This document shows positions 1 through 64,000 of a stretch of DNA of 64,000 nt, one piece after another. The stretch comes from an uncultured Candidatus Saccharibacteria bacterium. GTDB lineage: Bacteria > Patescibacteriota > Minisyncoccia > Phycocordibacterales > UBA1550. Where the stretch lies: contig CAYWES010000001.1 in NCBI GenBank assembly GCA_964457625.1, positions 17,725 to 81,724 on the forward strand, written 5' to 3'. The notes beneath the pieces were generated by a model. It was not told the DNA's origin. It saw nothing but the letters and a program-made list of their open reading frames with translations, and did not search any database. The position numbers and the translations under genes were made by a program. Numbering within the stretch: the first letter of the stretch is position 1; every line of letters begins with the position of its first letter.

Positions 1-136
1 GTATTATTCTTGTCGCGTTTATTCTTGTTAAATTTATTCTCTATACCTTCCTCAACACCGAATATTACAATTTTGTACAATTTCTTTTTGCTTTCTAAGT
101 TGCGGAAAGGGGAGAGGAGTGTATACTTAAAGATAT

Positions 137-535
137 ATGAAACGATTTATTGCAAGCATAGTTTTTTTAACAGCGCTTATTCTTCCCGGGGCGACGCTTG
201 TGTATGCACAGCCGTCGGGTGGAACTACGAGAGAAGTGGTACTCCAGGATGGAACAAGGAGAACAGTCACCACACTTAAAAACCCCATCCAATACGACAC
301 CTTTCCAAAGTTTGTCTCTGCGGTGATTAAGGCAGTCAATCGTATACTCATGCCGTTTATCGTGCTTGCGTTTATTTGGACGGGATTCCTCTTTGTCCGC
401 GCGCAAGGGAAAGAAGAGGATCTGACGACCGCAAAAAAATCTCTCTATTGGAGCGTTGCAGGCGCGTTCATTCTTCTCGCGGCGGAAGGATTCTCAAATA
501 TTATTGCTACCACAGTGAAGACCATTGCAGGGTAA
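137..535 (+). CDS. VirB2/TrbC-like small membrane protein (T4SS-pilin-like), paralog 1
   Basis: 132 aa. Signal-like N-terminus (…LPGATLVYA/Q), LKNPI motif, then TM helix, charged loop (RAQGKEEDLTTAKK), TM helix. Same topology as the three downstream paralogs. Family assignment from memory, not searched. Confidence 0.55.
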   Translation: MKRFIASIVFLTALILPGATLVYAQPSGGTTREVVLQDGTRRTVTTLKNPIQYDTFPKFVSAVIKAVNRILMPFIVLAFIWTGFLFVRAQGKEEDLTTAKKSLYWSVAGAFILLAAEGFSNIIATTVKTIAG

Positions 536-544
536 TTTTCAACT

Positions 545-850
545 ATGACATTAAATACACTTGTCCTCTGGGTTTTGCAGATGATTGTTCAGCCTCTCGC
601 GTGGATTATTATTACCCTCGCAGCGGTCTTTTTCATGTGGAATATCTTCAAGATTATCGCAAACAGGGACAGCGCCGAGGCTCTCACGAAGCTTAAAACA
701 CAAACATTCTGGGGAGTGATTGCCCTCTTCGTAATGACCTCCGTATGGGGGCTTGTGGCATGGCTTACCAATACTTTTTTGGGGACTGCGCCGTTTATTC
801 CTCAGCTTGAGACAAATCCACAGAGGATTGATAATGTGCTCATGCGGTAG
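545..850 (+). CDS. VirB2/TrbC-like small membrane protein, paralog 2
   Basis: 101 aa. TM helix, charged loop (ANRDSAEALTKLK), TM helix ending VMTSVWGLVAWLTNT. Nt 731-750 are identical to 1225-1244 in paralog 3. Confidence 0.5.
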   Translation: MTLNTLVLWVLQMIVQPLAWIIITLAAVFFMWNIFKIIANRDSAEALTKLKTQTFWGVIALFVMTSVWGLVAWLTNTFLGTAPFIPQLETNPQRIDNVLMR

Positions 851-963
851 GGAATCGAGGGAGACACCTTGCGCTCTGCGGGCGCTTTGCTACAATAGAG
901 TGAAGCTTCATGGGCTTAGAAATGGGTATCGTTAATAGCATTTATTTATATAAGTTAAGAATT

Positions 964-1335
964 ATGAAAAAAATTATTGTAGGATTTGCTCTTTTGGCAA
1001 CACCGGTCGCGGTATTCGCGCAAAATCTTCGCGTAGGAACAGGTCAAGATTTAGGCGCCTTGATAACATTCTTCCAGGCGGTGCTCAGTGCGGCAACAAT
1101 GCTTATCATTGCCGCTGCGGTGGTGTGGTTTTTGTATGGAGTACTTATGTTTGTGGGTGCAAAAGATTCAGAAGCCCGTGATGAAGGGCGCAACAAAATC
1201 ATTGCTGGTATTATCGGTATCGCGGTAATGACCTCCGTATGGGGACTTGTTCGTTGGGTTACTAACACCGCTGGTACGGGAAGCGCGGGAGCTCCTACGG
1301 TAAACCCAGGGCAGCTTCTTCCTGGAGGTTTCTAA
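964..1335 (+). CDS. VirB2/TrbC-like small membrane protein, paralog 3
   Basis: Start moved to MKKIIVGFALLATPVAVFA/Q, which gives a signal peptide; ATG 910 or 922 are alternative starts. TM helix, charged loop (GAKDSEARDEGRNK), TM helix VMTSVWGLVRWVTNT. TGcTACAAT box at 888-896 upstream. Confidence 0.5.
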   Translation: MKKIIVGFALLATPVAVFAQNLRVGTGQDLGALITFFQAVLSAATMLIIAAAVVWFLYGVLMFVGAKDSEARDEGRNKIIAGIIGIAVMTSVWGLVRWVTNTAGTGSAGAPTVNPGQLLPGGF

Positions 1336-1363
1336 GTCATAAAATATTATTTCTTAATATACT

Positions 1364-1624
1364 ATGGGGCTTGAACAGGCAGCAGGAGATACCATCGCAG
1401 TCATCAATAGGGAGATTTTGAATCCCCTTATTTTGCTTCTCTTTGGTGCTGCGATAGTGTATTTCTTGTGGGGATTGATGGTCTTTATCAGAAATCAAGA
1501 CAATGAAGAAGCGCAGGGGGATGGGCGCCGACATATGTTTTGGGGTGTAGTGGGAATATTTCTCATGATGGCGGTGGGAGGAATACTCAATGTGCTGACA
1601 AACCTCGCAAGCCAGATCCGATAA
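1364..1624 (+). CDS. VirB2/TrbC-like small membrane protein, paralog 4
   Basis: 86 aa. ILNPL motif, TM helix, acidic loop (RNQDNEEAQGDGRRH), TM helix. Confidence 0.45.
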   Translation: MGLEQAAGDTIAVINREILNPLILLLFGAAIVYFLWGLMVFIRNQDNEEAQGDGRRHMFWGVVGIFLMMAVGGILNVLTNLASQIR

Positions 1625-1708
1625 GAAAACCTCCGCTGACCTCTAAAATCTAAAAGAAAAAATCGCTCGCTTGGTATATGCCAAGCGAGCGATTGTGGTT
1701 TTCCTAGA

Positions 1709-2332
1709 CTAAGAGATCGGCTTGAACCGCACAGTGACCCATGAGTCGGGCTTTCCAGCCCCGGGTTCAAACCTTGTACGGGCATCCATTACCCATACTT
1801 GTTTGAACGGTTCGTTGTTGCCACACTTGAACCGTGATGTTTTCTGGCCGTCCTCTACAATGATATTAATCGTCGGAGAGTAGCAGTCTACAAACTCCAC
1901 CATACATCCCACGGGAAGTGAGATATATGCATCGGGCGTTCGCTTCTTGCTTGCGGGAAGCTGCTGAATTCCGCATTTTGGCTGTGGTGCCATCGCTTGT
2001 TGTGGGGGAGCGGTAATCTCTCTCACTACGGGTAATACTACCCCGTATATGATAAAGAGTCCTATTCCCACAACGACTCCCACCGCGATGATGGGCTCAA
2101 CCATTTTGGACACCTTGTCCTTTATAGCCCTACTTCCTTTTTTGAAGAGGAGGATGACCCCCCAGATCAAAAACGGAACAATAATGTACCACCACGACCA
2201 CCAATCAGGTGATTCGAGGTTGACGTTCTTTGCCGCCCACCATATTCCTGTGGTGAAAAGGGCCGGGACAATAATTATAACAGCTATGAACCATCTCCAG
2301 GGGAATGACTTTCGCGCTTTTTCTGTGTTCAT
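1709..2332 (-). CDS. membrane protein with beta-rich C-terminal soluble domain (hypothetical)
   Basis: Start moved to MNTEKARKSF (ATG at 2332-2330), preceded by AAGAGGAA. Three hydrophobic helices followed by a roughly 90-aa Cys-containing C-terminal domain. The longer track ORF would run through the promoter and leader. Confidence 0.55.
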   Translation of the reverse strand: MNTEKARKSFPWRWFIAVIIIVPALFTTGIWWAAKNVNLESPDWWSWWYIIVPFLIWGVILLFKKGSRAIKDKVSKMVEPIIAVGVVVGIGLFIIYGVVLPVVREITAPPQQAMAPQPKCGIQQLPASKKRTPDAYISLPVGCMVEFVDCYSPTINIIVEDGQKTSRFKCGNNEPFKQVWVMDARTRFEPGAGKPDSWVTVRFKPIS

Positions 2333-2399
2333 TCTTAATTCCTCTTGTTTGTGAAAAAACAAATTGAGTTGATTCTTTTGAATCAACCTACCTCTCTTA

Positions 2400-2428
2400 A
2401 TTGTATCATATTTAGTACAAAAAGTCAA
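2400..2428 (-). promoter_or_regulatory. sigma70-like promoter TTGACT-N17-(TGa)TACAAT
   Basis: Minus strand reads TTGACTTTTTGTACTAAATATGATACAAT: -35 at 2428-2423 and -10 at 2405-2400 with a 17-nt spacer. The leader contains hairpin GTTGATTC/GAATCAAC at 2368-2387. Confidence 0.6.
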
Positions 2429-2465
2429 ATAAAAACCCCCTGAAAGACTCGCGTCTTTCAGGGGG
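2429..2465 (-). terminator. Rho-independent terminator after the SPFH gene
   Basis: 13-bp perfect stem CCCCCTGAAAGAC/GTCTTTCAGGGGG at 2436-2465, followed on the minus strand by TTTTTAT. Confidence 0.75.
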
Positions 2466-2476
2466 CTGAAACCAAA

Positions 2477-3640
2477 TCAGTTCTTTTTGTTTTGATTAAC
2501 CAAAATTTCGATTTGGTCTGCCAAAGCATTTTGTCCTTGTTTGATTTGGTCTACGAGGGCAATCTGTCCTTTGGGGATTTCTTTATTATCCCCGAGAACA
2601 TAGACGGCCTTTCCTTGTACACCGGCAACTCGAGCAACTTCCTCTCGGATTGCAAGCTCGGCAACATCGGCGTACTTGTGGAGTTGCTCCATCTTGAGCC
2701 GAGTTGCTTCTGCGGAAGCTTTTCCAACTACTTCAATGGCTTGCGCACGACGCTCTTCATAAGCGAGGTGAGCATCACCTTCCTTTGTTTTCTCGAGGAT
2801 CTTTGCTTCACCATCGCGCTCAGCTCTTGCCTTTGCGGTAAGAGAGTCTTTTACTTCCTTGCTTCCACCAGTGAGTTCAACCCTCACGATGTTGGCATTT
2901 ACGACTTTGACCCCGAGTCTGCCGATGAAACCATCTCCCAATTCATTCCCATTGAACTCTTCTCCATTTTCGTCGGTGATGATAGTTTCAACGGTATCAT
3001 TAGGGTCTTCCTTGTTTATAAGTACAAGATCCTCGAAGTCCTTACCTTTTACGAAAGGATTCATGAGAGCCTTGATCTCCGCTTCCAAGCGGAGAAACCA
3101 GTCTTTGGTTTTGAAGAGGGCAATCCAAGGGAATATAATCCTTACATGAATCACGATGTCAATCGTGACCTCCAGGTTATCCCTTGTTTCAAAGTCGTCG
3201 CAGCGGACAACGTACGCAACTTCCTTTAAGAAAAAGAAGTTTGTAGGTTCCTTCCGTCGGACATACTCCGTTTTTATGCTTTCCCCTTCCTTTGTATCTC
3301 TCATTTCCGCCCAGGTAAAGGAGTCTTCCCTGATTTTGAAGGGGGGAAGCCCAACCCAGTGCACTCCCATGACTTCACGCTGAAAATCAAGATACGCACC
3401 TTGAGCCTCGGCTGACTCGGGAACTACTTGCCATTCTCCATGGATTTGCTTTATTGCGAATTTTGCGGACCCGCAAACAAATCCTTTGAATGCATTTTCC
3501 CGGACAATTACTTGCCCGGTATTTTCTTTCGGAGTAGTGAATAGCCATTCTCTCCTCGCGAGGAGGAGTGGGCCGTATACAAACAATAGTCCTGATAAGA
3601 CCATTGCTATAAGAGTTACAACAATAAGAGTAATAAGCAT
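2477..3640 (-). CDS. SPFH/band-7 (flotillin/stomatin-like) membrane protein
   Basis: Start moved to MLITLIVV (ATG 3640-3638) with GGAGG 7 nt upstream. N-terminal TM helix. TRDNLEVTIDIVIHVRI-type SPFH core. C-terminal Ala/Glu-rich coiled region (AKARAERDGEAKILE…EERRAQAIEV). Confidence 0.6.
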   Translation of the reverse strand: MLITLIVVTLIAMVLSGLLFVYGPLLLARREWLFTTPKENTGQVIVRENAFKGFVCGSAKFAIKQIHGEWQVVPESAEAQGAYLDFQREVMGVHWVGLPPFKIREDSFTWAEMRDTKEGESIKTEYVRRKEPTNFFFLKEVAYVVRCDDFETRDNLEVTIDIVIHVRIIFPWIALFKTKDWFLRLEAEIKALMNPFVKGKDFEDLVLINKEDPNDTVETIITDENGEEFNGNELGDGFIGRLGVKVVNANIVRVELTGGSKEVKDSLTAKARAERDGEAKILEKTKEGDAHLAYEERRAQAIEVVGKASAEATRLKMEQLHKYADVAELAIREEVARVAGVQGKAVYVLGDNKEIPKGQIALVDQIKQGQNALADQIEILVNQNKKN

Positions 3641-3704
3641 AATACACCTCCTCGGTGTTTTGGTTGTTGGATTGATTGCCAAAGATCAGCAATTTCTAAG
3701 GATG

Positions 3705-3733
3705 ATTGTATCAAATTTTATCAAAAAAGTCAA
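3705..3733 (-). promoter_or_regulatory. sigma70-like promoter TTGACT-N17-(TGa)TACAAT
   Basis: Minus strand reads TTGACTTTTTTGATAAAATTTGATACAAT. Shares TTGACTTTTT and TGATACAAT with the promoter at 2400-2428. Confidence 0.6.
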
Positions 3734-3766
3734 GGTTCCTCGTATGGTACACTCTCAAGTACCCGC

Positions 3767-3851
3767 GAGTATGTGGCGGAATTGGTATACGCGTGCGTCT
3801 CAGAAGCGCATGGAGTAATCCTTGGGGGTTCAAGTCCCCCCATACTCACCA
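3767..3851 (+). tRNA. tRNA-Leu(CAG), type II, CCA encoded
   Basis: Acceptor GAGTATG/CATACTC, anticodon loop CTCAGAA, long variable arm, T-arm GGGGG-TTCAAGT-CCCCC, 3' ACCA. Confidence 0.9.
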
Positions 3852-3905
3852 AGGCACGCAAAGCCTGTTATATATTTCGCATTATTGATATAATACGTCT
3901 CATAT

Positions 3906-4619
3906 ATGATTGCACCGGAAAAACAAGGAGGACGAAAAGTTTCCATTGATGAGATTCGCGAGGGATGTATTGTTGTCACGGACAAGGATATGGTGGAGTC
4001 GCGTGTGTGTACTATCAACAACGAGTTTCGTCATGGAATGGAGATTGTAAAGGACATCAAACGCGGAGTGACGTTTTTTGGTTCCGCGCGTACGCCTATT
4101 GATTCACCGCTTTATCAGAAAGCGTATCGTCTCGCCAAGCGCATCAGCGAGGAGCTCGGCTACGCGATTATCACCGGGGGCGGTCCGGGAATCATGGGCG
4201 CGGGAAACCAAGGCGCGTATGAAGCGGGAGGGGAGTCTATCGGCTTTACCATCAAGCTTCCCATGGAGCAGACGACGAATCTCTTTATCACCAAAGAGAC
4301 GCCGTTTTATTATTTCTTTACCCGCAAGGTCGCGCTCTCATTTGCCGCTGATGCGTATGTGGTATTTCCCGGAGGGTACGGCACGCTTGATGAGCTTTCT
4401 GAAATCCTCACGCTCATACAAACAGGGAAGACCGAACGCGTGCCCATCATTCTCGTAGGTGTTGATTTTTGGCAGCCGTTTGTCGACTTTCTCAAGCACA
4501 AGGTGCTTGAAGAAGAGAAAGCCATCGATCCCGAGGACATGGATCTTTTTGTACTCACTGATGATGAAGAAAAAATCATGGAGATTCTCAAAAATACTCC
4601 TCCGCGCAGTAGGGTATAA
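3906..4619 (+). CDS. LOG family protein (TIGR00730-type, cytokinin riboside 5'-monophosphate phosphoribohydrolase-like)
   Basis: Motifs GGGPGIMGAGNQGA and PGGYGTLDELSEILTLIQTGK. TGaTATAAT box at 3886-3894. Confidence 0.85.
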   Translation: MIAPEKQGGRKVSIDEIREGCIVVTDKDMVESRVCTINNEFRHGMEIVKDIKRGVTFFGSARTPIDSPLYQKAYRLAKRISEELGYAIITGGGPGIMGAGNQGAYEAGGESIGFTIKLPMEQTTNLFITKETPFYYFFTRKVALSFAADAYVVFPGGYGTLDELSEILTLIQTGKTERVPIILVGVDFWQPFVDFLKHKVLEEEKAIDPEDMDLFVLTDDEEKIMEILKNTPPRSRV

Positions 4620-4635
4620 CATAAAGACATAAAAA

Positions 4636-4680
4636 GAAAACTCCCCAATACTCAACGTACTGAGGAGTTTTCTTTTTATG
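4636..4680 (+). terminator. Rho-independent terminator after the LOG gene
   Basis: Stem GAAAACTCC/GGAGTTTTC (4636-4672) followed by CTTTTTAT. Confidence 0.5.
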
Positions 4681-4762
4681 TGCCGAGGAGAGGACTTGAA
4701 CCTCCATGGGTTACCCCGCTTGCTCCTAAGGCAAGTGCGTCTACCAATTTCGCCACCTCGGC
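4681..4762 (-). tRNA. tRNA-Leu(TAG), type II
   Basis: Reverse complement reads GCCGAGGTGGCGAAATTGGTAGACGC…CTTGC-CTTAGGA-GCAAG…GGTTCAAGTCC…CCTCGGCA. CCA is not encoded. Confidence 0.9.
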
Positions 4763-4849
4763 AGTATGTATTGCCCTGTTATACCATAAAGGGAAGGGGA
4801 CACAAAACGAGACAACCTTCTCTCAAACAAAAAAACACCCCAGTGTGAG

Positions 4850-5434
4850 CTAGGGTGCTTCAAGTGTTTTTGCTATTCGAGTGATTTTTTCATAAAAATC
4901 ACTCCACGACGCAACACGTGTCGCGATACCCTCTTCTTTGATATGAGAATTGTATTCCCATGAAAAAAGAAAACGATGCGGTACGATGTCCATGAGCGGG
5001 ACGAGTTTGTCCAAGTCGTCATCAATGAACACGTCGAGCCCTTTTGAGGCATCTGCTTTTGAGACCTGACGTCCAACTCCCGTGAAGTTCAGATCAAGAC
5101 CGCGAAGAGCGGTCCACTCTTCCGCAATGGCGAGCATCACCTCGCTTCGCGAGGTGATGACCCTGACCTCGTGTCCTTCTTTGATAAGTCGAGGGAGGAA
5201 ATACAACATCCCGTCGACAGGTTCCATCTGGAGCGCTATATCGCGGTCTCCGTACACGAGTACTTGCACGGCACGGTATTGTTCGAGGGTTAGATATCCT
5301 TCTCCAACCGCAAGCTCTCGTTTGAACCTTTCAGGGGGGATAATGACGCCATATAAGTTCTTTGCCCATAAGCTTTTGAGCTTTAAACAATCGGCAATGA
5401 CACCATCAAAATCAAGACCAATATTGATTTTCAT
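4850..5434 (-). CDS. HAD-superfamily hydrolase (5'(3')-nucleotidase-like)
   Basis: HAD motif I LDFDGVIADC, motif II VITSR, motif IV VFIDDDLDKL. Confidence 0.65.
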   Translation of the reverse strand: MKINIGLDFDGVIADCLKLKSLWAKNLYGVIIPPERFKRELAVGEGYLTLEQYRAVQVLVYGDRDIALQMEPVDGMLYFLPRLIKEGHEVRVITSRSEVMLAIAEEWTALRGLDLNFTGVGRQVSKADASKGLDVFIDDDLDKLVPLMDIVPHRFLFSWEYNSHIKEEGIATRVASWSDFYEKITRIAKTLEAP

Positions 5435-5546
5435 AGGATATTCCTCCTAGGGGTGAGTTGAAAGCTATTCAAGGACTTCCTTCCTATGCATAGCATAAAA
5501 GGCTGGAAAGGGGAAATCTTGAAAAAGAGGGGTGGGGGAGAGAAAA

Positions 5547-5600
5547 GGGGCACCAAATCAAAAGCCCGTCATGTATGACGGGCTTTTGATTTGGTGCCCC
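5547..5600. terminator. 26-27 bp perfect hairpin downstream of tRNA-Lys that includes the tRNA 3' end
   Basis: GGGGCACCAAATCAAAAGCCCGTCAT…ATGACGGGCTTTTGATTTGGTGCCCC. The right arm at 5592-5600 is the tRNA-Lys 3' acceptor strand plus CCA. Confidence 0.55.
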
Positions 5601-5667
5601 CGGTAGGACTCGAACCTACGACCATCTCGTTAAGAGCGAGCTGCTCTACCAACTGAGCTACGAAGGC
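5592..5667 (-). tRNA. tRNA-Lys(CTT), CCA encoded
   Basis: Reverse complement reads GCCTTCGTAGCTCAGTTGGTAGAGCA…loop CTCTTAA…GTAGGTTCGAGTCCTAC-CGGGGGC-ACCA. Confidence 0.9.
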
Positions 5668-5768
5668 ATATCTTCATAAAGAAGGTATCACGATATTATA
5701 CATAAAAGAGCCGATTAGGGAATAGTGTCATCGTGAGTACACAATACTCTCCGCCCTGCTTATTCTAG

Positions 5769-5849
5769 TACCTGGAGTGGGACTCGAACCCACAAGCCTT
5801 GCGGCGGGAAATTTTAAGTCTCCTGTGTATACCATTCCACCATCCAGGC
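5769..5849 (-). tRNA. tRNA-Leu(TAA), type II
   Basis: Reverse complement reads GCCTGGATGGTGGAATGGTATACAC…GGAGA-CTTAAAA-TTTCC…GTGGGTTCGAGTCCCAC-TCCAGGT-A. Has a G1:U72 pair. Confidence 0.85.
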
Positions 5850-5904
5850 AAGGGAATACTATGTGACCACTCTAGCAGAAAAAAGGGGGCGGGGGAAGAT
5901 TGAG

Positions 5905-5941
5905 CCCAAAGCGGGTCGGGCTTTGCCCGACCCGCTTTGGG
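5905..5941. repeat. 17-bp perfect inverted repeat between tRNA-Cys and tRNA-Leu(TAA)
   Basis: CCCAAAGCGGGTCGGGC-ttt-GCCCGACCCGCTTTGGG. There is no adjacent strong T-run, so its role (terminator or processing signal) is unclear. Confidence 0.5.
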
Positions 5942-5959
5942 TTTACGGGAGTTTTCTTG

Positions 5960-6031
5960 AGGCGTGGGCGAGAATCGAACTCGCGTATAGAGGTTTTGCA
6001 AACGACTGCCTTACCACTTGGCCACCACGCC
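5960..6031 (-). tRNA. tRNA-Cys(GCA)
   Basis: Reverse complement reads GGCGTGG-TG-GCCA-AGTGGTA-AGGC-A-GTCGT-TTGCAAA-ACCTC-TATAC-GCGAG-TTCGATT-CTCGC-CCACGCC-T. Has the U73 discriminator and an A13:A22-type D stem, as expected for Cys. The anticodon stem has two internal mismatches. Confidence 0.75.
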
Positions 6032-6047
6032 TTATTGTTTTGTTATT

Positions 6048-6374
6048 CTACCCTTGAGAGAGTAGGTCGTCAATTCTTTGGCGATTGCGTTCTCCGAGAT
6101 CAAGCTTTACCTCAATGACGGGTGCCATACGCAAACGCCCTTCTTTGCTCAAGTATTCACGGAGATCAGTACGCTTGCGTCGCGCAAATTCAAGCGCGCG
6201 TTCCTCTTCGCTTGTGGGGATTGTGGTGAAGTAGATTGTCGCACGCTTGAAGTCAGGGGAGATTGTTGCGTCTGTCACAGTGATGAGAGAGTGAGGTCCT
6301 GACTCACGATTGAAAAACTCCGCTGCTTTCTCACGGAGCAATTCTCTCATTTTTTGTTGTCGTTCAGACACCAT
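6048..6374 (-). CDS. rbfA: ribosome-binding factor A
   Basis: 108 aa with …ITVTDATISPDFKRATIYFT…. Lies immediately downstream of infB. Confidence 0.85.
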   Translation of the reverse strand: MVSERQQKMRELLREKAAEFFNRESGPHSLITVTDATISPDFKRATIYFTTIPTSEEERALEFARRKRTDLREYLSKEGRLRMAPVIEVKLDLGERNRQRIDDLLSQG

Positions 6375-6380
6375 ATGTTC

Positions 6381-7901
6381 TTATACTTCTTGCATAACAA
6401 ACGCTTCAAGCACGTCGTTTGGTGCGATTTCTATCTTTGACTCAACCATGAGCCCGCATTCACTTCCTTCCTCTACTTTTTTTGTGGCAATTTTTGCTGT
6501 CTGAAGCTCGACAACCTTCCCGCGCCCAATCTCTGTTTCGCGACGCATAATGCGCACCTGAGCATCTTGTTCAAGGAGTCCCGAGACGACTTTTCCTCCA
6601 ATAACTTGTTTTGTCTTTGTCGCACTAAAGGTTTTGATAACCTTGAGCGTTCCCACGACGACTTCGCTCATTACCTTGGGCGTGCGCTCGACCAAGGTAC
6701 TATTGAGCCATTCGGAAAGATCATAGATAATATCAAACGTTTTGATGGTAACTTTTGACCGTTCTGCGATGTCGGCCGCACTTCGTTCAATTGGTGTGTG
6801 AAAGCCCACGATTATTGCTCCGGGAGACCCTGCGGCAAGCTTTGCGTCATTTTCTCCGATTGGTCCCACGCCACGTCCGATAATTTTAAAAGCAATACGC
6901 TCATGCTCTATTTTCCCAAGCTCTTTTTCAAGTGCTTCAAGCGTTCCTCCCACATCAGATTTGAGAAGAAGGGGGACAATGAGCGCGTCGGGTGCAAGGG
7001 GAGTCTTGCGTGAGGCGAGAATCTTTGCCTCTTCTTCAAGAAGAGAGATATTTTCCGCCTGTGCCGTCTCGGCTTCTTTTTTCGTCTCGTACATCTGCCA
7101 CGTTGCTCCCACGGGAGGGAGGGCATCAAAACCGGTGATTTGAACAGGAGAAGAAAAAGACGCTTCAGGGACTTGCTTTCCGAGGAAGTTTTCAATGGCA
7201 CGTACGGGGCTCATGCTTCCTTCCGACACAATGTATGCTCCCTTCTTGAGCGTACCGTTTTTAATGATAAGTGTTGCTGATGTCCCGCGACGCTTGTCTA
7301 TATGTGACTCAATAACAACCCCTGACGCAGGGAGTGTGGCATCTCCTGTGAAATTTTCCATCTCTGCGACAAGGAGCATCATGTCGAGAAGATCAGAAAC
7401 CCCTGTTCCTTCCTTTGCAGAGATGGGAACAAAAGCGACATCACCGCCGTAGCCCTCAAGGTAGATTTCGTTTTCCGCGAGGCTTTGTTTTGTGCGCTCA
7501 ATGTTTGCGCCCGGCTTATCGATTTTATTAATTGCTACGATATACGGAATCTCCGCTTCTATGATTGCGCGGTGGGCTTCCTTTGTCTGTTCTTTTACGC
7601 CATCTTCTGCCGATACGACAAGGATGGCAATGTCCGCAATGCGCGCACCGCGAGAACGCATTTTTGAAAACGCTTCATGTCCCGGGGTGTCGAGAAAGGT
7701 GATATGGTCTGCAAGCCCCGGCTTGGTTGTGTGGGGGACTTCATATGCTGAGAGATGCTGTGTGATACCCCCAGCTTCTTTGTCCACGATGTTCGTCTTG
7801 CGGATATAATCAAGGAGACTTGATTTCCCATGGTCGATATGGCCCATAACGACAACAATAGGCGCGCGCGGTTTGAATTTTTCGGGAGAGAGTGTAGTCA
7901 T
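6381..7901 (-). CDS. infB: translation initiation factor IF-2 (short form without the long N-terminal region)
   Basis: G domain VVVMGHIDHGKSSLLDYIRKT, DTPGHEAF, NKIDK. C-terminal IF-2 domains present. 506 aa. Confidence 0.95.
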   Translation of the reverse strand: MTTLSPEKFKPRAPIVVVMGHIDHGKSSLLDYIRKTNIVDKEAGGITQHLSAYEVPHTTKPGLADHITFLDTPGHEAFSKMRSRGARIADIAILVVSAEDGVKEQTKEAHRAIIEAEIPYIVAINKIDKPGANIERTKQSLAENEIYLEGYGGDVAFVPISAKEGTGVSDLLDMMLLVAEMENFTGDATLPASGVVIESHIDKRRGTSATLIIKNGTLKKGAYIVSEGSMSPVRAIENFLGKQVPEASFSSPVQITGFDALPPVGATWQMYETKKEAETAQAENISLLEEEAKILASRKTPLAPDALIVPLLLKSDVGGTLEALEKELGKIEHERIAFKIIGRGVGPIGENDAKLAAGSPGAIIVGFHTPIERSAADIAERSKVTIKTFDIIYDLSEWLNSTLVERTPKVMSEVVVGTLKVIKTFSATKTKQVIGGKVVSGLLEQDAQVRIMRRETEIGRGKVVELQTAKIATKKVEEGSECGLMVESKIEIAPNDVLEAFVMQEV

Positions 7902-7916
7902 GATAATAAAGAAAGG

Positions 7917-8384
7917 TTATGCGCGACGTGCACGAGTGACCGCCTCACGTTCTTCTTCGGTCATTTCGATTTCCGAAGAAAACTTTTTAATAGGTTTTGC
8001 AAAAATACTTACGCGATCGCGCGAGTAAAGACTTGAGATTACCGTACCATCGCCATGCTCGGACAAGAGTGCTATCGCAAAGCTCTGATTTCCTCCCTCG
8101 CCGGTGCCTTTGAAGGCATTGAATCGAATAGTCTCAACACTCTGAATGCTTCTCCCTAAACGATCCTCAGCGTGCTCGAGATACTGATTGGTTTCTTTTT
8201 GCCATGTTTCAAGCGCGCGTACATCATTCCCAAGTTCTCCAAGGAGCCCCTCAAGACTCTGCGCGTTTTTCCCGGAAAGAAGTTTCTTTAATCGGCGCTC
8301 AAGAATCACGAGCCACACCCCGAGGGCAATTACAAGGACCACAAGGACGGCGATAGTAAGGGTTAAAGGGGTAAAGGGTATCAT
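7917..8384 (-). CDS. DUF4446-like membrane-anchored protein
   Basis: Start moved to ATG (MIPFTPLTLTIAVLVV…), because the track start is TTG. Contains the IRFNAFKGTGEGGNQSFAIALLSEHGDGTVISSLYSRD motif recalled for DUF4446. Confidence 0.6.
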   Translation of the reverse strand: MIPFTPLTLTIAVLVVLVIALGVWLVILERRLKKLLSGKNAQSLEGLLGELGNDVRALETWQKETNQYLEHAEDRLGRSIQSVETIRFNAFKGTGEGGNQSFAIALLSEHGDGTVISSLYSRDRVSIFAKPIKKFSSEIEMTEEEREAVTRARRA

Positions 8385-8469
8385 GACAGGTATGGAAATG
8401 GACGATTCCGAGACTATACCGTATTTTTGACGATTTTGCAAAAAATATTCGAGTCTATATGATGGGGCT

Positions 8470-9648
8470 ATGAAGAATATTTATCTTGATTATGCGGCGG
8501 CAACGCCCGTTGACCCCAAGGTACAAAAAATCGTCTCAAAGGTTTTTCGCGATACATATGGGAATCCCAGCGCCCTTCACAGAAAAGGGAAAGAGGCGCA
8601 TGCCCTTTTTGAGAGTGCGCGTCAAACCATCGCAGATGTCTTGAGCGCTCATGCTGATGAAATCGTGATGACGAGCGGGGCGACAGAAGCAAATGCTCTC
8701 GCGCTCCTTGGGACAGTGCACGCGGCACGTGCTCAGGGGGTAAAGGTTCCCCATGTCATCGTCTCGTCCATCGAGCATCCTTCGGTATTGCGTACCGCGG
8801 AGATACTCGCGCATGAAGGTATCGCGCGCGTTGATTACCTTTCGGTGGACGAGAAGGGAATTGTCGACGCTCGTCTCCTCCGCGAACTCATGGGAGATGA
8901 TACGGTACTGGTGTCGGTGATGTATGTGAACAATGAAGTAGGTACGGTGGAGCCTCTTCGCGATATTGCAAAAGAAATCCGCCACTTCAAGACAAAACGA
9001 AACTCTTTCTTCCCGTATTTCCATACTGATGCGGCGCAGGCGCAAAATAGTTATTCGCTCACGGTCCCTGAGTTGGGAGTGGACTTGATGACCCTTTCCT
9101 CAGGAAAGGTATACGGTCCGCGTGGGGTAGGGGCGTTGTTTGTACGGCGAGGCATCACCCTCAAGCCTCTGTTTCAAGGGGGGACACAAGAGCGCGGTCT
9201 TCGCCCCGGGACAGAAAATGTCGCCCTTGCGTGTGGCTTTGCGCACGCGCTCGCGGTGGCACAGGAGAAGAGAGACAAAGAGACTATTCGTTTACGTGCG
9301 TTACAGGAGTATGTGCTCCACGGACTTCAAGGCGCCGTCCCTGATTGTGTCGTGAACGGTGACCCTCTCCACATGGCACCTCATATCGTAAACGTATCCA
9401 TTCCCGGAGTTGAAAGCGAAGTCCTCGTACTGTATTTGGATGCGCAAGGAATATCCGTATCAGGAAAAAGCGCGTGTGAAAGTACTACGAGTGAAGTCTC
9501 TCATGTTATACTTGCACTAGGGGGGAAGGAAAAAGATGCTTACGGAGGGACGCTTCGGTTTTCTTTGGGGAGAAATACAACCCAAAGAGATATTCGTGTC
9601 GCTCTCCGAGCACTCAAAGACGCACTCGCTATTCTCCGAAGCGCGTAA
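8470..9648 (+). CDS. cysteine desulfurase (NifS/IscS-type, class V aminotransferase)
   Basis: N-terminus IYLDYAAATPVDPKV, SSGKVYGPRGVGALF (PLP lysine region), and an active-site loop SGKSACES. Confidence 0.85.
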   Translation: MKNIYLDYAAATPVDPKVQKIVSKVFRDTYGNPSALHRKGKEAHALFESARQTIADVLSAHADEIVMTSGATEANALALLGTVHAARAQGVKVPHVIVSSIEHPSVLRTAEILAHEGIARVDYLSVDEKGIVDARLLRELMGDDTVLVSVMYVNNEVGTVEPLRDIAKEIRHFKTKRNSFFPYFHTDAAQAQNSYSLTVPELGVDLMTLSSGKVYGPRGVGALFVRRGITLKPLFQGGTQERGLRPGTENVALACGFAHALAVAQEKRDKETIRLRALQEYVLHGLQGAVPDCVVNGDPLHMAPHIVNVSIPGVESEVLVLYLDAQGISVSGKSACESTTSEVSHVILALGGKEKDAYGGTLRFSLGRNTTQRDIRVALRALKDALAILRSA

Positions 9649-9681
9649 TTTTTATAAGACTAATTTTTGTTGATATCTTTT

Positions 9682-10248
9682 ATGTACGAAGCAAAACAAT
9701 TTGAACATCTCTTGAGGCTTAAAGGTTTTTCAGATACATTATTGCGTAATCACATTACGTTGTATGAGGGGTACGTATCAAATACCAACAAGCTCGTGGA
9801 TCTTCTCAATGTGGCTGAGCCGGGAACTCCTGCGTACCATGAGCTCAAGCGTCGCTTTGGCTGGGAGTGGAATGGTATGCGTCTTCATGAGCTCTACTTT
9901 GGCAATATGACCAAGGATTCAAAACCGCTCAACCCCGAAGGCGCCCTTGCGCAGGAAATCACAAAAACATTTGGTTCGTTTGATGCGTGGGAAAAAGATT
10001 TTAAAGCAACGGGAGCACTTCGCGGTATCGGCTGGGCGATTCTCGCTCGGGACGAGGAGACAGGTAGACTCTTTAATCTGTGGGTCAACGAACACGACGA
10101 GGGATACCTCGCGGGCGCCGTTTCTCTCCTTGTTATGGATGTTTTTGAGCATGCCTTTATGCTTGATTATGGTATCAAGCGTGCCGACTATATTGCTTCG
10201 TTTTGGGACGCTATTGATTGGACGGTCGTCGAAGGGCGACTCAAATAG
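9682..10248 (+). CDS. Fe/Mn-family superoxide dismutase
   Basis: C-terminal MDVFEHAFMLDY (D-x3-H ligand pair) and WDAIDW. Start moved to ATG 9682, because the track start is TTG. Confidence 0.8.
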   Translation: MYEAKQFEHLLRLKGFSDTLLRNHITLYEGYVSNTNKLVDLLNVAEPGTPAYHELKRRFGWEWNGMRLHELYFGNMTKDSKPLNPEGALAQEITKTFGSFDAWEKDFKATGALRGIGWAILARDEETGRLFNLWVNEHDEGYLAGAVSLLVMDVFEHAFMLDYGIKRADYIASFWDAIDWTVVEGRLK

Positions 10249-10322
10249 GTCGTTTCTTGAAAGTTGCTCTCAGGGGATTCCTGCGTTAGTATAAAGGAAT
10301 AAGAATTCACAAACGCTCATTT

Positions 10323-11135
10323 ATGGAAGATCTCACAAAATCACAAGTTGTTCTCCTCTGCCTTTTTGTAAGCTTCGTCTCGTCTATGGCAACAGGGATT
10401 GTGACCGTGACGCTCATGCAACAGTCTCCCGAGCCGGTTACGCAAAGCATCACCAGTGTCGTGGAGCGCACGATTGAAAGAATCGCTCCCGCATCTCCTA
10501 CGATTATTGAAAGACAAGGCAACACGGTGGTCGTCAAAGACGAAGATCTCATGGTCTCCGCAATCGAAAAAAATATGAGAAGCGTCGTGTCCTTCCGCAC
10601 GATAGGAGCGGATGGAGAGACGTATCTTGCGGGGATTGGGGTTATCGTGAGCGAGGACGGGCTCGTCGTTACTGATAAACAAAATACCGTAGGAACCCTT
10701 ACTACCACAATTGAAGGAGTGAGGTACACCTTTGATCTCATTCCTTCCAGTGATGAAAAAAATCCTCTTGCCCTCGGGAAACTCACTCCCATCGGAGGAG
10801 CAACAGGTGCACAGACGTTTGCCCCGGCAACACTCGGAGGGGAGGCATTGAAAATCGGGCAGACAGCAATCGTGATAGGGGGTCGTGAGGGCAAGACAAT
10901 CACCCCGGGGCTTGTGAGCAGTCTCGACGTGCGCTCCGAAGGAGAGGGAAGCGGGCAAGCCCTCACTTCCTTTACGGTGTCCCAGCGCCTCGTTGCGTCC
11001 TTGGGAAATGGTGCCCCGGTTGTTCTCTTGGATGGGACGGTCGCAGGATTTTTGAGTATCAATGACGCAGTGGGCACGCAGGTGGGTATTCCCGCAGCCT
11101 TTGCTCGGGGGCTTGTAGAGGAGGCGGTGCGTTAG
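10323..11135 (+). CDS. membrane-anchored trypsin/HtrA-like domain protein, apparently lacking the catalytic triad
   Basis: N-terminal TM helix. S1C-like blocks AGIGVIVSEDGLVVTDKQNTV, NPLALGKL and LGNGAPVVLLDGTVAGF align by eye to GSGfii…TNnHV, DlAllk and GNSGGPl, with the His, Asp and Ser positions replaced. Confidence 0.55.
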   Translation: MEDLTKSQVVLLCLFVSFVSSMATGIVTVTLMQQSPEPVTQSITSVVERTIERIAPASPTIIERQGNTVVVKDEDLMVSAIEKNMRSVVSFRTIGADGETYLAGIGVIVSEDGLVVTDKQNTVGTLTTTIEGVRYTFDLIPSSDEKNPLALGKLTPIGGATGAQTFAPATLGGEALKIGQTAIVIGGREGKTITPGLVSSLDVRSEGEGSGQALTSFTVSQRLVASLGNGAPVVLLDGTVAGFLSINDAVGTQVGIPAAFARGLVEEAVR

Positions 11136-11166
11136 GAGTCAGCCCGGGGTCAAAGAGAACGAACGA

Positions 11167-11195
11167 TTGACAAATCACATTAATTGTTGTAAACA
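11167..11195 (+). promoter_or_regulatory. candidate promoter TTGACA-N17-TAAACA upstream of clpB
   Basis: TTGACA at 11167-11172, 17-nt spacer, TAAACA at 11190-11195, 9 nt before the ATG. Confidence 0.35.
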
Positions 11196-11204
11196 GAACT
11201 CATT

Positions 11205-13889
11205 ATGCCACCATTTAATAATTTCACATCAAAAGCTCGAGACGCCATTCGTCGCGCACACGAACTCGCCGTTGAACGGGGGCAAAATCACGTGACCCCC
11301 ATGCATTTGCTTGCCGCTCTTGTCCTTGAAGATGAAAGCATTATTGCGTCCGTGGTGGAGCGCCTTGAAATTGACTCCATGGCGCTCGCCGAGGGGATCC
11401 TCGATAGCATTGAGCCCGATGCGCAACCACAAGGCACGTCACGCGAGTCGTATCAGCTTTATCTTACCCAGGAGCTTGGACAGATCCTTGGTGAGACGGC
11501 TCCGGCCCTTGCTCAAGAAATGAAGGATGAGCATATCTCGTGTGAGCATCTCTTTCTCGCACTCTTTGATGTACCCAGTCAGGCGCGCGATTTTCTCACG
11601 CAGTATGGTATTGAGCGAGACGCGACACTTGCTATCATCAAAGAATTTCATACGCAAAATATTAGCGAGAATAATCTTCCCAAAAAACCAAAAGCGGTCT
11701 ACAAATATACCCGCAATCTCACCGAGCTTGCATCTCAGGACAAGCTTGATCCCGTTATCGGGCGTGACAATGAAATCGGTCGCTTGATTCAGATTCTCTC
11801 ACGTCGTACCAAAAACAATCCCGTACTCATCGGTGAAGCCGGTGTGGGCAAGACCGCGGTTGTTGAAGGGCTCGCCATCCGTATGTCAAAAGGGGATGTA
11901 CCTGAATCCCTCAGGGGGAAAGATCTCCTCTCTCTTGATTTGGGGGCACTCATCGCGGGCACAAAGTATCGTGGTGAATTTGAAGATCGTCTCAAAAAGA
12001 TTATGAAGGAAGTTGAGCGCTCTGAAGGAAAGATTATTCTCTTTATCGACGAGATTCATACCATCGTAGGTGCGGGAGCAACGGAAGGGTCCATGGATGC
12101 TTCAAACATGCTGAAGCCCGCGCTTGCGCGAGGAGAGCTTCGCGCTATCGGTGCCACTACGCTTCGCGAATACCAAAAACACATTGAAAAGGATCCCGCG
12201 CTCACGCGTCGTTTTCAGCCGGTGATGGTTACGGAGCCTTCCCTTGAAGACGCGGTGGCAATTCTCCGCGGACTAAAAGAAAAATACGAAATCTTTCACG
12301 GTGTGCATGTGACCGACGACGCCCTCATCGCCGCGGTAAATCTGAGCAGTCGCTATATCACCGATCGCTTCCTCCCTGACAAGGCGGTAGACCTAATCGA
12401 CGAAGCCGCATCGTCGCTCCGCATTTCCCTTGAAAACAAGCCCGCAGTCCTTGAGGACGCACATCGTCGTATCATGCGCCTTGAAATAGAAAAGGAGTCC
12501 TTGAAAAAAGAAAGCGCGGGTACGGGTGAGGAGAGCAAAAACGCAAAAGCGCGCACGAAAAAGATTGTAAAAGAAATCAGCGATCTTCGTGAAAAGACGC
12601 GCGAGATTGAGCTCAAGTGGACAAACGAGAAAGAACTCGTTGTTGATATTCGTAATATAAAAAAGGGACTTGAAGCCGCGCGCTTGGAATCCGAAAATGC
12701 CGAAGCAAAAGCGGACCTCGCGCTCGCCGCGGAGATTCGCTACGGACGTATTCCGACTCTTGAGAAGGAGCTCGCCACAAAAGTTGCTCGTCTCAAGAAG
12801 CTTCAGTCATCTCGTCGTATTTTGAAAGAAGAGGTTACCGAAACAGACATCGCGCAGGTGGTCGCGCGCTGGACAGGTATTCCTGTTACCAAGATGCTTG
12901 AAGAAGAAGCGGAGAAGTTTTCGCAGATGGACGAGGAGCTTCGCAAGCGCGTGGTAGGGCAGACGGAGGCTATTCAGAAGGTTGCCGACGCGGTAAAACG
13001 CTCTCGTGCGGGCATTGCGGATCCTCATCGTCCTATTGGGTCATTCTTGTTCCTCGGTCCTACGGGTGTGGGCAAGACTGAGCTCTCAAAAGCGCTCGCT
13101 GATTTTATGTTTAACGACGAGAAAGCGCTTGTGCGCATCGATATGTCCGAGTACATGGAAAAGCATGCCGTCTCAAAGATTATCGGCTCACCTCCAGGAT
13201 ATGTGGGGCACGATGAGAGCGGAAATCTTACCGAGATTGTACGCCATCGTCCATACTCAGTACTTCTCTTTGACGAAGTGGAAAAAGCGCACCCGGAAGT
13301 ATTCAATATTCTTCTGCAGGTCCTTGATAATGGTCGCCTCACCGACTCAAAGGGTCGCGTCGTGAACTTCAAAAACACGATTATCATTCTCACCTCAAAC
13401 ATCGGTTCAGAATACATTGATAAGATGCAGGCAATCGGCTTTGGTACGCACGCAAGCGACGAAGGCGACTATGCTGATGCAAAGGAGCGCGTCATGGCAA
13501 GCCTCAAGGATTATTTCCGTCCAGAATTTTTGAATCGTCTCGATGAGATCATTCTCTTTGATATTCTCTCAAAGGATGTCATCAAGAACATCGTGGGACT
13601 TCAGGTGGATATTGTAAAGAAGCGTCTTTTGGAAAAAGAGATTGTCCTTGATCTCCATCCCGATGTGCTCGGGTACCTTGCGGACAAGGGGTACGATCCG
13701 CACTATGGTGCGCGTCCACTCAAGCGCTTGATTCAGACGAAGATTCTCACGCCAGTCGCGTCGCTCATGATTAGCTCCGGCATGCTCAAGGGTGGTCGCG
13801 TGCTCGTATCTCTTGAGAAAGGAGAAGTGGTAATCAAAGTAGAAAAGAAATCGACCGTGAGGACGAGGGTAAAGGCAGGGAAAAAGTAA
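11205..13889 (+). CDS. clpB: ATP-dependent chaperone ClpB
   Basis: Clp N domain. Two AAA+ modules ([15 protein letters not shown] and [15 protein letters not shown]) separated by a long coiled-coil middle domain. 894 aa. Confidence 0.95.
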
Positions 13890-13891
13890 TC

Positions 13892-13933
13892 AAAAAAAAA
13901 CACGGCTTGGGACTTCCCAAGCCGTGTTTTTTT
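13892..13933 (+). terminator. Rho-independent terminator after clpB
   Basis: A9, then CACGGCTTGGG-actt-CCCAAGCCGTG, then T7. Confidence 0.75.
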
Positions 13934-13980
13934 GTTCTTCATAGTGGTACAATAAACAGGTAGCTATTAAAAATAATATT

Positions 13981-14835
13981 ATGAATGAATATACTGAACA
14001 ATCGGTGCCTGTAGCTTCAGGTACCAACACGGCGCTTTTGCCGGTGGGAGCTTTCTTGAAGGAAGTCTGGATGCTTCTCAAAGCTCGGTTCCTCAAACTC
14101 GCGGTGATAGCGCTTATTCCGGCTATTGCTCTATATTTGATGTCCTCTTTGCCAGAGGACGAGGTCATGCTGAGTCTTTTTGAGACTACGCCCGCGATAC
14201 TACTTATTCTTCCAGTCCTTCTTTTCATCGCGATTTGGGTGCTTATGGCGGGAGTTGCCGCGCTTTTTGTTGCTGCGTCTGCTCCTGAAAACACCGTCAC
14301 GATTCGTCATTCTTTAGGAATAGGATTCAAAAAATTATTATCATTGATTTGGATTGGCCTGTTGATGGGGTTCATTATTATGACAGGGGTTCTCTTGTTC
14401 GTTGTTCCGGGAATATTTCTTAGCATCGCTTTTATTTTTGCAGTACTCTTTCTTGTGAATGAAGACGCGCGAGGACTCACCGCACTCACAAAAAGTTACA
14501 ACCTTGTTGCGGGAAGGTGGTGGGCTGTTTTTTTACGATATATGTTAGTGTATGTTCTCCTCGTCGTGATTTCAGGAGCTATTACTTTTGCCTTTAGGTT
14601 TAACGAAGCGCTTGGTGAATCGATAGCTTTCCTCATTAGTATGCCACTCACGGTATCCGCTCTTGCTGTCTTGTACAAAGATTTGAAAAGAGGAGAGACC
14701 CCCGCAACGCCTGAGGTTACGGCAAGAAGAAGGAAGGTTTTCATTGCACTGGCAATCCTTTACCCAGTTCTTCTCATTGCTTTCGTTGCCGTCTTTGTAT
14801 CCTTTATACTCCCAAATCTCCCCGCAACGTTGTAG
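13981..14835 (+). CDS. polytopic membrane protein (hypothetical)
   Basis: 284 aa with about 6-7 hydrophobic helices. TGgTACAAT box at 13944-13952. Confidence 0.5.
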   Translation: MNEYTEQSVPVASGTNTALLPVGAFLKEVWMLLKARFLKLAVIALIPAIALYLMSSLPEDEVMLSLFETTPAILLILPVLLFIAIWVLMAGVAALFVAASAPENTVTIRHSLGIGFKKLLSLIWIGLLMGFIIMTGVLLFVVPGIFLSIAFIFAVLFLVNEDARGLTALTKSYNLVAGRWWAVFLRYMLVYVLLVVISGAITFAFRFNEALGESIAFLISMPLTVSALAVLYKDLKRGETPATPEVTARRRKVFIALAILYPVLLIAFVAVFVSFILPNLPATL

Positions 14836-14890
14836 AGGGCGATGCGCTTAAGGGTATCATTGAACCTATTAGAAGTATGTGTTAGAGTAA

Positions 14891-14916
14891 ACAAGTCGCT
14901 TTGAGGCGACTTGTTT
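14891..14916 (+). terminator. hairpin terminator candidate
   Basis: ACAAGTCGC-tttgag-GCGACTTGT followed by TT, directly abutting tRNA-Tyr. Confidence 0.45.
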
Positions 14917-15000
14917 GCGTAGGTGGCGGAGTGGTCAATCGCAATTGACTGTAAATCAATCGCCCTTTGGGCTTCGAAGGTTCGAATCCTTCCCTACGCA
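14917..15000 (+). tRNA. tRNA-Tyr(GTA), type II
   Basis: GCGTAGG-TG-GCGGAGTGGTCAATCGC-A-ATTGA-CTGTAAA-TCAAT-long variable arm-GAAGG-TTCGAAT-CCTTC-CCTACGC-A. Confidence 0.9.
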
Positions 15001-15012
15001 CAATTCAAAATA

Positions 15013-15037
15013 GCGCCCATCAGGGCGCATATTTTGT
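15013..15037 (+). terminator. small hairpin plus T-run after tRNA-Tyr
   Basis: GCGCCC-atca-GGGCGC followed by ATATTTTGTTT. Confidence 0.45.
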
Positions 15038-15040
15038 TTG

Positions 15041-15260
15041 TGCGTAGGGAGGAAGCCGTTGGTACGGCTTCCGTAAGGATTCGAACGGCGGAATGTGAAA
15101 TTTTTAGCAAAAAATTTCCATGAGCCGGTGCCTAGACCAAAAGTGAGTGGCGACGAACTTTTGAGTCGAAGGAGAATCCTTCCCCCAACAGACACCACTT
15201 TCCCCAAAACACCCTCCTACCCACGCTTTTCGCTTGAGCTCGCCTCGTTGCTTTTTTTTT
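15041..15260 (+). ncRNA. candidate structured RNA / decayed tRNA-Tyr-derived element (unclassified)
   Basis: Perfect hairpins at 15051-15072, 15097-15118 (extendable to 15086-15127), 15138-15163 and 15168-15182. The 5' GCGTAGGGAGG can pair with CCTCCTACCCACGC at 15213-15226. Ends in T9 (15252-15260). Segments match the acceptor and T-arm of the adjacent tRNA-Tyr. Confidence 0.3.
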
Positions 15261-15283
15261 GAGGATATAGTAGGATAGGCGAC

Positions 15284-15442
15284 ATGTCACAAGATCAACT
15301 TATCAAACTCGTCTGCAAGGACTGCAAGCGCGTGAACTATTGGTCGCGCAAGAACAAGAAGCTCGTTGAGCGCAAAATCGAGCTCGACAAGTTCTGCAAG
15401 TGGTGCAAGAAGCACACGACGCACAAGGAAGGAAAGAAATAA
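15284..15442 (+). CDS. rpmG: 50S ribosomal protein L33 (zinc-ribbon type)
   Basis: Not in the ORF track because it is under 60 aa. Translation: MSQDQLIKLVCKDCKRVNYWSRKNKKLVERKIELDKFCKWCKKHTTHKEGKK. CxxC…CxxC plus the KNKK…L-L-KFC pattern typical of L33. Confidence 0.85.
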   Translation: MSQDQLIKLVCKDCKRVNYWSRKNKKLVERKIELDKFCKWCKKHTTHKEGKK

Positions 15443-15444
15443 TA

Positions 15445-15470
15445 AAAATACCCCCAAGTGGGGGTATTTT
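15445..15470 (+). terminator. Rho-independent terminator after rpmG
   Basis: AAAATACCCCC-aagt-GGGGGTATTTT. Confidence 0.65.
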
Positions 15471-15478
15471 GCTATTAT
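15470..15478 (+). promoter_or_regulatory. extended -10 box TGcTATTAT, 6 nt before the alr ATG (leaderless candidate)
   Basis: TGCTATTAT at 15470-15478; ATG at 15485. Confidence 0.4.
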
Positions 15479-15484
15479 ATATCC

Positions 15485-16618
15485 ATGAATCACGACCTTC
15501 GAAAAGGACTGCGCACTTGGGTGGAAATAGACACCCGGGCAATCGCCAAAAACTATACCGCTTTTAGGAATCATATTCCTCCATCTGTGCGCCTGTGTGG
15601 TGTGGTGAAATCAAACGCGTATGGGCATGGTCTCGTGCAATTCGCGCAGGAGCTTGAAAAGCTCGGCGCTGATATGCTCGCGGTTGATTCGGTGGTGGAG
15701 GCGCTCACCCTTCGCCGTGAAGGGGTACGCACTCCGATTCTTGTCCTCGGATATACGCTTCCCGATATGTATGAAAAGGTTCTTGAAAAAAACATTCATC
15801 TCACGATTTCCAGCAAGGAGAGTTTGGACGAACTTTTCTCGAGAGGGTACCATACGCGCATCCCCATTCATATTAAAGTTGATACCGGCATGCATCGGCA
15901 AGGGTTTCTGGAGGACGAGAGGGAAGTGCTCATGGATTTTCTAGAAAAGAAAGGTTTTTTGATATCGGGGCTCTATACGCATTTTGCAAAATCAAAAGAT
16001 TTCAATGATAGGACCTTTACGGAGTCCAGCATTGAAGTATTTTTGCGCTGGAGAGAGGATTTTAAAAAGAGGGGAAAGGTCGTGATTGCGCACGCGGACG
16101 CCACGGGAGGATTGCTTGTACATCCTGAAGCGCACTTTGATATGGTGCGTATCGGTATCGGTCTCTATGGTATGCCCGCTGCGGATACGTTGGCTACTTT
16201 TCACGAAGAAACCATGCCTCTTCACCCCGTGCTTACCTGGAAGACAATTGTCTCGGAGATAAAAGAAATCCCCGAGGGGTCTTCAATAGGATACGACGGC
16301 ACACATGTGACGAAGCGCCCCACAAAGATGATGGTATGCCCGATAGGGTATTGGCATGGGTATCCTCGCGCGCTTTCAAACAACGCTGAAGTGCTTGTGC
16401 GCGGCAAGCGTGCACCTGTCCTCGGGCGAGTCTCAATGGATATGATAGTCGTAGATGGTACGGATATTCCCGGTGTGCGTGTGAGCGATGAAGTGGTTTT
16501 GGTCGGCGCGCAGGAAGGGGAGGAAATATCGGCAACAGAGCTTGCGCATCGTGCGGGGACGAGCGAGTACGAGCTCCTCACGCGCTTGAATCCTCTGATG
16601 AGAAAGATCTATCGGTAA
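15485..16618 (+). CDS. alr: alanine racemase
   Basis: VVKSNAYGHGL (PLP lysine motif), and IGYWHGYPR plus VLGRVSMDM near the C-terminus. Start moved to ATG 15485, because the GTG track start lies in the rpmG terminator. Confidence 0.9.
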   Translation: MNHDLRKGLRTWVEIDTRAIAKNYTAFRNHIPPSVRLCGVVKSNAYGHGLVQFAQELEKLGADMLAVDSVVEALTLRREGVRTPILVLGYTLPDMYEKVLEKNIHLTISSKESLDELFSRGYHTRIPIHIKVDTGMHRQGFLEDEREVLMDFLEKKGFLISGLYTHFAKSKDFNDRTFTESSIEVFLRWREDFKKRGKVVIAHADATGGLLVHPEAHFDMVRIGIGLYGMPAADTLATFHEETMPLHPVLTWKTIVSEIKEIPEGSSIGYDGTHVTKRPTKMMVCPIGYWHGYPRALSNNAEVLVRGKRAPVLGRVSMDMIVVDGTDIPGVRVSDEVVLVGAQEGEEISATELAHRAGTSEYELLTRLNPLMRKIYR

Positions 16619-16680
16619 TTCCTTTTCGGACTATTTTTTGGTATAGTGGTCCAGTGTATTAAGACATTTTGTTCTCATTA

Positions 16681-16754
16681 GGGCCTATAGTTCAGTGGTA
16701 GAATAGCGGTCTCCAAAACCGTTGACCGAGGTTCGAGTCCTCGTGGGCCCGCCA
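16681..16754 (+). tRNA. tRNA-Trp(CCA), CCA encoded
   Basis: GGGCCTA-TA-GTTCAGTGGTAGAAT…loop CTCCAAA…CGAGG-TTCGAGT-CCTCG-TGGGCCC-GCCA. Confidence 0.9.
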
Positions 16755-16764
16755 AGAAATATGA

Positions 16765-16795
16765 AATAAAAAAGCCCCTTGCATTCGCAAGGGGC
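16765..16795 (-). terminator. Rho-independent terminator for the minus-strand gene 16814-17323
   Basis: GCCCCTTGC-attc-GCAAGGGGC. On the minus strand it is followed by TTTTTTATTTC. Confidence 0.6.
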
Positions 16796-16813
16796 GATTG
16801 GTTGAAGGCATCA

Positions 16814-17323
16814 TCAGACGATTCTCCCCAGGGAATTCGGGTTGGAAAAGTCATCGATGATGAGTACTTTGCCGTTGTTTTCGCCAGACAGAAGCATTTC
16901 TATCGGTGACCGCACGCGGAATACCTTCCCGGGCGGTATCCAGAATCCTTGGCGATCAACGCCACTGGCACAATCCCACCTCAAGCATCCAACGAGGGCT
17001 CGTTCGTCCTCGTCGTACTGTACCGCGTAATCGGGAATGTTGAAGGATTCCTGCGGAACATAAAGCGTGACCGGATCGCCGATGTGGATTGAGTTTGCGC
17101 ACCACGCGCACGTAATCGACATCTTGGCGACACAATCGAGGCAATAGTCGGGTGCTCCGTTTTCGGAGAGAGGCATAGACATCGTAAAGCTTTCGCCATG
17201 CGATGTTATGTTACCCGTCTTCTTTGTCCAGTGTCCGCAGATATTTGCCTTAAATGTCTTGCGAAACGGATACGAGACGGCGAGCCATACGACCCACCAG
17301 TCATGAGACAGTCTTTCATTCAT
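16814..17323 (-). CDS. hypothetical Cys-rich protein
   Basis: 169 aa with CLDC…CAWC and CLRWDC clusters. No family recognised. Confidence 0.45.
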   Translation of the reverse strand: MNERLSHDWWVVWLAVSYPFRKTFKANICGHWTKKTGNITSHGESFTMSMPLSENGAPDYCLDCVAKMSITCAWCANSIHIGDPVTLYVPQESFNIPDYAVQYDEDERALVGCLRWDCASGVDRQGFWIPPGKVFRVRSPIEMLLSGENNGKVLIIDDFSNPNSLGRIV

Positions 17324-17525
17324 AAAGTACTCCTTTCAAGTTGAGGTTTTGAAGTTTATCCGGGTCGAATACTACGTGATATTTCGCAATAAGTAAAGGG
17401 TTTTAAAGAAAGGCTTTTCAAGTCTGCGTGCCTAAGCAAAACTTCAAAATGGCAACAAAAAATGTTATTATGTCTTAGTGAAATTGAATTAAGCGACCTA
17501 ACCCCTCGGGATATTTTCTGAGGGT

Positions 17526-18296
17526 ATGGTCAAAAATCTCGCTACAACAAATATGAATACCCTAGGCACACCTCAGCTTCATGAGAAGCCGAAGCACAAG
17601 CTCTCACCATCAACAATAGAGAAGCTTCAATACTATGTTTACACACTTTCCGACCCTCGGACTAATAAAGTTTTCTACGTTGGCAAAGGAAAAGGAAATC
17701 GCATAAATCACCACTTGCTTGGTGCACTTGAAGAGAAAACCAAAGAAACGGAGAAAATAAAAACTATCAGAGATATCCAAAAAGCGGGGCTTGAAGTAAG
17801 CCTCGATATTATTCGTCATGGCTTAACCGAAAAAGAAGCTTTTGAAGTAGAGAGTTCGATTATTGATGTCCTCGATATTAAATCTCTTACAAATCTTGTA
17901 TCCGGGCATCATTCATACTTAAGAGGGAAAAAGACACTTCGGGTTATTGAAATTGAATACCAAGCAAAGCCCGCAAACTTTGACGAACCAGTCGTCCTTA
18001 TCCGTATCAATCAGGAATTCAGGCACGATATGACTGTCGAAGAACTGTATACGGCGACACGAAAAGACTGGAAAGTCGGACAGCGAGTACATGACATCAG
18101 TATTGCTTGCGCCGTATATGCTGGAATTATTCGCGAAGTATATAGTGTCAAAGAATGGGTACCATCTCCCGGAGTTCCCGGACGGCATATGTTCAACGGA
18201 AAAATCGCAGAAGACAGAATTCGTAACAAGTACATCAACAAGTCCGTTGCTCATATCTGGAAGCAAGGAAGCCAAAATCCGATTAAGTATGTTTAA
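17526..18296 (+). CDS. GIY-YIG nuclease-superfamily protein with uncharacterised C-terminal domain
   Basis: YYVYTLSDPRTNKVFYVGKGKGNRINHH followed by EKEAFEVESSIID (GIY-YIG core with Arg and Glu). The C-terminal 130 aa are unassigned. ATG 17553 is an alternative start. Confidence 0.65.
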   Translation: MVKNLATTNMNTLGTPQLHEKPKHKLSPSTIEKLQYYVYTLSDPRTNKVFYVGKGKGNRINHHLLGALEEKTKETEKIKTIRDIQKAGLEVSLDIIRHGLTEKEAFEVESSIIDVLDIKSLTNLVSGHHSYLRGKKTLRVIEIEYQAKPANFDEPVVLIRINQEFRHDMTVEELYTATRKDWKVGQRVHDISIACAVYAGIIREVYSVKEWVPSPGVPGRHMFNGKIAEDRIRNKYINKSVAHIWKQGSQNPIKYV

Positions 18297-18341
18297 TCGA
18301 GTTTTGCATAACAGTTATTAGATTTAATATTTTTAGACTAT

Positions 18342-18962
18342 ATGTCATATAAACAAAACCTAAAACGATATTTACTCGTTCCACTCGCATACATAGCGAC
18401 AGGTATTATTCTTTTGCTACTTCTTGTCACGCTCAGTGTCTCCTTGGGATACTGGTGGGCTTTGCTTATTGTAAGCGCGCTCATGATTATCAGCACCGCC
18501 ATATTTACCCGAAAGACCACAAAAAAAGAAGCTGCGGAAAAGTTTGGGCACAGAATGACCGTCTTCTTGATTTGTGTTTGGGGTATAAGCGGTGTTGCTA
18601 TCTTTGGAGCATGGTTAATAGGTAGCAATGATTCTTCAAAAACCGAAAAGAGTACTGAGTTAAAATGCGATGAGGGTTCATACGCATATAGACTTACCCA
18701 AGACTTGATGAAGACATACCTTAAATCACCCTCCACCGCAAAATTTTCTCGTTTTCCGACATACAGCAAAGGCAATATTGTTGATTGGGGTAGTAGTTGC
18801 AGATACGCAATCCGCTCATATGTTGATTCTCAAAACTCATTTGGAGCGATGCTTCGAACGGAATATGGAGCTCATCTTGATATTGGTAGGGATGGAACGG
18901 TATCAATTCTTAGGTTGGAGATAAATAGTGAAGAGATCTTCAACAAGCTTTCCACTGATTAG
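18342..18962 (+). CDS. membrane protein with C-terminal soluble domain (hypothetical)
   Basis: Three TM helices, then a domain with LKSPSTAKF…YVDSQNSFGAMLR. Confidence 0.5.
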   Translation: MSYKQNLKRYLLVPLAYIATGIILLLLLVTLSVSLGYWWALLIVSALMIISTAIFTRKTTKKEAAEKFGHRMTVFLICVWGISGVAIFGAWLIGSNDSSKTEKSTELKCDEGSYAYRLTQDLMKTYLKSPSTAKFSRFPTYSKGNIVDWGSSCRYAIRSYVDSQNSFGAMLRTEYGAHLDIGRDGTVSILRLEINSEEIFNKLSTD

Positions 18963-18976
18963 ACGGGGCACACGGC

Positions 18977-19014
18977 AAAAGACCACGACATAAAAAATGC
19001 CGTGGTCTTTTTCT
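18977..19014 (+). terminator. Rho-independent terminator
   Basis: AAAAGACCACG-loop-CGTGGTCTTTT followed by TC. Confidence 0.65.
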
Positions 19015-19115
19015 TAGTCATCCAAACAAATCTCATTGGAGGTAATTCTTGTGTGCTACTAAACCCACATGGTATAATACATGCGTTATAAGCCGTTTTT
19101 TAAAATATGTAATTT

Positions 19116-19457
19116 ATGCAAATAATCATTACTTGGTTGACTGCCGCGGTGGCTATCATGATCTCGGCATACATTTTGCCGGGTGTTGTGCTAGAAGGAT
19201 TGATTGCAGCATTGGTCCTCGCTGTTGTCCTCGGGGCGATCAACGCGTTTATTAAACCTCTCGTTATTGTTTTGACGCTTCCTATCAACGTTCTCACGTT
19301 GGGGCTCTTTACGCTTGTGATTGATGCTGCGCTCATTATGCTCGCAGCAATGATTGTACCGGGATTTGGCGTGACAAGTTTCTGGTGGGCGCTTCTTTTT
19401 GCTGTCGTCCTCTCGCTTGTCAATGCTGTCTTCGCACACTTTGGGGGCAAGAAATAA
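19116..19457 (+). CDS. phage-holin-4_2/DUF360-type small membrane protein
   Basis: 113 aa with four TM helices. ILPGV…AALVLAVVLGAINAFIKPLVIVLTLPINVLTLGLFTLVIDA pattern recalled for that family. Confidence 0.6.
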   Translation: MQIIITWLTAAVAIMISAYILPGVVLEGLIAALVLAVVLGAINAFIKPLVIVLTLPINVLTLGLFTLVIDAALIMLAAMIVPGFGVTSFWWALLFAVVLSLVNAVFAHFGGKK

Positions 19458-19501
19458 GTATACATCTCCATACTCTCAAAGCCATCCTTGAAATACGGCT
19501 C

Positions 19502-19545
19502 ACTCAAAACACTCTCACACTGAGGGTGTTTTGAGTTTTGAAATC
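19502..19545 (+). terminator. Rho-independent terminator
   Basis: 16-bp stem ACTCAAAACACTCTCA-cac-TGAGGGTGTTTTGAGT followed by TTTG…TTTGTTTTTT. Confidence 0.65.
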
Positions 19546-19597
19546 TTTGTTTTTTCTGCTATGGTGCCCACAGATACACCACTACGGAGGAGTTCTT

Positions 19598-20107
19598 ATG
19601 ATGAGCAAGGCAACAGAAGATGCGGAGCGTACGATTGAGAACGCACGCAAGAGACTGAAAGACGGCACATGGCCTCAGGTTATGGCAGTCTTTTTTTACC
19701 CAAACCCGAAAGCCCCACGCGTGCAGGATGAAGAGTTCTTACGACTTCAATCTTTCTACGAAAATGCTTCGCTTCCCAATATGGCGCTGTTCATTGAGAT
19801 TGTGCAGTTTATGGAAAAAGAATGCGGGGTAACCATGTCGTTTAACTTCAGTTTGTGCAACCGAAGAAACCAAGGAGACCTCGGAGATTCTGAAATGACT
19901 TCAGGACATGCAACACTCTATTTTGGTACCCGTGATTTACTCGTGGGTACGCGCGGAGGAGTGGAAGGTGCCATGGTATGGTTTAGAAATATCTCTGAAG
20001 GAATTTCCATGATTGCACCGGAGCTTCTCCAGATTTTGGATAAAATCTTTGGTGAGGCGGTGGGCATTGTACGACGTCCTGAAAAGGATAAGTCTCGTGT
20101 ACACTAA
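19598..20107 (+). CDS. hypothetical protein
   Basis: Start at ATGATG, preceded by GGAGGAG. 169 aa. No recognised motif. Confidence 0.45.
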   Translation: MMSKATEDAERTIENARKRLKDGTWPQVMAVFFYPNPKAPRVQDEEFLRLQSFYENASLPNMALFIEIVQFMEKECGVTMSFNFSLCNRRNQGDLGDSEMTSGHATLYFGTRDLLVGTRGGVEGAMVWFRNISEGISMIAPELLQILDKIFGEAVGIVRRPEKDKSRVH

Positions 20108-20134
20108 AAATATCACCCCTTTGGGCGATATACT

Positions 20135-20170
20135 AAAAGCCCTAACACTATTCGTGTTAGGGCTTTTTTT
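20135..20170. terminator. bidirectional terminator between convergent genes
   Basis: AAAAGCCCTAACAC-tattc-GTGTTAGGGCTTTTTTT. Lies between the 20107 stop (+) and the miaA stop (-). Confidence 0.7.
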
Positions 20171-20197
20171 GTGGCAGGTGTGTATGAGACGGAACGT

Positions 20198-21100
20198 TTA
20201 CACCAAAAACTTCTTGACCTCCTTAAAAACTTCTCTCGTTTCTTCTTTTTTAAACCACCTGATTGTCGTATCTCGCTTAAACCACACCATTTGTCGGCGG
20301 GAGAATTGGATAATTTCTTTGAGGAGTTTTTCCTCGGCTTCTTTTTGGGGAAGCGTGTCGGTGAGAACGTCTGCCATCATACGGTATTCGAGTCCGAGCG
20401 AGCGCATACGCTTCCACGAGAGCCCTTCTGCGTGAAGTCTGCGTCCTTCGGCGAGCATGCCTTTTTTCATGCGCGCGGTGAGGCGCTTTGCGATGTTGTC
20501 TGTGAGGATATCTTTGCCGGGGTTAATACCGATTTGAAGGACACGATAGGGAGGTGGTGTGTGGGTGAGGGTGGGGACGGCACCGAGTTTCGTGGCGATT
20601 TCAATCGCGCGAACGAGGCGCCGAGGGTTGTCTTTATCTATTTCTTTTGCGCGACGCGAATCAAGTTTTTTGAGTATTATGAAAAGCTCTTTCGCAGATT
20701 TTTTTTCAAGCTTAGCACGGAGCGATGCGTCAGGAGGTACCTCAGGGATAGTGATTCCAGAGATGACGGCTTGAATATAAAAGCCGGTACCTCCGCAGAG
20801 TATGGGCACCTTGCCACGATGCACGATATCACGAATGGCACGCTCAGCAAGGCGTTTGTACTGCATGACGCTAAATGGTCGTTTCGGGCTTGCGACATCG
20901 AGCAGGTAGTGGGGGATTCCCTTCATTTCACGTTTGGTGATTTTCCCGCTCCCAATATCTAGTCCTCTGTATATTTGGCGCGAATCAGCAGAAATAACCT
21001 CGCCATTGAATCGGCGCGCGATTTCAACAGCGAGGTCGCTTTTCCCCGAGGCGGTGGGTCCCACCACGGCAATAAGGTGTATCTTGGTGTCTCTGGGCAT
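20198..21100 (-). CDS. miaA: tRNA dimethylallyltransferase
   Basis: VVGPTASGKSDLAVEIA, ISADSRQIYRGLDIGSGK, GGTGFY. Confidence 0.92.
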   Translation of the reverse strand: MPRDTKIHLIAVVGPTASGKSDLAVEIARRFNGEVISADSRQIYRGLDIGSGKITKREMKGIPHYLLDVASPKRPFSVMQYKRLAERAIRDIVHRGKVPILCGGTGFYIQAVISGITIPEVPPDASLRAKLEKKSAKELFIILKKLDSRRAKEIDKDNPRRLVRAIEIATKLGAVPTLTHTPPPYRVLQIGINPGKDILTDNIAKRLTARMKKGMLAEGRRLHAEGLSWKRMRSLGLEYRMMADVLTDTLPQKEAEEKLLKEIIQFSRRQMVWFKRDTTIRWFKKEETREVFKEVKKFLV

Positions 21101-21147
21101 CTTTGGTATACTCGCACTATATCAATAATTAATAATTTTGTAATTTC

Positions 21148-21759
21148 ATGACAATGAATACCTGTAATGAGTGTGGATGTGAAGAAATGTTCGTCTCCGC
21201 TGAGATTGGGCAAGAAGTTCCTAATATTACCGTAGAAGCCTTTCACAATGAAGAGATAAAGAAAATCAGCCTCGCTGACTATCGTGGGAAGTGGGCGATT
21301 CTTTTCTTCTATCCCGCAGACTTCACCTTTGTATGTCCTACGGAGCTTGAAGAAATGGCGGACAACTACGAGGAGTTTCAAAAATTGAACGCGGAAGTGC
21401 TCGGTGTATCCGGAGATACGGTATTCTCACACAAGGCATGGCATGATACATCAGAAGCCATCAAGAAGGTGAAGTTTCCTCTCCTCGCGGATGTACGTCG
21501 TGAGCTCATGAGCGCGTTTGGTACGTACATTCCTGATGAAGGTATGTCGCTTCGTGGAACATTTGTGATTGACCCTGATGGCATTCTCCGTATCGTTGAA
21601 ATCAACGATAACAACATCGGTCGTAGCGCAAAGGAGCTTCTTCGCAAACTCAAGGCAGCACAGTTTGTGCGCGAGCATGGCGGTAATGTGTGTCCCGCAA
21701 GCTGGGAACCGGGCGATGATACATTGAAGCCGGGTCTTGATTTGGTAGGGAAGATCTAA
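21148..21759 (+). CDS. 2-Cys peroxiredoxin (AhpC/Prx1 type)
   Basis: FFYPADFTFVCPTEL (peroxidatic Cys) and VCPASW (resolving Cys). Short Cys-containing N-terminal extension, so the start is uncertain (21148 or 21154). Confidence 0.9.
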   Translation: MTMNTCNECGCEEMFVSAEIGQEVPNITVEAFHNEEIKKISLADYRGKWAILFFYPADFTFVCPTELEEMADNYEEFQKLNAEVLGVSGDTVFSHKAWHDTSEAIKKVKFPLLADVRRELMSAFGTYIPDEGMSLRGTFVIDPDGILRIVEINDNNIGRSAKELLRKLKAAQFVREHGGNVCPASWEPGDDTLKPGLDLVGKI

Positions 21760-21782
21760 GCGGGTAGAGGGTAGGGTTTTTC

Positions 21783-21826
21783 AAAGAAAGCAGGCGGGGG
21801 CGTACGCCCCCGCCTGCTTTCTTTTT
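21783..21826 (+). terminator. Rho-independent terminator after the peroxiredoxin gene
   Basis: About 19-bp perfect stem AAAGAAAGCAGGCGGGGGCG/CGCCCCCGCCTGCTTTCTTT followed by TT. Confidence 0.75.
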
Positions 21827-21855
21827 ACCCCCCATTTTGTTACCATGGCAACATT

Positions 21856-21936
21856 GCCGGAGTGGCGGAATGGTAGACGCGCGCGACTCAAAATCGCGTC
21901 TCGTAAGGGGTGTGGGTTCAAGTCCCACCTCCGGCA
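21856..21936 (+). tRNA. tRNA-Leu(CAA), type II
   Basis: GCCGGAG-TG-GCGGAATGGTAGACGC…CGCGA-CTCAAAA-TCGCG…GTGGG-TTCAAGT-CCCAC-CTCCGGC-A. Confidence 0.9.
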
Positions 21937-21967
21937 CAATGAAGACTCGCTCCTCAATGCGCCAGTC

Positions 21968-22711
21968 ATGAAGAAAAACAAACCAACAAAGATAACCGAT
22001 TACTTCGGTGCAAACCTCGCAGAACTTTTGGCGGGTAAAATCAAGTCGGTATACCCGTCGTTTGACGGTGTGGGATTCATAAAAGAGGTGGGCACACGCG
22101 TCCGTGGCAAAACATACACGGAGCGAATTGAGATTATTGCTCAATCGCTGAAAGATTTTTTACCTGCATCCTACCCGAAAGCACTCGCCATTCTTCTCAA
22201 AATCCTTGGACCGGAAAATCCCCACGAGACAGGCATGTTTAAACATTTCTATTGGCTTATGCCGGTCGGTAAGTTTATTGAGAAGTACGGGTTGGAACAC
22301 TTTGATATTTCAATGCAGGCAATCGGTGAAGTAACCAAGCGTAATACCGGTGAGTATGCCGTGCGACCATATATTCGTGAGAATCCCAAGAAAGCGCTCA
22401 CATATCTAAAAAAATGGGCGAAGTCAGATAACTTTCATCTGCGCCGTCTCGCGAGCGAGGGTCTCCGCCCGAAACTTCCGTGGGCGCCGAAACTTGATAC
22501 ATTCATAGATAATCCTAAGCCCGTATTTGAAATCCTGGAAATCCTAAAAGCGGACGATATTATGTTTGTTAAAAAATCAGTCGCCAATCACCTGACCGAC
22601 TATCTCAAAGTTAATCCCGAACCGACGAGGCGACTGCTCAAGGAATGGGGGAAGTTCGACAACTCGCACACACAATGGATTATCAAACACGCCACCAGAA
22701 AAATTTCTTGA
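21968..22711 (+). CDS. DNA alkylation repair protein (AlkC/AlkD-like HEAT-repeat family)
   Basis: Start moved to MKKNKPTK, because the track ORF overlaps tRNA-Leu. FHLRRLASEGLRPKLPWAPKL and VKKSVANHLTDYLK motifs recalled for this family. Confidence 0.7.
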   Translation: MKKNKPTKITDYFGANLAELLAGKIKSVYPSFDGVGFIKEVGTRVRGKTYTERIEIIAQSLKDFLPASYPKALAILLKILGPENPHETGMFKHFYWLMPVGKFIEKYGLEHFDISMQAIGEVTKRNTGEYAVRPYIRENPKKALTYLKKWAKSDNFHLRRLASEGLRPKLPWAPKLDTFIDNPKPVFEILEILKADDIMFVKKSVANHLTDYLKVNPEPTRRLLKEWGKFDNSHTQWIIKHATRKIS

Positions 22712-22728
22712 GTGCAGTCTATTGCTCA

Positions 22729-22737
22729 TGCTAAAAT
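22729..22737 (+). promoter_or_regulatory. extended -10 box TGcTAAAAT, 6 nt before ATG 22744 (leaderless candidate)
   Basis: TGCTAAAAT at 22729-22737. Confidence 0.4.
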
Positions 22738-22743
22738 GTAAGC

Positions 22744-23064
22744 ATGAGCAAAACAAAAACATTAACTCACGCAGGGCTGATAGGATTACTCGTGACACTT
22801 CCGTTTGTAGTGCTTGAGCTGTATAATCGTGACCCCGCGCTCGTAGCTTTTCCGGTCGCACTATTTGTGGGGATGTGGTTTTTCTCCGCCGTTTTCTTTT
22901 ACCTCATGTTTTCAATCGTGCGAATAGTGCGACAGGGGAAGACAAAAGAAAAATGGTCTCCACTTGTTCTTCAAATTATTATTGCTGTTCTTATTGCGCA
23001 TGGCTGGATATACCTCGTGTTTGTTGACCAAATGCCGTGCTTTCTCGGCGCAATGGGATGTTAG
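22744..23064 (+). CDS. small membrane protein (hypothetical)
   Basis: 106 aa with 3-4 hydrophobic helices. Confidence 0.45.
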   Translation: MSKTKTLTHAGLIGLLVTLPFVVLELYNRDPALVAFPVALFVGMWFFSAVFFYLMFSIVRIVRQGKTKEKWSPLVLQIIIAVLIAHGWIYLVFVDQMPCFLGAMGC

Positions 23065-23119
23065 TGAGAGCCCCCACGTTTTATTTTGAGCACGATTGAA
23101 GAATTGATATAATTTCTCT

Positions 23120-23827
23120 ATGCAAAAAAACACAATTATCCGTGTAGGGTTAATAGTACTCCTGACGGTCCTTTTAGGGGCGTTTGGTGCGTCGTTTTTC
23201 TACTCCGATGGGCAGTACACGGTCTTCAATTCTGTACTGTTTATCGGAACACTGCTTTTGTTCAGAGTTTCTCTAAAGAAAGGTTTTGTCTTACCGGGAG
23301 ATATTATTTCTATAACAGCTGTTTTTGCTTCAGGTTTAGTGTTATTCGTTCTAGCCCTCATTTATCCCACCGAGCCTGCTGCCTTCGAGGGTGCAACTTT
23401 TATGCTCATCTCTGTTGTCTCAGGAACTCTGATTATTAAGGAGTCTCTAGGGTATCTTTTTGGTTCTCGTATAAACAAGTTTCTTGAGGATGCCGGTGAT
23501 CCCTTTCGTCCTAAGCTCCTTCAGGGACAACCTTTCCGCCTGGACCCTACGGGGTTCTCTCTGTTTGATGGGAAGTTTACATTCTTTTTCGCTCTCTTTA
23601 TGATAGGAATCCTCTCTTTGTATGAGGGGGTGCTCGTTAATGGCTGGCGGTTGGCGCTAGCCTTTGGGCTCGGTGGTTTTTTGATCTTGAGGGTATTTTT
23701 AGCGTGGGCATTGCCTGACCATGTTTACAAAAGAGTGCTTTCGAAGGCGATGGTTCTCCAGCTTCTGCTTGGAATCCTCATTATCTGTGCAGGTTTTTCT
23801 CTTCTCCTTGTAGACCCTCATGCTTAA
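23120..23827 (+). CDS. polytopic membrane protein (hypothetical)
   Basis: 235 aa with about 7 hydrophobic helices. Confidence 0.5.
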   Translation: MQKNTIIRVGLIVLLTVLLGAFGASFFYSDGQYTVFNSVLFIGTLLLFRVSLKKGFVLPGDIISITAVFASGLVLFVLALIYPTEPAAFEGATFMLISVVSGTLIIKESLGYLFGSRINKFLEDAGDPFRPKLLQGQPFRLDPTGFSLFDGKFTFFFALFMIGILSLYEGVLVNGWRLALAFGLGGFLILRVFLAWALPDHVYKRVLSKAMVLQLLLGILIICAGFSLLLVDPHA

Positions 23828-24008
23828 AAAATACGGAACGACAATAATCTATCTCACCACAGCGATTGCAATAGTCGTTTCAGCCCTTTTGTTCAAAGAC
23901 TCCGAGTACGAGAATGCTTGGGTCTATGTGATGAGTGTCGGGTTTATTCTTGCCGCCGCTCTTGATGTGTATTCACAGGTAAAAGATAAGAATCGGGACA
24001 AGCGCTAA
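23820..24008 (+). CDS. small two-TM membrane protein (hypothetical)
   Basis: 62 aa. Overlaps the upstream stop by 8 nt. Confidence 0.4.
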   Translation: MLKKYGTTIIYLTTAIAIVVSALLFKDSEYENAWVYVMSVGFILAAALDVYSQVKDKNRDKR

Positions 24009-24053
24009 CACCAAAGTGCAGGATTAGGGTATTTTGCCTCCATGGCTCTCTTT

Positions 24054-24062
24054 TGCTACACT
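24054..24062 (+). promoter_or_regulatory. extended -10 box TGcTACACT, 7 nt before ATG 24070 (leaderless candidate)
   Basis: TGCTACACT at 24054-24062. Confidence 0.35.
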
Positions 24063-24069
24063 TACTCTC

Positions 24070-24702
24070 ATGATTGTTACATATTACGGAAAGCAGTTTT
24101 TCAAGATACAGCTTGGCGAGACGGTTATTGCCTATAACCCTATAGACAAGAGTTCAGCGTTTAAGTGCTCTCGTTTTGGGGCAGATGTCATTCTCTCTTC
24201 ACTTCGTCATCCTGATTTCAACGGTCTCGAGCAGTGCTTTTATGGAGACCGTGAACCGGCGGTCATTAGCGGTCCCGGTGAATATGAGGTAGGAGGTATC
24301 TTTATAAAAGGATTTGGCACACATGCCACGTATGAGGGGGAAGAGAAGATCAACACGGTATACGGCATGATGTTTGAGGGCATCAATCTTTGTTTCCTTG
24401 GGTCTCTGCCATCACCTGAAGCGCTTTCGCGTGAAGTGCGTGAAGGTCTGGGTGAGGTGGACGTACTCTTCATTCCCATTCACAAGAGCGAAACCTTTGA
24501 CCCTGCCGCTGCATACAAGCTCGCGCTTTCTCTCAATGCAAAAGTCGTTATCCCCATGGACTACGAAGGCGCGGAGGACGCGCTCAAGCAGTTTATCAAA
24601 GAGGGAAGTGACACAACCGAGACAATCGATAAGTTCACGTTCAAAAAGAAAGATATTGAAGGAAAGGAAGCAGATATTATTGTATTGAGTAACATCGCGT
24701 AG
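24070..24702 (+). CDS. MBL-fold (UPF0173/UlaG-like) protein with degenerate metal motif
   Basis: MIVTYYGKQFFKIQLGE…IAYNP resembles the UPF0173 N-terminus. The HxHxDH position reads SLRHPDF. C-terminal VVIPMDY. Start moved to 24070. Confidence 0.5.
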   Translation: MIVTYYGKQFFKIQLGETVIAYNPIDKSSAFKCSRFGADVILSSLRHPDFNGLEQCFYGDREPAVISGPGEYEVGGIFIKGFGTHATYEGEEKINTVYGMMFEGINLCFLGSLPSPEALSREVREGLGEVDVLFIPIHKSETFDPAAAYKLALSLNAKVVIPMDYEGAEDALKQFIKEGSDTTETIDKFTFKKKDIEGKEADIIVLSNIA

Positions 24703-24710
24703 AGAACAGT

Positions 24711-25049
24711 ATGCTCAAAAAAATCCGCCAAAAACCAGACCACGTGAAAGCAAGTATCTCACTCGGTCTTTCTTTGGCAATTTTTTCTGTCATTGTGCTT
24801 GTTTGGGTCTCTTCATTTCAAGCACGCGGTCAGGGGGCAATAGTAAAAGAGAAAACCGTGAGCCCTCTTGCCGGGATGTTCTCAGTCCTCCGAGGATTTA
24901 CTGCCGATATAAAGCAAAGCTACCAGGAAATCACCCCCGCAGACTTTCTTGAGCCACGTGAAGAATCAACTCTTCCTGTAGCGTGGGACCCATTTGATAC
25001 AGAAGGAATGGTAATTGTCGATACGACGGTTCCACCCCAAGGAGAATAA
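24711..25049 (+). CDS. membrane-anchored hypothetical protein
   Basis: 112 aa with a single N-terminal TM helix. Confidence 0.4.
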   Translation: MLKKIRQKPDHVKASISLGLSLAIFSVIVLVWVSSFQARGQGAIVKEKTVSPLAGMFSVLRGFTADIKQSYQEITPADFLEPREESTLPVAWDPFDTEGMVIVDTTVPPQGE

Positions 25050-25100
25050 GTTTCCCGTGCCCTCTTGCAAAAGATACACTTATTTGGTACAGTCTCGAGT

Positions 25101-25310
25101 ATGAAAAAAGATATCCACCCACAATATCACGCTGATGCAAAGGTAGCCTGCTCCTGTGGCGCGGCGTTTCCTGTGGGCTCCACGCTCCCTTCGATAGAAA
25201 TCGAAATTTGCAGCAACTGTCATCCCTTTTTCACGGGTGATGAAAAAATCATCGACACCGCAGGACGTGTTGAGCGATTCAAGAAACGACAAGCGGCAAG
25301 CAAAAAATAA
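25101..25310 (+). CDS. rpmE: 50S ribosomal protein L31
   Basis: [10 protein letters not shown]…CSCG…[10 protein letters not shown]…VERFKKR. Confidence 0.92.
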
Positions 25311-25322
25311 CGACTCCGCACA

Positions 25323-25358
25323 GAAACCCCACGCTCTCTTGCCGTGGGTTTTCTTTTT
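25323..25358 (+). terminator. Rho-independent terminator after rpmE
   Basis: AAACCCCACG-loop-CGTGGGTTT followed by TCTTTTT. Confidence 0.55.
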
Positions 25359-25381
25359 GCACTACATCATAAGAAACGCAT

Positions 25382-26350
25382 ATGGATCTCGAAACATTTA
25401 AAACAAATCAGAAGACAAAATATCTCGCCACAGAGTACGAGCGTCTTCTTGGTGAAGAAGCGTCGGTAAGGGCCATGATAGAGAGCGACCCCTCAATGAA
25501 AGAGCTGGGAACTCTTGAGCTTGAGGATTTAAAGACACGTATTGAATCCTTGCGCATTCAGATGACGGAAATTATTGAAGCGGACAGAGAAGAGGCGGAA
25601 AAGCCAAAAGAGGTGCTCCTTGAAATTCGCGCGGGGGCAGGAGGAGAGGAGGCTGCCTTGTTTGCTGAAGATCTTGCGCTTATGTACGAGCGCTATGCGC
25701 AAAAGCAAGGATGGGAAATGACAAAGACAGATGAATCCGCAAGCGACATGGGAGGATACAAGGAAGTGGTTTTTCGGGTGAAAGGACCGACGGCATATGA
25801 TTCACTCTATTTTGAAACAGGAGTACACCGCATACAGCGCATTCCCGCAACAGAAAAATCAGGACGTATTCATACATCAACAGCATCAGTTGTGGTGCTC
25901 CCGGTATTTCCGGAGAAACATTTTGACTACAACCCCGCTGACTTTGAAATGGAATTTTCTCGTTCAGGTGGCGCCGGTGGGCAGAATGTGAACAAGGTGG
26001 AAACCGCGGTACGCATCATTCACATTCCCACGGGACTTGCGGTGCGTTCCTCAACACAGCGAAGCCAGGTAAAAAACCGTGAACAAGCGATGTCGATGCT
26101 CCTCGCGAAACTCGAGGATATGGAGTGCCAAAAGCAATCAGACGCCGTTTTAAAAGATAGGAAACAGCAGATTGGAACAGGGGATCGTTCAGAAAAAATC
26201 CGCACGTACAACATTCTCCAGGACCGTGTGACAGACCATCGAATCAAACAGTCTTGGAGTAATGTCGAAAAGATATTTCTAGGGAATATCGGTCCGATTA
26301 TTGAAGCATGCCAGGCGGGGACGGTGGGGGAGGTGTCCGACGAGGATTAG
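25382..26350 (+). CDS. prfA: peptide chain release factor 1
   Basis: Codon-recognition tripeptide PAT (RIQRIPATEKSGRIHTS) and GGQ motif (SGGAGGQNVNK). 322 aa. Confidence 0.9.
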   Translation: MDLETFKTNQKTKYLATEYERLLGEEASVRAMIESDPSMKELGTLELEDLKTRIESLRIQMTEIIEADREEAEKPKEVLLEIRAGAGGEEAALFAEDLALMYERYAQKQGWEMTKTDESASDMGGYKEVVFRVKGPTAYDSLYFETGVHRIQRIPATEKSGRIHTSTASVVVLPVFPEKHFDYNPADFEMEFSRSGGAGGQNVNKVETAVRIIHIPTGLAVRSSTQRSQVKNREQAMSMLLAKLEDMECQKQSDAVLKDRKQQIGTGDRSEKIRTYNILQDRVTDHRIKQSWSNVEKIFLGNIGPIIEACQAGTVGEVSDED

Positions 26351-26400
26351 AGAGGGAAGCCTTGCAATTCCTGGAGGCTTTTGGTACACTTTCGTAACTT

Positions 26401-27102
26401 ATGAATATGAACAGCACACAAAACGAAGCTCTTATAACCGACATGTTTGCCGCGGGGGCTCATTTCGGCTACACTCGTTCACGTCGTCATCCTTCGGTAA
26501 AGCCGTTTATTTTCGGTGCCAAGAATGGTATCGAAATTCTCGACCTTGAAAAGACAAGCGTTGAGCTCAAGAATGCGGAAGAATTTGTCGCGTCGTTGGC
26601 AAAGTCAGGAAAGCAAGTTCTCTTTGTGGGAACAAAGAATGAAGCACGCAAAGCTGTCGAGGCGGGGGCGTTTTCTATTGAGATGCCATTTGCCGTGGAG
26701 CGTTGGGTGGGCGGTGTCTTGACCAACTTTTCAGAAATCAAAAAGCGCGTTGCCCTTTTGGAAGAACTTCGCGCAAAACGTGAACGAGGTGAACTCTCAA
26801 TGTACACCAAGAAAGAACGTAGCTTGATCGACAAGGATATTGAGCGTCTTGAGCGCAATTTTTCAGGAATTGTCGGCATGAAGGATGTTCCTGCAGCACT
26901 TTTTGTTGTTGACCCTCGCAAAGAATCTATCGCTGTTGAGGAAGCTCGTTTCCTCAAGATTCCTGTTATTGCTCTCGCAAACTCAGATTGCAACCTCGGA
27001 GAAATTGATTTTCCTATTCCCGGAAACGATAGTTCTCTTTCAAGTATCACCTTCTTTGTTAACCGCATCGTTGAGGCGTACAAGGCGGGTCGTACGGCGT
27101 AA
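26401..27102 (+). CDS. rpsB: 30S ribosomal protein S2
   Basis: AGAHFGYTRSRRHPSVKPFIFG…NGIEILDLEKT. Followed by tsf. Confidence 0.95.
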   Translation: MNMNSTQNEALITDMFAAGAHFGYTRSRRHPSVKPFIFGAKNGIEILDLEKTSVELKNAEEFVASLAKSGKQVLFVGTKNEARKAVEAGAFSIEMPFAVERWVGGVLTNFSEIKKRVALLEELRAKRERGELSMYTKKERSLIDKDIERLERNFSGIVGMKDVPAALFVVDPRKESIAVEEARFLKIPVIALANSDCNLGEIDFPIPGNDSSLSSITFFVNRIVEAYKAGRTA

Positions 27103-27180
27103 TGATTTCTGACCCGTTGAGGGTCCTTTCGTCCCTTTTATAACCAACGTTTCTCAATACCATTACTATAATTTCCTATT

Positions 27181-27732
27181 ATGATTACCACCGAGCAAAT
27201 TAAAGAATTACGCGACCTCACAGGAATCTCTGTCATGCAGTGCAAGAAAGCACTTGAGGAAGCAGGAGGAGACAAAGAAAAAGCTCTCGCACTCCTTCGT
27301 GAAAAGTCGGCAGAAATTGCCGCAAAAAAGGGTGATCGTGAGCTCGGCGCGGGGGCTATTGAATCATACATCCACAGCAATAAAAGCATTGGAGCTCTGG
27401 TGCTACTTTCTTGCGAGACGGATTTTGTGGCGCGTAATGAAGACTATGTTGCCATGGCGCGCGACATTGCCGTGCATATCGTAGCAACGGATCCACTCGT
27501 GGTAAGCGCCGAAGACGTCACCGACGAGATTCGCGCACGTGTCAAAGAAACACTCGGAGAAGAAGCAACTCCTGAACAGGTGGAGGCACATATTGCTGAA
27601 AGGGTGTTGCTCGATCAGCCCTTCATCAAAAATCCTGAAGTCACTATAAGGGGATTCATTGATGGTGGTGTGCAGAAGTTTGGAGAAAAAATCGTTCTCA
27701 CTCGCTTTGCGCGCTTCTCTGTAGTAAACTAG
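27181..27732 (+). CDS. tsf: elongation factor Ts (short form)
   Basis: IKELRDLTGISVMQCKKALEEAGGDKEKALALLREK (UBA-like N-terminus). 183 aa. Confidence 0.92.
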   Translation: MITTEQIKELRDLTGISVMQCKKALEEAGGDKEKALALLREKSAEIAAKKGDRELGAGAIESYIHSNKSIGALVLLSCETDFVARNEDYVAMARDIAVHIVATDPLVVSAEDVTDEIRARVKETLGEEATPEQVEAHIAERVLLDQPFIKNPEVTIRGFIDGGVQKFGEKIVLTRFARFSVVN

Positions 27733-27766
27733 AAGAGTTCGCTCTCCTTCTTTGTGGAGGAATCGT

Positions 27767-28162
27767 ATGACTATTATCATCACTCTTTTTTATCTCTCAC
27801 TCCTGGTAGTGGTAGCAATGATTGTAAAGAAGTTTCTTGAGATTCGAACACTCAAGCTTTCTCTGGTTGAGGGGATTGAACAAGAGATTTCTCGCAAAGC
27901 ACACCATTTTATACAAATATTTTGGTACGATTGGTGTTTGGTCCTTATTTCTCGTACTCATGCCGGTGTCGTGCGGGGTTGGTATGTTCTTGAACACGCA
28001 GTGCTCGGACTTATAATTCGTCTTTCTGAGCGCTTGAAACGTCGTCACCACAAGCTCTATGATATGGTGAAAGGGAAGGGAGTTTTAAAAAATAAGGGTT
28101 CTGTTTCCACATTTCTTAAAGAGGTTTCCACCTACAAAGAGGAAGAAAAATCCTCAAAATAA
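27767..28162 (+). CDS. membrane-anchored hypothetical protein
   Basis: Start at ATG with GGAGGA 6 nt upstream. N-terminal TM helix. Confidence 0.45.
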   Translation: MTIIITLFYLSLLVVVAMIVKKFLEIRTLKLSLVEGIEQEISRKAHHFIQIFWYDWCLVLISRTHAGVVRGWYVLEHAVLGLIIRLSERLKRRHHKLYDMVKGKGVLKNKGSVSTFLKEVSTYKEEEKSSK

Positions 28163-28170
28163 TACCTAGT

Positions 28171-28199
28171 TTGACATAGACAGAGGAGAGGAGTATACT
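28171..28199 (+). promoter_or_regulatory. sigma70-like promoter TTGACA-N17-TATACT upstream of rpoB
   Basis: TTGACA at 28171-28176, 17-nt spacer, TATACT at 28194-28199. Predicts a leader of about 180 nt. Confidence 0.5.
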
Positions 28200-28312
28200 C
28201 TGAGTGACGGTATACGATTGAGTTATAGGCGCGCCGTAGAGAGATACAATTTTATTATAAGGTGTTTGGTGTGAATTCTGTCACACCCGAACGTTTCTAA
28301 AACCTCACTTTC

Positions 28313-28352
28313 CAAAAGGGTAGCTTTGCTTGCCTTTTGTGTTTTGTTTTTC
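28313..28352 (+). terminator. terminator-like hairpin plus T-tract inside the rpoB leader (attenuator candidate)
   Basis: CAAAAGG…(inner AGC-ttt-GCT)…CCTTTTG followed by TGTTTTGTTTTTC, ending 35 nt before the rpoB ATG. Confidence 0.4.
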
Positions 28353-28386
28353 TGGAACGTTCGTCTAATTTTCCTACGCTTCCTTT

Positions 28387-31300
28387 ATGCGAGAGAAGAA
28401 ATATTTTGCGCGCTATAAAAAGCCGCTTGTGCCTATGCCGAATCTTGTGGAGACCCACTTGAAGTCATATGAGTGGCTCATCGAAGAAGGCTTGAAAGAA
28501 GCTTTCAAAGATTTCTCACCTATTAGAGATTATTCCGAGAAAAAATTTGAGCTTGAATTTACCGGTATCGAACTCTCAAAACCAAAGTATGATGAGTACT
28601 TTGCGAAAGAAAATAAGCTTTCCTACGAAGCCCCTCTCAAGGCGCGCGTGAAGCTTATTAATAAAACACTCAAGAGCGAGAAAGAACAGGAAATCTTCAT
28701 GGCAGATTTTCCTATGATGACATCACATGGTACCTTCATCGTAAATGGTGTTGAGCGTGTGGTCGTCCCTCAGATTTCTCGTTCTTTCGGTGTGTCTTTT
28801 ACGGCCGGTGAAATCAAAGGAAAGCGTTACTTCGGATCAAAAATTATTCCCGGACGTGGTGCGTGGATTGAAGTTGAATCAGACCCTGATGGAGCAATCT
28901 ACGTGCGTATAGATAAAAAGCGAAAGTTTCCCGTGACCGTACTCTTGCGCGCTTTGGGAGTGGCGACCGACGATGCTATTCTCAAACTCTTTGCGCACGA
29001 CGAGGACGCAAAGAAGATTGTTGAACACACCTTGAGCAAGGACTCTGCAAAAACTCCCGAAGAGGCGTTTGTGGAGATTCACAAGAAGCTTCGTGATGGT
29101 GATCTCGCGACGCCCGAAAATGCGCGCAGTTTTGTTGACTCTATTTTTGCAAAAGAGAAATATGATCTCTCTGAAGTTGGTCGTTTTAAGTTCAACAAGC
29201 GTTTTGGCAAATCTCTCGACAAGGCGGCGCTCAAAGAACGAACTATCAATGCAGCTGATATTGCAACGATTGTTACTCATATCGTAAAACAAAATCTCAA
29301 CCCTCATGCGCTCCCTGACGATATCGATCATTTGGGCTCACGACGCATTCGCTCTGTGGGAGAAATGCTTCAGCAGAAAATTCGCGTTGGTCTCACGCAA
29401 ATGAAGCGCAATATTCAGGACCGTATGTCGACAATCGATACTGATGCGACGTTGCCGGTTCAGTTTATTTCTCCTCGCCCTCTCCAGGCACGTCTCAAGG
29501 AATTCTTTGCGACAAACCAGCTTTCGCAGTTTATGACGCAGTACAACGTGCTCTCTGAGATTGAAAGCCTCCGTACCTTCTCTGCACTCGGGCCGGGAGG
29601 TCTCACACGAGAGCGTGCGGGTATCGAAGTGCGCGACGTACACCCGTCACACTATGGACGTCTTTGTCCTATCCATACTCCCGAAGGTCCAAACATCGGT
29701 CTTATCCTCCGTCTCTCATGCTATGCGCGTGTGAATGATTTTGGCATGATTGAAACACCCTATGTAAAGGTAAAGGGAGGAAAGCTTACCAAGGAAATTG
29801 ACTATCTCGACGCCCTCGAAGAAGAGCAGTATTACATTGCCCATATGGCAACTGCGCTTGATGGCGACAAGATTGTTGATGAAAAAGTTTCTGTGCGTCA
29901 CGATGGTACTCCTACACTCATTGATCGTGATCGTGTGGACTATATGGATATTGCCGCAAACCAGGCATTTTCTATTGCGACATCAATGGTTCCATTCCTT
30001 GAACACGACAACGCAAACCGCGCGCTCATGGGTTCCAACATGCAAAAGCAGGCTATTCCTTGTGTAATCGCGGAGGCACCCCTTGTTGCGACGGGCATGG
30101 AAGAGCTCGCTGCGCGTGATACAGGTCGTCTCATAGTGGCTGACGTTGATGGTACCATTACTCATGCGGACGCAAGAAAAATCTCGCTAAAGGACGAGAA
30201 AGGGAAAGTCCATGAGTATAAGCTTGTAAACTATGCGCGTACAAACGGCTTTACCGCATTCCACCAGCGCCCAAGCGTGAACGTGGGAGACAAAGTGAAG
30301 AAGGGAGCTATCCTCGCAGATACCTCGTCGTCAGACAAGGGACAAATCGCGATCGGCCAGAATACTCTCGTGGCGTTTATGTCATGGGGCGGTTCAAACT
30401 ACGAAGACGCTATTATTCTTTCAGAACGTCTCGTAAAGGACAGCAAGTTTACCTCAATCCATATGGACGAGTTTGTGGTAAATGTTCGTGACACCAAGCT
30501 TGGGCCCGAAGTGACTACTCATGATATTCCTAATGTCGGCGAAGCAAAGCTCAAGGATCTCGACGAGGATGGTATCATCCGTATTGGTGCGGAGGTGCAT
30601 CCCGGAGATATTCTTGTAGGAAAGATTACGCCAAAGGGGGAGCAAGAGCTTACTCCTGAAGAGCGCCTTCTCCGTTCAATCTTTGGTGAAAAGGCGCGTG
30701 ATGTAAAAGATACATCGCTTCGTATGGAGCACGGTAAGCGCGGGCGCATTGTGGGAGTAAAGGTATTCTCACGCGAAAAAGGTGACTCGCTCGATAGCGG
30801 TATTATCAAGCGCATTCACATTGAGGTTGCCCAGGTGCGTAATATCTCTGTGGGTGACAAGCTCGCGGGCCGTCATGGTAACAAAGGTGTGATTTCAGTC
30901 ATCCTTCCTGAGGAAGATATGCCATACATGGCAGATGGTCGTCCTGTGGACGTTATTTTGACTCCCCTTGGTGTGCCATCTCGTATGAACCTGGGTCAGA
31001 TTTTGGAGCTCCACTTGGGGCTTGCCGCGGATACTTTGAACTATCAAGCGATTGTTCCTCCATTTATGGGTGCGACACCTGACGAAATCAAAGCTGAGCT
31101 TGCGAAGGCAGGGTATCGTGAAGACGGAAAAATGAAACTCTTCGACGGTCGTACCGGAGAGGCGTTTGATCAGGATATTGCCGTAGGGTATATGTATATC
31201 TTGAAATTGAACCACATGGTTGAAGATAAGATTCACATGCGTTCAATCGGACCATACTCACTCATTACTCAGCAACCTCTTGGCGGTAAAGCACAAGGTG

Positions 31301-31545
31301 GTGGTCAGCGTTTTGGAGAAATGGAAGTGTGGGCTCTCGAAGGCTATGGTGCGGCGCACGTGCTCCGTGAGATGCTTACCATCAAGTCAGACGATATTAG
31401 TGGTCGTTCAGGGGCATTTGATGCGATTGTGAAGGGGGAGGAGATTACGCAAAGTAATATCCCCGAGTCCTTCAATGTACTCCTCAATTATCTCCGTGGA
31501 CTCTCTCTTGATATCCAGCTCCTTCGTAAGGACGAGATTAAATAA
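28387..31545 (+). CDS. rpoB: DNA-directed RNA polymerase subunit beta
   Basis: 1052 aa with conserved blocks such as GRHGNKGVIS and FGEMEVWALEGYGAA. Confidence 0.97.
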   Translation: MREKKYFARYKKPLVPMPNLVETHLKSYEWLIEEGLKEAFKDFSPIRDYSEKKFELEFTGIELSKPKYDEYFAKENKLSYEAPLKARVKLINKTLKSEKEQEIFMADFPMMTSHGTFIVNGVERVVVPQISRSFGVSFTAGEIKGKRYFGSKIIPGRGAWIEVESDPDGAIYVRIDKKRKFPVTVLLRALGVATDDAILKLFAHDEDAKKIVEHTLSKDSAKTPEEAFVEIHKKLRDGDLATPENARSFVDSIFAKEKYDLSEVGRFKFNKRFGKSLDKAALKERTINAADIATIVTHIVKQNLNPHALPDDIDHLGSRRIRSVGEMLQQKIRVGLTQMKRNIQDRMSTIDTDATLPVQFISPRPLQARLKEFFATNQLSQFMTQYNVLSEIESLRTFSALGPGGLTRERAGIEVRDVHPSHYGRLCPIHTPEGPNIGLILRLSCYARVNDFGMIETPYVKVKGGKLTKEIDYLDALEEEQYYIAHMATALDGDKIVDEKVSVRHDGTPTLIDRDRVDYMDIAANQAFSIATSMVPFLEHDNANRALMGSNMQKQAIPCVIAEAPLVATGMEELAARDTGRLIVADVDGTITHADARKISLKDEKGKVHEYKLVNYARTNGFTAFHQRPSVNVGDKVKKGAILADTSSSDKGQIAIGQNTLVAFMSWGGSNYEDAIILSERLVKDSKFTSIHMDEFVVNVRDTKLGPEVTTHDIPNVGEAKLKDLDEDGIIRIGAEVHPGDILVGKITPKGEQELTPEERLLRSIFGEKARDVKDTSLRMEHGKRGRIVGVKVFSREKGDSLDSGIIKRIHIEVAQVRNISVGDKLAGRHGNKGVISVILPEEDMPYMADGRPVDVILTPLGVPSRMNLGQILELHLGLAADTLNYQAIVPPFMGATPDEIKAELAKAGYREDGKMKLFDGRTGEAFDQDIAVGYMYILKLNHMVEDKIHMRSIGPYSLITQQPLGGKAQGGGQRFGEMEVWALEGYGAAHVLREMLTIKSDDISGRSGAFDAIVKGEEITQSNIPESFNVLLNYLRGLSLDIQLLRKDEIK

Positions 31546-31564
31546 CCTTTAGCTGTAACCAATT

Positions 31565-34500
31565 ATGAAAACATTACGCGAACAACAGAATTTCGATTCA
31601 ATTCTTTTGAAGCTTGCATCCCCGGAGCGCATTAAAGAATGGTCTTACGGCGAGGTTACCAAGCCTGAGACAATCAACTACCGCACTCAGCGCAGTGAGC
31701 GCGGAGGTCTCTTTGACGAACGTGTCTTTGGTCCGGAAAAAGACTTCGAGTGTTATTGTGGAAAGTATAAGCGCATTCGTTACAAGGGTATTATTTGTGA
31801 GAAATGTGGTGTTGAGGTGACGCGCTCAATTGTACGTCGCGAGCGCATGGGTCACATTGAGCTTGCGAGCCCGGTAGCTCATATCTGGTTTCTCCGCAAT
31901 ATTTCTTCTCGTATGGGGCTCTTGCTCAACCTTCCCCTCGTTGACCTTGAAAAGGTAATTTACTTCGCGGGCTACATCATTACGAGTGTAAATGAGGCAG
32001 AGCGTGAAAATCTCATGCACGAGCTTGATACGGAGTATAAGACTAAGTCAAAACAGCTTACTGATGACACGGCTAAAGATGCGTTGAAAGAGCTTCTCCT
32101 CACAAGCAAGCGTGAAATTGAAAGTCTTGTGGAAGGAAAAGTTCTCGATGAGGTGTCGTACCACAAGCTTTCTCTCAAGTATGGTACTGCGTTTGAAGCA
32201 GGTATTGGTGCTGAAGCAATTTACAACATCTTTAAGAAATTGGATCTTCCAAAGTTTAAGGAGAAACTTGAGGCTGATTTTGAAAAGGCGGGTGCCGTAG
32301 AGCGTGCGAAGCTTCATAAGCGTCTCGCGCTTGTGAAGTCGATGATTCAGTCGGGCGTTCGTCCTGAATGGATGTTTGTCACCGTCATTCCGGTTATCCC
32401 TCCCGCACTTCGCCCCATGGTCGCCCTTGAAGGAGGTCGCCATGCGACATCTGACTTGAACGATCTCTATCGTCGCGTAATCAACCGCAATAATCGCTTG
32501 AAGAAACTCAAAGAGATTGGAGCACCTGACGTGATTCTTCGCAACGAGAAGCGCATCCTTCAGGAGGCGGTGGATTCGCTCGTCGACAATTCAATTCGTC
32601 GCGTACAATCTGTTTCTATGAATCAGGCACAAAAGCGAAGTCTGAAGTCTCTCGCAGATACGCTCAAAGGAAAGCAAGGTCTCTTCCGACAAAATCTTCT
32701 CGGTAAGCGCGTAGACTATTCAGGTCGTTCGGTGATTATCGTGGGACCAAGACTTCGGTTGAACGAGTGCGGTCTTCCAAAGCACATGGCGCTTGAGCTT
32801 TTCCGCCCATTCATTATTTCAAAGCTCATTGAGCGCGAACTCGCATACAATATTCGTGGTGCAAACAAGCTTGTCGATGACAGCGTTCCCGAGGTGTGGG
32901 CAATTCTTGAAGAGGTAATCCGTGGTAAGTACGTGCTCTTGAACCGCGCGCCGACACTTCACCGTCTCGGTATCCAGGCATTTCACCCAATTCTTGTTGA
33001 AGGAAATGCTATTCAGGTTCATCCGCTCGTATGTACCGCCTTTAACGCAGACTTCGACGGAGACCAAATGGCTGTTCACGTACCACTTTCGACCCCTGCT
33101 CAGTATGAGGCGGGAGAGTTTATGGCTGCCAATAAAAACCTCTTGGGTCCCGGAAACGGCGATCCTATCGTAAACCCTAAGCTTGATATTCCTCTTGGGT
33201 GTTACTCTATGACAAAGATTATCGATGGTGCGAAAGGGGAAGGAAAGATTTTCCCAAATCCAAATAGCGCCATTACCGCATATGACTTTGATGCCGTAAG
33301 TTACCGCGCAAAGATCAAGGTGCTCGGAACGGATACACCAAAGTACACACAGTTTGAAGGGCAGGTCTTTGAGACTACAGTGGGTCGCCTTCTCTTCAAC
33401 TCCGTACTTCCTTCTGATTTCCCTTATGTTAACAAGGAGCTTGGGAAGAAGGAGCTTGAGGTACTCATTGATGAGATTATCAATCGGTATGGTATTGATG
33501 CTACTCCTCCAATCCTCGACAAGATAAAAGATTTCGGATTTAAGTATGTTACCAAGGCCGGTATCACGTGGGGGCTTGATGAAATTAAGACACCCGAGGA
33601 AAAAGCTGACGTTATTGCGCACGCTCGCAAAGAAGCTGATGAGGTTCGCGAAGAATACAATGAAGGACTTTTGTCGGAAGAAGAACGCTATCGTCGCACT
33701 ATTGAAGTGTGGCAAGGCGCTCGTGCTGAAATAGAAAAGTTTATGCCAAGCACGCTCCAAAAAGATGGTTCCGTGGAGGACATGTTGAAGTCAGGAGCTC
33801 GTGGTTCGTATGCTCAGATTCTTATGATGGGTGGTATGACCGGTCTCATTGTGAACACTGCGGGGCGCGTCATCGACTTCCCAATTATTCCCTCAAGTAA
33901 AGAAGGTCTTTCTCCTATTGAGTACTTTATTACGACACACGGTTCACGTAAGGGTCTTGCCGACACGGCGCTCAATACCGCAAAGGCAGGATACCTCACA
34001 CGTCGTATTATTGATGTTGCTCAAGATGCCATCATTACTGAAGAAGATTGTGGCGAGAAGGAGGGCAAGGTTATTCGCAAAGAAAACCTTGTCGGCTTCG
34101 ACATTCCTCTTTCAAAGAACCTTCGTGGTCGTACCCTCGTCCAGGATCTTGTCTTGGAGGATGGAAGTGTTCTCTTTAAGAAGGGACACCTTGTGACAAA
34201 GGTTGATGCGCGTGAAGCTGAATCAAAGGGCATCACCGAAGCAGTTGTGCGCTCACCTCTTACGTGCAAGACACTTCATGGTGTTTGTCGCAAGTGCTAC
34301 GGTCTCGATATTGGGCGCAACGAACTCGTCAGAACTGGTGAAGCGGTGGGTATTGTTGCCGCACAGGCGATCGGTGAGCCGGGAACTCAGCTTACCATGC
34401 GTACCTTCCACGCCGGAGGTATTGCATCAGTTGGTGGTGACATTACCACAGGTCTTCCACGTGTTGAGGAAATCTTTGAACGTCGTATGCCAAAGAGTCT

Positions 34501-35200
34501 TGCGATTGTATCTCATACTAATGGCGTTGTCACAGAAGTGACACGTAATGAAAAAGAGCTCCGCATCGTAGTACTCCCCGAAGCAGGCGAGGGTAAAAAG
34601 AAAGGGGAGGCTATGGAGTATGAGACAACGCGTGCTCGTACGCCGCTTGTGAAGGTGGGGGAGGCAGTACTTAAAGGACAGTTCCTTTCAGACGGCTCCG
34701 CAGATATCGCAGAAGTATTCCAGTACGCAGGCAAAGATGCTGCAGAAAACTACATTATCAATGAAGTACTGAAGATTTACGAACTCCAGGGCGCGTCGAT
34801 CTCTCGCAAGCACATTGAGGTAATTATTCGCCAGATGTTTTCTCGTCGCAAAATTAAAGAAGCAGGAGATACCAAATACAACATTGGAGAGATTGTTGAA
34901 TGTGGTGAGCTTGCTCTTGAAAACGAGCGCGTTGAAAAACTTGGTGGAACAAAAGCTAAGGGCGAAGCACTCGTTCTCGGTATCTCCGAAGTTGCCCTTA
35001 CTACAAAAAGTTGGCTCTCTGCTGCATCCTTTGAGAACACCACGCGTATTCTCATCAACACTGCAATCCGCGGAGAAGTTGACACTCTCCGAGGGCTCAA
35101 GGAAAACGTTATCATCGGTAACTTGATTCCTACAGGTACAGGGTTTGGTGTAAAGAAGGAGGATGGACTTCCTGGCAACGCAGAAGAAGAAAACGCGTAG
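31565..35200 (+). CDS. rpoC: DNA-directed RNA polymerase subunit beta'
   Basis: Zn motif [23 protein letters not shown], catalytic [12 protein letters not shown]. 1211 aa. Confidence 0.97.
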
Positions 35201-35274
35201 TTCTTTGTGAGTTTTGGCGTATCGTTTTAGAGAAAGAGAGGTGCTTTGTTGCGTCTCTCCCTCACTAACATCCT

Positions 35275-37002
35275 ATGGCTTCATCTGTTGAAGAAATAAA
35301 ATCACGACTCAACATCGTAGATATTGCAGGAGAATACCTCAAACTTGAAAAAGCGGGAGGTAACTTCAAGGCACGATGTCCGTTCCACAATGAACGAACG
35401 CCGTCCTTTGTTGTTTCTTCATCTCGCCAGTCATATCATTGCTTTGGGTGTAATCGCGGAGGAGATATTATTTCTCTCGTGCAAGAAATTGAGGGTATAG
35501 ATTTTCTTGGTGCGTTGAAAATCCTTGCCGACAGAGCGGGTGTTGTTCTTACACGCGAGCACGCTGCTACGCGAGACACAGAGCGTGGTCGAGAGAGTCT
35601 CTACAAGGTTCTCGAGCTCGCAACAAAATTCTACGAAGCCGTTCTCCCCAAGTTTCCGGAAGCTTTGGTATATCTCCATAAGAGGGGCATCACGGACGAA
35701 AGTATAAAAACCTTTCGTATTGGATTTGCTCCCGATGAGTGGAGGAGCCTCTCGGACGTCCTTCTCAAGAAGAATATTCAGGAGACGCTCTCTGATCGAG
35801 CGGGGCTTATTACGCGCTCTCCGAAAGGATTTTATGATCGTTTTCGGGGGCGCATTATGTTCCCTATAGCAGACACTGCAGGGCGTATCATTGCGTTTTC
35901 AGGAAGAGTACTCAAAGACGAACCGGGAAAAACTCTTGGGACGTCATCTCAAGCAAAGTATGTGAATAGCCCTGAGACGGAAGTCTTCCATAAATCTCGA
36001 GCACTTTTTGGATTTCATCAGGCAAAAGACGCGATGCGTCGTCTGGACAGCGCGGTCTTGGTGGAAGGGCAGATTGACCTCGTTATGTCTCATCAAGCGG
36101 GAGTGACAAACACTGTTGCATCTTCCGGCACGGCGTTGACGGCAGAACATCTGGGACTCATCAAGCGCTTTACGCAAAATATTGTGCTAGCGTTTGATGC
36201 CGATGATGCAGGACTTGCTGCAGCTCACAAGGCAATTCTTCTTGCATTAGGAAGCGACATGTCAGTGCGAATTGCCGAGATTCCTCAGGGTCTCGATCCT
36301 GCAGATTTGATACAAAAGAATCCCGATCTCTGGAAGAACGCGATTACGGAGGCGCAGCCGGTTGTTGATTTTTACCTCAAGACTTTCCCTACACGCTTTA
36401 CTGACCAATCTCTTCTGCGCAAGAAGGTGTCTGAGATTATTATTCCTTTCGTGGCTGCGCTAAAGAGCTCTCTTGATCAAGGGCATTATGTAGGAAGGAT
36501 TGCAACACTCTTGGGGATACAGGAAGGACCGGTATGGGATGAGATAAAAAAGGTTGCACTTCCCCAAGAGAACATCCCTCCTGATGCTACTACTCCTTGG
36601 AAACCTCTCTCTCGGCTTGATCGACTCACGAGAAGTATTGAAGGACTTCTCTTGTGGCAGGAGGGGGTGCCGGAGACAAACGTCAGTGGTCTTGGTGAGA
36701 TGCGTAGAACGTTTGACGCCCTTCTCAAGGAACACAATATTGAACACAGTCCTCCAGACCAACACGAAGAAGAAGTCTTTGAAGCTGAGATTAGGTTCGA
36801 AGGAAATGCGAATCTTACTGAAGAACTCAAACTCCTCTTGAAGACACTTGGCGAAGAGATTTTACGGGAACGCTTTACTCGTACAATGAAAGAACTCAAG
36901 CATGCAGAAGCAGAGGGGGACATCGCCAAAGCGCAAGAGCTCCTCAAAGTATGTCAGGAAATTTCAAAAGAATTACACGCCATAACCACCAAAACATCAT
37001 GA
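35275..37002 (+). CDS. dnaG: DNA primase
   Basis: Zn-ribbon [14 protein letters not shown]…[11 protein letters not shown] and TOPRIM region [10 protein letters not shown]…AFDADDAG. Confidence 0.93.
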
Positions 37003-38291
37003 AGAAAAAAATCATAAAAAAGATAAAGAAAGTTTCTCCTTCTTCAAAAAAGAAATCCCCAACGAAGAACGTTGCAAAAAAGACAGCAAAGAAAGTTCCC
37101 GCAAAGAAGGCTGTAAAAAAAGCTCTCCCTAAAAAGGTAGTGAAAAAGGCTTCCACAAAAAAGAAGGGATCATCTCAGATGATTATTACTAAAAAGCCTC
37201 CTGTGCGAAGCGCTAAGGCGACCCAAGAATTTGAAGAGAAAGTAATACGCCTCACCGCAAAAGGGCGCGGAAGAGGGTTTGTTACGTTCAATGAAATTCT
37301 TAAGGAATTTCCTGCTGTTGAAAATGATGTATATTTTCTGGATGAGCTGTACGAAAAACTCCACGATGGTGGTGTGGATGTTCTTGCGTCGGGGGGAATG
37401 CTTGATACAGAGCCTGAAGAACTTCTTCAAGACAAAAAGTACATGTACAAAGGAGGAGACTCTTCATATGACTCGGTGCAGATGTATCTCAAGGAAATCG
37501 GGCGTCACTCTCTCATTTCTGCTCAAGAAGAACGCGATCTCGCAAAACTTATTCAACAAGGCGACATGGAAGCAAAAAATCTCCTCGCGCGCGCAAACCT
37601 TCGTCTCGTGGTATCGATTGCAAAGAAATATGTGGGACGCAGCGCTGATCTCACCCTCCTTGACCTCATCCAGGAAGGGAACCTCGGTCTCTTTAAAGCC
37701 GTAGAGAAATTTGAATGGGAAAAAGGTTTCAAGTTTTCCACATATGCGACCTGGTGGATTCGCCAGGCGATTACACGCGCGCTTGCTGATCAATCGCGCA
37801 CCATTCGTATTCCTGTGCACATGGTAGAGACCATTTCAAAATACAAGCAGGTAGTGCGTCGCTTGAGCCAGGATCTCGGGCGTGAGCCACTCTTGGGCGA
37901 GATTGCAACCGAGATGGGACTTGATATTGAGAAGATATATACCATAAAGAATATTGACCAAGATACCGTATCTCTGGAAAAGCCGATTGGAGATGATGAT
38001 GAGAAGTCTACCCTCGGTGAATTTATCGCCGATGATAAAATTCTTTCTCCGGCTCAAGATTCCGCACAGCGAATCCTTTCGGACCAAGTGAAAGAAATTC
38101 TTGGTGACCTTTCGGAAAAGGAGCGCAAAATTCTCGAAATGCGCCATGGCCTCATTGATGGTGTTGTGCACACGCTTGAAGAAGTGGGCAAGGAGTTTGG
38201 TGTCACGCGTGAGCGTATCCGTCAGATTGAAGCAAAATCAATAGAAAAGATTCGTGCGCACGATAAGGTAGATAAGCTCCGAAACTACTAG
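36999..38291 (+). CDS. rpoD: RNA polymerase sigma factor RpoD (sigma-70)
   Basis: Lys-rich N-terminus. Regions 2-4 present ([37 protein letters not shown], and [20 protein letters not shown]). ATGA overlap with the dnaG stop. Confidence 0.93.
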
Positions 38292-38302
38292 GGTCTCCTC
38301 AT

Positions 38303-38348
38303 AGAATAAAAAAAAATCCCAAGAAATTCTTGGGATTTTTTTTATTCT
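38303..38348. terminator. bidirectional terminator between rpoD and the convergent DsbA-like gene
   Basis: AGAATAAAAAAAAATCCCAAGAA/TTCTTGGGATTTTTTTTTATTCT palindrome. Confidence 0.75.
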
Positions 38349-38364
38349 GTATATGAACGTGTTC

Positions 38365-39084
38365 TTAGCGTAGTACTTTTTCTATTTGTGCTTTTACGGT
38401 GAGGTATGATTGCGCTCCTTCAATGATGTCGACAATTTTTCCATTCACGACAATCAAAGAGTGTGGGGTACCGCTTACTCCCGCATTATTGCCACTCATC
38501 ATATCCATCTCAACGAGGGTGCTCATCTCACCGCTCTCTAGACAGGTATTGAAGGCATCCTCGTCAATACCGAGCCCGGAAGCAAAGACAGGAAGGTCTA
38601 GGAGATTAAGACCATCATTTGAAGTGGTTACACGAAAGATAGTGTCAACGTACTGCCAAAATTGTGTATTTCCACCAAGGCGCGCAACACATTCTGTTGC
38701 CTCTGCTTCTTTGAAAGCTTTTACATGGAAGGGGAGAGGGAAGTGGCGATACACCCAAGCAACTTCTCCTTCTGCACCAAACTGAGCCATGATTTGGTTC
38801 ATTGTAGTGTGAAATACTTTACAATACGGACACTCAAGGTCTGAGTATTCTACGATAAATACCTTCGCCTGAGGGTTTCCTCGAATGTGATCCGCTTCTG
38901 TGATAGGCTCAAGCGTTATGTTTGAAGGTATCCCTGGGGCAGAGTTCCGTTCAGTATTTCCAAAAGAGGAGGGAGTAGTACCTCCTCCAAAGATTATTGC
39001 TGCGGCAATGATGAGCCCCGCAACAATAATTGCTCCCGGAATGGCGAATGTATTGCTGGCAGGGGATGTCTTTGTGTCTTCCAT
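38365..39084 (-). CDS. DsbA-family thiol:disulfide oxidoreductase, membrane-anchored
   Basis: CPYC active site (YSDLECPYCKVFH). N-terminal TM helix. Start moved to MEDTKTS. Confidence 0.8.
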   Translation of the reverse strand: MEDTKTSPASNTFAIPGAIIVAGLIIAAAIIFGGGTTPSSFGNTERNSAPGIPSNITLEPITEADHIRGNPQAKVFIVEYSDLECPYCKVFHTTMNQIMAQFGAEGEVAWVYRHFPLPFHVKAFKEAEATECVARLGGNTQFWQYVDTIFRVTTSNDGLNLLDLPVFASGLGIDEDAFNTCLESGEMSTLVEMDMMSGNNAGVSGTPHSLIVVNGKIVDIIEGAQSYLTVKAQIEKVLR

Positions 39085-39153
39085 GTGTTTGTATAAACTA
39101 TATGATGAATAATACCAGTAAGTATATATCATCTGGCACAAAATGTCCTAGTA

Positions 39154-39163
39154 TGCTTATAAT
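39154..39163 (+). promoter_or_regulatory. -10 box TGCTTATAAT, 5 nt before the engB ATG (leaderless candidate)
   Basis: TATAAT at 39158-39163; ATG at 39169. Confidence 0.35.
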
Positions 39164-39168
39164 AGTAT

Positions 39169-39750
39169 ATGGATATTTCTCAAGCTCGATTTATAAAAGG
39201 GATTATTGGGACAGACCCTATCCTCAAAGACGGTAAACGACAGGTTGCCTTTGTGGGTCGATCCAATGCGGGAAAGTCGAGTGTTATCAACTCGCTTCTG
39301 GGGCGCAAGGACTTGGTAAAATCAAGCTCTCTCCCCGGAAAAACAAAAGAGATTAATTTTTTTCTCGTTAACGAATCTTCGTACTTCGTGGATCTCCCCG
39401 GGTATGGGTACGCACGTATGGGTGCTCGTGGTGCGGACAAGATTCGCAAGCTGATTCTCTGGTATCTGGGAAGCGGAGAGGCGCGTCCTCGTCTCGTCGT
39501 CGTGGTAGTGGATGCGGGAGTGCCACCAACTCCATACGATAAAGAGATGGTTGACCTTCTCCGTGCGGAACATCTCGACATGATCATTGTTGCAAACAAG
39601 ATGGATCGTTTGACGCAAGCCGAGCGTGCGCAAAGTATCAAAAATCTTGAAGAAGCATTTCTTGCTCCCGTATTTCCATATTCCGCGCGGACAAAGTTTG
39701 GGAAGGAGGAACTCTTTGAAGCTATCTCAGAGAGCGCGTTTTCCGCGTAA
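39169..39750 (+). CDS. engB: ribosome biogenesis GTP-binding protein YsxC/EngB
   Basis: VAFVGRSNAGKSSVINSLL, DLPGYGYA, ANKMDRL. Confidence 0.9.
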   Translation: MDISQARFIKGIIGTDPILKDGKRQVAFVGRSNAGKSSVINSLLGRKDLVKSSSLPGKTKEINFFLVNESSYFVDLPGYGYARMGARGADKIRKLILWYLGSGEARPRLVVVVVDAGVPPTPYDKEMVDLLRAEHLDMIIVANKMDRLTQAERAQSIKNLEEAFLAPVFPYSARTKFGKEELFEAISESAFSA

Positions 39751-39810
39751 GCGTCATAGGATAAACACACGCAATCTGTTTTTCCCAAGGAATTCCTTAC
39801 AAAAAGCCTA

Positions 39811-39821
39811 GGGGGGGGGGG
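39811..39821. repeat. G11 homopolymeric tract
   Basis: Eleven consecutive G directly abutting TAAAAT (39822-39827), 39 nt upstream of ATG 39861. Confidence 0.95.
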
Positions 39822-39860
39822 TAAAATAAAAAAGTTATTACCCATTAACTTCAACCAAAT

Positions 39861-41000
39861 ATGTTTAATCCCGCAGGCAGAATATCGCGACAGCGTTATT
39901 GGGGGGTAGGTATCCCGCTCTCCATACTTTCAATCTGTTTGGCGATATTGTTAATAGTCGCGCTTCCTTTAATAGCTCTTACCAATTTTTTCTCTCCTCC
40001 TCTGGGAACGTTTATACTCATCGCGGGGTATGCACTCTCAATACCCATTGCGTATGTAAACATTGTCCTACATATCCGCCGTTTTCATGACAGAGATAAA
40101 AGTGGTTGGTGGGTGTTGGTTGGCTTTATTCCAATTATTGGTCCTCTCTGGCTTCTCGTTGAATGTGGATTTTTGCGGGGTACGGTAGGGGCAAACAGGT
40201 TTGGTGAAGATCCTGTCATCTCAGATAGAATGGACCCCGTTTTTAAATGGACACTCATTGGATTTGGAGCAATCATCGTAATCTTGATTGTGTGGAGATT
40301 ATTGTGGGCATATACCCAAGTAAAAAACGATCAAGCCCGATACACGAGCCAGGCAACAACTTCTCCTGAAGGAACCATAAACTTAAGTTTGGAACCTACT
40401 GTTTCGTGGGATGGACTTGACGACAGTAACACCATCACACCCCTCGCCCAACCGACAACAGCAGGCTCTTCCCCTGTAACAATAACCGATGTGTCCACAA
40501 ATGTTTCCCAGGTAAATTGTGATGATAATTGGCAATGTCTTATTTTGGCCGCTAGCCAATGCCGACCAGCGACTGGAACTATCAATTATAATAATCTTCC
40601 CACTCCCCCTTTTGGAGAAGTCTTACTGACTTCAGGAAGAACGAAATATGAGGTTAAAAAATCTGGTAATAGTTGTACATTGGTTTATTCCATGATAAGT
40701 GCATCCTTCGCTCTTTCAGCTGAAGGACGCTCAATGGCGGTCGCTCAAGGTCTTACTGATGCGGAAATTGACGACCAAGTGAAAGCTATGAATGACAGTA
40801 CCAACGATGCTATCGGACGACTAGTAACGTGCACGGCTAGCGGTAATGTTATCGCCTCATATCTCTCAGATACAAAGAATGGTATTCGTGGTGAGGTTAC
40901 TTGGATCATGGACTTTACTCCTGGTTCTGTTATGCAATCTAGAGTAACTACGTCTTCGGGAGAGGACTTTATATGCTCACACTCATCCCCATTAGAGTAG
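39861..41000 (+). CDS. DUF805-family membrane protein fused to a Cys-containing C-terminal extracytoplasmic domain
   Basis: RISRQRYWGV…RRFHDRDKSGWW…FGEDP (DUF805 hallmarks), then one more TM helix and about 220 aa rich in Ser, Thr and Cys. Confidence 0.65.
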   Translation: MFNPAGRISRQRYWGVGIPLSILSICLAILLIVALPLIALTNFFSPPLGTFILIAGYALSIPIAYVNIVLHIRRFHDRDKSGWWVLVGFIPIIGPLWLLVECGFLRGTVGANRFGEDPVISDRMDPVFKWTLIGFGAIIVILIVWRLLWAYTQVKNDQARYTSQATTSPEGTINLSLEPTVSWDGLDDSNTITPLAQPTTAGSSPVTITDVSTNVSQVNCDDNWQCLILAASQCRPATGTINYNNLPTPPFGEVLLTSGRTKYEVKKSGNSCTLVYSMISASFALSAEGRSMAVAQGLTDAEIDDQVKAMNDSTNDAIGRLVTCTASGNVIASYLSDTKNGIRGEVTWIMDFTPGSVMQSRVTTSSGEDFICSHSSPLE

Positions 41001-41035
41001 ACCACATTTTCTTGTAGGCGCTTTGTTCTAAAGTA

Positions 41036-41044
41036 TGCTACTAT
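41036..41044 (+). promoter_or_regulatory. extended -10 box TGcTACTAT, 6 nt before ATG 41051 (leaderless candidate)
   Basis: TGCTACTAT at 41036-41044. Confidence 0.4.
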
Positions 41045-41050
41045 CCTGGT

Positions 41051-41983
41051 ATGGAGCGTAATCGTATAGTTTTTGCTATTTCTCTCATCGTACTCTTGGT
41101 TCTTGCCACAATCTCCGCAGTCTTTATTTGGAAAGGGGAGGAACGTGAACGTGATGACTTTCGTGTGGAGGTCGTGACAAGCTTTTATCCGCTCGCGTAT
41201 CTCGTGGAGGAAATCGGTGGACCACATGTGCGCGTGGTGAATCTCACCCCTCCCGGTGTGGAGTCCCATGATTTTGAGCCGACACTCAGAGACCTTGCAC
41301 GCATGGAGAAGGTAGATATTTTCTTCTATAATGGGGCAGGCTTGGAACCTTGGGTTCCAAAGTTTCTTTCGGGTGGTTTTGGATATCCTCATAGTATCGT
41401 AAATATGAGTGAAGGAATTGCCCAAGAAGGAACCCTCCTCATTCACGAAGGAAACACGATAGATCCTCATATATGGCTCGACCCCGCAATCTTTTTTCAA
41501 CAAGCCCTTCTTGTGCGTGAGGCGCTCATAAAAGCAGATCCTGAGAGGAAGCCTTATTATGACGAACGAACCAATATTCTTTTAGCAAAGCTCGAAATTC
41601 TTGATGGGGATTTTTTGCAAGGATTGCAAGAGTGTCTCCATAGAGATATTATTGTTTCCCACAAGGCGTTTGGATATATGGCGCGTGCGTACGGTCTCGT
41701 AGCGACATCCATCGCAGGGATTTCTCCTGATGAAGAGCCGTCCGCAAAAGCTCTTGCGGATCTTGTAGCGCTTGCGCGAGAGAAAAATATCAACCATATA
41801 TTTTTTGAATCATCAGAAAATGTACGCCTTTCAGAAACTATCGCGCGCGAAGTAGCTGGCGAAACGCTTGTGCTCCATACGTTGGAAAGTCTCACTCTTG
41901 AAGAGTCAAAGAAAGGAGAAAACTACATAACGATTATGTATAAGAATCTTGCAAATCTTCGCACCGCACTCCAATGTCATTAG
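41051..41983 (+). CDS. metal (Zn/Mn) ABC transporter substrate-binding protein, ZnuA/TroA family
   Basis: N-terminal TM/signal anchor. SFYPLAYLVEEIGG…DPHIWLDP…VSHKAFGY. Followed by ATPase and permease genes. Confidence 0.85.
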   Translation: MERNRIVFAISLIVLLVLATISAVFIWKGEERERDDFRVEVVTSFYPLAYLVEEIGGPHVRVVNLTPPGVESHDFEPTLRDLARMEKVDIFFYNGAGLEPWVPKFLSGGFGYPHSIVNMSEGIAQEGTLLIHEGNTIDPHIWLDPAIFFQQALLVREALIKADPERKPYYDERTNILLAKLEILDGDFLQGLQECLHRDIIVSHKAFGYMARAYGLVATSIAGISPDEEPSAKALADLVALAREKNINHIFFESSENVRLSETIAREVAGETLVLHTLESLTLEESKKGENYITIMYKNLANLRTALQCH

Positions 41984-42738
41984 AAAAACCCTTAATAGAG
42001 CTTGATGGCGTAGATTTCTCATATGGGGCAGGAGCCCCCGTGCTTCAGAATTTTTCTGTTTCTATTCGCAAGGGAGAATACTTAGGAATCATTGGACCCA
42101 ATGGAGGAGGTAAAACTACGCTCCTTAAAATAATTCTCGGACTCCTTCATCCTGATCAGGGTACCGTAAAGCTTTTTGGAAAAGATAGCCATGATTTCAA
42201 AGAGCGGCATCGTATTGGGTATGTACCCCAGCGTGCCACACAAGCCGACAAGGGGTTCCCGGCAACGGTATTTGAGGTGGTAAAGAGTGGTCGCACTGCT
42301 CGCTTGGGCTTTTTGCGCCCATTTGGGCAGGAGGACTTAGCTGTCGTCGAGCGTGTGATGGAGCTTGCGGGTATCGCACGATATCGTGATACGCTCGAAG
42401 GCGATTTATCGGGCGGGGAACGTCAGCGTGTGTTCATTGCTCGTGCGCTTGCGGGGGAACCCGAAGTGCTCATCCTCGACGAGCCGACTGTGGGTGTGGA
42501 TATTGGTGTACAAAAAACGTTTTATGATTTTTTGACAACACTCAATCGCGATCACCATATTACGATTATTTTTGTCTCACACGATGTTGATGCGATTTCT
42601 CGTGAAGCAATGACGCTTCTCTGTGTCAACCACAACCTCGTATGCTACGGACCATCAAACGAGCTCTTGAACGACCATGCTATTTTGGAGAGCCTCTATG
42701 GCGAACACAATATGAAGCGCCTTCACGAACATGCTTGA
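41974..42738 (+). CDS. metal ABC transporter ATP-binding protein (ZnuC-like)
   Basis: Walker A GPNGGGKTT, signature LSGGERQR, Walker B ILDEP. Confidence 0.9.
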   Translation: MSLEKPLIELDGVDFSYGAGAPVLQNFSVSIRKGEYLGIIGPNGGGKTTLLKIILGLLHPDQGTVKLFGKDSHDFKERHRIGYVPQRATQADKGFPATVFEVVKSGRTARLGFLRPFGQEDLAVVERVMELAGIARYRDTLEGDLSGGERQRVFIARALAGEPEVLILDEPTVGVDIGVQKTFYDFLTTLNRDHHITIIFVSHDVDAISREAMTLLCVNHNLVCYGPSNELLNDHAILESLYGEHNMKRLHEHA

Positions 42739-43558
42739 GATTTTTCAATACGACTTTATCATTCGTGCGTTTAGTGCAGGTATTGCGATTGGTATTATCG
42801 CGCCTCTTATCGGCATGTTTCTCGTGGTGCGTCGGTACTCTCTCATGGCGGACACACTGGCACACGTGTCACTTGCAGGCGTTGCCCTCGGACTTCTTCT
42901 TAAAATTAATCCTATCTTTACCGCGATAGGACTTTCTCTTTTGGCATCATGGGGGATAGAGCACTTGCGCCATTCTCGAAAAATATTTGGAGAATCAGTG
43001 CTCGCACTATTCCTTTCAGGTTCTCTTGCTTTTGCCGTAATCATTCTTTCTTTGGCGAATGGGTTTAATACCAACCTTTTTAGCTATCTCTTTGGAAGTA
43101 TTTCTACCGTCACTCCTCTAGATTTATGGGTTACCCTTGCACTTGCGGTTGTTGTGTTTTTAACAGTCATTCTTTTTTATAAAGAGCTGTTTTCGGTGTC
43201 ATTTGATGCAGATCTTGCGCGTGCACAAGGTCTCCCCGTGAAGCGTCTCAACCTCATTATTGTCATGCTTGCCGCGATTGCTGTTGCGCTCTCTATTCGT
43301 ATTGTGGGCGCGCTCTTGATTGGGGCGCTCATGGTGATTCCTGTTGTCGCAGCACTTCAATATGGGCGAGGATTCCGCACGACACTTCTCTTGTCCGTAT
43401 TTTTCTCGCTTATTTCGGTTCTCTCAGGGCTTTTCATCTCATATTACCTTGGTCTCGCATCTGGAGGTACTATCGTATTGGTTGCGCTCGGTATATTTTT
43501 GGCGAGTTTGTGCCTCTCCGGTTCACGGACTTTAAAGGGGCTCTCTTTTGGCAAATAG
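42731..43558 (+). CDS. metal ABC transporter permease (ZnuB-like)
   Basis: 275 aa, polytopic. ADTLAHVSLAGVALG motif typical of ABC-3 permeases. Confidence 0.88.
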   Translation: MLEIFQYDFIIRAFSAGIAIGIIAPLIGMFLVVRRYSLMADTLAHVSLAGVALGLLLKINPIFTAIGLSLLASWGIEHLRHSRKIFGESVLALFLSGSLAFAVIILSLANGFNTNLFSYLFGSISTVTPLDLWVTLALAVVVFLTVILFYKELFSVSFDADLARAQGLPVKRLNLIIVMLAAIAVALSIRIVGALLIGALMVIPVVAALQYGRGFRTTLLLSVFFSLISVLSGLFISYYLGLASGGTIVLVALGIFLASLCLSGSRTLKGLSFGK

Positions 43559-43567
43559 TCTATTTTC

Positions 43568-43576
43568 TGTTACACT
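43568..43576 (+). promoter_or_regulatory. extended -10 box TGtTACACT, 8 nt before ATG 43585 (leaderless candidate)
   Basis: TGTTACACT at 43568-43576. Confidence 0.35.
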
Positions 43577-43584
43577 CCCTCAGT

Positions 43585-43809
43585 ATGTTTAAAGAATATT
43601 TGCTCAAACAAATGATTAAGCGCCAAATGAAGGGCGTCCCTGAAGCGGAAGTTGATCGCATTATTAGCATCGTTTCCAAGAACCCTGATTTTTTCAAAAA
43701 AATTGGTGACGAAATAGAAAAAAAAGTAAAGTCAGGACGATCTCAACAGGCAGCTACTCTGGAGGTAATGCGCGCGCATCAGGCTGAGATTCAGAATCTC
43801 CTTAAATAA
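43585..43809 (+). CDS. small hypothetical protein
   Basis: 74 aa, helical and charged. Start moved to the ATG after the znuB-like stop. Confidence 0.4.
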   Translation: MFKEYLLKQMIKRQMKGVPEAEVDRIISIVSKNPDFFKKIGDEIEKKVKSGRSQQAATLEVMRAHQAEIQNLLK

Positions 43810-43810
43810 C

Positions 43811-44908
43811 ATGTCGCTTGCTATTGGTATTGTAGGGCTTCCCAATGTGGGAAAATCAACACTCTTCAACGCACTTACCAAAAAGTGTGTTGCCGCAGAG
43901 AACTATCCTTTTTGCACCATTGATCCTTCTGTGGGGGTTGTCGCGGTACCTGATGAGCGTCTCCAAAAGCTCGCGGAGTTTTCAGAAACTGCGCGTATCA
44001 TTCCTCCGGCTGTTGAATTTGTGGATATCGCAGGGCTCGTAAAAGGTGCGAGCGAAGGGGAAGGATTGGGGAATAAATTTCTCGCTCACATCCGTGAAGT
44101 GGATGCTATTGCAGAAGTGGTACGTATCTTTGAAGATGACAAGGTGATTCATGTGCATGGTGCCATTGATCCTGTTTCTGATATTGAGACGATTAATCTT
44201 GAGCTCATCATTGCCGACCAGCAGACGGTTGAGAAGCGTCTCGCAAATATCGAGCGTGATGTGAAGCGGGGGGACAAGGATGCACTCAAAGAAAAAGACG
44301 TAATTCAAAAAGTTTCGGGTACGCTTGCTTTGGGTAAGCTTGCGCGTTCAATGGAGCTCTCTCAGGACGAAATCCCCCTTGTAAAAGCACTCCACCTCCT
44401 CACTATGAAGCCCATCCTCTATGTGCTCAACAAGAAGTCCGGAGGCAAGAATCTTGATGAGATGAATGATGAACGGTATACAAGCCTCCTCGCATATATC
44501 AAAGAACAAGGCGCGCATTACGTGATTGTCGACGCCGGTGTTGAGCACGAACTTTCTCAGTTGGAAGGAGAAGACAAAGAAATGTTTCGCACAGAGCTTG
44601 GAGCATCGGATGATGGGGTCAACGATCTCATTCGTGCAAGCTATGCAATGTTAGGACTCATGACATATTTCACAACAGGGAAAGAAGAGACGCGCGGGTG
44701 GACGATAAAAGAGGGAAGTACGGCACCTATTGCAGGCACGGCCATTCATACGGATTTTAAAGATAAGTTCATTCGCGCGGAAGTTATTTTTTGGAGTGAT
44801 CTTCTTGGTGCGGGATCATATGCGAAGGCACGCGAGCAAGGTCTCGTACGCACTGAAGGGAAGGAGTATATTGTCAAAGATGGCGATGTGATTGAGTTTA
44901 AGATTTAG
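43811..44908 (+). CDS. ychF: redox-regulated ribosome-binding ATPase YchF
   Basis: [18 protein letters not shown], and a C-terminal TGS-like region [12 protein letters not shown]. Confidence 0.93.
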
Positions 44909-44925
44909 TGTATACTATATACATC

Positions 44926-45852
44926 ATGAATAAACGCATCGTACACACAACAGCAAAAGATTTTTTTATAAACTTGGGAATGGTCGGACTTCTTTACTTT
45001 CTCGTGGTGAATGTCCTCGTGCTTCTCTTTCGCACCATCGACAAAGTATTTTCCAGCGGTCAATTTTCATATTACAATCCTGATATAAGTTTTCCTCTCG
45101 CTGCACTTATCGTAGGATTTCCTCTGCTCCTTATCACCGGATACATCCTCCACGCTGGTGATGCACACCATCCCGGAAAAAAAGATCTCCCTGTGCGTAA
45201 ATGGCTCTCATACACCACACTCTTCATAGCAGGTGCTGTCCTCGTTATAGATCTCGTTATCCTCTTGAGTAAGTTCCTTCGTGGCGATGACCTCACAACA
45301 GCCTTTCTTTTGAAAGTCCTCGCGGTGTTTGCGGTCGCCCTCCTTGTATTTAGTTACTATATTATTGATCTTCGTTACAAAGGAAAACTTCCTCTTCGCG
45401 CGGGAGCAGCGTTTGATGCCACCCTTTTTGTCGTATTTGCAATTGGATTTGGTTTTTGGGGTTTTGGTTCTCCTGCGACACAACGAGCAGAGCGCTTTGA
45501 TACCGTACGTATCAATGATATGCAAAACATCCAATCCCATCTCTTGAGTTATTGGCAAGCAAAAGAAACTCTTCCGGAAACACTTGAGGAAGCAAGCGAT
45601 GCACTCAGGGGCATCAGCATCCCCAAGGATCCTCGCACGGGAGTTGCATATGGGTACGAAAAACGAGGAAATACAGAGTTTACTCTTTGCGCAGACTTTG
45701 AGCGAGCGACAAGAAGTTCATCGCAACAGACTCGTTTGGGAATCTACAACTCGGGATTGGAGTTTTGGGATCACGAAGCAGGGGAGACATGCTTCGACCG
45801 AAGCATTGACCCGGACCGATACCCTCCTTACCCTAAAGGACTTATACAGTAG
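44926..45852 (+). CDS. DUF5671-like membrane protein
   Basis: AKDFFINLGMVGLLYF… N-terminus, four or more TM helices, and a C-terminal soluble domain. Family assignment from memory. Confidence 0.5.
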   Translation: MNKRIVHTTAKDFFINLGMVGLLYFLVVNVLVLLFRTIDKVFSSGQFSYYNPDISFPLAALIVGFPLLLITGYILHAGDAHHPGKKDLPVRKWLSYTTLFIAGAVLVIDLVILLSKFLRGDDLTTAFLLKVLAVFAVALLVFSYYIIDLRYKGKLPLRAGAAFDATLFVVFAIGFGFWGFGSPATQRAERFDTVRINDMQNIQSHLLSYWQAKETLPETLEEASDALRGISIPKDPRTGVAYGYEKRGNTEFTLCADFERATRSSSQQTRLGIYNSGLEFWDHEAGETCFDRSIDPDRYPPYPKGLIQ

Positions 45853-45856
45853 CCCA

Positions 45857-45903
45857 CCTAACGCAAAACCGCCTCCTTGTTCAGGGGGCGGTTTTGCGTT
45901 AGG
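45857..45903 (+). terminator. long perfect hairpin (terminator candidate, no T-run)
   Basis: 17-bp stem CCTAACGCAAAACCGCC/GGCGGTTTTGCGTTAGG. Confidence 0.5.
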
Positions 45904-45925
45904 ATGAGGTAATATTTACGACATC

Positions 45926-48829
45926 ATGAAAGCATACGACCACAAGGATCTTGAGGGAAAATGGCAAAAAATCTGGGAGGAGACGGGAGTGTATCGCACG
46001 GATGATTCTTCTGAAAAACCAAAACAATTTATTCTCGATATGTTCCCGTATCCATCAGGAGAGGGTCTTCATGTGGGGCATCCTAAGGGATATATTGCGA
46101 CTGACATCTATGCACGCATGAAGCGTATGAGCGGGTTTAATGTACTCCATCCCATGGGGTGGGATGCGTTTGGTCTCCCCGCGGAACAGTTTGCGATTAA
46201 GCACAAAGTACATCCTCGTGTGGCGGTAGAAAAAAATGTTGCTCGCTACAAAGAGCAACTCTCTGTTATTGGTCTTGATTATGATTGGGCACGCGAGATA
46301 AATACGACAGATCCTGCCTTTTATAAGTGGACGCAGTGGATTTTTTTGAAACTGTTGGAAAAAGGTCTTGCCTATGAGTCATATGAACCGATTAACTGGT
46401 GCCCCACGTGTCAAACGGGTCTTGCTAACGAAGATCTTGATGGAGGGAAGTGTGAGCGATGTGATACTCCCGTCGAGAAAAAGCCCATGCGACAATGGGT
46501 ACTCAAAATTACGGAGTACGCAGACCGCATGCTCAAAGACCTTGATCTCCTTAATTGGCCGGACTCTATCAAGGAAGCCCAACGAAATTGGATTGGGAGG
46601 AGTGAAGGAGCGGAAATAGATTTCAATTTGGTATTCAAATTGCATCCAAAACATAACGATTGGCGCGACCCAAAAGACGAAAAACCTGCGCATATTACGG
46701 TATTCACCACGCGTCCCGATACGCTTTTTGGTGCGACATATCTGGTGCTTGCCCCTGAACATCCTTGGGTAGAGGCTTTGTGGAATACCGAACACGACGA
46801 CAGTGTGGGTAACAAAAGTGAAATAGAGGCATATGTGAAGCATGCCAGGGAAAAGACCGATATAGAACGTGCTGACGCGACGAAAGAAAAAACGGGTGTA
46901 AACGTTGAAGGAGTTGTTGCTCTTAATCCCGTGACGAAAGAAGAGATTCCAATATTTGTTGCGGATTATGTGCTTGGAGGGTACGGTACGGGTGCGGTGA
47001 TGGCTGTCCCGGCACATGACGAGCGAGACTTTCTTTTTGCTCAGAAATTTAGCCTGCCTTTCAGGGAGGTTGTCGTGCCTCATAGGGTTGATTATAAAAA
47101 TCCCCCCGTATCAGAAAAAGAAGTTGTTACACGAAAGAATATTCATGGTCTCGTGCGTAATCCAAAAACAGGCAAGATACTTTGTCTCAAGTGGAAAGAA
47201 CATCCTTGGACAACCCTTGTGGTGGGAGGAGTAGAGGATGGTGAGGATATTATTGAAGCGGCGCGGAGAGAAATTCTAGAAGAGACGGGATATGCACACC
47301 TCAGTGAGGGTCGCATCTTGGGAGGAGAAGTACGTGCCGACTACTTTGCAGCACACAAAGATCAAAATAGAATCGCGTACACTAGTCTTGTTGCATTTGA
47401 TCTTCTTGATGAAGAACAGCAAGACATCTCAGCGGACGAACAGAGTAAACATGAAGTCGTTTGGCTTGATGAGAAGGACGTCACAGTGGAATTGATGACC
47501 CACGCAGAAATGGACATCTGGCTTGAAAGAATGAATGGCGCGACGGGGGCATACACTCATTCAGGTGTTCTTGTGCATTCCGCACAATTTAATGGCAAAA
47601 GTTCTGAAGAGGCAAAAAAAGAGATTACAGAGTTCGCAGGTGGTCGTTGGGTGACAAAGTATCGTCTCAAGGAGTGGGTGTTTTCACGTCAGCGCTACTG
47701 GGGTGAGCCTATCCCGGTTATTCATTGTCCGAAGGATGGTGTTGTTCCCGTTCCCGAGAAGGAACTTCCCGTGCTCCTACCTGATGTGACTTCGTACGAA
47801 CCCACAGGAACGGGGGAGTCACCTCTTGCGGCGATTTCAGATTGGGTCAACACGACATGTCCGCAATGTGGTGGTCCGGGCACGCGCGAGACCAATACGA
47901 TGCCTCAGTGGGCGGGATCATCGTGGTATTACCTTCGTTTCATTGACCCAGAAAATAATGAGGCACTCATTGATCCGAAAAAAGAACATATATGGGATCC
48001 AGTTGACCTTTATGTGGGAGGCGATCATGCGGTGCGCCATCTTATCTACGCGCGTTTTTGGCATAAGTTTTTGTTTGACATAGATGTAGTCCACACTCTT
48101 GAGCCGTTTATGAGACTTGAGTTTCTCGGTTTTATTCTTGCTGAAGATGGTCGTAAAATGAGCAAGCGATGGGGAAATGTCATTAATCCCGATGATGTGG
48201 TAAAAACCTATGGTGCTGACACGCTCCGTCTCTATGAAATGTTCATGGGACCCTTTGAGCAAACTATCGCCTGGAATACCGAGAGTATCATTGGACCACG
48301 AAGGTTCCTTGAGCGTGTATGGCGTTTACGAGAGAATGTTTCATCTTCGGTAAAAGATACCGAAACTCTCGAGACGATTCTTCATAAAACAATCAAAAAA
48401 GTAACGGATGATATTGAAGGGTTTGCCTTTAATACCGCGATTTCTTCGCTCATGGTGCTTTCGAATGAAATGGAGCGTGCCAAAGAATTTTCTCCCCAAG
48501 CCTACGAGACATTCCTGAAACTCCTTGCCCCCTTCGCTCCTCATATTACCGAAGAACTTTGGCATGAATTGGGGCACGAGGACTCAATCCACCTTTCTTC
48601 ATGGCCTACCTACGATCCTCAAAAATGCATCGCTACAGAGGTAACAATTGCCATTCAGATAAATGGGAAGGTCCGCGACACTCTTGTTGTGGCGGCAGAT
48701 ATATCCGAAGACGAAGTTCTCCGTATTGCCCTTGAGCGCCCTCTTGTGTCCAAATGGATGGAAGGGAAGAAGCCCGCAAAAACGATCTTTGTTCCCGGGA
48801 AACTTCTCAGTATTGTCTTAGAAAAATAA
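45926..48829 (+). CDS. leuS: leucyl-tRNA synthetase carrying an inserted Nudix domain
   Basis: HIGH (GLHVGH), CP1/editing TTRPDTLFGATY and GTGAVMAVPAHDERD, KMSKR. About 160 extra aa at 47081-47560 contain GGVEDGEDIIEAARREILEETGY. Confidence 0.95.
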   Translation: MKAYDHKDLEGKWQKIWEETGVYRTDDSSEKPKQFILDMFPYPSGEGLHVGHPKGYIATDIYARMKRMSGFNVLHPMGWDAFGLPAEQFAIKHKVHPRVAVEKNVARYKEQLSVIGLDYDWAREINTTDPAFYKWTQWIFLKLLEKGLAYESYEPINWCPTCQTGLANEDLDGGKCERCDTPVEKKPMRQWVLKITEYADRMLKDLDLLNWPDSIKEAQRNWIGRSEGAEIDFNLVFKLHPKHNDWRDPKDEKPAHITVFTTRPDTLFGATYLVLAPEHPWVEALWNTEHDDSVGNKSEIEAYVKHAREKTDIERADATKEKTGVNVEGVVALNPVTKEEIPIFVADYVLGGYGTGAVMAVPAHDERDFLFAQKFSLPFREVVVPHRVDYKNPPVSEKEVVTRKNIHGLVRNPKTGKILCLKWKEHPWTTLVVGGVEDGEDIIEAARREILEETGYAHLSEGRILGGEVRADYFAAHKDQNRIAYTSLVAFDLLDEEQQDISADEQSKHEVVWLDEKDVTVELMTHAEMDIWLERMNGATGAYTHSGVLVHSAQFNGKSSEEAKKEITEFAGGRWVTKYRLKEWVFSRQRYWGEPIPVIHCPKDGVVPVPEKELPVLLPDVTSYEPTGTGESPLAAISDWVNTTCPQCGGPGTRETNTMPQWAGSSWYYLRFIDPENNEALIDPKKEHIWDPVDLYVGGDHAVRHLIYARFWHKFLFDIDVVHTLEPFMRLEFLGFILAEDGRKMSKRWGNVINPDDVVKTYGADTLRLYEMFMGPFEQTIAWNTESIIGPRRFLERVWRLRENVSSSVKDTETLETILHKTIKKVTDDIEGFAFNTAISSLMVLSNEMERAKEFSPQAYETFLKLLAPFAPHITEELWHELGHEDSIHLSSWPTYDPQKCIATEVTIAIQINGKVRDTLVVAADISEDEVLRIALERPLVSKWMEGKKPAKTIFVPGKLLSIVLEK

Positions 48830-48878
48830 GCTTTTATTTCAAGAGATTTTTGGTCTTTTGAGGTATACTACGAAACCC

Positions 48879-48907
48879 TTGACGCTTTAATTCTTTAATG
48901 CTAGTAT
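48879..48907 (+). promoter_or_regulatory. sigma70-like promoter TTGACG-N17-(TGc)TAGTAT
   Basis: TTGACG at 48879-48884, 17-nt spacer ending in TGC, TAGTAT at 48902-48907. Confidence 0.45.
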
Positions 48908-48964
48908 GTCTTCATATAAAGGTTCTGGGTTCTCATCATTATATTAGATTATCCAAAAATAAGT

Positions 48965-49996
48965 ATGTCAGCACTTACGTTTAAACCAAAGCAGTCTGTC
49001 AAACGCTTGCTTTCGGTATTGTCTCCCCGCGCGCTTGACGTCATTACCAAGCGATATGGCTTGAAGGATGATACCAACCGTATGACCCTTGAAGGAATCG
49101 GTGCCACCTATGATATTACACGCGAGCGCGTGCGCCAGATAGAAAATTTTGCATTGGCCACCATTAAAAAGTCAGATGTCTTTAAAAAAGAGTCTGCCGT
49201 ATTCAAAGAGCTTCACGATGTCATCGTTTCCATGGGGGGTGTCGTTTGTGAAGAGGATTTTCTCATGCACCTATCCCGTGATGAGAGTACTCAGAACCAT
49301 CTTTATTTTCTTCTTGTTCTTGGAGAGGAGTTTAAACGCGAAAAAGGAGACGAACATTTTAAACATCGTTGGATCGTCGATGACAAAACATCAATGCGTG
49401 TACATGATGCGCTCCGCAAACTTTTCGAATCTCTTTCCCACGAAGATCTCGTTCCCGAAGGAGAGATGGTTGAGTTGTTTATCAACCACTTGAAGGAAGT
49501 TGCCGATGGGTACAAGAATGAGGAAATCGTGAAGCGTTGGTTGTCCCTTTCAAAGACAATTGGGAAAAATCCACTTGGTGAATGGGGCATGTCTCGCTCA
49601 CACAATGTAAACGCGCGCGGTATGAGGGACTATGCATATCTCGTGATTAAAAAACACGGTTCCCCGATGCACTTTACAGAGGTTACCAAAGCAATTACAC
49701 AGACCTTCAACAAGAAGGCTCACGTTGCCACCTGTCACAACGAACTCATCAAGGATAGCCGTTTTGTGCTCGTGGGGCGAGGTCTCTACGCACTCTCCTC
49801 ATGGGGGTATGAACGAGGAGTAGTTAAGGACGTGATTGCAAAGATTCTCAAAGAAGAAGGCCCTCTCACCAAAAAAGAAATCATTGACCGCGTCCTCAAA
49901 GAACGATACGTCAAAGAAAATACCGTGTTTGTAAATCTTCAAGACACAAAACTCTTTAAGAAATCAAAAGACAACAAATACTCACTTGCCTCATAA
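48965..49996 (+). CDS. sigma-70 region-4-like HTH protein with C-terminal HARE-HTH-like domain
   Basis: MTLEGIGATYDITRERVRQIENFAL (region 4.2-like). C-terminal YLVIKKHGSPMHFTEVTKAI…DSRFVLVGRGLYALSSWG (HARE-HTH-like pattern). Confidence 0.6.
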   Translation: MSALTFKPKQSVKRLLSVLSPRALDVITKRYGLKDDTNRMTLEGIGATYDITRERVRQIENFALATIKKSDVFKKESAVFKELHDVIVSMGGVVCEEDFLMHLSRDESTQNHLYFLLVLGEEFKREKGDEHFKHRWIVDDKTSMRVHDALRKLFESLSHEDLVPEGEMVELFINHLKEVADGYKNEEIVKRWLSLSKTIGKNPLGEWGMSRSHNVNARGMRDYAYLVIKKHGSPMHFTEVTKAITQTFNKKAHVATCHNELIKDSRFVLVGRGLYALSSWGYERGVVKDVIAKILKEEGPLTKKEIIDRVLKERYVKENTVFVNLQDTKLFKKSKDNKYSLAS

Positions 49997-50004
49997 GGGT
50001 ACAT

Positions 50005-50040
50005 AAAAGCGCGGAAATTCCTTCCGCGCTTTTGTAGTTT
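50005..50040 (+). terminator. Rho-independent terminator
   Basis: AAAAGCGCGGAA-attcc-TTCCGCGCTTTT followed by GTAGTTTT. Confidence 0.7.
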
Positions 50041-50052
50041 TGCGCTTCTTCT

Positions 50053-50060
50053 TGTACAAT
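50053..50060 (+). promoter_or_regulatory. -10 box TGTACAAT, 7 nt before ATG 50068 (leaderless candidate)
   Basis: TACAAT at 50055-50060, preceded by TG. Confidence 0.4.
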
Positions 50061-50067
50061 AGAGTTC

Positions 50068-51369
50068 ATGGAATTTCTAGAGCACATAGGGCTCATCGAT
50101 CTCTATACGGGGGTCATTGGGTACCTCATTATTTTTATTAAGTGGGCGCCATTTTGGGTGCCCCTGGTACTCCTTGCGTATCTTTGGGGGTTGTGGATGC
50201 ATTATGTCCAGGCGAAGTGGCAGACTGAGGTGAAGTGGATCATGCTTGAGTTGAAGCTTCCCAAAGAGACTCATAAAGGTCCTCTTGCCATGGAGCTTGT
50301 GTTGAATGCGCTCTATCAGACAGGTTCGGGTATCTGGTATGACAAAAAAGTAAAAGGACGCGTCAAGGATAGATTTTCCCTAGAGATGGTTTCTCTGGAA
50401 GGTCAAGTAAAATTTTTTATTCGTACACCCGCCGTACACAAAAATGTAATTGAGGCTCAGCTCTATGCGCAATATCCTGACATAGAGATTTTTGAAGTTC
50501 CCGATTACACGCGCTATGTCGACTACCGAGGAAGAGAAGGAGACTGGTCGTGTGTCGGTATGGATTTTGGCCTCGGAAAGGAAGATGCCTATCCTATAAA
50601 AACGTACATCGATTATGGTCTCGATAAAGAAGGTGTCGACGAGGAATACAAAATTGACCCCCTAAGCTCTGTTATTGAGTATCTTGGATCAGTAGGAAAG
50701 GGCGAGCAAGTCTGGATTCAGATTATTGTACAGGCCGCCACGAAGGCTCACCACTATCCGCACAAAAAGGATGGGTCAATGGGGGACTGGAAGAGTGAGG
50801 GAGAAGCGTTGGTCGACAAACTTACTCAGCGCAAAGAAGAACGCGATGAAGAAGGGAAGGGCGGTCCGCGCACACAGCATATGACAAAGGGTGAGCAAGA
50901 AATTGTCGCTGCCATTGAGCGCAATATCAGCAAGTTTGGTTTTGAGTGCGGGGTCCGAGCGCTCTATGTTTGCAAACGTGATCGTTTTAATCCTTCAAAT
51001 CTCAAGGCAATCGGAGGGCTTTGGCGCGGGTTTAGTACCGCAAATCTAAATGAGTTTAAGTCTACCATTCAGACCTTCGGTGTTGATGCATGGTGGCAAG
51101 ATTATAAAGATGTTCGTATCACGAGCTATCGCAAAGCACAGTTTGAGGCATTCAAGCGTCGGGAGTTTTCATTTGAAGATCAGGTGAGATGGGTTGCAAA
51201 CATCCCCTCTGCCTCGCCAATGGTGATTACGCCGTTCAAACACCCTTTTGTATTGAGCTCTGAAGAGCTTGCAACGATATTCCATCTACCGGGAGGAGTG
51301 GTACAGACGCCAACGTTTGGCCGTCTCTCTTCACGCAAGAGCGAAGCTCCTACCAACTTGCCAATCTAA
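50068..51369 (+). CDS. conserved-looking hypothetical protein with N-terminal TM hairpin
   Basis: 433 aa. Two N-terminal TM helices, then a large soluble region ending SSEELATIFHLPGG. No family assigned. Confidence 0.5.
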   Translation: MEFLEHIGLIDLYTGVIGYLIIFIKWAPFWVPLVLLAYLWGLWMHYVQAKWQTEVKWIMLELKLPKETHKGPLAMELVLNALYQTGSGIWYDKKVKGRVKDRFSLEMVSLEGQVKFFIRTPAVHKNVIEAQLYAQYPDIEIFEVPDYTRYVDYRGREGDWSCVGMDFGLGKEDAYPIKTYIDYGLDKEGVDEEYKIDPLSSVIEYLGSVGKGEQVWIQIIVQAATKAHHYPHKKDGSMGDWKSEGEALVDKLTQRKEERDEEGKGGPRTQHMTKGEQEIVAAIERNISKFGFECGVRALYVCKRDRFNPSNLKAIGGLWRGFSTANLNEFKSTIQTFGVDAWWQDYKDVRITSYRKAQFEAFKRREFSFEDQVRWVANIPSASPMVITPFKHPFVLSSEELATIFHLPGGVVQTPTFGRLSSRKSEAPTNLPI

Positions 51370-51376
51370 TTCAATT

Positions 51377-52399
51377 ATGGAAGAGCTATCCCCTGAATTT
51401 AATAATCCTACAAAGCGGAGCTCGCCATTGTTTGAGTTTTTGGGTATTAAAACACGCATGATGAAAGGGGCATTTTTTGTGGCAGTGGGACTCATTGGTA
51501 TATGTGCATTCTTTTCGTATCTCTTGATAACCCCGCGTCATTTCCCCGAAGGAGAAATGATTATCATTGCAGAGGGTCTCTCTTTGGGTGAAGTGTCTCA
51601 TCTTCTGAAAGAAAAGAAGGTTATTCGTTCCCGCATGCTTTTCGAGGCGTGTATTCTTGGGACGACAGGGGATCGTCATGTCCGCGCGGGGACGTATTTA
51701 CTCACGGAGCCCGAGTCAGTGTGTCGTATCGCCGACCGTATTGCCAGGGGGACGACAGGTCTTTCGGCAATCCGTTTTACCATCCCCGAAGGGTTTACGA
51801 ATCGCGAAATCGCACATACCGCACTCCGCCTCTTAAGAAACTTTGACGAACAGCGTTTTCTTGAAGAAGCAAAGATGTATGAGGGGTTTTTGTTCCCCGA
51901 TACATATTTTTTATCTCCTGACGCCAGTGATGTGAATGTTATTGAAACACTCAGCAAAGAATTTGATAAGAAAATAGAGCCGTTTCTCGAGCGTATTGAG
52001 CGCTCCGCCCACTCTCTTCGCGAGATTGTGATTATGGCGTCTATCCTTGAAAAGGAAGCGCAAACAATCGAAGACCAAAGAATGGTCTCAGGAATTCTTT
52101 GGAAGAGGATTGAAATAAATATGCCACTTCAAGTCGATGCCTCGTTCTTGTACCTGTGGGGCAAGGCTTCTCATGAACTCACACAGGAGGATCTCCGCTT
52201 CGACTCTCTCTACAATACGTACGTTTATCGTGGGCTTCCTCCGGGACCTATTGGCAATCCAGGGCTTAGCGCCATTGAGGCAGCATTAACTCCTGTATCC
52301 TCTCCATATCTTTACTACTTGCACGACAGCAAAGGGGATATTCACTATGCAAGAACATTTGACGAACATAGACAAAACAAAGAAAGACATTTGCGTTGA
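51377..52399 (+). CDS. mltG: endolytic murein transglycosylase MltG (YceG family)
   Basis: IPEGFTNREIA, FLFPDTYFL, ASILEKEA, NTYVYRGLPPGPIGNPG. Start moved to MEELSPEF. Confidence 0.88.
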   Translation: MEELSPEFNNPTKRSSPLFEFLGIKTRMMKGAFFVAVGLIGICAFFSYLLITPRHFPEGEMIIIAEGLSLGEVSHLLKEKKVIRSRMLFEACILGTTGDRHVRAGTYLLTEPESVCRIADRIARGTTGLSAIRFTIPEGFTNREIAHTALRLLRNFDEQRFLEEAKMYEGFLFPDTYFLSPDASDVNVIETLSKEFDKKIEPFLERIERSAHSLREIVIMASILEKEAQTIEDQRMVSGILWKRIEINMPLQVDASFLYLWGKASHELTQEDLRFDSLYNTYVYRGLPPGPIGNPGLSAIEAALTPVSSPYLYYLHDSKGDIHYARTFDEHRQNKERHLR

Positions 52400-52434
52400 C
52401 GCCCAACACCTTTCCTGCTATACCCTCAGTATCT

Positions 52435-53505
52435 ATGACCGCAACGTCTAAAGGTAGGGTCTATGTCGGCATGTCAGGGGGAGTTGATAGCTCCGTCACC
52501 GCGGCGCTCCTCAAAGAGCAGGGCTACGAAGTCATCGGCGTATTTATGAAGGTGTGGCAACCTGATTTTTTGCCGTGCACATGGGAGGAGGAACGTCTTG
52601 ATGCTATCCGCGTGGCAGCTCATTTGGGTGTTCCTCTCAAAACATGGGATTTTGAAAAGGAATATAGAGAGGAGGTTTTTGAATACATGATTCGTGAGTA
52701 CAAGGCAGGCAGAACACCAAATCCTGATGTCATGTGTAATCGGGAAATAAAATTCGGTGTATTTTTTCGTCGTGCGATGGAGGAGGGTGCTGATGTTGTC
52801 GCGACGGGGCATTACGCGCAGTGTGTGTACAATGAGCACACAGACAAACACGAGCTCCACAAGGGCAATGATCTCGCGAAAGATCAGTCATACTTTCTCT
52901 GGACACTCGGTGAGAAGGAGCTTTCGCGCACACTGTTTCCTGTGGGTGGATTTCAAAAAACAAAGGTACGCAAACTCGCAAAGAAATTTAAGATTCCCGT
53001 TGCGGATAAGAAAGACAGCCAAGGGCTTTGCTTCGTGGGCAAGCTCAATATGAAAGATTTTCTCGCGCACTATATTCCCGAAAAGGAAGGCGAGGTGATC
53101 ACGGAGGAAGGCGAGGTGATCGGTACTCATCGAGGAGTAGCGTTTTATACCTTGGGAGAACGAAGAGGTTTCCTCATTACGAAGAAAACTCCCGAGGAAC
53201 TCCCGTACTATATCGTCGCGAAGGACCTCAAGCGGAATACGCTCACTGTGGCGCACAAAAAGAAAGAAGAAAACACGAGTGAGTATATTACTATCAGCGA
53301 CTGCCTCTTTCGTCGCCCTCCGGAAACGGATAAAGAGTACACCGCACAAGTTCGGTATCATGGAGAACTTTTGTCCTCTCGCGTTGAGTGCCTGGAGGGG
53401 AATCGCGCTCGGGTAATCTTTAGCCATCCGGTAGTGGTTGACCAAGGTCAGTCCATCGTATTATATGAAGGCACTGAGTGTATTGGCGGAGGGGTGCGAG
53501 AATGA
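52435..53505 (+). CDS. mnmA: tRNA 2-thiouridine(34) synthase MnmA
   Basis: PP-loop VGMSGGVDSSVTAALL, CNREIKF, DQSYFL. An upstream TTG at 52396 is an alternative start. Confidence 0.92.
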   Translation: MTATSKGRVYVGMSGGVDSSVTAALLKEQGYEVIGVFMKVWQPDFLPCTWEEERLDAIRVAAHLGVPLKTWDFEKEYREEVFEYMIREYKAGRTPNPDVMCNREIKFGVFFRRAMEEGADVVATGHYAQCVYNEHTDKHELHKGNDLAKDQSYFLWTLGEKELSRTLFPVGGFQKTKVRKLAKKFKIPVADKKDSQGLCFVGKLNMKDFLAHYIPEKEGEVITEEGEVIGTHRGVAFYTLGERRGFLITKKTPEELPYYIVAKDLKRNTLTVAHKKKEENTSEYITISDCLFRRPPETDKEYTAQVRYHGELLSSRVECLEGNRARVIFSHPVVVDQGQSIVLYEGTECIGGGVRE

Positions 53506-53556
53506 CATTGGGCAGGTTTTGTTTTTCCTCAAAATATGGGATTATAGAGAGACACT

Positions 53557-54417
53557 ATGGTACAAAAAGATTCTCAAAATATTCCCTGGGTTATAAAGAC
53601 ATCGGGTGTCCGTGAGCAGTTTTCTGTAGCCAAGCTCCGTCGCTCACTTGAACGCTCGGGAGCAGACGAAGCGACTGTTCAGCAAATTCTTGACCATATT
53701 CTCCCGGAAGTTACTGATGGTACGAGGACCTCGCTCATTTACAAACACGCATTCGCATTACTCAAAAAGAATCTGTATCCTGCGGCAGTCCGATATAGTC
53801 TCCGCAAGGCGGTTATGGAACTCGGTCCGAGTGGGTTTCCTTTTGAAATCTATGTCTCAGAAGTTCTCCGCCGCAAAGGGTACACTGCCGAGACAGGCGT
53901 GGTGCTTCCGGGGTTCTGTGTCCTTCATGAGGTTGATATTTACCTCCGAAAAAATGACAAACATATTTTTGCCGAGTGTAAATTTCACAATCAGCAAGGG
54001 ATTAAGGTTGATATAAAAGTGGCACTCTATATTCACGCTCGATTCCTTGATCTTAAAAAAGGTCATGAATCAAAAGAGCAATCGGGAACACGGGATATCC
54101 ACGAAGGGTGGCTCATTACTAACACAAAGATGAGTGCGGATGCGATTCAATATGCAAATTGCGTGGGACTCCGCCTCCTTGCGTGGGATTATCCCGAGAA
54201 AGGAAATCTCCAAGATCTTATTTTAGAGACGGGTGTGCATCCTTTGACGTTCCTTTCTTCGCTTTCATCGCGTAACAAAACAGATCTCCTCGCCAAGGGG
54301 ATCGTTATGTGTCGAGAGCTCAAAGAGAATGAGCAAGCCCTTCGTGATATTGGATTTTCCGAAGGAAAGATAAAAGGCGTCCTCCGTGAGGCAGATCGCG
54401 TATGCCAAGAGTTTTAA
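53557..54417 (+). CDS. ATP-cone domain fused to a PD-(D/E)xK (Mrr_cat-like) nuclease-fold domain
   Basis: N-terminal VIKTSGVREQFSVAKLRRSLERSGADEATVQQIL (ATP-cone-like). Then FEIYVSEVLRRKGY…HEVDIYL…AECKFH (D…ExK). Confidence 0.6.
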   Translation: MVQKDSQNIPWVIKTSGVREQFSVAKLRRSLERSGADEATVQQILDHILPEVTDGTRTSLIYKHAFALLKKNLYPAAVRYSLRKAVMELGPSGFPFEIYVSEVLRRKGYTAETGVVLPGFCVLHEVDIYLRKNDKHIFAECKFHNQQGIKVDIKVALYIHARFLDLKKGHESKEQSGTRDIHEGWLITNTKMSADAIQYANCVGLRLLAWDYPEKGNLQDLILETGVHPLTFLSSLSSRNKTDLLAKGIVMCRELKENEQALRDIGFSEGKIKGVLREADRVCQEF

Positions 54418-54431
54418 TATTCACAATCGTG

Positions 54432-54440
54432 TGCTATAAT
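54432..54440 (+). promoter_or_regulatory. extended -10 box TGcTATAAT, 6 nt before ATG 54447 (leaderless candidate)
   Basis: TGCTATAAT at 54432-54440. Confidence 0.45.
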
Positions 54441-54446
54441 TAAGAG

Positions 54447-54935
54447 ATGGAACACCTCCTTGCGCTCATCGCTATTCCCGAAGTGGAAATGTTTCTCAAG
54501 CTTTTTACCGCTCTCTTTTTGGGCATGTCTCTTGGGCTAGAACGTGCATTAGCCCAAAAAACAGCCGGCATGCGTACCTACGGGCTTGTCTCAATGGGTG
54601 CGGCACTATTTATTATTATTGCGGTTACTGCATTGAAGCATTTTGATGAGTTTACCGCGCTTCACCAGTCTATCCGTATGGCCGCTCAGATTGTGACAGG
54701 TATCGGGTTTATCGGAGCAGGTCTCATATTCTTTAAGGGGGAAACAGTAAGCGGGGTGACTACTGCCGCAGGTATTTGGGTTGCTGCTGGGATAGGTATG
54801 GCTGTCGGGTACGGACTTTTTGGGTTGGCACTCATGGCGACACTTTTGGTACTTATGGCATTTACACTCTTTTGGTTTGCAGAGGAGCGCATCAGAGACA
54901 CCTTTCTCCATCGAGATCATCACGACACAGCCTAG
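54447..54935 (+). CDS. MgtC/SapB family membrane protein
   Basis: LGLERALAQKTAGMRTYGLVSMGAALF and GIGFIGAGLIF motifs. Confidence 0.85.
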   Translation: MEHLLALIAIPEVEMFLKLFTALFLGMSLGLERALAQKTAGMRTYGLVSMGAALFIIIAVTALKHFDEFTALHQSIRMAAQIVTGIGFIGAGLIFFKGETVSGVTTAAGIWVAAGIGMAVGYGLFGLALMATLLVLMAFTLFWFAEERIRDTFLHRDHHDTA

Positions 54936-54970
54936 GCGACTCTAACGCTTAACGGGCACTCTCAGCAGGT

Positions 54971-56758
54971 ATGAATTCACGAGAATTACGATCACGATTT
55001 TTAAAATTTTTTGAGAAGAGGGGACATGCCGTCATCCCTTCAGCTTCTTTGGTACCGGAGAATGACCCTTCGGTGCTTTTTAATACTGCGGGAATGCAAC
55101 CTCTCGTCCCGTATCTTTTGGGAGCACCGCATCCGGATGGCACGCGCCTCGTGAATGCACAAAAGTGTGTTCGCACGCAAGATATCGACGAGATTGGCGA
55201 CAGCACCCATGCCACATTTTTTGAAATGCTTGGAAATTGGTCTCTTGGAGATTATTTCAAAGAGGATGCGCTTCGCTGGAGCTTTGAATTCCTCACTTCA
55301 AAAGAAGAGGGGCTCGGGCTTGATCCTCGTCGTCTGTATGTGACGGTATTTGCGGGTGATGAAAACGCTCCTCGCGATGAAGAATCAGCGACCATCTGGA
55401 GAAGTATCTTTGTGGAGCACAACATTCCGGGAGAGCGTATCTATTTCCTCAGCGCAAAATCTAATTGGTGGAGCCCCGGAGACAATGGACCATGTGGGCC
55501 CGACTCAGAAATGTTTTATGATGTGAGCGGAAAGCACACCGAAGGAATGACACTTGAAGAGTACCTCGCTGCTGATAACGCACAGGATGTGGTTGAGATC
55601 TGGAACGACGTATTCATGGAATACAAAAAAGAGAACGGTGTTGTCGTCGGGAAGCTCAGCCGAAAGAATGTCGATACGGGTTCGGGACTTGAGCGCGTAC
55701 TCATGACGGTGCAGGGCAAGGATAATATTTTTGATACGGATTTATTTACGCCCATTTTTGACGCCATTCGTGCACATACGGGCGGAGAAATTCGCGATAT
55801 GCGTGCGGCACGTATTGTTGCGGATCACATGCGCGCGTCAACGATGATGATTACGGATGGAGTGCGTCCTTCAAACACGGATCAAGGATATATCGTGCGC
55901 AGGCTTTTGCGTCGCGCGGTGCGATACGCTGATCTCTTGGGACTCCCTCCGCATACACTCTCCAAGATTGTAGAGGTCGTAGTCTCAATATATGATGAGG
56001 CATACCCGGAAGTCTCTGTTCGAAAAAAAGAGACCCAAGAAGCGATTCAGAAAGAAGAGGAGAAGTTTAGAAAAACACTCGAGCGAGGAATGAAAGAGTT
56101 TGCGCGCCTTGCTGAAGAAGGAGCTATTTCTGCCGAGGGAGCATTTCAACTTTTTTCCACGCATGGCTTCCCGCTTGAAATGACTGAGGAGCTCGCCTCT
56201 GAGCGGGGAATTGTGGTAGATAGAGAAGGATTTCAAGAAGCGTTCAAAAAGCACCAAGAGCTTTCTCGCGCAGGAGCTGAACAGAAGTTCAAAGGAGGCC
56301 TTGCTGATACAAGTGTTATGTCGACACGGTATCACACTACGACACATCTTCTCCATCAGGCACTCCGCACAGTCCTTGGAGAAGGAGCAATACAGAAGGG
56401 TTCAAATATTACCGCAGAGCGCTTGAGGTTTGACTTTGCTCATGGTGCAAAAATGACCGATGAAGAAAAGCGTGCCGTTGAAGATTTGGTGAATAAAAAG
56501 ATTTCAGAGGCGCTTCCAGTCTTTTATGAGGATATATCTTTCGAAGAAGCACAAAAACGTGGGGCGATAGGGCTCTTTGGTGAAAAATACGGAGATACCG
56601 TACGCGTATATCAAGTGGGGGAGGGAGATTCTCGGTACAGTCTTGAGTTTTGTGGAGGACCTCATGTGGAAAACACAAGCGAGCTCGGTCACTTCAAGAT
56701 TGTAAAAGAAGAGGCCGTTGCCCAAGGAGTTCGTCGTATAAAAGCGGTACTTGAATAA
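54971..56758 (+). CDS. alaS: alanyl-tRNA synthetase, short form lacking the C-Ala domain
   Basis: FLKFFEKRGH…FNTAGMQP…FFEMLGNWSLGDYFK. Editing-domain motifs HTTTHLLH and CGGPHV. Ends at 595 aa. Confidence 0.93.
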   Translation: MNSRELRSRFLKFFEKRGHAVIPSASLVPENDPSVLFNTAGMQPLVPYLLGAPHPDGTRLVNAQKCVRTQDIDEIGDSTHATFFEMLGNWSLGDYFKEDALRWSFEFLTSKEEGLGLDPRRLYVTVFAGDENAPRDEESATIWRSIFVEHNIPGERIYFLSAKSNWWSPGDNGPCGPDSEMFYDVSGKHTEGMTLEEYLAADNAQDVVEIWNDVFMEYKKENGVVVGKLSRKNVDTGSGLERVLMTVQGKDNIFDTDLFTPIFDAIRAHTGGEIRDMRAARIVADHMRASTMMITDGVRPSNTDQGYIVRRLLRRAVRYADLLGLPPHTLSKIVEVVVSIYDEAYPEVSVRKKETQEAIQKEEEKFRKTLERGMKEFARLAEEGAISAEGAFQLFSTHGFPLEMTEELASERGIVVDREGFQEAFKKHQELSRAGAEQKFKGGLADTSVMSTRYHTTTHLLHQALRTVLGEGAIQKGSNITAERLRFDFAHGAKMTDEEKRAVEDLVNKKISEALPVFYEDISFEEAQKRGAIGLFGEKYGDTVRVYQVGEGDSRYSLEFCGGPHVENTSELGHFKIVKEEAVAQGVRRIKAVLE

Positions 56759-56767
56759 TTCTCTTTA

Positions 56768-56815
56768 GGGAAAAGGGGCGATGCTGCTTTTCAGCATCGC
56801 CCCTTTTCCCTTGTT
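56768..56815 (+). terminator. long-hairpin terminator after alaS
   Basis: 19-bp perfect stem GGGAAAAGGGGCGATGCTG/CAGCATCGCCCCTTTTCCC followed by TTGTT. Confidence 0.6.
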
Positions 56816-56848
56816 CCTCCGCACCAGAAAAGATATACTGATAGAGTA

Positions 56849-58030
56849 ATGGCATTTTCTTTTTCATTGCGTTCAAAACATAAAGAAAAAACTATTCTCG
56901 TCGTTGATATTGGTTCAGCGAGTGTGGGTGTTGCGCTCGTCGCTCTTTCTCCTAAAAAAAATCCCCACATCCTTCTTTCAGAGAGGGAAGAGATTCCTTC
57001 CCAACCCGAGCTTTCCGCCCCAAAACTCCGACGTGCTATGGAGGGTGCGTTGGGGCGAGCCTTGCGAACTATTGGGAAAAACCTCAGGAAGCATCATTAT
57101 TCTCTCCCTGCGCGTGTTGTGTGTACGCTTTCCGCGCCGTGGTCTCTCGAAAAAACACGCCACATTATTACCGAATCCGAATCCCTCTTTGTGGTCACAG
57201 AACGCATGGTCGATGATATCTTAGAAGTAGATATGGGGAATCTCAAACAGGAGCTTTCCGGTACTCTGCCCACAGAAGATATTTTTGTCTTTGAGCGCCG
57301 CGTGTTGGGAGCTTCGCTTGATGGGTATCAAGTGAGCTCTCCCTTTGGACGCAAAACAACACGCCTCGACACCATAGCGCTTTTCGGAGTGTCTTCGAAA
57401 AAGGTTATGGATGGGATTGTCTCTTATATTGGGAGAGTATTTCATACGAAACAGATAGAGTGGAGCTCTTTTTCTCTTGCCTCGTTCAGTGCGATACGAG
57501 ATATTTTTCCTCACGAAAAAGATTTTCTTCTCCTCGATATTACAGGGGAGGCGACCACGGTGTCTCTTATCAAAAACGACCTTTTAGACCAAAGCCTCTT
57601 CTTCCCTCGGGGTAGAAATACGCTTATTCGAGAACTTTCTCTAGGAATGAATGTTCCCCATGAAGCGGCTGGAAGCCTGTTCAAAATGTATCTTCGTGGT
57701 ACACTAAATGAGCAGAAGCATGAACAGGTAAAGCGTATTTTGAAAGAATCGAGCCAAGGGTGGGTGAGTCGTCTTGAAAAGACGCTCACGGCGCTCCACA
57801 AGGAAGGAAACCTTCCCCACACGGTGTTTTTTAACGCAGACAAAGAAGTAGCTCAGTTCTACCATGAGATATTGAGCGAAATTGGTACGGGGTTTGGGGG
57901 AGCGTTCTTTTTCCCTCGATATGTGGACCCACAAGTGTTTCGAGGATTTATAACATCAGAAGAAGGTATATCTCGCGATCCATTTTTGGTCATCGGAGCA
58001 TTATTAGCAAGTAAATTGAATACACAATAA
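56849..58030 (+). CDS. actin-fold (ASKHA) ATPase, FtsA/PilM-like
   Basis: Phosphate-1-like LVVDIGSASVGVALV and phosphate-2-like LLLDITGEATTVSLI. 393 aa. Subfamily not resolved. Confidence 0.5.
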   Translation: MAFSFSLRSKHKEKTILVVDIGSASVGVALVALSPKKNPHILLSEREEIPSQPELSAPKLRRAMEGALGRALRTIGKNLRKHHYSLPARVVCTLSAPWSLEKTRHIITESESLFVVTERMVDDILEVDMGNLKQELSGTLPTEDIFVFERRVLGASLDGYQVSSPFGRKTTRLDTIALFGVSSKKVMDGIVSYIGRVFHTKQIEWSSFSLASFSAIRDIFPHEKDFLLLDITGEATTVSLIKNDLLDQSLFFPRGRNTLIRELSLGMNVPHEAAGSLFKMYLRGTLNEQKHEQVKRILKESSQGWVSRLEKTLTALHKEGNLPHTVFFNADKEVAQFYHEILSEIGTGFGGAFFFPRYVDPQVFRGFITSEEGISRDPFLVIGALLASKLNTQ

Positions 58031-58037
58031 TATCACC

Positions 58038-59411
58038 ATGGATAACATCAAGCGAAAAGCAACAGCACATAAAAGTGCCCCTAGCCCTGAACACAGCACG
58101 ACACATCATCGTGTACCCCACAAAAATGATTCGCATGACGGTGCAGACAAGGTTTCTCCGCATGATCGTATTCAAAGCAGCCCCTTTTTCCAAAAGAGCT
58201 CCTCTCCTGTTTCCGTCGTTCCTCCTGTTCGTCACCATCGCGCAAAAAAGAAGAAAATCCCCAGCGGTAAAGTATTCTTCTTCTTTGTCCTCCTCGCTCT
58301 CTTGTTTGCAGGGGTATTTTTTGGGGCAGGGCGTTTTGCAAGCGCTACGGTCCGCCTCACGCCAGTCGTCGAGACTGCTCCTCTCGATAAAAATATAAGC
58401 GCTTCTCTTGAAGGAGAGGGTAGCGGACTTGCATTTCATGTAATGACGTTCTCGGAGGAGAAGATTAAAGATGTTCCTGCTACCATTGAACAAGATGTAC
58501 AACGGAAGGCATCAGGAACGATTGTCATCTACAATGCTCACAACGGAAACGCACAGCGACTTATCGTAAATACGCGCTTTGAAACTCCTGATGGAAAAAT
58601 ATTCCGTATCGGTGAATCTGTCGAGGTGCCGGGCGCAGTCATGTCCGAAGGCAAGGTGGTGACACCGGGCGCTCTTGAGGTGACGGTATATGCAGATGCT
58701 CCCGGAAGAGAATACAACATCGGTCTCTCAGACTTTACCATTCCTGGATTTAAGGGGGATCCGCGCTACACAACCTTCACCGCTCGCTCCAAGAGCGACA
58801 GTCCCATGACAGGAGGTTTTTCTGGGGTGGTCAAAGTTCCTTCTCCTGAAGCTATCGCTATCGCACAGAGAGAGTTAAAGGACGATCTTAAAATCCTCGC
58901 AATCGAGAAAGCTCGCGCGCAAGTTCCTGAAGGGACAATATTTTTCCCGGGAAGCGTACTCCTTAAATACGAAGAGATTCCTGTTGATTTCACAAACAAC
59001 GATAGAGCAGCTGTGGGTATCCGCGCAACAACATCCGTCTTTTTCTTCAATTCCAAAGACTTGGTAAGTATGTTGGCGTCCGAAGCACTTCCGCACTATG
59101 ACCCAAGTGCTTCTTTCTCGCTCCTTAAAAGAGAAAACCTTACGTTCACATTTCTTGATTCTGTTGAGCAGGTAGTCGTTGAAGATATCGACGATATTCG
59201 CTTCAACATACGAGGGGAGGGCGTATTTATAGGGCTCCTCAACGTCGAAGAAATGAGTAATACTCTTGCAGGGAAACAAAAAACCGCATTTGCTGAAATC
59301 GTCAACACCGACCCTCTCATCGAAAAAGCTGAACTCTCCATATTCCCTCCATGGCGCTCTGCGTTCCCTGAAGATTCTCGCAAAATTGCCATTGATATTA
59401 TTAATCAGTAG
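58038..59411 (+). CDS. single-pass membrane protein with large extracytoplasmic domain (hypothetical)
   Basis: His/Ser/Pro-rich N-terminus, TM helix (VFFFFVLLALLFAGVFFGAG), then about 350 aa of beta-rich domain. Confidence 0.5.
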   Translation: MDNIKRKATAHKSAPSPEHSTTHHRVPHKNDSHDGADKVSPHDRIQSSPFFQKSSSPVSVVPPVRHHRAKKKKIPSGKVFFFFVLLALLFAGVFFGAGRFASATVRLTPVVETAPLDKNISASLEGEGSGLAFHVMTFSEEKIKDVPATIEQDVQRKASGTIVIYNAHNGNAQRLIVNTRFETPDGKIFRIGESVEVPGAVMSEGKVVTPGALEVTVYADAPGREYNIGLSDFTIPGFKGDPRYTTFTARSKSDSPMTGGFSGVVKVPSPEAIAIAQRELKDDLKILAIEKARAQVPEGTIFFPGSVLLKYEEIPVDFTNNDRAAVGIRATTSVFFFNSKDLVSMLASEALPHYDPSASFSLLKRENLTFTFLDSVEQVVVEDIDDIRFNIRGEGVFIGLLNVEEMSNTLAGKQKTAFAEIVNTDPLIEKAELSIFPPWRSAFPEDSRKIAIDIINQ

Positions 59412-59461
59412 GTACCGTTGTTTGACGGCAGAAGAGAGATCTGGTATCATCTAAGACCACA

Positions 59462-59677
59462 ATGGGAGAGTCAGAAAAAGAAGAGCTTATTCAAGGAGAA
59501 GTCATCGAGGCATTACCAAGCGCCATGTTTCGCGTGGAATTTGAAGATGGAGTAGTCTCTATCTGCTACCTTGCGGGTAAAATGCGTCTTCACAGGATTA
59601 AAGTTCTTATTGGTGACAAGGTTATGGTCAAAGTCGATCCCTATGGAGGCAAGGGGAGAATCCTTAAACGTCTCTAA
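59462..59677 (+). CDS. infA: translation initiation factor IF-1
   Basis: GEVIEALPSAMFRVEFEDG…AGKMRLHRIKVLIGDKVMV (S1-like OB fold). Confidence 0.93.
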   Translation: MGESEKEELIQGEVIEALPSAMFRVEFEDGVVSICYLAGKMRLHRIKVLIGDKVMVKVDPYGGKGRILKRL

Positions 59678-59721
59678 GGGGGTGTTTTTGGAGAAACAAC
59701 TGGAAATTATGCCTAAAACTC

Positions 59722-59750
59722 TTGCATTTAATTTAAAAATGCGATAGAAT
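59722..59750 (+). promoter_or_regulatory. candidate promoter TTGCAT-N17-TAGAAT upstream of rpmJ
   Basis: TTGCAT at 59722-59727, 17-nt spacer, TAGAAT at 59745-59750. Confidence 0.4.
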
Positions 59751-59800
59751 GGCAAAATCGTTTCATTTCGGAACGGTTGGTTCCGATTTGCCCTTGTTTT
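59751..59800 (+). terminator. bipartite hairpin plus T-rich tail between infA and rpmJ (terminator or attenuator candidate)
   Basis: GGCAAA…TCGGAAC-ggttg-GTTCCGA-TTTGCC followed by CTTGTTTT. Confidence 0.35.
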
Positions 59801-59852
59801 GCAAAGGTTTTCTCACAAACTGAGCATTACTCTAAAGAGGCATTTATTTTTT

Positions 59853-59966
59853 ATGAAAGTACGAGCATCAGTGAAAAAGATTTGCGTAAAATGCAAAATG
59901 GTCAAGCGAGGAGATCGTATTCGTGTTATTTGTGCAAATCCAAAACATAAACAGCGACAAGGCTAA
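59853..59966 (+). CDS. rpmJ: 50S ribosomal protein L36
   Basis: Not in the ORF track. Translation: [37 protein letters not shown]. Confidence 0.92.
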
Positions 59967-59979
59967 ATATATTTAGAAC

Positions 59980-60360
59980 ATGCGTATTTTAGGAGTTACT
60001 ATACCAGACGAAAAGCGATTAGAAATTGGACTCACTGCGGTCTACGGTATCGGTCGTCCCGTGGCAAAGAAAATTCTCAACAATGCGGGAATTGACGGCG
60101 GAGTCCGTGCGAAAGAATTGTCTGCTGATGATGAAGCAAAGATTCGCAAGGAAATAGAAGGCATGACCCTAGAAGGGGACCTCAAGCGCTCCGTTGCTTC
60201 ATCTATCAAGCGTTTGAAAGATATAAAGACATACCGAGGAAGTCGTCATGCAAAGAAGCTTCCTGCGCGCGGACAGCGCACAAAGACCAACTCGCGCACG
60301 GTCCGAGGTAATGTTCGCAAGACTATGGGTTCAGGGCGTCGTAAGGCTGACAAGAAATAA
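59980..60360 (+). CDS. rpsM: 30S ribosomal protein S13
   Basis: MRILGVTIPDEKRLEIGLTAVYGIGR…RGQRTKTNSRT. Confidence 0.96.
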   Translation: MRILGVTIPDEKRLEIGLTAVYGIGRPVAKKILNNAGIDGGVRAKELSADDEAKIRKEIEGMTLEGDLKRSVASSIKRLKDIKTYRGSRHAKKLPARGQRTKTNSRTVRGNVRKTMGSGRRKADKK

Positions 60361-60366
60361 TATAGT

Positions 60367-60801
60367 ATGGGAAAGAAACGAATCATCAAGAAAGAAGGAC
60401 AGACTGCGGACCAAGGATTGGTCTCACGTGCTCTCGCGCGTACCGCAAAGAAGAAGCATGCTACAGGTACCTTGTATGTACAGTCAACATACAACAATAC
60501 TAAGCTTATGCTTGCCGACAAGAATGGCGGAGCCCTCCTTGCTTCCTCATCTGGTGCGCTCGGTTTCAAAGGAGCAAAAAAGGGGACTCCGTTTGCTGCC
60601 GCAAAGGTAGGAGAACTTTTGGGGGAGCGCGCACTCATCATTGGTATCAAGGAAGTTGATGTGGTGGTGAAAGGAGTCGGATCAGGTCGTGAAAGCTCGA
60701 TTCGCGCGTTTAACTCAAAAGGAATCGATATCACCAAGATTCGTGATGTCACCCCGGTTCCTCACAATGGACCAAAGCCTAAGAAACCTCGAAGGATTTA
60801 A
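60367..60801 (+). CDS. rpsK: 30S ribosomal protein S11
   Basis: …GALGFKGAKKGTPFAAA…VKGVGSGRESSIRA…DVTPVPHNG. Confidence 0.96.
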   Translation: MGKKRIIKKEGQTADQGLVSRALARTAKKKHATGTLYVQSTYNNTKLMLADKNGGALLASSSGALGFKGAKKGTPFAAAKVGELLGERALIIGIKEVDVVVKGVGSGRESSIRAFNSKGIDITKIRDVTPVPHNGPKPKKPRRI

Positions 60802-60819
60802 TCTTCTTAACGTAATCAT

Positions 60820-61431
60820 ATGAGTAGAATTCCATGTAAAGTTTGTCGTCGTCTCGGAGAGTCAATTTGCGGACGAGAAAAATGTGCTTTCAAGCGCCGT
60901 CCGTACCCTCCTGGTCGTACGATGGCGGAACGCAAGCACCGTTCTTCGGTGACTGACTACGGTCATCAGATGCGCGAGAAGCAGAAGGTTCGCAACACAT
61001 ACGGTCTTCGTGAAAAGCAGTTCGCTTCATATATTAAAGAGGCGACAAACATTAAGGGCGTTAATCCCGCAGAAGCTCTTTTTGAGGTTCTCGAGTCTCG
61101 TCTCGACAGCGCGGTACTTCGCGCGGGGTTTGCCCCTTCTCGTTCTCTTGCGCGCCAGATGGTTGCGCACGGACATATTACGGTAAATGGACGCCGTACC
61201 TACATTCCTTCGCGTCGCCTTAAAGTGGGAGATGTCCTTGCGGTGCGTGAGGGAAGCAAGGGTACCGCATTGTTTTTGGGGATTGCAGAGAAGCTTGCTT
61301 CACACACTGCGCCGACGTGGCTCAGTGTTGACGCACAGAAGGTTTCCGCAACGTTTCAAGGAAAGCCAAAAGCTATCCAAGGTGAGTACACGTTTAATCT
61401 CACCACGGTTATCGAGTTCTATAGTCGTTAG
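60820..61431 (+). CDS. rpsD: 30S ribosomal protein S4
   Basis: CKVCRRLGESIC…YGLREKQF…RLDSAVLRAGFAPSRSLARQMVAHGHITVNG. Confidence 0.96.
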   Translation: MSRIPCKVCRRLGESICGREKCAFKRRPYPPGRTMAERKHRSSVTDYGHQMREKQKVRNTYGLREKQFASYIKEATNIKGVNPAEALFEVLESRLDSAVLRAGFAPSRSLARQMVAHGHITVNGRRTYIPSRRLKVGDVLAVREGSKGTALFLGIAEKLASHTAPTWLSVDAQKVSATFQGKPKAIQGEYTFNLTTVIEFYSR

Positions 61432-61471
61432 TCCTATTACCGGATAGACCAAACATATTTTTAATATCATC

Positions 61472-62446
61472 ATGCTCGACTACAACATCACATTGCCATC
61501 AAAACCAAAGATCATCTCCGAAGATGGTTTTAAGGGTACTTACGAGATTGAAAGTCTTTATCCGGGATACGGTCATACCCTCGGAAATTCATTGCGTCGC
61601 ATTGTCCTCTCATCACTTCTCGGCGCTGCCATTACCTCGGTAAAAATCGAAGGCGCTCCTCATGAGTTTTCAACGTTGGACGGAGTCAAAGAAGACGTTA
61701 TCACCATTCTCCTTAACCTTAAAAAAGTTCGCTTCAAGCTTGCTACCGAGGGTGAGCACGTAGTAACCCTTTCTGTAAAGGGGGCAAAAGACGTCACCGC
61801 GGGGGACATCAAGCTCTCTGGACAGGTGGAGGTTTTGAATCCTGAGATTTCTGTTGCGACACTTACGAGCAAGAATGCTTCTCTTGAGATAGAAATGACA
61901 CTCATGAATGGCTTCGGATACGTTGCGAAGGAGATTCACCAGAAGGACAAAGTAGAAATTGGCACGATTGCCGTTGACGCCATCTTTACTCCTATTCGCC
62001 GTGTAAACTACGAAGTTGATAACATGCGCGTCGGTGATCGTACGGACTACAATCGCTTGCGTATGACGATTGAGACCGACGGTACCATTACGCCACGTCG
62101 TGCGCTCGAAGCATCTATCGAGATTATGACAAAACAACTCAAGGCAATCATCGGATTTTCCGAAGCGGAGGAAGAGGTTGTCGAAGCACCTTCTCTAGAC
62201 ACTATCGAAGAAGAGGGTTCTTCAAAGAAGGAAGTTGCCGACACAGAGTTCCTCAAGACGCGTATTGAGCAGCTTGATCTTTCTACGCGCACGACAAACG
62301 CTTTGAACAATGCGAACATCCGCACGGTGGGAGGGCTTGCGCGAAAGACAGAAGAAGACCTTCTTGAGATTGACGGTCTAGGAGACAAGGGAATTCAGGA
62401 GATTAAGCGCGTGCTTGCGCAGTACAACATTATCCTCAAGGATTAA
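61472..62446 (+). CDS. rpoA: DNA-directed RNA polymerase subunit alpha
   Basis: PGYGHTLGNSLRRIVLSSLLGAAIT. C-terminal domain LDLSTRTTNALNNANIRTVGGL. Confidence 0.96.
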   Translation: MLDYNITLPSKPKIISEDGFKGTYEIESLYPGYGHTLGNSLRRIVLSSLLGAAITSVKIEGAPHEFSTLDGVKEDVITILLNLKKVRFKLATEGEHVVTLSVKGAKDVTAGDIKLSGQVEVLNPEISVATLTSKNASLEIEMTLMNGFGYVAKEIHQKDKVEIGTIAVDAIFTPIRRVNYEVDNMRVGDRTDYNRLRMTIETDGTITPRRALEASIEIMTKQLKAIIGFSEAEEEVVEAPSLDTIEEEGSSKKEVADTEFLKTRIEQLDLSTRTTNALNNANIRTVGGLARKTEEDLLEIDGLGDKGIQEIKRVLAQYNIILKD

Positions 62447-62474
62447 TGTATCTTAGTAAATTAGAAGTAGTATT

Positions 62475-62834
62475 ATGAAACATCACAAGGCACTCAGAAA
62501 ATTTGGACGCGACCACGCAGGACGTTTGGCGCTTATGCGATCCCTTGCGTTGTCATTGATTATGGAAGAGCATATCAAGACAACAGAGGCTCGCGCGAAG
62601 GAGCTCCGTCCTTTTATTGAGAGCCTCGTCACAAAAGGTCGTACACCAGACCTTAACTCACGTCGCTTGATTGTTGCGCGTCTCGGCGGTACGCTCGGAG
62701 AAACTGGCGCAAAGAAGCTTATTGAAGACATCGCGCCTCGCTACAAGGAGCGCCCAGGCGGGTACACGCGCATTGTGAAGCTTCCTCGCCGAGGAGGTGA
62801 CGCAAGTAAAATGGCGGTTATTGAGTTTGTATAG
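62475..62834 (+). CDS. rplQ: 50S ribosomal protein L17
   Basis: MKHHKALRKFGRDHAGRLALMRSLALSLI…GGYTRIVKL. Confidence 0.95.
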   Translation: MKHHKALRKFGRDHAGRLALMRSLALSLIMEEHIKTTEARAKELRPFIESLVTKGRTPDLNSRRLIVARLGGTLGETGAKKLIEDIAPRYKERPGGYTRIVKLPRRGGDASKMAVIEFV

Positions 62835-62845
62835 AAAATATTACC

Positions 62846-63199
62846 ATGGCTACGAAATCATATACTATTGATGCAAAGGGAAAGGCGATTGGTCGCGTGG
62901 CGACCGAGGCGGCTATGATTCTCATGGGGAAAAATACCCCCGCATTTCAGAACAACAAGGTTGCTGATGTTTCAGTGACTATTGAGAATGCTTCTCAAGC
63001 CGCTATCCCTGTAAGTAAGCTTGGGCAGGTTCGTCACAAGCTCTACAGCGGGTATCCCGGTGGGTTGAAACAGCGCACCCTCGCGTACGTTCTCGAAAAG
63101 AAGGGATACACACAGGCGTTCACGCTTGCCGTAGGGAGAATGATTCCTCGTAATCGTCTCCATAAAGAGCGCATGAAGCGTTTAGTGGTTATTGATTAA
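62846..63199 (+). CDS. rplM: 50S ribosomal protein L13 (short)
   Basis: …IDAKGKAIGRVATEAAMILMGKNTP…YSGYPGGLK…RMIPRN. 117 aa. Confidence 0.9.
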   Translation: MATKSYTIDAKGKAIGRVATEAAMILMGKNTPAFQNNKVADVSVTIENASQAAIPVSKLGQVRHKLYSGYPGGLKQRTLAYVLEKKGYTQAFTLAVGRMIPRNRLHKERMKRLVVID

Positions 63200-63210
63200 C
63201 AATATATTTT

Positions 63211-63681
63211 ATGACAACGAAGGATATCACAACAGAAAAGGTACCGACTTCAGAGGAGCATGCTCCGAAGAAGGCTTCTCGTGGAAAGGAGAGCCCTTAC
63301 ATCGAAGCGGTAGGCCGTCGAAAGACTTCAACCGCACGCGTACGTATCTCAGAGTCTTCAAAGTCAACGATTGTTGTTAACGGCAAAGAGCTCAAAACAT
63401 ACTTTGTAACCCCCGAACTTCAGAAGATTATTTTGGACGTTTTTGAAAAATCAAAAGTTCCAGGAAAGTACACTACGAGTGTCGTGGTAAAGGGAGGTGG
63501 TATTCATTCTCAGGCCGAGGCAGTACGTCACGGACTTTCTCGAGCATTGGTGACGGAGGATACCGAGCTCCGCCCACGCTTAAAGAAAATGGGCTTCTTG
63601 AAACGAGATCCTCGTATGAAAGAGCGTCGCAAGTTTGGACTCAAAAAAGCACGCAAAGGTCCAAAATGGAGTAAGCGCTAG
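63211..63681 (+). CDS. rpsI: 30S ribosomal protein S9
   Basis: GRRKTSTARVRI…GGGIHSQAEAVRHGLSRAL…RDPRMKERRKFGLKKARK. Confidence 0.95.
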   Translation: MTTKDITTEKVPTSEEHAPKKASRGKESPYIEAVGRRKTSTARVRISESSKSTIVVNGKELKTYFVTPELQKIILDVFEKSKVPGKYTTSVVVKGGGIHSQAEAVRHGLSRALVTEDTELRPRLKKMGFLKRDPRMKERRKFGLKKARKGPKWSKR

Positions 63682-63725
63682 AGAAGTTTATTCACCACGG
63701 GCAGTGGTAAAAAAGAACGTTTTCA

Positions 63726-63762
63726 AAAAAGAGGATATTATTCAAATAATTTCCTCTTTTTG
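63726..63762 (+). terminator. Rho-independent terminator after rpsI
   Basis: AAAAAGAGGA…TCCTCTTTTT followed by GTT. Confidence 0.65.
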
Positions 63763-63817
63763 TTCAAAATTTTTTCAATGTGAGTTTATGTGATACGATA
63801 AAAATCTAATTGAGTAT

Positions 63818-64000
63818 ATGCGTATGAATAAGAATACACATCATGAAGAAAATGAGAAAGTTGAAAATATTGACAGCAAAAACGATGATATGTATAGTGA
63901 TGAAATCCAGATTGAAGACATCACGTCTGAGGAGACTATAGAGGCTCTCCAGAAAAAAATGCGCGAAAAACTTCGCGTCTGCGAACAAGAAAAAAAGGAA
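63818..64000 (+). CDS. partial gene, GrpE-like N-terminus (runs off the window)
   Basis: ATG at 63818, open to the window end. Acidic N-terminus then ETIEALQKKMREKLRVCEQEKKE, reminiscent of the GrpE N-terminal coiled coil. The antisense track ORF was rejected. Confidence 0.4.
   Translation, partial: MRMNKNTHHEENEKVENIDSKNDDMYSDEIQIEDITSEETIEALQKKMREKLRVCEQEKKE

Follow-up and report, generated by a model that had tools for sequence, protein, structure and literature searches.

The window analysed here, a 64 kb stretch of DNA, comes from a housekeeping part of the chromosome of a Paceibacteria-type (Nomurabacteria-like) Patescibacterium. It begins inside a tandem array of five same-strand paralogs that each encode a small membrane protein. 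These proteins are, with very little doubt, VirB2-like members of the PF18895 family. We put the probability that they work in a T4SS-dependent filament at roughly 0.6. Since arrays of divergent VirB2-like pilins in ultra-small Patescibacteria have already been published (Wang 2023; Quinonero-Coronel 2025), the array represents a type of system that is already known. Patescibacteria are host-dependent and account for a large part of the bacterial diversity that is uncultured. Their T4SS, which has VirB2-like pilins of an unusual kind, is the first of these systems found essential for its own carrier bacterium. In the Paceibacteria compared here, the pilin genes form a fixed five-slot set, which argues for distinct structural roles over antigenic variants. 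They lie apart from secretion ATPase genes, and the solute-binding protein (SBP) gene that invariably precedes the array is a concrete candidate partner.

Five VirB2-like paralogs and their family

The earlier note had described four plus-strand reading frames as a divergent VirB2/TrbC-like pilin array. The four frames are present as described (slots 1 to 4 in Table 1), and a fifth paralog, slot 0, lies directly upstream, its gene starting 300 nt before the window with the last 98 nt inside it. We followed the array upstream on contig L001, which is identical to window positions 1–3734 and adds 9,864 bp 5' of the window. Searched with a local HMM built from the five paralogs, the window and these 9.9 kb yielded no extra array copies. 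Operon signals are present: the pilin genes are spaced 9–113 nt apart, and the final one is followed by a strong terminator. The inverted repeat behind slot 4, which the terminator scan called on both strands with 14–15 pairs (L001 11525–11558), looks like a bidirectional intrinsic terminator that ends the array between convergent genes.

Table 1 Coordinates of the array, its terminator and the convergent genes in the window
Feature	Position	Strand	Remarks
Slot-0 pilin-like gene, 3' end	1..98	+	Full gene 132 aa, L001 9564-9962
Slot-1 pilin-like gene	137..535	+	132 aa; PF18895 35.7 bits, E 9.5e-9
Slot-2 pilin-like gene	545..850	+	101 aa; PF18895 27.4 bits
Shared stretch, slot-2 copy	731..774	+	44 nt, 82% identity; first 20 nt identical
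Slot-3 pilin-like gene	964..1335	+	123 aa; PF18895 28.4 bits
Shared stretch, slot-3 copy	1225..1268	+	Pairs with 731..774
Slot-4 pilin-like gene	1364..1624	+	86 aa; PF18895 36.3 bits, E 5.9e-9
Inverted repeat	1661..1694		Perfect-type, 17+17 nt, T-runs on both sides; terminator scan and repeat search
Convergent neighbour, multi-TM	1709..2428	-	207-239 aa by start choice; soluble C-terminal domain
Convergent neighbour, SPFH/Band_7-like membrane protein	2477..3682	-	387-401 aa; Band_7 weak, 15 bits

Hydropathy confirmed the layout proposed earlier, with two TM-length hydrophobic segments around a short charged loop in every paralog, and the AF2 model of slot 1 (mean pLDDT 77) places helices at 56–88 and 93–131. 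Read from the sequence, the leaders of slots 0, 1 and 3 end in VAA/Q, VYA/Q and VFA/Q; the last two were the signal-peptide-like ends already pointed out for the window genes. We read these three N-termini as type-I signal peptides, and slots 2 and 4 as leaderless. In slot 0, the signal peptide is followed by a two-Cys motif (GLVPCG...C.F.DL), and both Cys residues are invariant across the nine aligned orthologs. In slot 1, the signal peptide (..LVYA/QP) is followed by a hypervariable linker, then by an NPI motif and the helical hairpin; slot-1 orthologs share 29–61% identity and differ in both the length and the sequence of this linker. Slots 2 and 3 both carry the VMTSVWGLV motif, slot 2 without a leader and with a variable C-terminal tail rich in Pro/Asn, slot 3 with a signal peptide (..AVFA/QN) and a variable Pro-rich C-terminal tail. 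Slot 4, also without a leader, is the hairpin domain in minimal form; it carries the motifs i.NP.i.LLFA and GK.HM.WG and is the final array gene in all nine aligned five-gene arrays. The NP(I/L) motif noted in two of the genes is conserved within each of the two slots, but the two motifs do not align together. Since the MKK start of slot 3 is kept in 9/9 orthologs and the N-terminal extension from the alternative ATG at 910 (141 aa) aligns with none of them, the gene almost certainly starts at 964.

Four window proteins, slots 1 to 4, exceeded the PF18895 (T4SS_pilin) gathering cut-off of 26.6 bits, with matches that span the whole 71-position model. Their E-values of 9.5e-9 to 3.7e-6 place the similarity far beyond chance. 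The core of the earlier reading, a tandem array of divergent VirB2/TrbC-like pilin paralogs, is thereby supported. The same four genes had no match at E ≤ 1 to PF04956 (TrbC/VirB2, cut-off 27.9 bits), which none of the proteins passed. Among the five, slot 0 resembles TrbC/VirB2 most, yet it stays just under both cut-offs, with 23.4 bits for PF04956 (E 7.2e-5) and 22.8 bits for PF18895, each match having an E-value of about 1e-4. It aligns to TrbC model positions 9–97 of 98, signal-peptide region included, and its L008 ortholog passes PF18895 (29.6 bits). For NCBIfam NF045849 (Mbov_0395 family), the four window proteins scored 18.3, 17.9, 21.6 and 22.3 bits, all under the cut-off of 40 bits.

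Window paralogs share 19–29% identity with the first. Fold searches returned only generic helical hairpins, and a PDB search with the family profile gave the pKM101 pilin TraM (8cw4) as its top match, which was not significant (E 0.15). The family comprises 55,379 representative clusters at E ≤ 1e-3. Homologs are named by their sources as Nomurabacteria, Pacebacteria, Yonathbacteria or 'Patescibacteria group', and almost all contain PF18895. Some members have 2–8 fused hairpin domains and are awkward to fit to a classical single-subunit pilin. Type IV pilins (T4P/T2SS pseudopilins) were also considered and rejected: the five sequences contain no G/F(M)TLxE class III prepilin-peptidase site and have no N_methyl or pilin match in Pfam, and their AxA-type leader ends and two hydrophobic helices after the leader differ from the single helix expected.

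Conservation of the slots and the stretch shared by slots 2 and 3

We compared twelve loci, the window's own and eleven relatives, every one linked to gyrA. The eleven related genomes have in common a block of gyrA, a methyltransferase gene, a MalE-like binding protein gene and then the pilin array, which holds four to eight genes, mostly five; five-gene arrays occur in 9/12 loci. In all five-gene arrays, the five slots are positional orthologs between genomes, and orthologs always outscore paralogs. Slot 2, for example, is the best-scoring slot for its orthologs from L004, L005, L011, L012 and L013. In the nine-ortholog alignment, each slot shows invariant motifs and a leader status of its own. 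Positional orthology combined with slot-specific motifs indicates that the array is old and fixed, without recent amplification. Since the conserved signatures are slot-specific, the five slots point to distinct fixed roles rather than to the 'alternative' pilin subunits suggested earlier. Variation between genomes is found in the N-terminal linker of slot 1 and, for slots 2 and 3, in the C-terminal tail; these are the parts predicted to be outward-facing.

The 20-mer GTAATGACCTCCGTATGGGG occurs exactly at 731 and 1225, as had been observed together with the shared VMTSVWGLV peptide. It belongs to a longer shared stretch that codes for a conserved part of helix 2, VMTSVWGLV.W.TN. The identity had been taken as a sign of duplication or gene conversion. 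A recent event of this kind is not supported: the duplications are ancient, since the paralogs are positional orthologs across genomes, and the peptide is also present in slots 2 and 3 of L004 and L005 (as VMVSVWGLV), written in different synonymous codons. These two genomes are the relatives in which the motif was compared at the nucleotide level. The VMTSVWGLV-type peptide is an ancestral motif. Synonymous codons of slots 2 and 3 agree in 4/4 cases inside the 20-mer and in 6/24 elsewhere, which equals the random rate (uncorrected P 0.0035). From the codon counts, we estimate a chance of about 7% for a run of four identical synonymous codons anywhere in the alignment, so gene conversion between slots 2 and 3 is possible and was rejected as an established event. 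No repeats or recombination structure flanking the pilin genes were found.

Genomic setting and known pilin arrays

Upstream of the window, L001 encodes UDG, ApbE, an NAD-binding protein, GyrA, the methyltransferase and the solute-binding protein, together with three genes without a Pfam match. The earlier note had seen no VirB4, VirB6 or VirD4 gene downstream of the array, and indeed none of these, nor VirB3, is encoded in the whole 64 kb window. It had placed the apparatus upstream of the window start, which is not borne out by the 9,864 bp there, as they lack all four genes too. In total, no T4SS ATPase or channel gene was found from −9.9 kb to +62 kb of the array, and the eleven related loci have no T4SS gene within 8–10 kb of their arrays. 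The locus is core chromosomal, with no phage genes near the array. GC skew was positive over nearly all of L001 and the window, with no origin-like switch.

The closest known systems are the Patescibacteria arrays, including those of Southlakia epibionticum ML1 (SEML1_0006-0019) and Nanosynbacter lyticus TM7x. A survey catalogued 441 arrays, each of 2–11 VirB2-like genes, in 383 assemblies of Patescibacteria; identity averages 25% (PMC12102498). A later review puts the number of VirB2-like pilins in the T4SS cluster SEML1_0006-0019 at six (PMC12857230). Like the array described here, these arrays belong to the same phylum and to PF18895 with remote PF04956 similarity; they are tandem, same-strand sets of 2–11 small genes with ~25% mutual identity, and are chromosomal rather than plasmid-borne, with no relaxase nearby. 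Our locus differs in having no T4SS cluster over the −9.9 kb to +62 kb covered and in being embedded in the gyrA–methyltransferase–SBP block conserved across Paceibacteria. The terms 'gyrA' and 'solute-binding' are absent from the main text of Quinonero-Coronel 2025 (PMC12102498), and the published arrays are most abundant in Microgenomatia and Saccharimonadia, not in Paceibacteria (PMC12102498).

TrbC (RP4), VirB2 (Agrobacterium) and TraM (pKM101), grouped in PF04956, share the small precursor with signal peptide, two helices and hydrophilic loop, and the slot-0 alignment takes in almost the whole TrbC model (E 7e-5, below threshold). In contrast to these systems, all PF04956 scores here are sub-threshold, the host is monoderm, no virB3-virB11 genes are adjacent, and there are five fixed paralogs instead of one major pilin. 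The VirB2 paralogs of Bartonella and Anaplasma are likewise tandem and divergent in a host-dependent bacterium (cited in PMC12102498); however, they accompany T4SS genes and are read as antigenic variation, whereas the slots here are ancient positional orthologs with slot-specific motifs. The Mbov_0395 family (NF045849), known from Mycoplasma ICEs, is a similarly small two-helix pilin-like protein of a wall-less/monoderm lineage with an MPF-FATA-type T4SS. The four window proteins match it weakly (E 7.5e-5 to 1.8e-3; 18–22 bits versus 40), and the Mbov_0395-family protein is single-copy within a mobile element, unlike the array.

Proposed mechanism, alternatives and convergent genes

We read the locus as an operon of the chromosome, inherited vertically, whose five terminal PF18895 paralogs are distant relatives of the conjugative pilins TrbC/VirB2. 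The proteins would sit in the cytoplasmic membrane as a pool, with the charged loop on the cytoplasmic side and the two ends on the outer side. A VirB4-type machine whose genes lie elsewhere could then pull them from the membrane and build a heteromeric surface filament or conduit for contact with the host cell, and each slot may have its own structural part to play, for instance as major subunit, base or tip. In Paceibacteria, virB4 typically lies near dnaA/dnaN (PMC12102498). Across 1,948 assemblies, a pilin gene near virB4 was reported in 1,135, a linkage that is typical and not universal (PMC12102498). Reviews treat a pilus of such proteins as a possibility, and none has been observed in any Patescibacterium.

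The conserved block admits a different reading, in which the hairpin proteins and the putatively co-transcribed MalE-like SBP, perhaps with the small methyltransferase, form a T4SS-independent module. Such a module might be a short fibre or a platform in the membrane, displaying or anchoring the SBP for nutrient capture or host-glycan adhesion. An SBP_bac_1 gene lies directly 5' of the array on the same strand in 12/12 genomes. It overlaps the slot-0 gene by 4 bp in L008, L009, L013 and L014, and in L010 the methyltransferase gene overlaps the SBP gene by 1 bp. A promoter-like site precedes the methyltransferase gene upstream of the window. The methyltransferase–SBP–pilin block is kept while the downstream flank changes (L010, L011, L013 and L014). 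No ABC permease gene adjoins the SBP gene, and no T4SS gene lies near the array, in any of the twelve loci. However, since all twelve loci share gyrA upstream, the SBP gene may adjoin the array through synteny inherited within one class and without any functional coupling. The frequent proximity of PF18895 pilins to virB4 across Patescibacteria (the 1,135 assemblies above; PMC12102498) also speaks against such a module, and an SBP partnered with VirB2-like proteins has no precedent. We consider a T4SS-independent module unlikely. A more far-reaching form seems a long shot: the gyrA-side operon would encode a self-contained, T4SS-free surface module of Paceibacteria, in which a heteromeric VirB2-like fibre or membrane platform displays the orphan SBP or feeds substrates to it, and the adjacent methyltransferase might modify the subunits. 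If true, this module would serve a host-dependent organism as an appendage that captures nutrients or glycans.

Two further explanations concern the paralogs themselves. That they are interchangeable major-pilin variants for antigenic or host-range variation, diversified by duplication and gene conversion, has been raised in published discussion (PMC12102498), and we consider it improbable here. Each slot has its own ortholog elsewhere, which always scores above the paralogs, and has its own invariant motifs and leader status; five genes recur in 9/12 loci; the synonymous codons outside the 20-mer agree only at the random rate (6/24); and no repeat or recombination structure lies beside the genes. 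The high divergence of the paralogs (19–29% identity), the hypervariability between genomes of the linker and tails predicted to face outward, and the 20-nt identity between slots 2 and 3 would nevertheless suit variants, as would the variable residue of the motif: the two window copies have T there, whereas the two copies of L004, like those of L005, have V. The proteins might instead be generic small two-TM proteins, for example holin-like or membrane-stabilising ones, whose match to the pilin HMM reflects hydrophobic-hairpin composition only. This would agree with the modest Pfam scores (27–36 bits), the fold search that cannot tell them from other helical hairpins, the failure to pass the classical TrbC model and the 18–22 bits against a cut-off of 40 for the NCBIfam pilin-like model. 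It also seems improbable, as the matches surpass curated thresholds over the full 71-position model, slot 0 aligns to TrbC from position 9 to 97 of 98 with the signal-peptide region, T4SS clusters include members of the family, which S. epibionticum cannot do without, and the locus is core chromosomal with no phage genes nearby.

Two convergent genes follow the terminator on the minus strand. The protein encoded at 1709..2428 has no significant family match; a role as a T4SS component (PrgI/VirB3) was rejected, since its PrgI match reached 15.9 bits against a cut-off of 27. Both neighbours are conserved and are candidates for a link to the array that is unproven: most related loci have a gene of 143–366 aa at the position of the first, and Band_7 is recorded at the position of the second in L004, L007 and L009, and weakly in L012.

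Five pilin-like genes and their topology

The four short open reading frames (slots 1 to 4, in order) lie on the forward strand exactly where the earlier note placed them. In a Pfam HMM search, their products matched T4SS_pilin (PF18895) at 35.7, 27.4, 28.4 and 36.3 bits, respectively. All four are over the curated gathering cut-off (26.6 bits) and span nearly the entire 71-position model, which bears out the proposed pilin-family membership. The sole related NCBIfam model, NF045849, which describes a pilin-like protein for conjugal transfer in Mycoplasma ICEs, was matched by all four proteins at 18‒22 bits, far under its cut-off of 40.

A 13.7-kb contig found by exact-protein look-up (L001) matches window positions 1-3734 with 0 mismatches and reaches 9,864 bp further upstream. 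It carries a fifth paralog, slot 0, directly before slot 1, so the array of four paralogs described earlier stands for the window genes but not as a count. Slot 0 has a predicted signal peptide with a VAA/Q end and a GLVPCG...C.F.DL motif with two Cys residues, followed by a hairpin like that of the other slots. It scored under threshold against both TrbC/VirB2 (PF04956), at 23.4 bits and E 7.2e-5 across model positions 9-97 of 98, and PF18895, at 22.8 bits; its ortholog in contig L008 is over the PF18895 threshold. A local HMM built from the five paralogs detected no further copies in the window and upstream extension.

Features of the array region and of the remaining window (window positions unless L001 is given)
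Feature	Position	Strand	Description	Basis
Methyltransferase and SBP	L001 7703-9559, directly upstream of window	array strand	small class-I SAM methyltransferase; family-1 solute-binding protein (SBP_bac_1)	Pfam matches
Slot 0	last 98 nt = window start	array strand	132 aa	L001 ORF
Slot 1	137-535	+		ORF calling, window 1-1700
Slot 2	545-850	+		ORF calling, window 1-1700
Slot 3	910/964-1335	+		ORF calling, window 1-1700
Slot 4	1364-1624	+		ORF calling, window 1-1700
Identical 20-mer	731-750 and 1225-1244		in slots 2 and 3	
Inverted repeat	1661-1694		17+17 nt, T-runs on both flanks; after last pilin gene	consensus match
Convergent pair, gene 1	1709-2428	-	multi-TM protein with soluble C-terminal domain	
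Convergent pair, gene 2	2477-3682	-	SPFH/Band_7-like protein	
Five tRNA genes	3767-6031		Leu-CAG, Leu-TAG, Lys-CTT, Leu-TAA, Cys-GCA	
ORFs of 189-433 aa	19538-20107, 23120-23827, 50068-51369, 56849-58030	+	no Pfam match at E<=1e-3	
LeuRS	45926-48829	+	967 aa	

Consistent with the two-helix topology claimed earlier, hydropathy gave two TM-length segments in each window protein, and slots 1 and 3 also have an N-terminal leader; signal peptides were assigned by eye. The AlphaFold2 model of slot 1 (mean pLDDT 77; 120 family members as input) comprises a leader helix, a small, weakly conserved beta-hairpin and a long helical hairpin (helices 56-88 and 93-131). Fold searches with the array proteins returned only generic helical hairpins and were uninformative on a pilin fold. 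The hairpin loop bears Lys/Arg residues, as expected for the cytoplasmic side, and by the positive-inside rule we infer an N-out/C-out topology.

A conserved locus linked to gyrA

Source records assign homologs of the pilin-like proteins and the SBP to Candidatus Nomurabacteria, Pacebacteria, Yonathbacteria, Paceibacterota, Minisyncoccota and "Patescibacteria group" bacteria, and these names mark the window as part of the chromosome of a Paceibacteria-type bacterium within the Candidate Phyla Radiation. Eleven related loci (contigs L004, L005/L006 and L007 to L014, and one known from gene records) were reached from pilin homologs or from SBP homologs, both routes leading to the same architecture. 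All 11 share the order gyrA, methyltransferase, SBP_bac_1 and then 4-8 pilin genes on a single strand, usually five and eight in L010; the gene at the gyrA position of L014 abuts the contig end and has no Pfam record. The methyltransferase and SBP directly precede the array at the window locus as well. This SBP is membrane-anchored and distantly MalE-like, and no ABC permease gene is next to it at the window locus or the 11 related loci.

The usual downstream flank is a convergent TM protein and SPFH/Band_7-like protein, followed by rbfA, infB, DUF4446 and nifS. The convergent pair is present in most related loci, absent in L010 and L014, and replaced by three shorter genes in L008. In the window, the sole family match of its first product is a sub-threshold one to PrgI.

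Neighbouring genes are closely packed: a 4-bp overlap joins the SBP and slot-0 genes in L008, L009, L013 and L014, and a 1-bp overlap joins the methyltransferase and SBP genes in L010. In the window genome, slot 0 is preceded by a gap of 3-4 nt and the pilin genes are spaced 9-113 nt apart. A promoter-like site precedes the methyltransferase gene. This site and the terminator-like repeat are consensus matches and fall short of proving an operon.

In an all-against-all BLAST, the best partner of every window paralog was the same-position gene in other genomes, with 76-122 bits for orthologs in the nearest relatives versus at most 66 bits for any paralog. In nine more loci, positional correspondence holds for slots 0, 1, 3 and 4 in every five-gene array and for slot 2 in closer relatives. 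The five slots are thus old and mutually distinct. Slot-wise alignments gave each slot a signature: a leader, two invariant Cys residues and F.Y.G and AK..F motifs for slot 0; a leader and a linker whose length and sequence are both hypervariable, followed by NP and GFLFV.AQG, for slot 1; WG..A..vM.s.WGLV and a variable C-tail rich in Pro/Asn/Thr for the leaderless slot 2; an MKK leader, the motifs GR...I.G.IG and WGLV, and a tail that is variable and Pro-rich for slot 3; and i.NP.i.LLFA and GK.HM.WG for the leaderless, minimal slot 4. The variable regions coincide exactly with the parts that an N-out/C-out hairpin is predicted to expose on the outside.

Many family members (among P0241-P0386) are poly-pilins, in which one chain contains 2-8 hairpin domains in tandem; P0264, for example, has 8 domains in 820 aa and P0250 has 7 in 606 aa. 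The slot-2 gene is fused into two domains in L007 (8560-9315) and three in L008 (8311-9495). A simple one-subunit pilin is difficult to reconcile with such poly-pilins. Large extracellular passengers are attached N-terminally to some pilin domains: a 383-aa protein of Nomurabacteria RIFCSPHIGHO2_01_FULL_39_9 (L003 4238-5389) has a long N-terminal region with, by eye, a repetitive, Ig-like appearance, and a 559-aa slot-0 protein of one related locus (7807-9486) combines DUF5018 with T4SS_pilin. These passengers are consistent with surface display via the N-terminus.

Proposed assembly of the array proteins and alternative explanations

VirB4, TrsD, VirB6, VirB3/PrgI, VirB8 and VirD4 domains were not detected in the 64-kb window or the 9.9 kb upstream, and no T4SS ATPase or channel genes lie within 8-10 kb on either side of the array in the 11 related loci. 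Upstream L001 genes matched UDG, ApbE, an NAD-binding oxidoreductase, GyrA, the methyltransferase and the SBP, and three more called genes had no Pfam match. Since no T4SS domain occurs among them, the earlier expectation of a secretion apparatus directly upstream of coordinate 1 fails for at least 9.9 kb.

The best-supported reading is that the five slot proteins would form a pool of hairpin subunits in the membrane, from which a VirB4-type T4SS, putatively encoded far away, would build a heteromeric filament or conduit on the surface that serves contact with the host. Beyond the family membership, topology and conservation documented for the array proteins, we infer T4SS dependence, polymerisation and distinct slot roles. 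In the main rival explanation, the array proteins and the co-oriented SBP act together without a T4SS, in line with SBP adjacency at the window locus and all 11 related loci; this adjacency may, however, be inherited synteny, because the loci share ancestry and gyrA. A purely compositional origin of the PF18895 matches is disfavoured by their supra-threshold, full-length character and by the TrbC-like slot 0, and positional orthology of the slots speaks against an antigenic-variation cassette, also disfavoured.

The 20-mer shared by slots 2 and 3, from which the earlier note had proposed duplication or gene conversion, is indeed identical and lies inside 44 nt of 82% identity. Both slots also share VM(T/V)SVWGLV in L004 and L005, where synonymous positions of its coding sequence differ, which makes the peptide an ancestral motif. 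Conversion is possible rather than shown. Between the window copies, synonymous codons agree at 4/4 positions within the 20-mer versus 6/24 elsewhere. The probability of 4/4 agreement given the peptide is 0.0035, and we estimate from those counts a chance of roughly 7% for a four-codon agreeing run anywhere in the alignment. At the variable residue, both window copies have Thr and the slot-2 and slot-3 copies of L004 and L005 all have Val, a concerted pattern within each genome that would fit a short conversion tract or co-evolution of packed neighbours.

Published arrays and the remaining window

Divergent VirB2-like pilin arrays in Patescibacteria have already been published (Wang et al.; Quinonero-Coronel et al., PMC12102498), and the gyrA-linked array therefore adds to this known class. 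Quinonero-Coronel et al. (PMC12102498) describe a pilin gene close to virB4 in 1,135 of 1,948 Patescibacteria assemblies and 441 arrays, each of 2-11 genes and on average 25% identical, which are commonest in Microgenomatia and Saccharimonadia; in Paceibacteria, they note, virB4 is usually located close to dnaA/dnaN. Neither "gyrA" nor "solute-binding" occurs in the main text of this 2025 paper. Excerpts of the publications on VirB2-like arrays (Wang et al., PMC12102498, PMC12857230) contain no fixed five-slot architecture in Paceibacteria, and the 2025 review (PMC12857230) calls a possible pilus from a monoderm T4SS an intriguing, unproven idea.

The remainder of the window is housekeeping, with genes for LOG, NT5C, IF-2, DUF4446, NifS, SOD, ClpB, Alr, MiaA, peroxiredoxin, RF, S2, DnaG, RpoD, DsbA-like, ZnuA and ABC ATPase, YchF, LeuRS, YceG, MnmA, MgtC, AlaRS, S11, S4, RpoA and S9; RpoB and RpoC are putative identities of two large ORFs, assigned without a domain scan. 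Five of the eight tRNA genes are intermingled with a LOG-family and an NT5C-like gene between the array neighbours and rbfA-infB. In LeuRS, a NUDIX hydrolase domain (residues 405-529; PF00293, 48 bits) directly follows the editing domain, an unusual insertion for this enzyme.

Follow-up and report, generated by a model that had tools for sequence, protein, structure and literature searches.

A conserved three-way-junction RNA with tRNA-derived arms behind tRNA genes of Parcubacteria-type bacteria, probably carried by a protein-less insertion cassette

The tRNA-Tyr-rpmG spacer and its fold

The window, by which we mean the whole 64-kb stretch of DNA analysed, holds one copy of a three-way-junction RNA of about 107 nt in the spacer between tRNA-Tyr and rpmG. 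The genes follow the order ClpB, a UPF0259-like membrane ORF, tRNA-Tyr, the spacer, rpmG, the alanine racemase gene alr and tRNA-Trp (Table 1). The Alr protein shares 57-66% identity with proteins from MAGs of the Parcubacteria and Yonathbacteria type. A search of GTDB genomes with Alr gave best relatives of at most 48% identity and no synteny, and an exact look-up of the rpmG protein returned no record. A crude ORF cover of the window left gaps of similar or greater size than the spacer elsewhere. No further copy was found in the 64-kb window by blastn-short, the covariance model R1 described below matched one site only, and the seven other tRNAs of the window were without such an element. 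An earlier note on this DNA had described the spacer as structured, unannotated and partly made up of tRNA-Tyr pieces, a description borne out by the repeats and the fold reported here; its statement that this is the longest noncoding stretch is less secure, given the gaps left by the ORF cover.

Copying was confined to the terminal ~20 nt of the adjacent tRNA (positions ~54-74), which recur inverted on the left of the element and direct on its right. The left side carries a 12-nt inverted copy of the tRNA-Tyr T-loop (inverted repeat I2, 15075-15086, 100%), the exactness of which upholds the earlier recognition of this segment. On the right side, an exact 11-nt copy, GAATCCTTCCC, of tRNA-Tyr positions 57-67 was found (direct repeat D3), and the match CCTAC(CCA)CGC to the 3' acceptor, also pointed out before, is a decayed direct copy farther downstream. 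A further inverted repeat, I1, absent from the earlier note, is a 28-nt palindrome (14991-15018 / 15023-15050) that mirrors the 3' end of tRNA-Tyr, its trailer and the terminator stem. The terminator hairpin forms the center of this palindrome, which links the tRNA-Tyr 3' end to the left arm. The tRNA-Tyr gene itself does not encode CCA, A73 being followed by CAA.

Because the palindrome mirrors the tRNA 3' end, the trailer and the terminator stem, the segment at 15041 complements the 3' strand of the tRNA. The outer part of the left arm showed 0/8 mismatches to the reverse complement of tRNA positions 66-73. The earlier match of this segment, TGCGTAGGG, to the 5' acceptor of the tRNA does not stand; the segment is one arm of the 28-nt palindrome. 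The Trp-linked homologues settle its origin, since their left arm reads GGGCCCA, the Watson-Crick complement of the 3' strand, and the tRNA's own 5' strand reads GGGCCTA. A second segment, TCGAAGG, had been taken for a copy of the T-arm, an assignment that has to be withdrawn: it belongs to the conserved core end GAGUCGAAGGAGA and recurs in Trp-linked copies, the tRNA of which has a different T-stem. A retroviral-type primer-binding site was also ruled out, as the left arm is complementary to the trailer encoded in the genome and not to CCA.

The segment from 15073 to 15184 (112 nt) had a predicted folding energy of -40.1 kcal/mol (z = -5.4), and none of 200 shuffled sequences was as stable. 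The z value for the whole 220-nt stretch was -2.7. When the copies of the window, L070, L048 and L049 were folded separately (L numbers denote the retrieved loci and contigs), one common junction was obtained with z values of -4.5 to -8.4, and the minimum free energy (MFE) folds of additional copies had a layout identical to those four. The window copy retains an intact core and a perfect P1; its P0 has decayed through the CA-rich insertion, which is unique to this copy, other copies having insertions of 12-47 nt or none. All four hairpins reported previously were recovered, and the closing helix proposed at that time corresponds to P0, in an imperfect form. The hairpin at 15168-15182 can indeed be drawn, but it is mutually exclusive with P1, the pairing that is open to every homologue.

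Table 1. Features of the locus, in window coordinates
Feature	Position	Strand	Remarks
tRNA-Tyr (GTA)	14917..15001	+	ARAGORN; Rfam tRNA 63.2 bits
Trailer and palindromic bidirectional intrinsic-terminator hairpin	15002..15040	.	stem-loop 15013-15028; sites on both strands
Left arm, outer part (P0 5' strand)	15041..15050	+	complements acceptor 3' strand and discriminator of tRNA-Tyr
P-alpha	15051..15072	+	22-nt perfect hairpin splitting the left arm
Three-way-junction core P1-P2-P3	15075..15181	+	complete; R1 120 bits, E = 2.8e-28
P1 5' strand	15075..15082	+	AAGGAUUC; complements tRNA T-stem 3' strand and T-loop
P2	15086..15127	+	stem CGGC/GCCG; internal loop with conserved GGA/GAG; hairpin 15097-15118; AGCA loop; MFE fold
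P3	15131..15172	+	stems CCU/AGG, GAC/GUC and CAAAAGU/ACUUUUG; loop GAGUGGCGACGA; MFE fold
Right arm, inner part (P1 3' strand)	15174..15184	+	D3 100%; 0/9 mismatches
P1 pairing	15075-82 with 15174-81		can form in every homologue
CA-rich unpaired 28-nt insertion	15185..15212	+	separates the right-arm halves; right-arm gap 33 nt
Right arm, outer part	15213..15226	+	decayed direct acceptor 3' strand copy CCTCCTAC-CCA-CGC; best 8-mer 1/8 mismatches
P0 pairing	15041-50 with 15213-26		imperfect; GCGU/ACGC and GGG/CCC pairing
rpmG promoter/5' block, including T9 run	15248..15283	+	outside the element
rpmG	15284-15442
alr	15458-16618

Homologues and selection on the fold

Relatives of the locus were gathered through contigs encoding Alr homologues, and L070 and L053-L063 were added by a metagenome pattern scan. 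All 50 tRNAs of the retrieved DNA were then covered by a script that compared their flanks with the tRNA tails (arm scan). Homologues were present in at least 20 other places, each directly behind a tRNA gene and in the same orientation as it. The covariance model R1 gave 20 matches at E < 0.02 in a first search, plus matches in L076-L079. For every R1 match with upstream DNA available, which leaves aside only L073 5924-6030, a tRNA gene or a trailer of the tRNA 3'-end type preceded the match in the same orientation.

Copies behind tRNA-Tyr were found in L048, L049, L070, L071, L072 (two copies), L044 and L076. Those of L048, L049, L071 and L072 (two tandem units) lie between tRNA-Tyr and rpmG, and L076-L079, which share one Alr protein (P0024) with the NCBI name Candidatus Yonathbacteria, also carry the element. 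The synteny ClpB / tRNA-Tyr / X / rpmG / alr recurs in several MAGs. L073 has one full and one truncated unit at the same slot without tRNA-Tyr, and the Tyr-linked copy of L070 does not adjoin rpmG. Eight loci behind tRNA-Trp were identified by the arm scan, plus L076; five behind tRNA-Lys(UUU), with an analogous element on contigs L053-L063; and three behind tRNA-Arg(GCG). The unit order behind tRNA-Trp and tRNA-Arg is a terminator, an inverted copy of the gene's own tail, the core and a direct copy of the tail.

The arms vary by tRNA species, and the core is common to different species. In most copies both arms had 0-2 mismatches to the adjacent tRNA; in Trp units, for instance, the left arm reads GCGGGCCCA...CGAGGAATCGAA and the right arm GATTCCTCGTGGGCCCGC. 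The gap that divides the left arm into an acceptor and a T portion was exactly 25 nt in 13 of 18 cassettes. This 25-nt module consists of the 22-nt P-alpha hairpin and linkers, and was seen in Tyr, Trp, Lys and Arg cassettes. The P-alpha loop reads TTGGTA in the window and is flipped to TACCAA in L071, which shows that DNA-level hairpin events occur here.

Two core types were distinguished, each occurring behind both tRNA-Tyr and tRNA-Trp. Type A, from which R1 was built, has the form CGAA-N-GNCGGA-hairpin-GAG-NCGG-UGCC-NAGAC-hairpin-GAGUCGARGGAGA. Type B has the signature GGGGUCG...ACUUAG...CUUAGUAAC. The two types are homologous, since R1 matches type B at E = 1e-9 to 1e-4. The Lys/Arg type matched R1 marginally (E = 0.005-0.9) and has the same architecture of arms and P-alpha, with a three-way junction. 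Type A or B cores were not found on viral contigs, which gave two 16-mer matches for the Lys/Arg type.

Comparison with Rfam 15, which the earlier note had proposed for an element that it assigned to no known family, left the spacer without a match. At gathering scores only the eight tRNAs were detected in the whole window. Permissive searches, at E <= 10 for the region, gave only chance matches of the miRNA type over the region and seven homologous loci, attributable to the palindromes, and no credible match to the models of tmRNA, 6S, SRP, RNase P RNA or ribosomal-protein leaders. ARAGORN found no tmRNA and called only tRNA-Tyr at the locus. The element is not a canonical tRNA, as had been stated: ARAGORN and Rfam call only 14917-15001, and 15041-15260 had neither a cloverleaf nor full-length tRNA homology and drew no RF00005 match at E <= 10. 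Intron_gpI and Intron_gpII gave no Rfam match, and the mature tRNA is uninterrupted. Nor was there an Rfam match to small self-cleaving ribozymes such as hammerhead, twister, hatchet and pistol; a hammerhead core (CUGANGA...GAAA) was not seen by eye and was rejected, as the junction strands do not suit it. A literature search found no description of the family.

Covariation was examined in a MAFFT alignment of 10 sequences that was not fitted to the structure, with column shuffles and slid partners as controls. Paired cells made up 90.6% in this alignment and 66.3% in the shuffles. The covariation score was 0.664, compared with 0.226 in the shuffles, and was reached by none of 500; with the partners slid by 1-3 columns it was at most 0.22. 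In P2 and P3, 27 of 31 pairs had changes on both sides (helices 2-4, 14/16; helix 5, 13/15). Covariation in P1 and P0 was not counted as evidence because both arms copy one tRNA, so that only P2 and P3 provide independent evidence of selection. Conservation and covariation in relatives had been set beforehand as the test of the element, and the hairpins of P2 and P3 are conserved with compensatory changes. The family is demonstrably under selection for a three-way-junction fold closed on the tRNA strand by the tRNA-derived arms, through P1 and, where it is intact, P0.

The fold also has a preferred strand. The consensus pairs of 17 copies included 22 G-U pairs and 6 A-C mismatches. In each of 20 copies the tRNA-sense (+) strand gave the more stable fold, with a mean advantage of 9.4 kcal/mol over the complement. 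The best interpretation is thus an RNA of the tRNA strand, and compensatory changes with a preference for one strand are the generic mark of a conserved structured RNA. The evidence points to such an RNA; tolerance of G-T on one strand also fits a folded single-stranded DNA substrate. No site passed a promoter scan of the element, including the + strand inside the terminator. A minus-strand tRNA-like gene, with a shared terminator and an exact tRNA-type 3' end, was considered as a separate candidate and ruled out by the G-U/A-C asymmetry and the folding energies. We are highly confident that the homologues form a conserved, apparently undescribed RNA family with this fold on this strand. As for the earlier suggestion of a tRNA-derived regulatory RNA, it may apply only loosely, through the tRNA origin of the closing stem.

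Origin of the unit and alternative readings

Several patterns resembled those left by insertions. Units are in tandem or stacked in L072, L073, L049, L062/63, L058 and L076, truncated in L073, L070 and L076, and reduced to a vestige in L050. The tRNA-Arg site is occupied in L059 and empty in L057, the gene sequences being identical. With the arms removed, the cores of the window and L071 at the Tyr sites were 90% identical, with Alr at 60%, rpmG at 79% (nt) and tRNA-Tyr at 86%; this core identity is little above that of the tRNA. Within one genome, the cores at the Tyr and Trp sites of L071 were 93% identical. L071 and L048 share 87% of Alr and an identical tRNA-Trp, and their cores were 69% identical at the Trp sites and 50% identical at the Tyr sites. 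By these identities, the core tree disagrees with the host tree. As a counterpoint, part of this discordance might stem from differential loss out of an ancestral multi-unit array, combined with gene conversion.

The tRNA 3' ends were consistent with a displacement. CCA was encoded in none of 22 cassette-bearing tRNA genes; N73 was followed by CA and then A, T or C in all but one, the Trp gene of L072, which has CTA. Cassette-free alleles with an encoded CCA were the window tRNA-Trp and the Trp and Tyr genes of L046/47. In five Trp cassettes the right arm keeps GGGCCCGCCA, a displaced GCCA end, and the terminator, which sits directly behind tRNA-Trp in L048, L049 and L071, follows the right arm in L052. 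The CCA-less genes, the kept GCCA and the L052 terminator are all expected if the right arm is the displaced original 3' end. Such a displacement would follow the scheme of integrase-type insertion into the T-loop, carried out here by a geneless unit of ~200 bp. A direct repeat as in tRNA integrative elements was also found, the right arm having 0-2 mismatches to positions 57-73 in most copies. In place of an integrase there were units of ~200 bp without an ORF, and no recombinase domains were detected in the flanking genes examined.

Taken together, 15002-15226 is probably one unit of a protein-less insertion cassette that sits at tRNA 3' ends of Parcubacteria-type (CPR) bacteria and encodes a structured RNA. 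We are moderately confident of the insertion mechanism. Mobility is deduced from patterns only, since no recombinase, transposase or reverse transcriptase was seen in or adjoining any unit, and the loci examined yielded neither an excised form nor an exact empty/filled pair. The plan of a unit is a palindromic terminator, an inverted tail of ~20 nt that is usually split by the 22-nt hairpin, a core of ~90 nt and a direct copy of positions ~57-74. Recombination within the T-loop/3' region of the tRNA gene might have brought the cassette in or duplicated it, the cassette supplying a replacement CCA-less 3' end and the terminator. The original 3' end would thereby be pushed downstream to become the right arm, and cores may later have been swapped between cassettes of different tRNAs. 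Its RNA would be expressed by read-through from the tRNA promoter, as the unit offers no space for a separate one. The inverted arm may serve as a guide-like complement to the target, result from palindrome-templated repair, or be required for the closure of P1 and P0.

A bolder version of the insertion cassette can be offered only tentatively. It would be a new protein-less RNA mobile cassette that homes to tRNA genes, with the complement of the tail serving as a guide-like arm. It would rewrite the 3' end, remove the encoded CCA, and be retargetable between tRNA species with one catalytic or protein-recruiting core.

The same RNA could instead belong to a host-beneficial, non-mobile gene family linked to tRNA biology, either as a processing/decay module or as a mimic of the acceptor/T helix that acts as decoy or sensor. 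Such a gene would stay beside its tRNA, gene conversion across the palindrome keeping the two alike. This reading would fit the strong selection on structure, the conservation of junction nucleotides and arms that track the allele of the neighboring tRNA; the left arm of L048 matches its tRNA exactly, the right arm keeping an older allele. The RNA also persists in reduced genomes, with the same slot filled across an Alr divergence of 57-87%. We nevertheless consider a host gene unlikely. The element is dispensable or absent at the same tRNA in L046, L050 and L057 and at the window's own tRNA-Trp, and close relatives have different core types in one slot, with units stacked or truncated. In addition, P0 pairs the discriminator and position 74 too, so that no tRNA-like free 3' end is left.

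It is rather improbable that the fold acts as single-stranded DNA, as a substrate of recombination or transposition like integron attC, CTX-phage attP or the ends of IS200/IS605. In favor of this, the structure is better conserved than the sequence, and only one strand tolerates mispairs. The flipped P-alpha loop and the long perfect palindromes are DNA-level phenomena, and the insertion-like behavior would fit as well. However, conservation extends to unpaired nucleotides of the junction and loops, and RNA typically forms three-way junctions that contain G-U pairs. Neither an HUH transposase nor an integron integrase was present in the flanks examined, and the element invariably points in the direction of tRNA transcription.

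A cis-regulatory leader of rpmG, which the earlier note had also considered, or a minus-strand small RNA sharing the bidirectional terminator with tRNA-Tyr, is very hard to reconcile with the distribution of the family. The element does lie directly upstream of rpmG, the terminator works both ways, and a weak minus-strand promoter-like site occurs at 15290-15262. However, the hexamers of this site are forced by the rpmG start codon region, and the minus strand folds worse in 20/20 copies, with A-C where the plus strand has G-U. The family adjoins unrelated genes (L070 and the Trp, Lys and Arg loci), and L044/45 and L046 have rpmG but no element next to it, L050 having just a vestige; the linkage of the family is to the upstream tRNA, regardless of the gene that follows. 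Furthermore, a promoter block downstream of the element separates it from rpmG. This block, TTGC[C/T]-T6-9-N5-GATATAGTAGGAT, is kept upstream of rpmG in L043, L048, L049, L050, L071, L072, L073 and L076. The T9 run, formerly taken as the end of the element, is part of this block, which is kept in L050 though the cassette there is a vestige.

The further proposal of a decayed tandem duplicate of tRNA-Tyr accounts for pieces identical to tRNA-Tyr and for the failure of ARAGORN and Rfam to detect an intact second tRNA, but is scarcely credible: only the last ~20 nt (positions ~54-74) were copied, once in inverted form, and the ~90-nt interior is unlike tRNA-Tyr, covaries, is conserved behind other tRNAs and is 85-93% identical to tRNA-Trp-linked cores elsewhere.

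The family adds a covarying RNA fold to the CPR/Patescibacteria, a phylum with an almost uncharted non-coding repertoire. If the insertion reading is true, the tRNA 3' ends of reduced genomes would be repeatedly rewritten by tiny non-coding cassettes. This would account for alleles that lack CCA, for terminators with long palindromes and for the stray "tRNA fragments" that confuse annotation. Being compact, always placed at a fixed tRNA position and provided with arms that match the target, the RNA is a candidate for a new guide- or ribozyme-based mechanism of recombination or processing. The covariance model opens a direct test in complete genomes and metatranscriptomes.

Comparison with known systems

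Class C group II introns resemble the putative cassette in being structured RNAs directly behind a terminator hairpin with complementarity to the flanking DNA. However, the cassette core has only ~107 nt, and there is no domain V/VI, reverse-transcriptase ORF or Rfam group II match. Group II introns are reported to be absent from Patescibacteria (PMC13011429). The group I introns in tRNAs of Patescibacteria share with the cassette the phylum, the association with tRNA and a self-contained RNA without a homing endonuclease (PMC13011429). They are recognizable as group I introns and reside inside the anticodon loop, at position 35/36 (PMC13011429), whereas the cassette lies outside the mature tRNA and gave no group I match.

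RNAs of the tRNA 3' external transcribed spacer and minihelices are similar in their location at the tRNA 3' flank and in a closing helix that equals a specific acceptor/T-arm stack. In contrast to these, the cassette is placed beyond the terminator, and its discriminator and position 74 are paired, leaving no free NCCA. It also differs from tRNA-like structures in having no T-loop and an interior that is a conserved junction unrelated to tRNA.

MITEs and the PATEs derived from IS200/IS605 are likewise small, non-coding, hairpin-rich and multi-copy, with presence/absence polymorphism. Unlike those of MITEs, the terminal inverted repeats of the cassette are not constant, and copy the local tRNA (Tyr, Trp, Lys or Arg). 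The usual target-site duplication was not found, the site is always a tRNA tail, and the 64-kb window has one copy.

The integrative elements and islands of tRNA genes, together with the integrase-less CIMEs, also target the region from the tRNA T-loop to the 3' end, and the tRNA stays intact through a replacement 3' end carried by the insert. Their far border is a direct repeat of the tRNA 3' end, and accretion in tandem at one tRNA is common to both. The cassette differs from them in its size of only ~200 bp, in being geneless and in having an extra inverted copy of the tail. It holds a covarying three-way junction of the RNA type, with one core serving four tRNA species.

Cassette variants in related genomes

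Several variants of the cassette were seen among related uncultured (CPR/Parcubacteria-type) bacteria. An additional cassette, scoring 68 bits against the covariance model, was located in locus L073. Its arms were derived from a tRNA with the T-loop TTCAAGT, whose gene lies past the end of the locus sequence. Thus, besides tRNA-Tyr, -Trp, -Lys and -Arg, the family is associated with at least one other type of tRNA gene, making five or more in all.

P-alpha, the perfect hairpin that splits the left arm, carried the loop TTGGTA in the window, whereas the loop in L071 was the reverse complement, TACCAA; the stem was unchanged. This reversal is a flip of the hairpin at the DNA level.

Locus L076 contained a second unit in which the left arm and P-alpha were present and the core, the conserved three-way-junction RNA, was absent. 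Its arms join as AAGGATTCGAATCCTG, a symmetrised T-arm hairpin. The unit is either a core-less cassette or the product of a precise core deletion.

Flanks of rpmG

The conserved block upstream of rpmG has the form TTGC[C/T]-T6-9-N5-GATATAGTAGGAT, and in all relatives the rpmG ATG lies 5-12 nt beyond its end. This arrangement suggests that rpmG has a promoter here and that its leader, if any, is very short. In L043, whose Alr is the most similar among the relatives (66% identity), we noted the T-arm-like palindrome GCGGGAGGATTCAAACCCCTCCCGC, at which ARAGORN called no tRNA.

Coordinates of the features in the window and related loci
Feature	Sequence	Position	Strand	Location
P-alpha	window	15051-15072		left arm
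P-alpha	L071	2119-2138		left arm
Second unit	L076	3130-3235
Additional cassette	L073	5924-6030	minus
Conserved block	window	15248-15283		before rpmG
Bidirectional terminator, perfect 11-bp	window	15445-15470		between rpmG and alr
Palindrome	L043	95-125		upstream of rpmG
LSU rRNA-like match	L072	3468-3612		between alr and tRNA-Trp
tRNA-Trp	window	16681-16754
GIY-YIG (LEM-3-like) ORF	window	17526-18296		near tRNA-Trp
Small GIY-YIG ORF	L070	about 3190-3400	minus	directly upstream of cassette-bearing tRNA-Tyr

Surroundings of tRNA-Trp

The match in L072 was a weak one to positions 2129-2212 of bacterial LSU rRNA (30.8 bits, below gathering). The occurrence of GIY-YIG ORFs near tRNA genes in both the window and L070 may be a coincidence.

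The window tRNA-Trp bears no cassette, and its 3' flank holds just a terminator followed by a minus-strand ORF. This gene encodes CCA, in contrast to the tRNA-Trp genes of the cassette-bearing relatives, which are without it.

What the first reader, a model, noticed from the sequence alone, without database searches (positions are those of the whole stretch)
39797..39863. G11 homopolymer in the promoter spacer of a surface-protein gene: candidate phase-variation switch
Eleven consecutive G (39811-39821) abut a TAAAAT -10-like hexamer (39822-39827). This lies 33 nt before the ATG of the DUF805/Cys-rich extracytoplasmic protein.

A TTACAA -35-like hexamer at 39797-39802 gives a 19-nt spacer. Loss of one or two G would give the optimal 17-18 nt.

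G/C homopolymers this long occur nowhere else in the 64 kb. Other long runs are A/T tracts flanking terminators. Poly-G or poly-C tracts in promoter spacers are a classical slipped-strand phase-variation mechanism in Neisseria and Haemophilus surface genes. I am not aware of one documented in CPR-type genomes.
Basis: partly seen in the sequence, partly recalled or inferred. Interest (0 to 1): 0.55.

Follow-up and report, generated by a model that had tools for sequence, protein, structure and literature searches.

The report
Conserved poly-G promoter tract in Patescibacteria
Eleven consecutive G's sit inside the promoter of a fast-evolving membrane-protein gene in an uncultured ultra-small (CPR/Patescibacteria) bacterium, and three related lineages carry 9-10 G's at the same promoter position, so this is a credible but not yet demonstrated slippage-driven expression switch of the kind known from Neisseria.

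Summary
G11 lies at 39811-39821 and abuts TAAAAT. It sits 8 nt after TTACAA (19-nt spacer) and 39 nt before the ATG of a DUF805 gene. It is the only G/C run longer than 6 in 64 kb; 0.01-0.03 runs of this length are expected.

The tract is real and recurrent. Seven other family members were examined, four of them shown to lie directly after rpoD. Three carry G9 or G10 immediately before the -10 hexamer, for example TTGACA-agtgctc-G10-c-TATACT. The three tract-less ones with a recognisable promoter have 17-nt spacers, one of them G-rich and interrupted. Every G/C run of 7 or more in about 105 kb of these loci is this tract.

The organism is a Parcubacteria/Yonathbacteria-like CPR bacterium. The gene has a conserved DUF805 membrane module joined to unrelated C-terminal domains. 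It evolves far faster than neighbouring rpoD.

Actual length switching is not shown. Two same-strain assembly pairs both read G10. An independent assembly of the window strain breaks exactly at the tract, which fits heterogeneity or homopolymer sequencing error equally well.

Verdict: a new member of the porA/opc/fetA-type promoter-spacer contingency loci. I found no earlier report of one in CPR. Interest is moderate.

The parts
39797..39802 (+). -35-like hexamer TTACAA (3 of 6). The alternative register is CTTACA at 39796-39801 (4 of 6).
   Evidence: In alignment A1 it falls in the same columns as TTGACA (L086), TTGCTA (L096) and TTGCAA (L097).
39803..39821 (+). Promoter spacer of 19 nt (aaagccta + G11). 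It would be 17 nt with G9.
   Evidence: Tract-less relatives have 17-nt spacers (L088, L097, L094).
39811..39821 (+). G11 homopolymer, the proposed slippage-prone element.
   Evidence: It is unique in the 64 kb, with 0.01-0.03 expected. G9-G10 occur at the same position in L092, L086/L087 and L095/L096.
39822..39827 (+). -10 hexamer TAAAAT (5 of 6), with G at -13, -14 and -15.
   Evidence: Relatives have TATACT or TATAAT at the aligned position.
39828..39860 (+). AT-rich segment between the -10 hexamer and the ATG, with no Shine-Dalgarno-like motif. The start site is inferred at about 39834, which would leave a leader of about 27 nt. There is no significant structure.
   Evidence: fold z = -0.59; no Rfam match.
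39861..41000 (+). Regulated gene. It has a DUF805 membrane module (about residues 1-120), a fourth hydrophobic segment (about 124-154), an S/T/P-rich linker and a 6-Cys C-terminal domain.
39786..39810 (+). Segment just 5' of the tract that differs at 9 positions in an independent assembly of the same strain. The cause is unresolved: a real promoter allele or a post-homopolymer sequencing artefact.
   Evidence: The same pattern appears in L087 versus L086.
39788..39799 (.). 12-nt perfect palindrome AAGGAATTCCTT overlapping the -35. Its significance is unknown.
   Evidence: Read directly.

Best explanation
The G11 run is a genuine, selectively maintained homopolymer inside the sigma-70-type promoter of a rapidly diversifying DUF805-anchored membrane protein gene. 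The organism is a Parcubacteria/Yonathbacteria-like CPR bacterium.

Proposed mechanism (inferred): slipped-strand mispairing during replication adds or removes G's. This changes the distance and helical phasing between the -35 and -10 hexamers (G11 = 19 nt, G10 = 18 nt, G9 = 17 nt). Transcription of the gene is thereby turned up or down stochastically and reversibly in a fraction of the cells.

The assembled state, with a 19-20 nt spacer and a weak -35, is predicted to be a low-expression or OFF state. Loss of one or two G's would give the 17-18 nt spacing seen in the tract-less family members.

Shown: the tract, its promoter position, its recurrence in divergent family members, and the fast modular evolution of the gene.

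Inferred: the transcription start, that the length actually varies within populations, and that length sets expression.
For: 1. The tract is real. It is internal to contigs from four independent sources: the window (an NCBI MAG contig), L086 (ENA MEGAHIT), L087 (JGI), and L092 and L096 (Logan).

2. Position is conserved. L086 reads terminator hairpin, then TTGACA-agtgctc-G10-c-TATACT. L096 reads terminator, then TTGCTA-aaggatgt-G10-c-TATACT. L092 reads G9-TGA-TATACT, an extended -10. The window reads TTACAA-aaagccta-G11-TAAAAT.

3. Tract lengths differ between lineages (9, 10, 10, 11), and the flanks are otherwise unalignable (mean column identity 42%).

4. Tract-less relatives with a recognisable promoter have 17-nt spacers: TTGACA-17-GACAAT, TTGCAA-17-TATAAT and TTTAGT-17-TATACT. 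L097's spacer is a G-rich interrupted remnant (GGTCGGTGGGGTTG), and L094 keeps GGG before the -10.

5. Specificity is high. Every G/C run of 7 or more in the 64-kb window plus 41 kb of related loci is this tract.

6. The gene looks like a contingency-locus cargo. RpoD next door is 83-86% identical between these organisms. The DUF805 core is only 39-45% identical between the window protein and the others, and most C-terminal domains are unrelated (8-45%). Family members carry different C-terminal domains, some with Fib_succ_major.

7. RpoD has the sigma-70 region 2, 3 and 4 domains and is highly conserved among these organisms. By my own comparison from memory its regions 2.4 and 4.2 are close to E. 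coli sigma-70, so the TTGACA/TATAAT consensus should apply.

8. The independent Logan assembly of the same strain (100% identical over 4180 and 3617 nt) breaks exactly at the tract on both sides.

9. Homopolymeric tracts between -10 and -35 are an established phase-variation mechanism in porA, fetA and opc (PMC2791445).
Against: No read-level data are available. No within-population length heterogeneity has been seen.

The two pairs of independent assemblies of one strain have the same length (G10/G10). These pairs may come from the same or related samples.

The assembly break at the tract is equally expected from Illumina errors at long G runs.

The -35 in the window itself is weak (3-4 of 6) and its register is ambiguous. 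No transcription start is mapped, and no CPR promoter has been characterised in this lineage.

Three or four of the eight family members examined lack the tract, so it is not obligatory.

Confidence: 0.6

Rival explanations
1. The tract is a static promoter element. On this reading the G run is conserved because a G-rich spacer, or the G's at -13 to -15, set promoter strength, DNA structure or binding of a regulator. Its length would be effectively fixed in populations, so there is no biologically meaningful switching.
For: Same-strain assembly pairs have identical length. All tract-bearing promoters have G at -14. A 12-nt palindrome overlaps the -35 in the window, so protein-mediated control is conceivable.
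Against: Lengths differ among lineages (9, 10, 10, 11), and so do the resulting spacers (18, 19, 19). Tract-less relatives use 17-nt spacers without a G run. By established knowledge, G/C runs of 9 or more are intrinsically hypermutable in every bacterium examined. An uninterrupted run would decay by point mutation, as L097 appears to have done, unless uninterruptedness itself were selected.
Confidence: 0.2
2. The tract acts at the RNA or start-site level. Transcription would start upstream of or within the G run. The run would then act through reiterative transcription, as a 5'-UTR element, or as a ribosome-binding-like G stretch, and not as a promoter spacer.
For: In unrelated DUF805 genes of Alphaproteobacteria, G7-G8 runs lie in the Shine-Dalgarno position 5-6 nt before the ATG (L034, L054, L068). 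G runs in DUF805 5' regions therefore recur in another form.
Against: In the CPR loci the run ends 36-58 nt before the ATG, too far for a ribosome-binding site. In all four it is followed within 0-3 nt by a 5-of-6 match to TATAAT. In three (window, L086, L096) a -35-like hexamer lies 7-8 nt before it; none is recognisable in L092. L086 has no -10-like hexamer upstream of the run, and a terminator hairpin lies immediately before the -35. There is no Rfam match and no significant leader structure.
Confidence: 0.08
3. The tract is neutral or a chance product of mutational bias. It would have no function and simply happens to lie in this intergenic region.
For: A single G11 in 64 kb has a small but non-zero chance expectation (0.01-0.03).
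Against: It recurs at the same promoter position in four divergent lineages whose flanks do not align. No other G/C run of 7 or more exists in about 105 kb of these genomes.
Confidence: 0.07
4. The run is a sequencing or assembly artefact. It would be a two-colour-chemistry poly-G artefact or a false join of two contig ends.
For: The Logan assembly of the same strain has contig ends at the run. L095 also starts at the tract, and L072 (from the control set) starts with G17. Error-like tips adjoin the tract.
Against: The run is internal in contigs from four different projects and assemblers. The same genes flank it in each (rpoD or engB upstream, the DUF805 gene downstream). It always falls in the same place relative to the -10 hexamer.
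Confidence: 0.03

Closest known systems
Neisseria meningitidis/gonorrhoeae porA (poly-G), opc and fetA (poly-C) promoter-spacer phase variation
   Same: All have a homopolymeric G/C tract of about 9-14 nt between the -35 and -10 hexamers of the gene's own promoter. In Neisseria, length changes alter spacing and sigma-factor binding and give graded or on-off expression (PMC2791445). The tract length (9-11) and its position abutting the -10 match.
   Different: The phylum is different (CPR/Patescibacteria, environmental and uncultured). The cargo is different: a DUF805-anchored cytoplasmic-membrane protein, not an outer-membrane porin, adhesin or receptor. No experimental evidence of switching exists here. 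The tract is conserved across lineages whose sigma factor RpoD is about 85% identical, a wider span than strains of one species.
Bordetella pertussis fim2/fim3 poly-C promoter tracts, Haemophilus influenzae hifA/hifB TA-repeat spacer, and Mycoplasma hyorhinis vlp poly-A promoter tracts
   Same: All are simple-sequence repeats inside promoters of surface-structure genes that modulate transcription through spacing. This comparison is from my own knowledge. The hif reference is listed in PMC2791445.
   Different: The repeat types or activator dependence differ. The organisms are host-associated pathogens. None involves DUF805 proteins.
Hypervariable repeat gene of a Gracilibacteria (BD1-5) genome (PMC6851277)
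   Same: It is the only CPR case of localised, repeat-associated hypervariation found in the literature search. It also fragmented the assembly, and slipped-strand mispairing is discussed there.
   Different: That locus is an intragenic array of 9-mer repeats encoding PTD tripeptides. It produces protein-sequence variation and is not a promoter homopolymer that would control expression.
DUF805 / YhaH-YhaI family inner-membrane proteins (PF05656)
   Same: The N-terminal 116 residues match the full Pfam model. Invariant motifs such as RFHDR.KSGWW are shared.
   Different: In this CPR clade the module is followed by a fourth hydrophobic segment, a linker and interchangeable C-terminal domains of 150-400 aa. 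Typical DUF805 proteins are about 120 aa.

Membership tests
Promoter-spacer homopolymer phase variation (porA/opc/fetA type contingency locus) | Uninterrupted homopolymeric tract long enough to slip (about 8 nt or more) | tested here: met
   G11 at 39811-39821. G9-G10 in three other family members.
Promoter-spacer homopolymer phase variation (porA/opc/fetA type contingency locus) | Tract lies between the -35 and -10 hexamers of the regulated gene's promoter | tested here: met
   Met at sequence level only. The window reads TTACAA-19-TAAAAT. L086 reads TTGACA-18-TATACT directly after a terminator hairpin. L096 reads TTGCTA-19-TATACT. The hexamers and the tract align in register. The transcription start is not mapped.
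Promoter-spacer homopolymer phase variation (porA/opc/fetA type contingency locus) | Tract length varies at high frequency within clonal populations or between close strains | tested here: inconclusive
   Lengths are 9, 10, 10 and 11 between lineages. Two same-strain assembly pairs are both G10. The Logan assembly of the window strain breaks at the tract, which fits heterogeneity or sequencing error.
Promoter-spacer homopolymer phase variation (porA/opc/fetA type contingency locus) | Length change alters transcription of the downstream gene | not testable with these tools
   This needs reporter fusions or expression data. Indirect evidence only: the three tract-less relatives with a recognisable promoter have 17-nt spacers, whereas tract-bearing ones are assembled at 18-19 nt.
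Promoter-spacer homopolymer phase variation (porA/opc/fetA type contingency locus) | Cargo is a variable, environment-facing (surface) protein | tested here: inconclusive
   Fast, modular evolution is shown: the DUF805 core is 39-45% identical against RpoD at 83-86%, and most C-terminal domains are unrelated. The 6-Cys C-terminal domain is 57-59% identical to a domain found behind single N-terminal signal-anchor helices. However, a simple hydropathy and positive-inside count gives four hydrophobic segments with an ambiguous orientation.
DUF805 (PF05656) | Match to the Pfam model above the gathering score | tested here: met
   E=2.8e-24, 86.1 bits against 25.7; residues 1-116 cover model positions 1-111 of 111.
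Two-colour-chemistry poly-G artefact | The run is found only at read or contig ends and is not reproducible between projects | tested here: not met
   The run is internal in the window, L086, L087, L092 and L096, which come from different sources.
Known structured RNA (Rfam) | Match to any covariance model in the intergenic region | tested here: not met
   No match at E<=1 in 39600-40000.

The most novel reading that the evidence does not exclude
The tract is a selected, clade-wide contingency locus. It would be a poly-G promoter-spacer switch retained, apparently from a common ancestor, in the promoter of the DUF805-anchored protein gene that follows rpoD (with dsbA and engB intervening in the window) in Yonathbacteria-like Parcubacteria. 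This would be the first simple-sequence-repeat phase-variation system described in CPR bacteria. It would give these obligate, probably episymbiotic cells stochastic control of an exchangeable membrane or surface protein, for example for host attachment or phage avoidance.

A bolder add-on: the mismatch-laden 28-42 nt segments just upstream of the tract, seen in independent assemblies, may be real co-existing promoter alleles and not sequencing artefacts. I put this at about 0.15.
Probability: 0.5. Interest if true: 0.65.

Novelty: new member of a known kind. Interest (0 to 1): 0.5.

Why it matters
Phase variation by hypermutable repeats is regarded mainly as a strategy of host-adapted pathogens and commensals. 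CPR/Patescibacteria make up a large share of bacterial diversity, are mostly uncultured, and probably live attached to other cells. Almost nothing is known about how they regulate their surface.

A conserved contingency locus would show that they use bet-hedging on a membrane or surface protein. It would also point to the DUF805-anchored modular protein as a key interface molecule and give DUF805 a first functional handle.

The prediction is concrete and cheap to test on existing metagenomic reads, by measuring tract-length distributions.

There is also a practical point. These tracts fragment assemblies and attract error-laden contig tips, which matters for MAG curation.

Tried and rejected
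1. A genome-contig scan with the whole protein was swamped by generic DUF805 domains of Proteobacteria and other phyla. Those 80 loci served later as a control set.

2. A metagenome-contig scan with the C-terminal part of P0006 matched 600 pattern stretches but no relative. The exact-DNA scan recovered only the JGI contig already known.

3. Proteins sharing the window protein's C-terminal domain (P0002-P0004) lack DUF805 and lie in other contexts. Their AT-rich upstream regions have no tract, so they say nothing about the promoter.

4. The window's proteins are singletons at 90% identity, so no near-identical strains were available for length comparison.

5. G-quadruplex: rejected. G11 could form only a two-tetrad structure, and G9-G10 in relatives could not.

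6. Diversity-generating retroelement as the cause of the mismatch-rich segment: rejected. The substitutions are not adenine-specific and the region is non-coding.

7. Simple lag or lead dephasing as the cause of the tip mismatches: checked by hand against neighbouring bases. It does not fit either tip.

8. Rfam found no match. The leader fold was not significant.

9. The AlphaFold model of the C-terminal domain was usable (pLDDT 79), but Foldseek against the PDB gave nothing with E below 0.07. The domain's function stays unknown.

10. Literature searches for phase variation or homopolymeric tracts in CPR, Patescibacteria or Saccharibacteria, and for DUF805, found no precedent.

11. The many relatives with 85-91% RpoB identity on long contigs would have been the ideal comparison, because the tract lies about 8 kb downstream of rpoB. 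The look-up cap had already been reached by then.

Full report
**1. The observation**

The sequence reads ...cccaaggaattccTTACAAaaagcctaGGGGGGGGGGGTAAAATaaaaaagttattacccattaacttcaaccaaatATG.
- G11 at 39811-39821
- TAAAAT at 39822-39827
- TTACAA at 39797-39802, giving a 19-nt spacer
- 33 nt from the -10 hexamer to the ATG at 39861

A census of all homopolymers shows the next longest G or C run in the 64 kb is 6 nt. Every other run of 7 or more is A or T. Markov expectations for a G/C run of 11 or more are 0.011 (first order) and 0.027 (third order).

The -35 is weak. TTACAA scores 3 of 6 at 19 nt, and the alternative register CTTACA scores 4 of 6 at 20 nt. The generic 16-18 nt promoter scan therefore does not call the site.

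**2. Context and organism**

EngB/YsxC GTPase lies upstream (39169-39750, + strand). The downstream 379-aa ORF matches DUF805 over its first 116 residues (E=2.8e-24). The genes znuA, znuC and znuB follow. Further upstream lie rpoB, rpoC, dnaG, rpoD and a dsbA-like gene.

RpoB is 84-87% identical to proteins named Candidatus Yonathbacteria or Parcubacteria group, and 89% identical to one named Patescibacteria group bacterium. The CPR attribution is therefore correct.

The window's proteins are singletons at 90% identity among about 15 billion sequences. They come from a 144.5-kb NCBI contig.

**3. Is the tract real?**

An independent Logan assembly of run SRR16797977 contains the same strain. 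It is 100% identical over 4180 nt to the right of the tract and over 3617 nt to the left. It breaks exactly at the tract:
- One contig starts at the last G (39821).
- The other ends at 39813, after four G's.

With contigs of 15-18 kb, a break at this precise point is not a coincidence. The other end of the left contig falls in a 42-nt perfect GC-rich palindrome. This shows that assembly breaks at difficult sequence. By itself that fits either length heterogeneity or homopolymer sequencing error.

The artefact question is settled by recurrence elsewhere, described next.

**4. Related loci**

Searching with the protein, and then with its relative P0006, revealed a family. Members share a conserved DUF805 membrane module fused to very different C-terminal domains, with total lengths of 343-553 aa.

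In the longest contigs the gene follows dnaG-rpoD (L086, L088). L089 and L096 also show the 3' end of rpoD directly upstream. These four are positional counterparts of the window gene. In the window, dsbA and engB have been inserted between rpoD and the gene. The upstream gene is not visible on the shorter contigs.

| Locus | Protein | Promoter region |
|---|---|---|
| L086/L087 | P0006 | terminator hairpin, then TTGACA-agtgctc-G10-c-TATACT (18-nt spacer) |
| L095/L096 | P0058 | terminator hairpin, then TTGCTA-aaggatgt-G10-c-TATACT (19 nt) |
| L092 | P0053 | G9-TGA-TATACT (extended -10) |
| L088/L089 | P0007 | TTGACA-17-GACAAT, no tract |
| L093/L094 | P0057 | TTTAGT-17-TATACT, with GGG before the -10 |
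| L097 | P0059 | TTGCAA-17-TATAAT; spacer AGTGGTCGGTGGGGTTG looks like a decayed G tract |
| L098 | P0061 | gene lies 4 nt behind an upstream ORF; no promoter |

The spacer arithmetic was checked by script. MAFFT places the -35 hexamers, the tracts and the -10 hexamers of the window, L086, L096 and L097 in register, while the rest aligns poorly (mean column identity 42%).

Every G/C run of 7 or more in the 41 kb of related loci, and in the 64-kb window, is this tract. The tract is therefore real. It is specific to this promoter and is present in four of eight lineages at lengths of 9, 10, 10 and 11.

**5. What the gene is**

RpoD is 83-86% identical between the window organism and those of L086 and L088. 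The DUF805 core of the window protein is only 39-45% identical to the other members. The C-terminal parts are mostly unrelated (8-45%).

The window's C-terminal domain has six Cys. It is 57-59% identical to a domain carried by proteins that have only a single N-terminal hydrophobic anchor and no DUF805 module (P0002-P0004). This indicates domain shuffling.

An AlphaFold model of that domain is reasonably confident (pLDDT 79). It has no significant match in the PDB.

Several features suggest an extracytoplasmic C-terminal domain:
- An even number of Cys.
- An S/T/P-rich linker.
- Occurrence of the domain behind a signal anchor in other proteins.
- The Fib_succ_major domain in some relatives.

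This remains inference. A simple hydropathy and positive-inside count gives four hydrophobic segments and does not fix the orientation. The evolutionary pattern, a conserved anchor with exchangeable ectodomains evolving much faster than the neighbouring gene, is what is usually seen for proteins under diversifying selection.

**6. Mechanism**

RpoD has the sigma-70 region 2, 3 and 4 domains. From my own knowledge of E. coli sigma-70, its regions 2.4 and 4.2 (…[28 protein letters not shown]… and …[12 protein letters not shown]…) are nearly identical to it. A TTGACA-17-TATAAT optimum is therefore expected, and the three tract-less promoters do have 17-nt spacers.

With the tract in the spacer, each G gained or lost changes the spacing by 1 bp and the relative rotation of the hexamers by about 34 degrees. 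G11 gives 19 nt (or 20), G10 gives 18 nt and G9 gives 17 nt.

The assembled states of the tract-bearing promoters are 18, 19 and 19 nt. That is 1-2 nt beyond the optimum. It suggests, by inference, that the majority state in these populations is reduced expression, with a minority of higher-expressing variants arising by slippage.

This is the mechanism established for the homopolymeric tracts between -10 and -35 of porA, fetA and opc in Neisseria (PMC2791445).

An uninterrupted G9-G11 has been kept at the same place while the surrounding sequence diverged beyond alignment. Apparent decay products exist in L097 and L094. This is the classic argument for selection on mutability itself.

**7. 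What is not shown**

No reads could be examined. Two pairs of independent assemblies of one strain have the same tract length:
- L086 and L087 are identical over 5151 nt.
- L095 and L096 are identical over 2537 nt.

No transcription start is mapped. Whether the genome has mismatch repair is unknown. The many relatives with 85-91% RpoB identity on long contigs could not be fetched.

**8. An unexplained detail**

In both cases where two assemblies of one strain overlap the region just 5' of the tract, one of them carries a dense cluster of substitutions at a contig end, while everything else is identical.
- L002 has 9 mismatches in its last 28 nt (window positions 39786-39810).
- L087 has 8 mismatches in its first 42 nt.

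In L087 the changes damage the terminator stem and turn TTGACA into TTGCCC. All are T>A, T>C or A>C, which looks like systematic post-homopolymer sequencing error carried into a graph tip.

In L002 the changes are of mixed type. They turn TTACAA into TTGCAA, which is the -35 of L097, and extend the G run by one. A real second promoter allele therefore cannot be excluded. Simple lag or lead dephasing does not reproduce either pattern, and a diversity-generating retroelement signature is absent.

**9. Rivals**

- A static G-rich spacer or regulator site is the main alternative (about 0.2).
- An RNA-level role is unlikely, given the distance to the ATG, the flanking hexamers, the terminator directly upstream in L086 and L096, the lack of an Rfam match and the lack of leader structure.
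- Chance and artefact are essentially excluded by recurrence.

**10. Novelty**

Full-text searches found no report of repeat-mediated promoter phase variation in CPR, Patescibacteria or Saccharibacteria, and none for DUF805 genes. The nearest CPR case is an intragenic hypervariable 9-mer repeat array in a Gracilibacterium (PMC6851277).

The mechanism itself is textbook. What is new is the lineage, the cargo family, and conservation of the tract across a clade. I rate it a new member of a known kind, of moderate interest. It is readily testable on existing reads.

Noticed in passing
window 39786-39810 versus L002 3618-3645; L087 1-42 versus L086 3891-3932: Independent assemblies of the same strain are 100% identical over kilobases. 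At a contig end immediately 5' of the G tract they carry 9 mismatches in 28 nt (L002) and 8 in 42 nt (L087). The L087 changes are all T>A, T>C or A>C, and they damage the terminator stem and the -35. The L002 changes improve the -35 to TTGCAA. The cause is either systematic post-homopolymer sequencing error or real promoter alleles.
   Followed up: partly
L034 1259-1265, L054 1702-1708, L068 3954-3961, L072 8-24, L074 3952-3958, L038 3881-3887: The control set is 80 DUF805 loci from other phyla (608 kb). Only 16 G/C runs of 7 or more exist there, and 5-6 of them lie within about 50 nt upstream of the DUF805 start, against about 0.1 expected by position. In the Methyloceanibacter (L034, L054) and Aestuariivirga (L068) MAGs a G7-G8 run occupies the Shine-Dalgarno position (AAAGGGGGGG-N5-6-ATG). 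L072 has G17 10 nt before the ATG, but at a contig start, so it may be an artefact. G runs in the 5' regions of DUF805 genes may be a wider phenomenon.
   Followed up: partly
window 39861-41000; L086, L088, L092-L098: In this CPR clade the DUF805 module acts as a conserved membrane anchor for interchangeable C-terminal domains. Family members are 343-553 aa, some with Fib_succ_major, and several share an Ig-like C-terminal repeat. Where upstream sequence is available the gene usually sits directly after rpoD. The window's 6-Cys C-terminal domain also occurs on proteins with a single N-terminal anchor (P0002-P0004). It has a confident AlphaFold model but no PDB fold match.
   Followed up: partly
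window 21783-21824: There is a 42-nt perfect GC-rich palindrome (aaagaaagcaggcgggggcg ta cgcccccgcctgctttcttt), presumably a strong bidirectional terminator. The far end of the Logan contig, inferred from the contig length, falls exactly inside it.
   Followed up: no
window 39788-39799: A 12-nt perfect palindrome AAGGAATTCCTT overlaps the -35-like hexamer. It could be an operator or could mean nothing. Related promoters have only short CCTT...AAGG symmetry around the -35.
   Followed up: no
window 41012-41050: znuA appears to have its own promoter (TTGTAG-16-TATGCT), ending 11 nt before its ATG. That implies a very short or nearly absent leader. No convincing terminator separates it from the DUF805 gene, so read-through from the variable promoter into znuACB cannot be excluded.
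   Followed up: no
window 36951-37200: RpoD carries a lysine-rich N-terminal extension of about 80 aa (KKxxKK repeats) before region 1.1. A comparable but not alignable extension is present in the relative on L088. The Logan gene call starts 16 codons later than the longest ORF.
   Followed up: no
window 39828-39860; L086 3950-4000; L096 286-314; L092 73-108: None of these DUF805 genes has a recognisable Shine-Dalgarno sequence. The 29-51 nt between the -10 hexamer and the ATG are AT-rich, and the window's predicted leader is unstructured.
   Followed up: no
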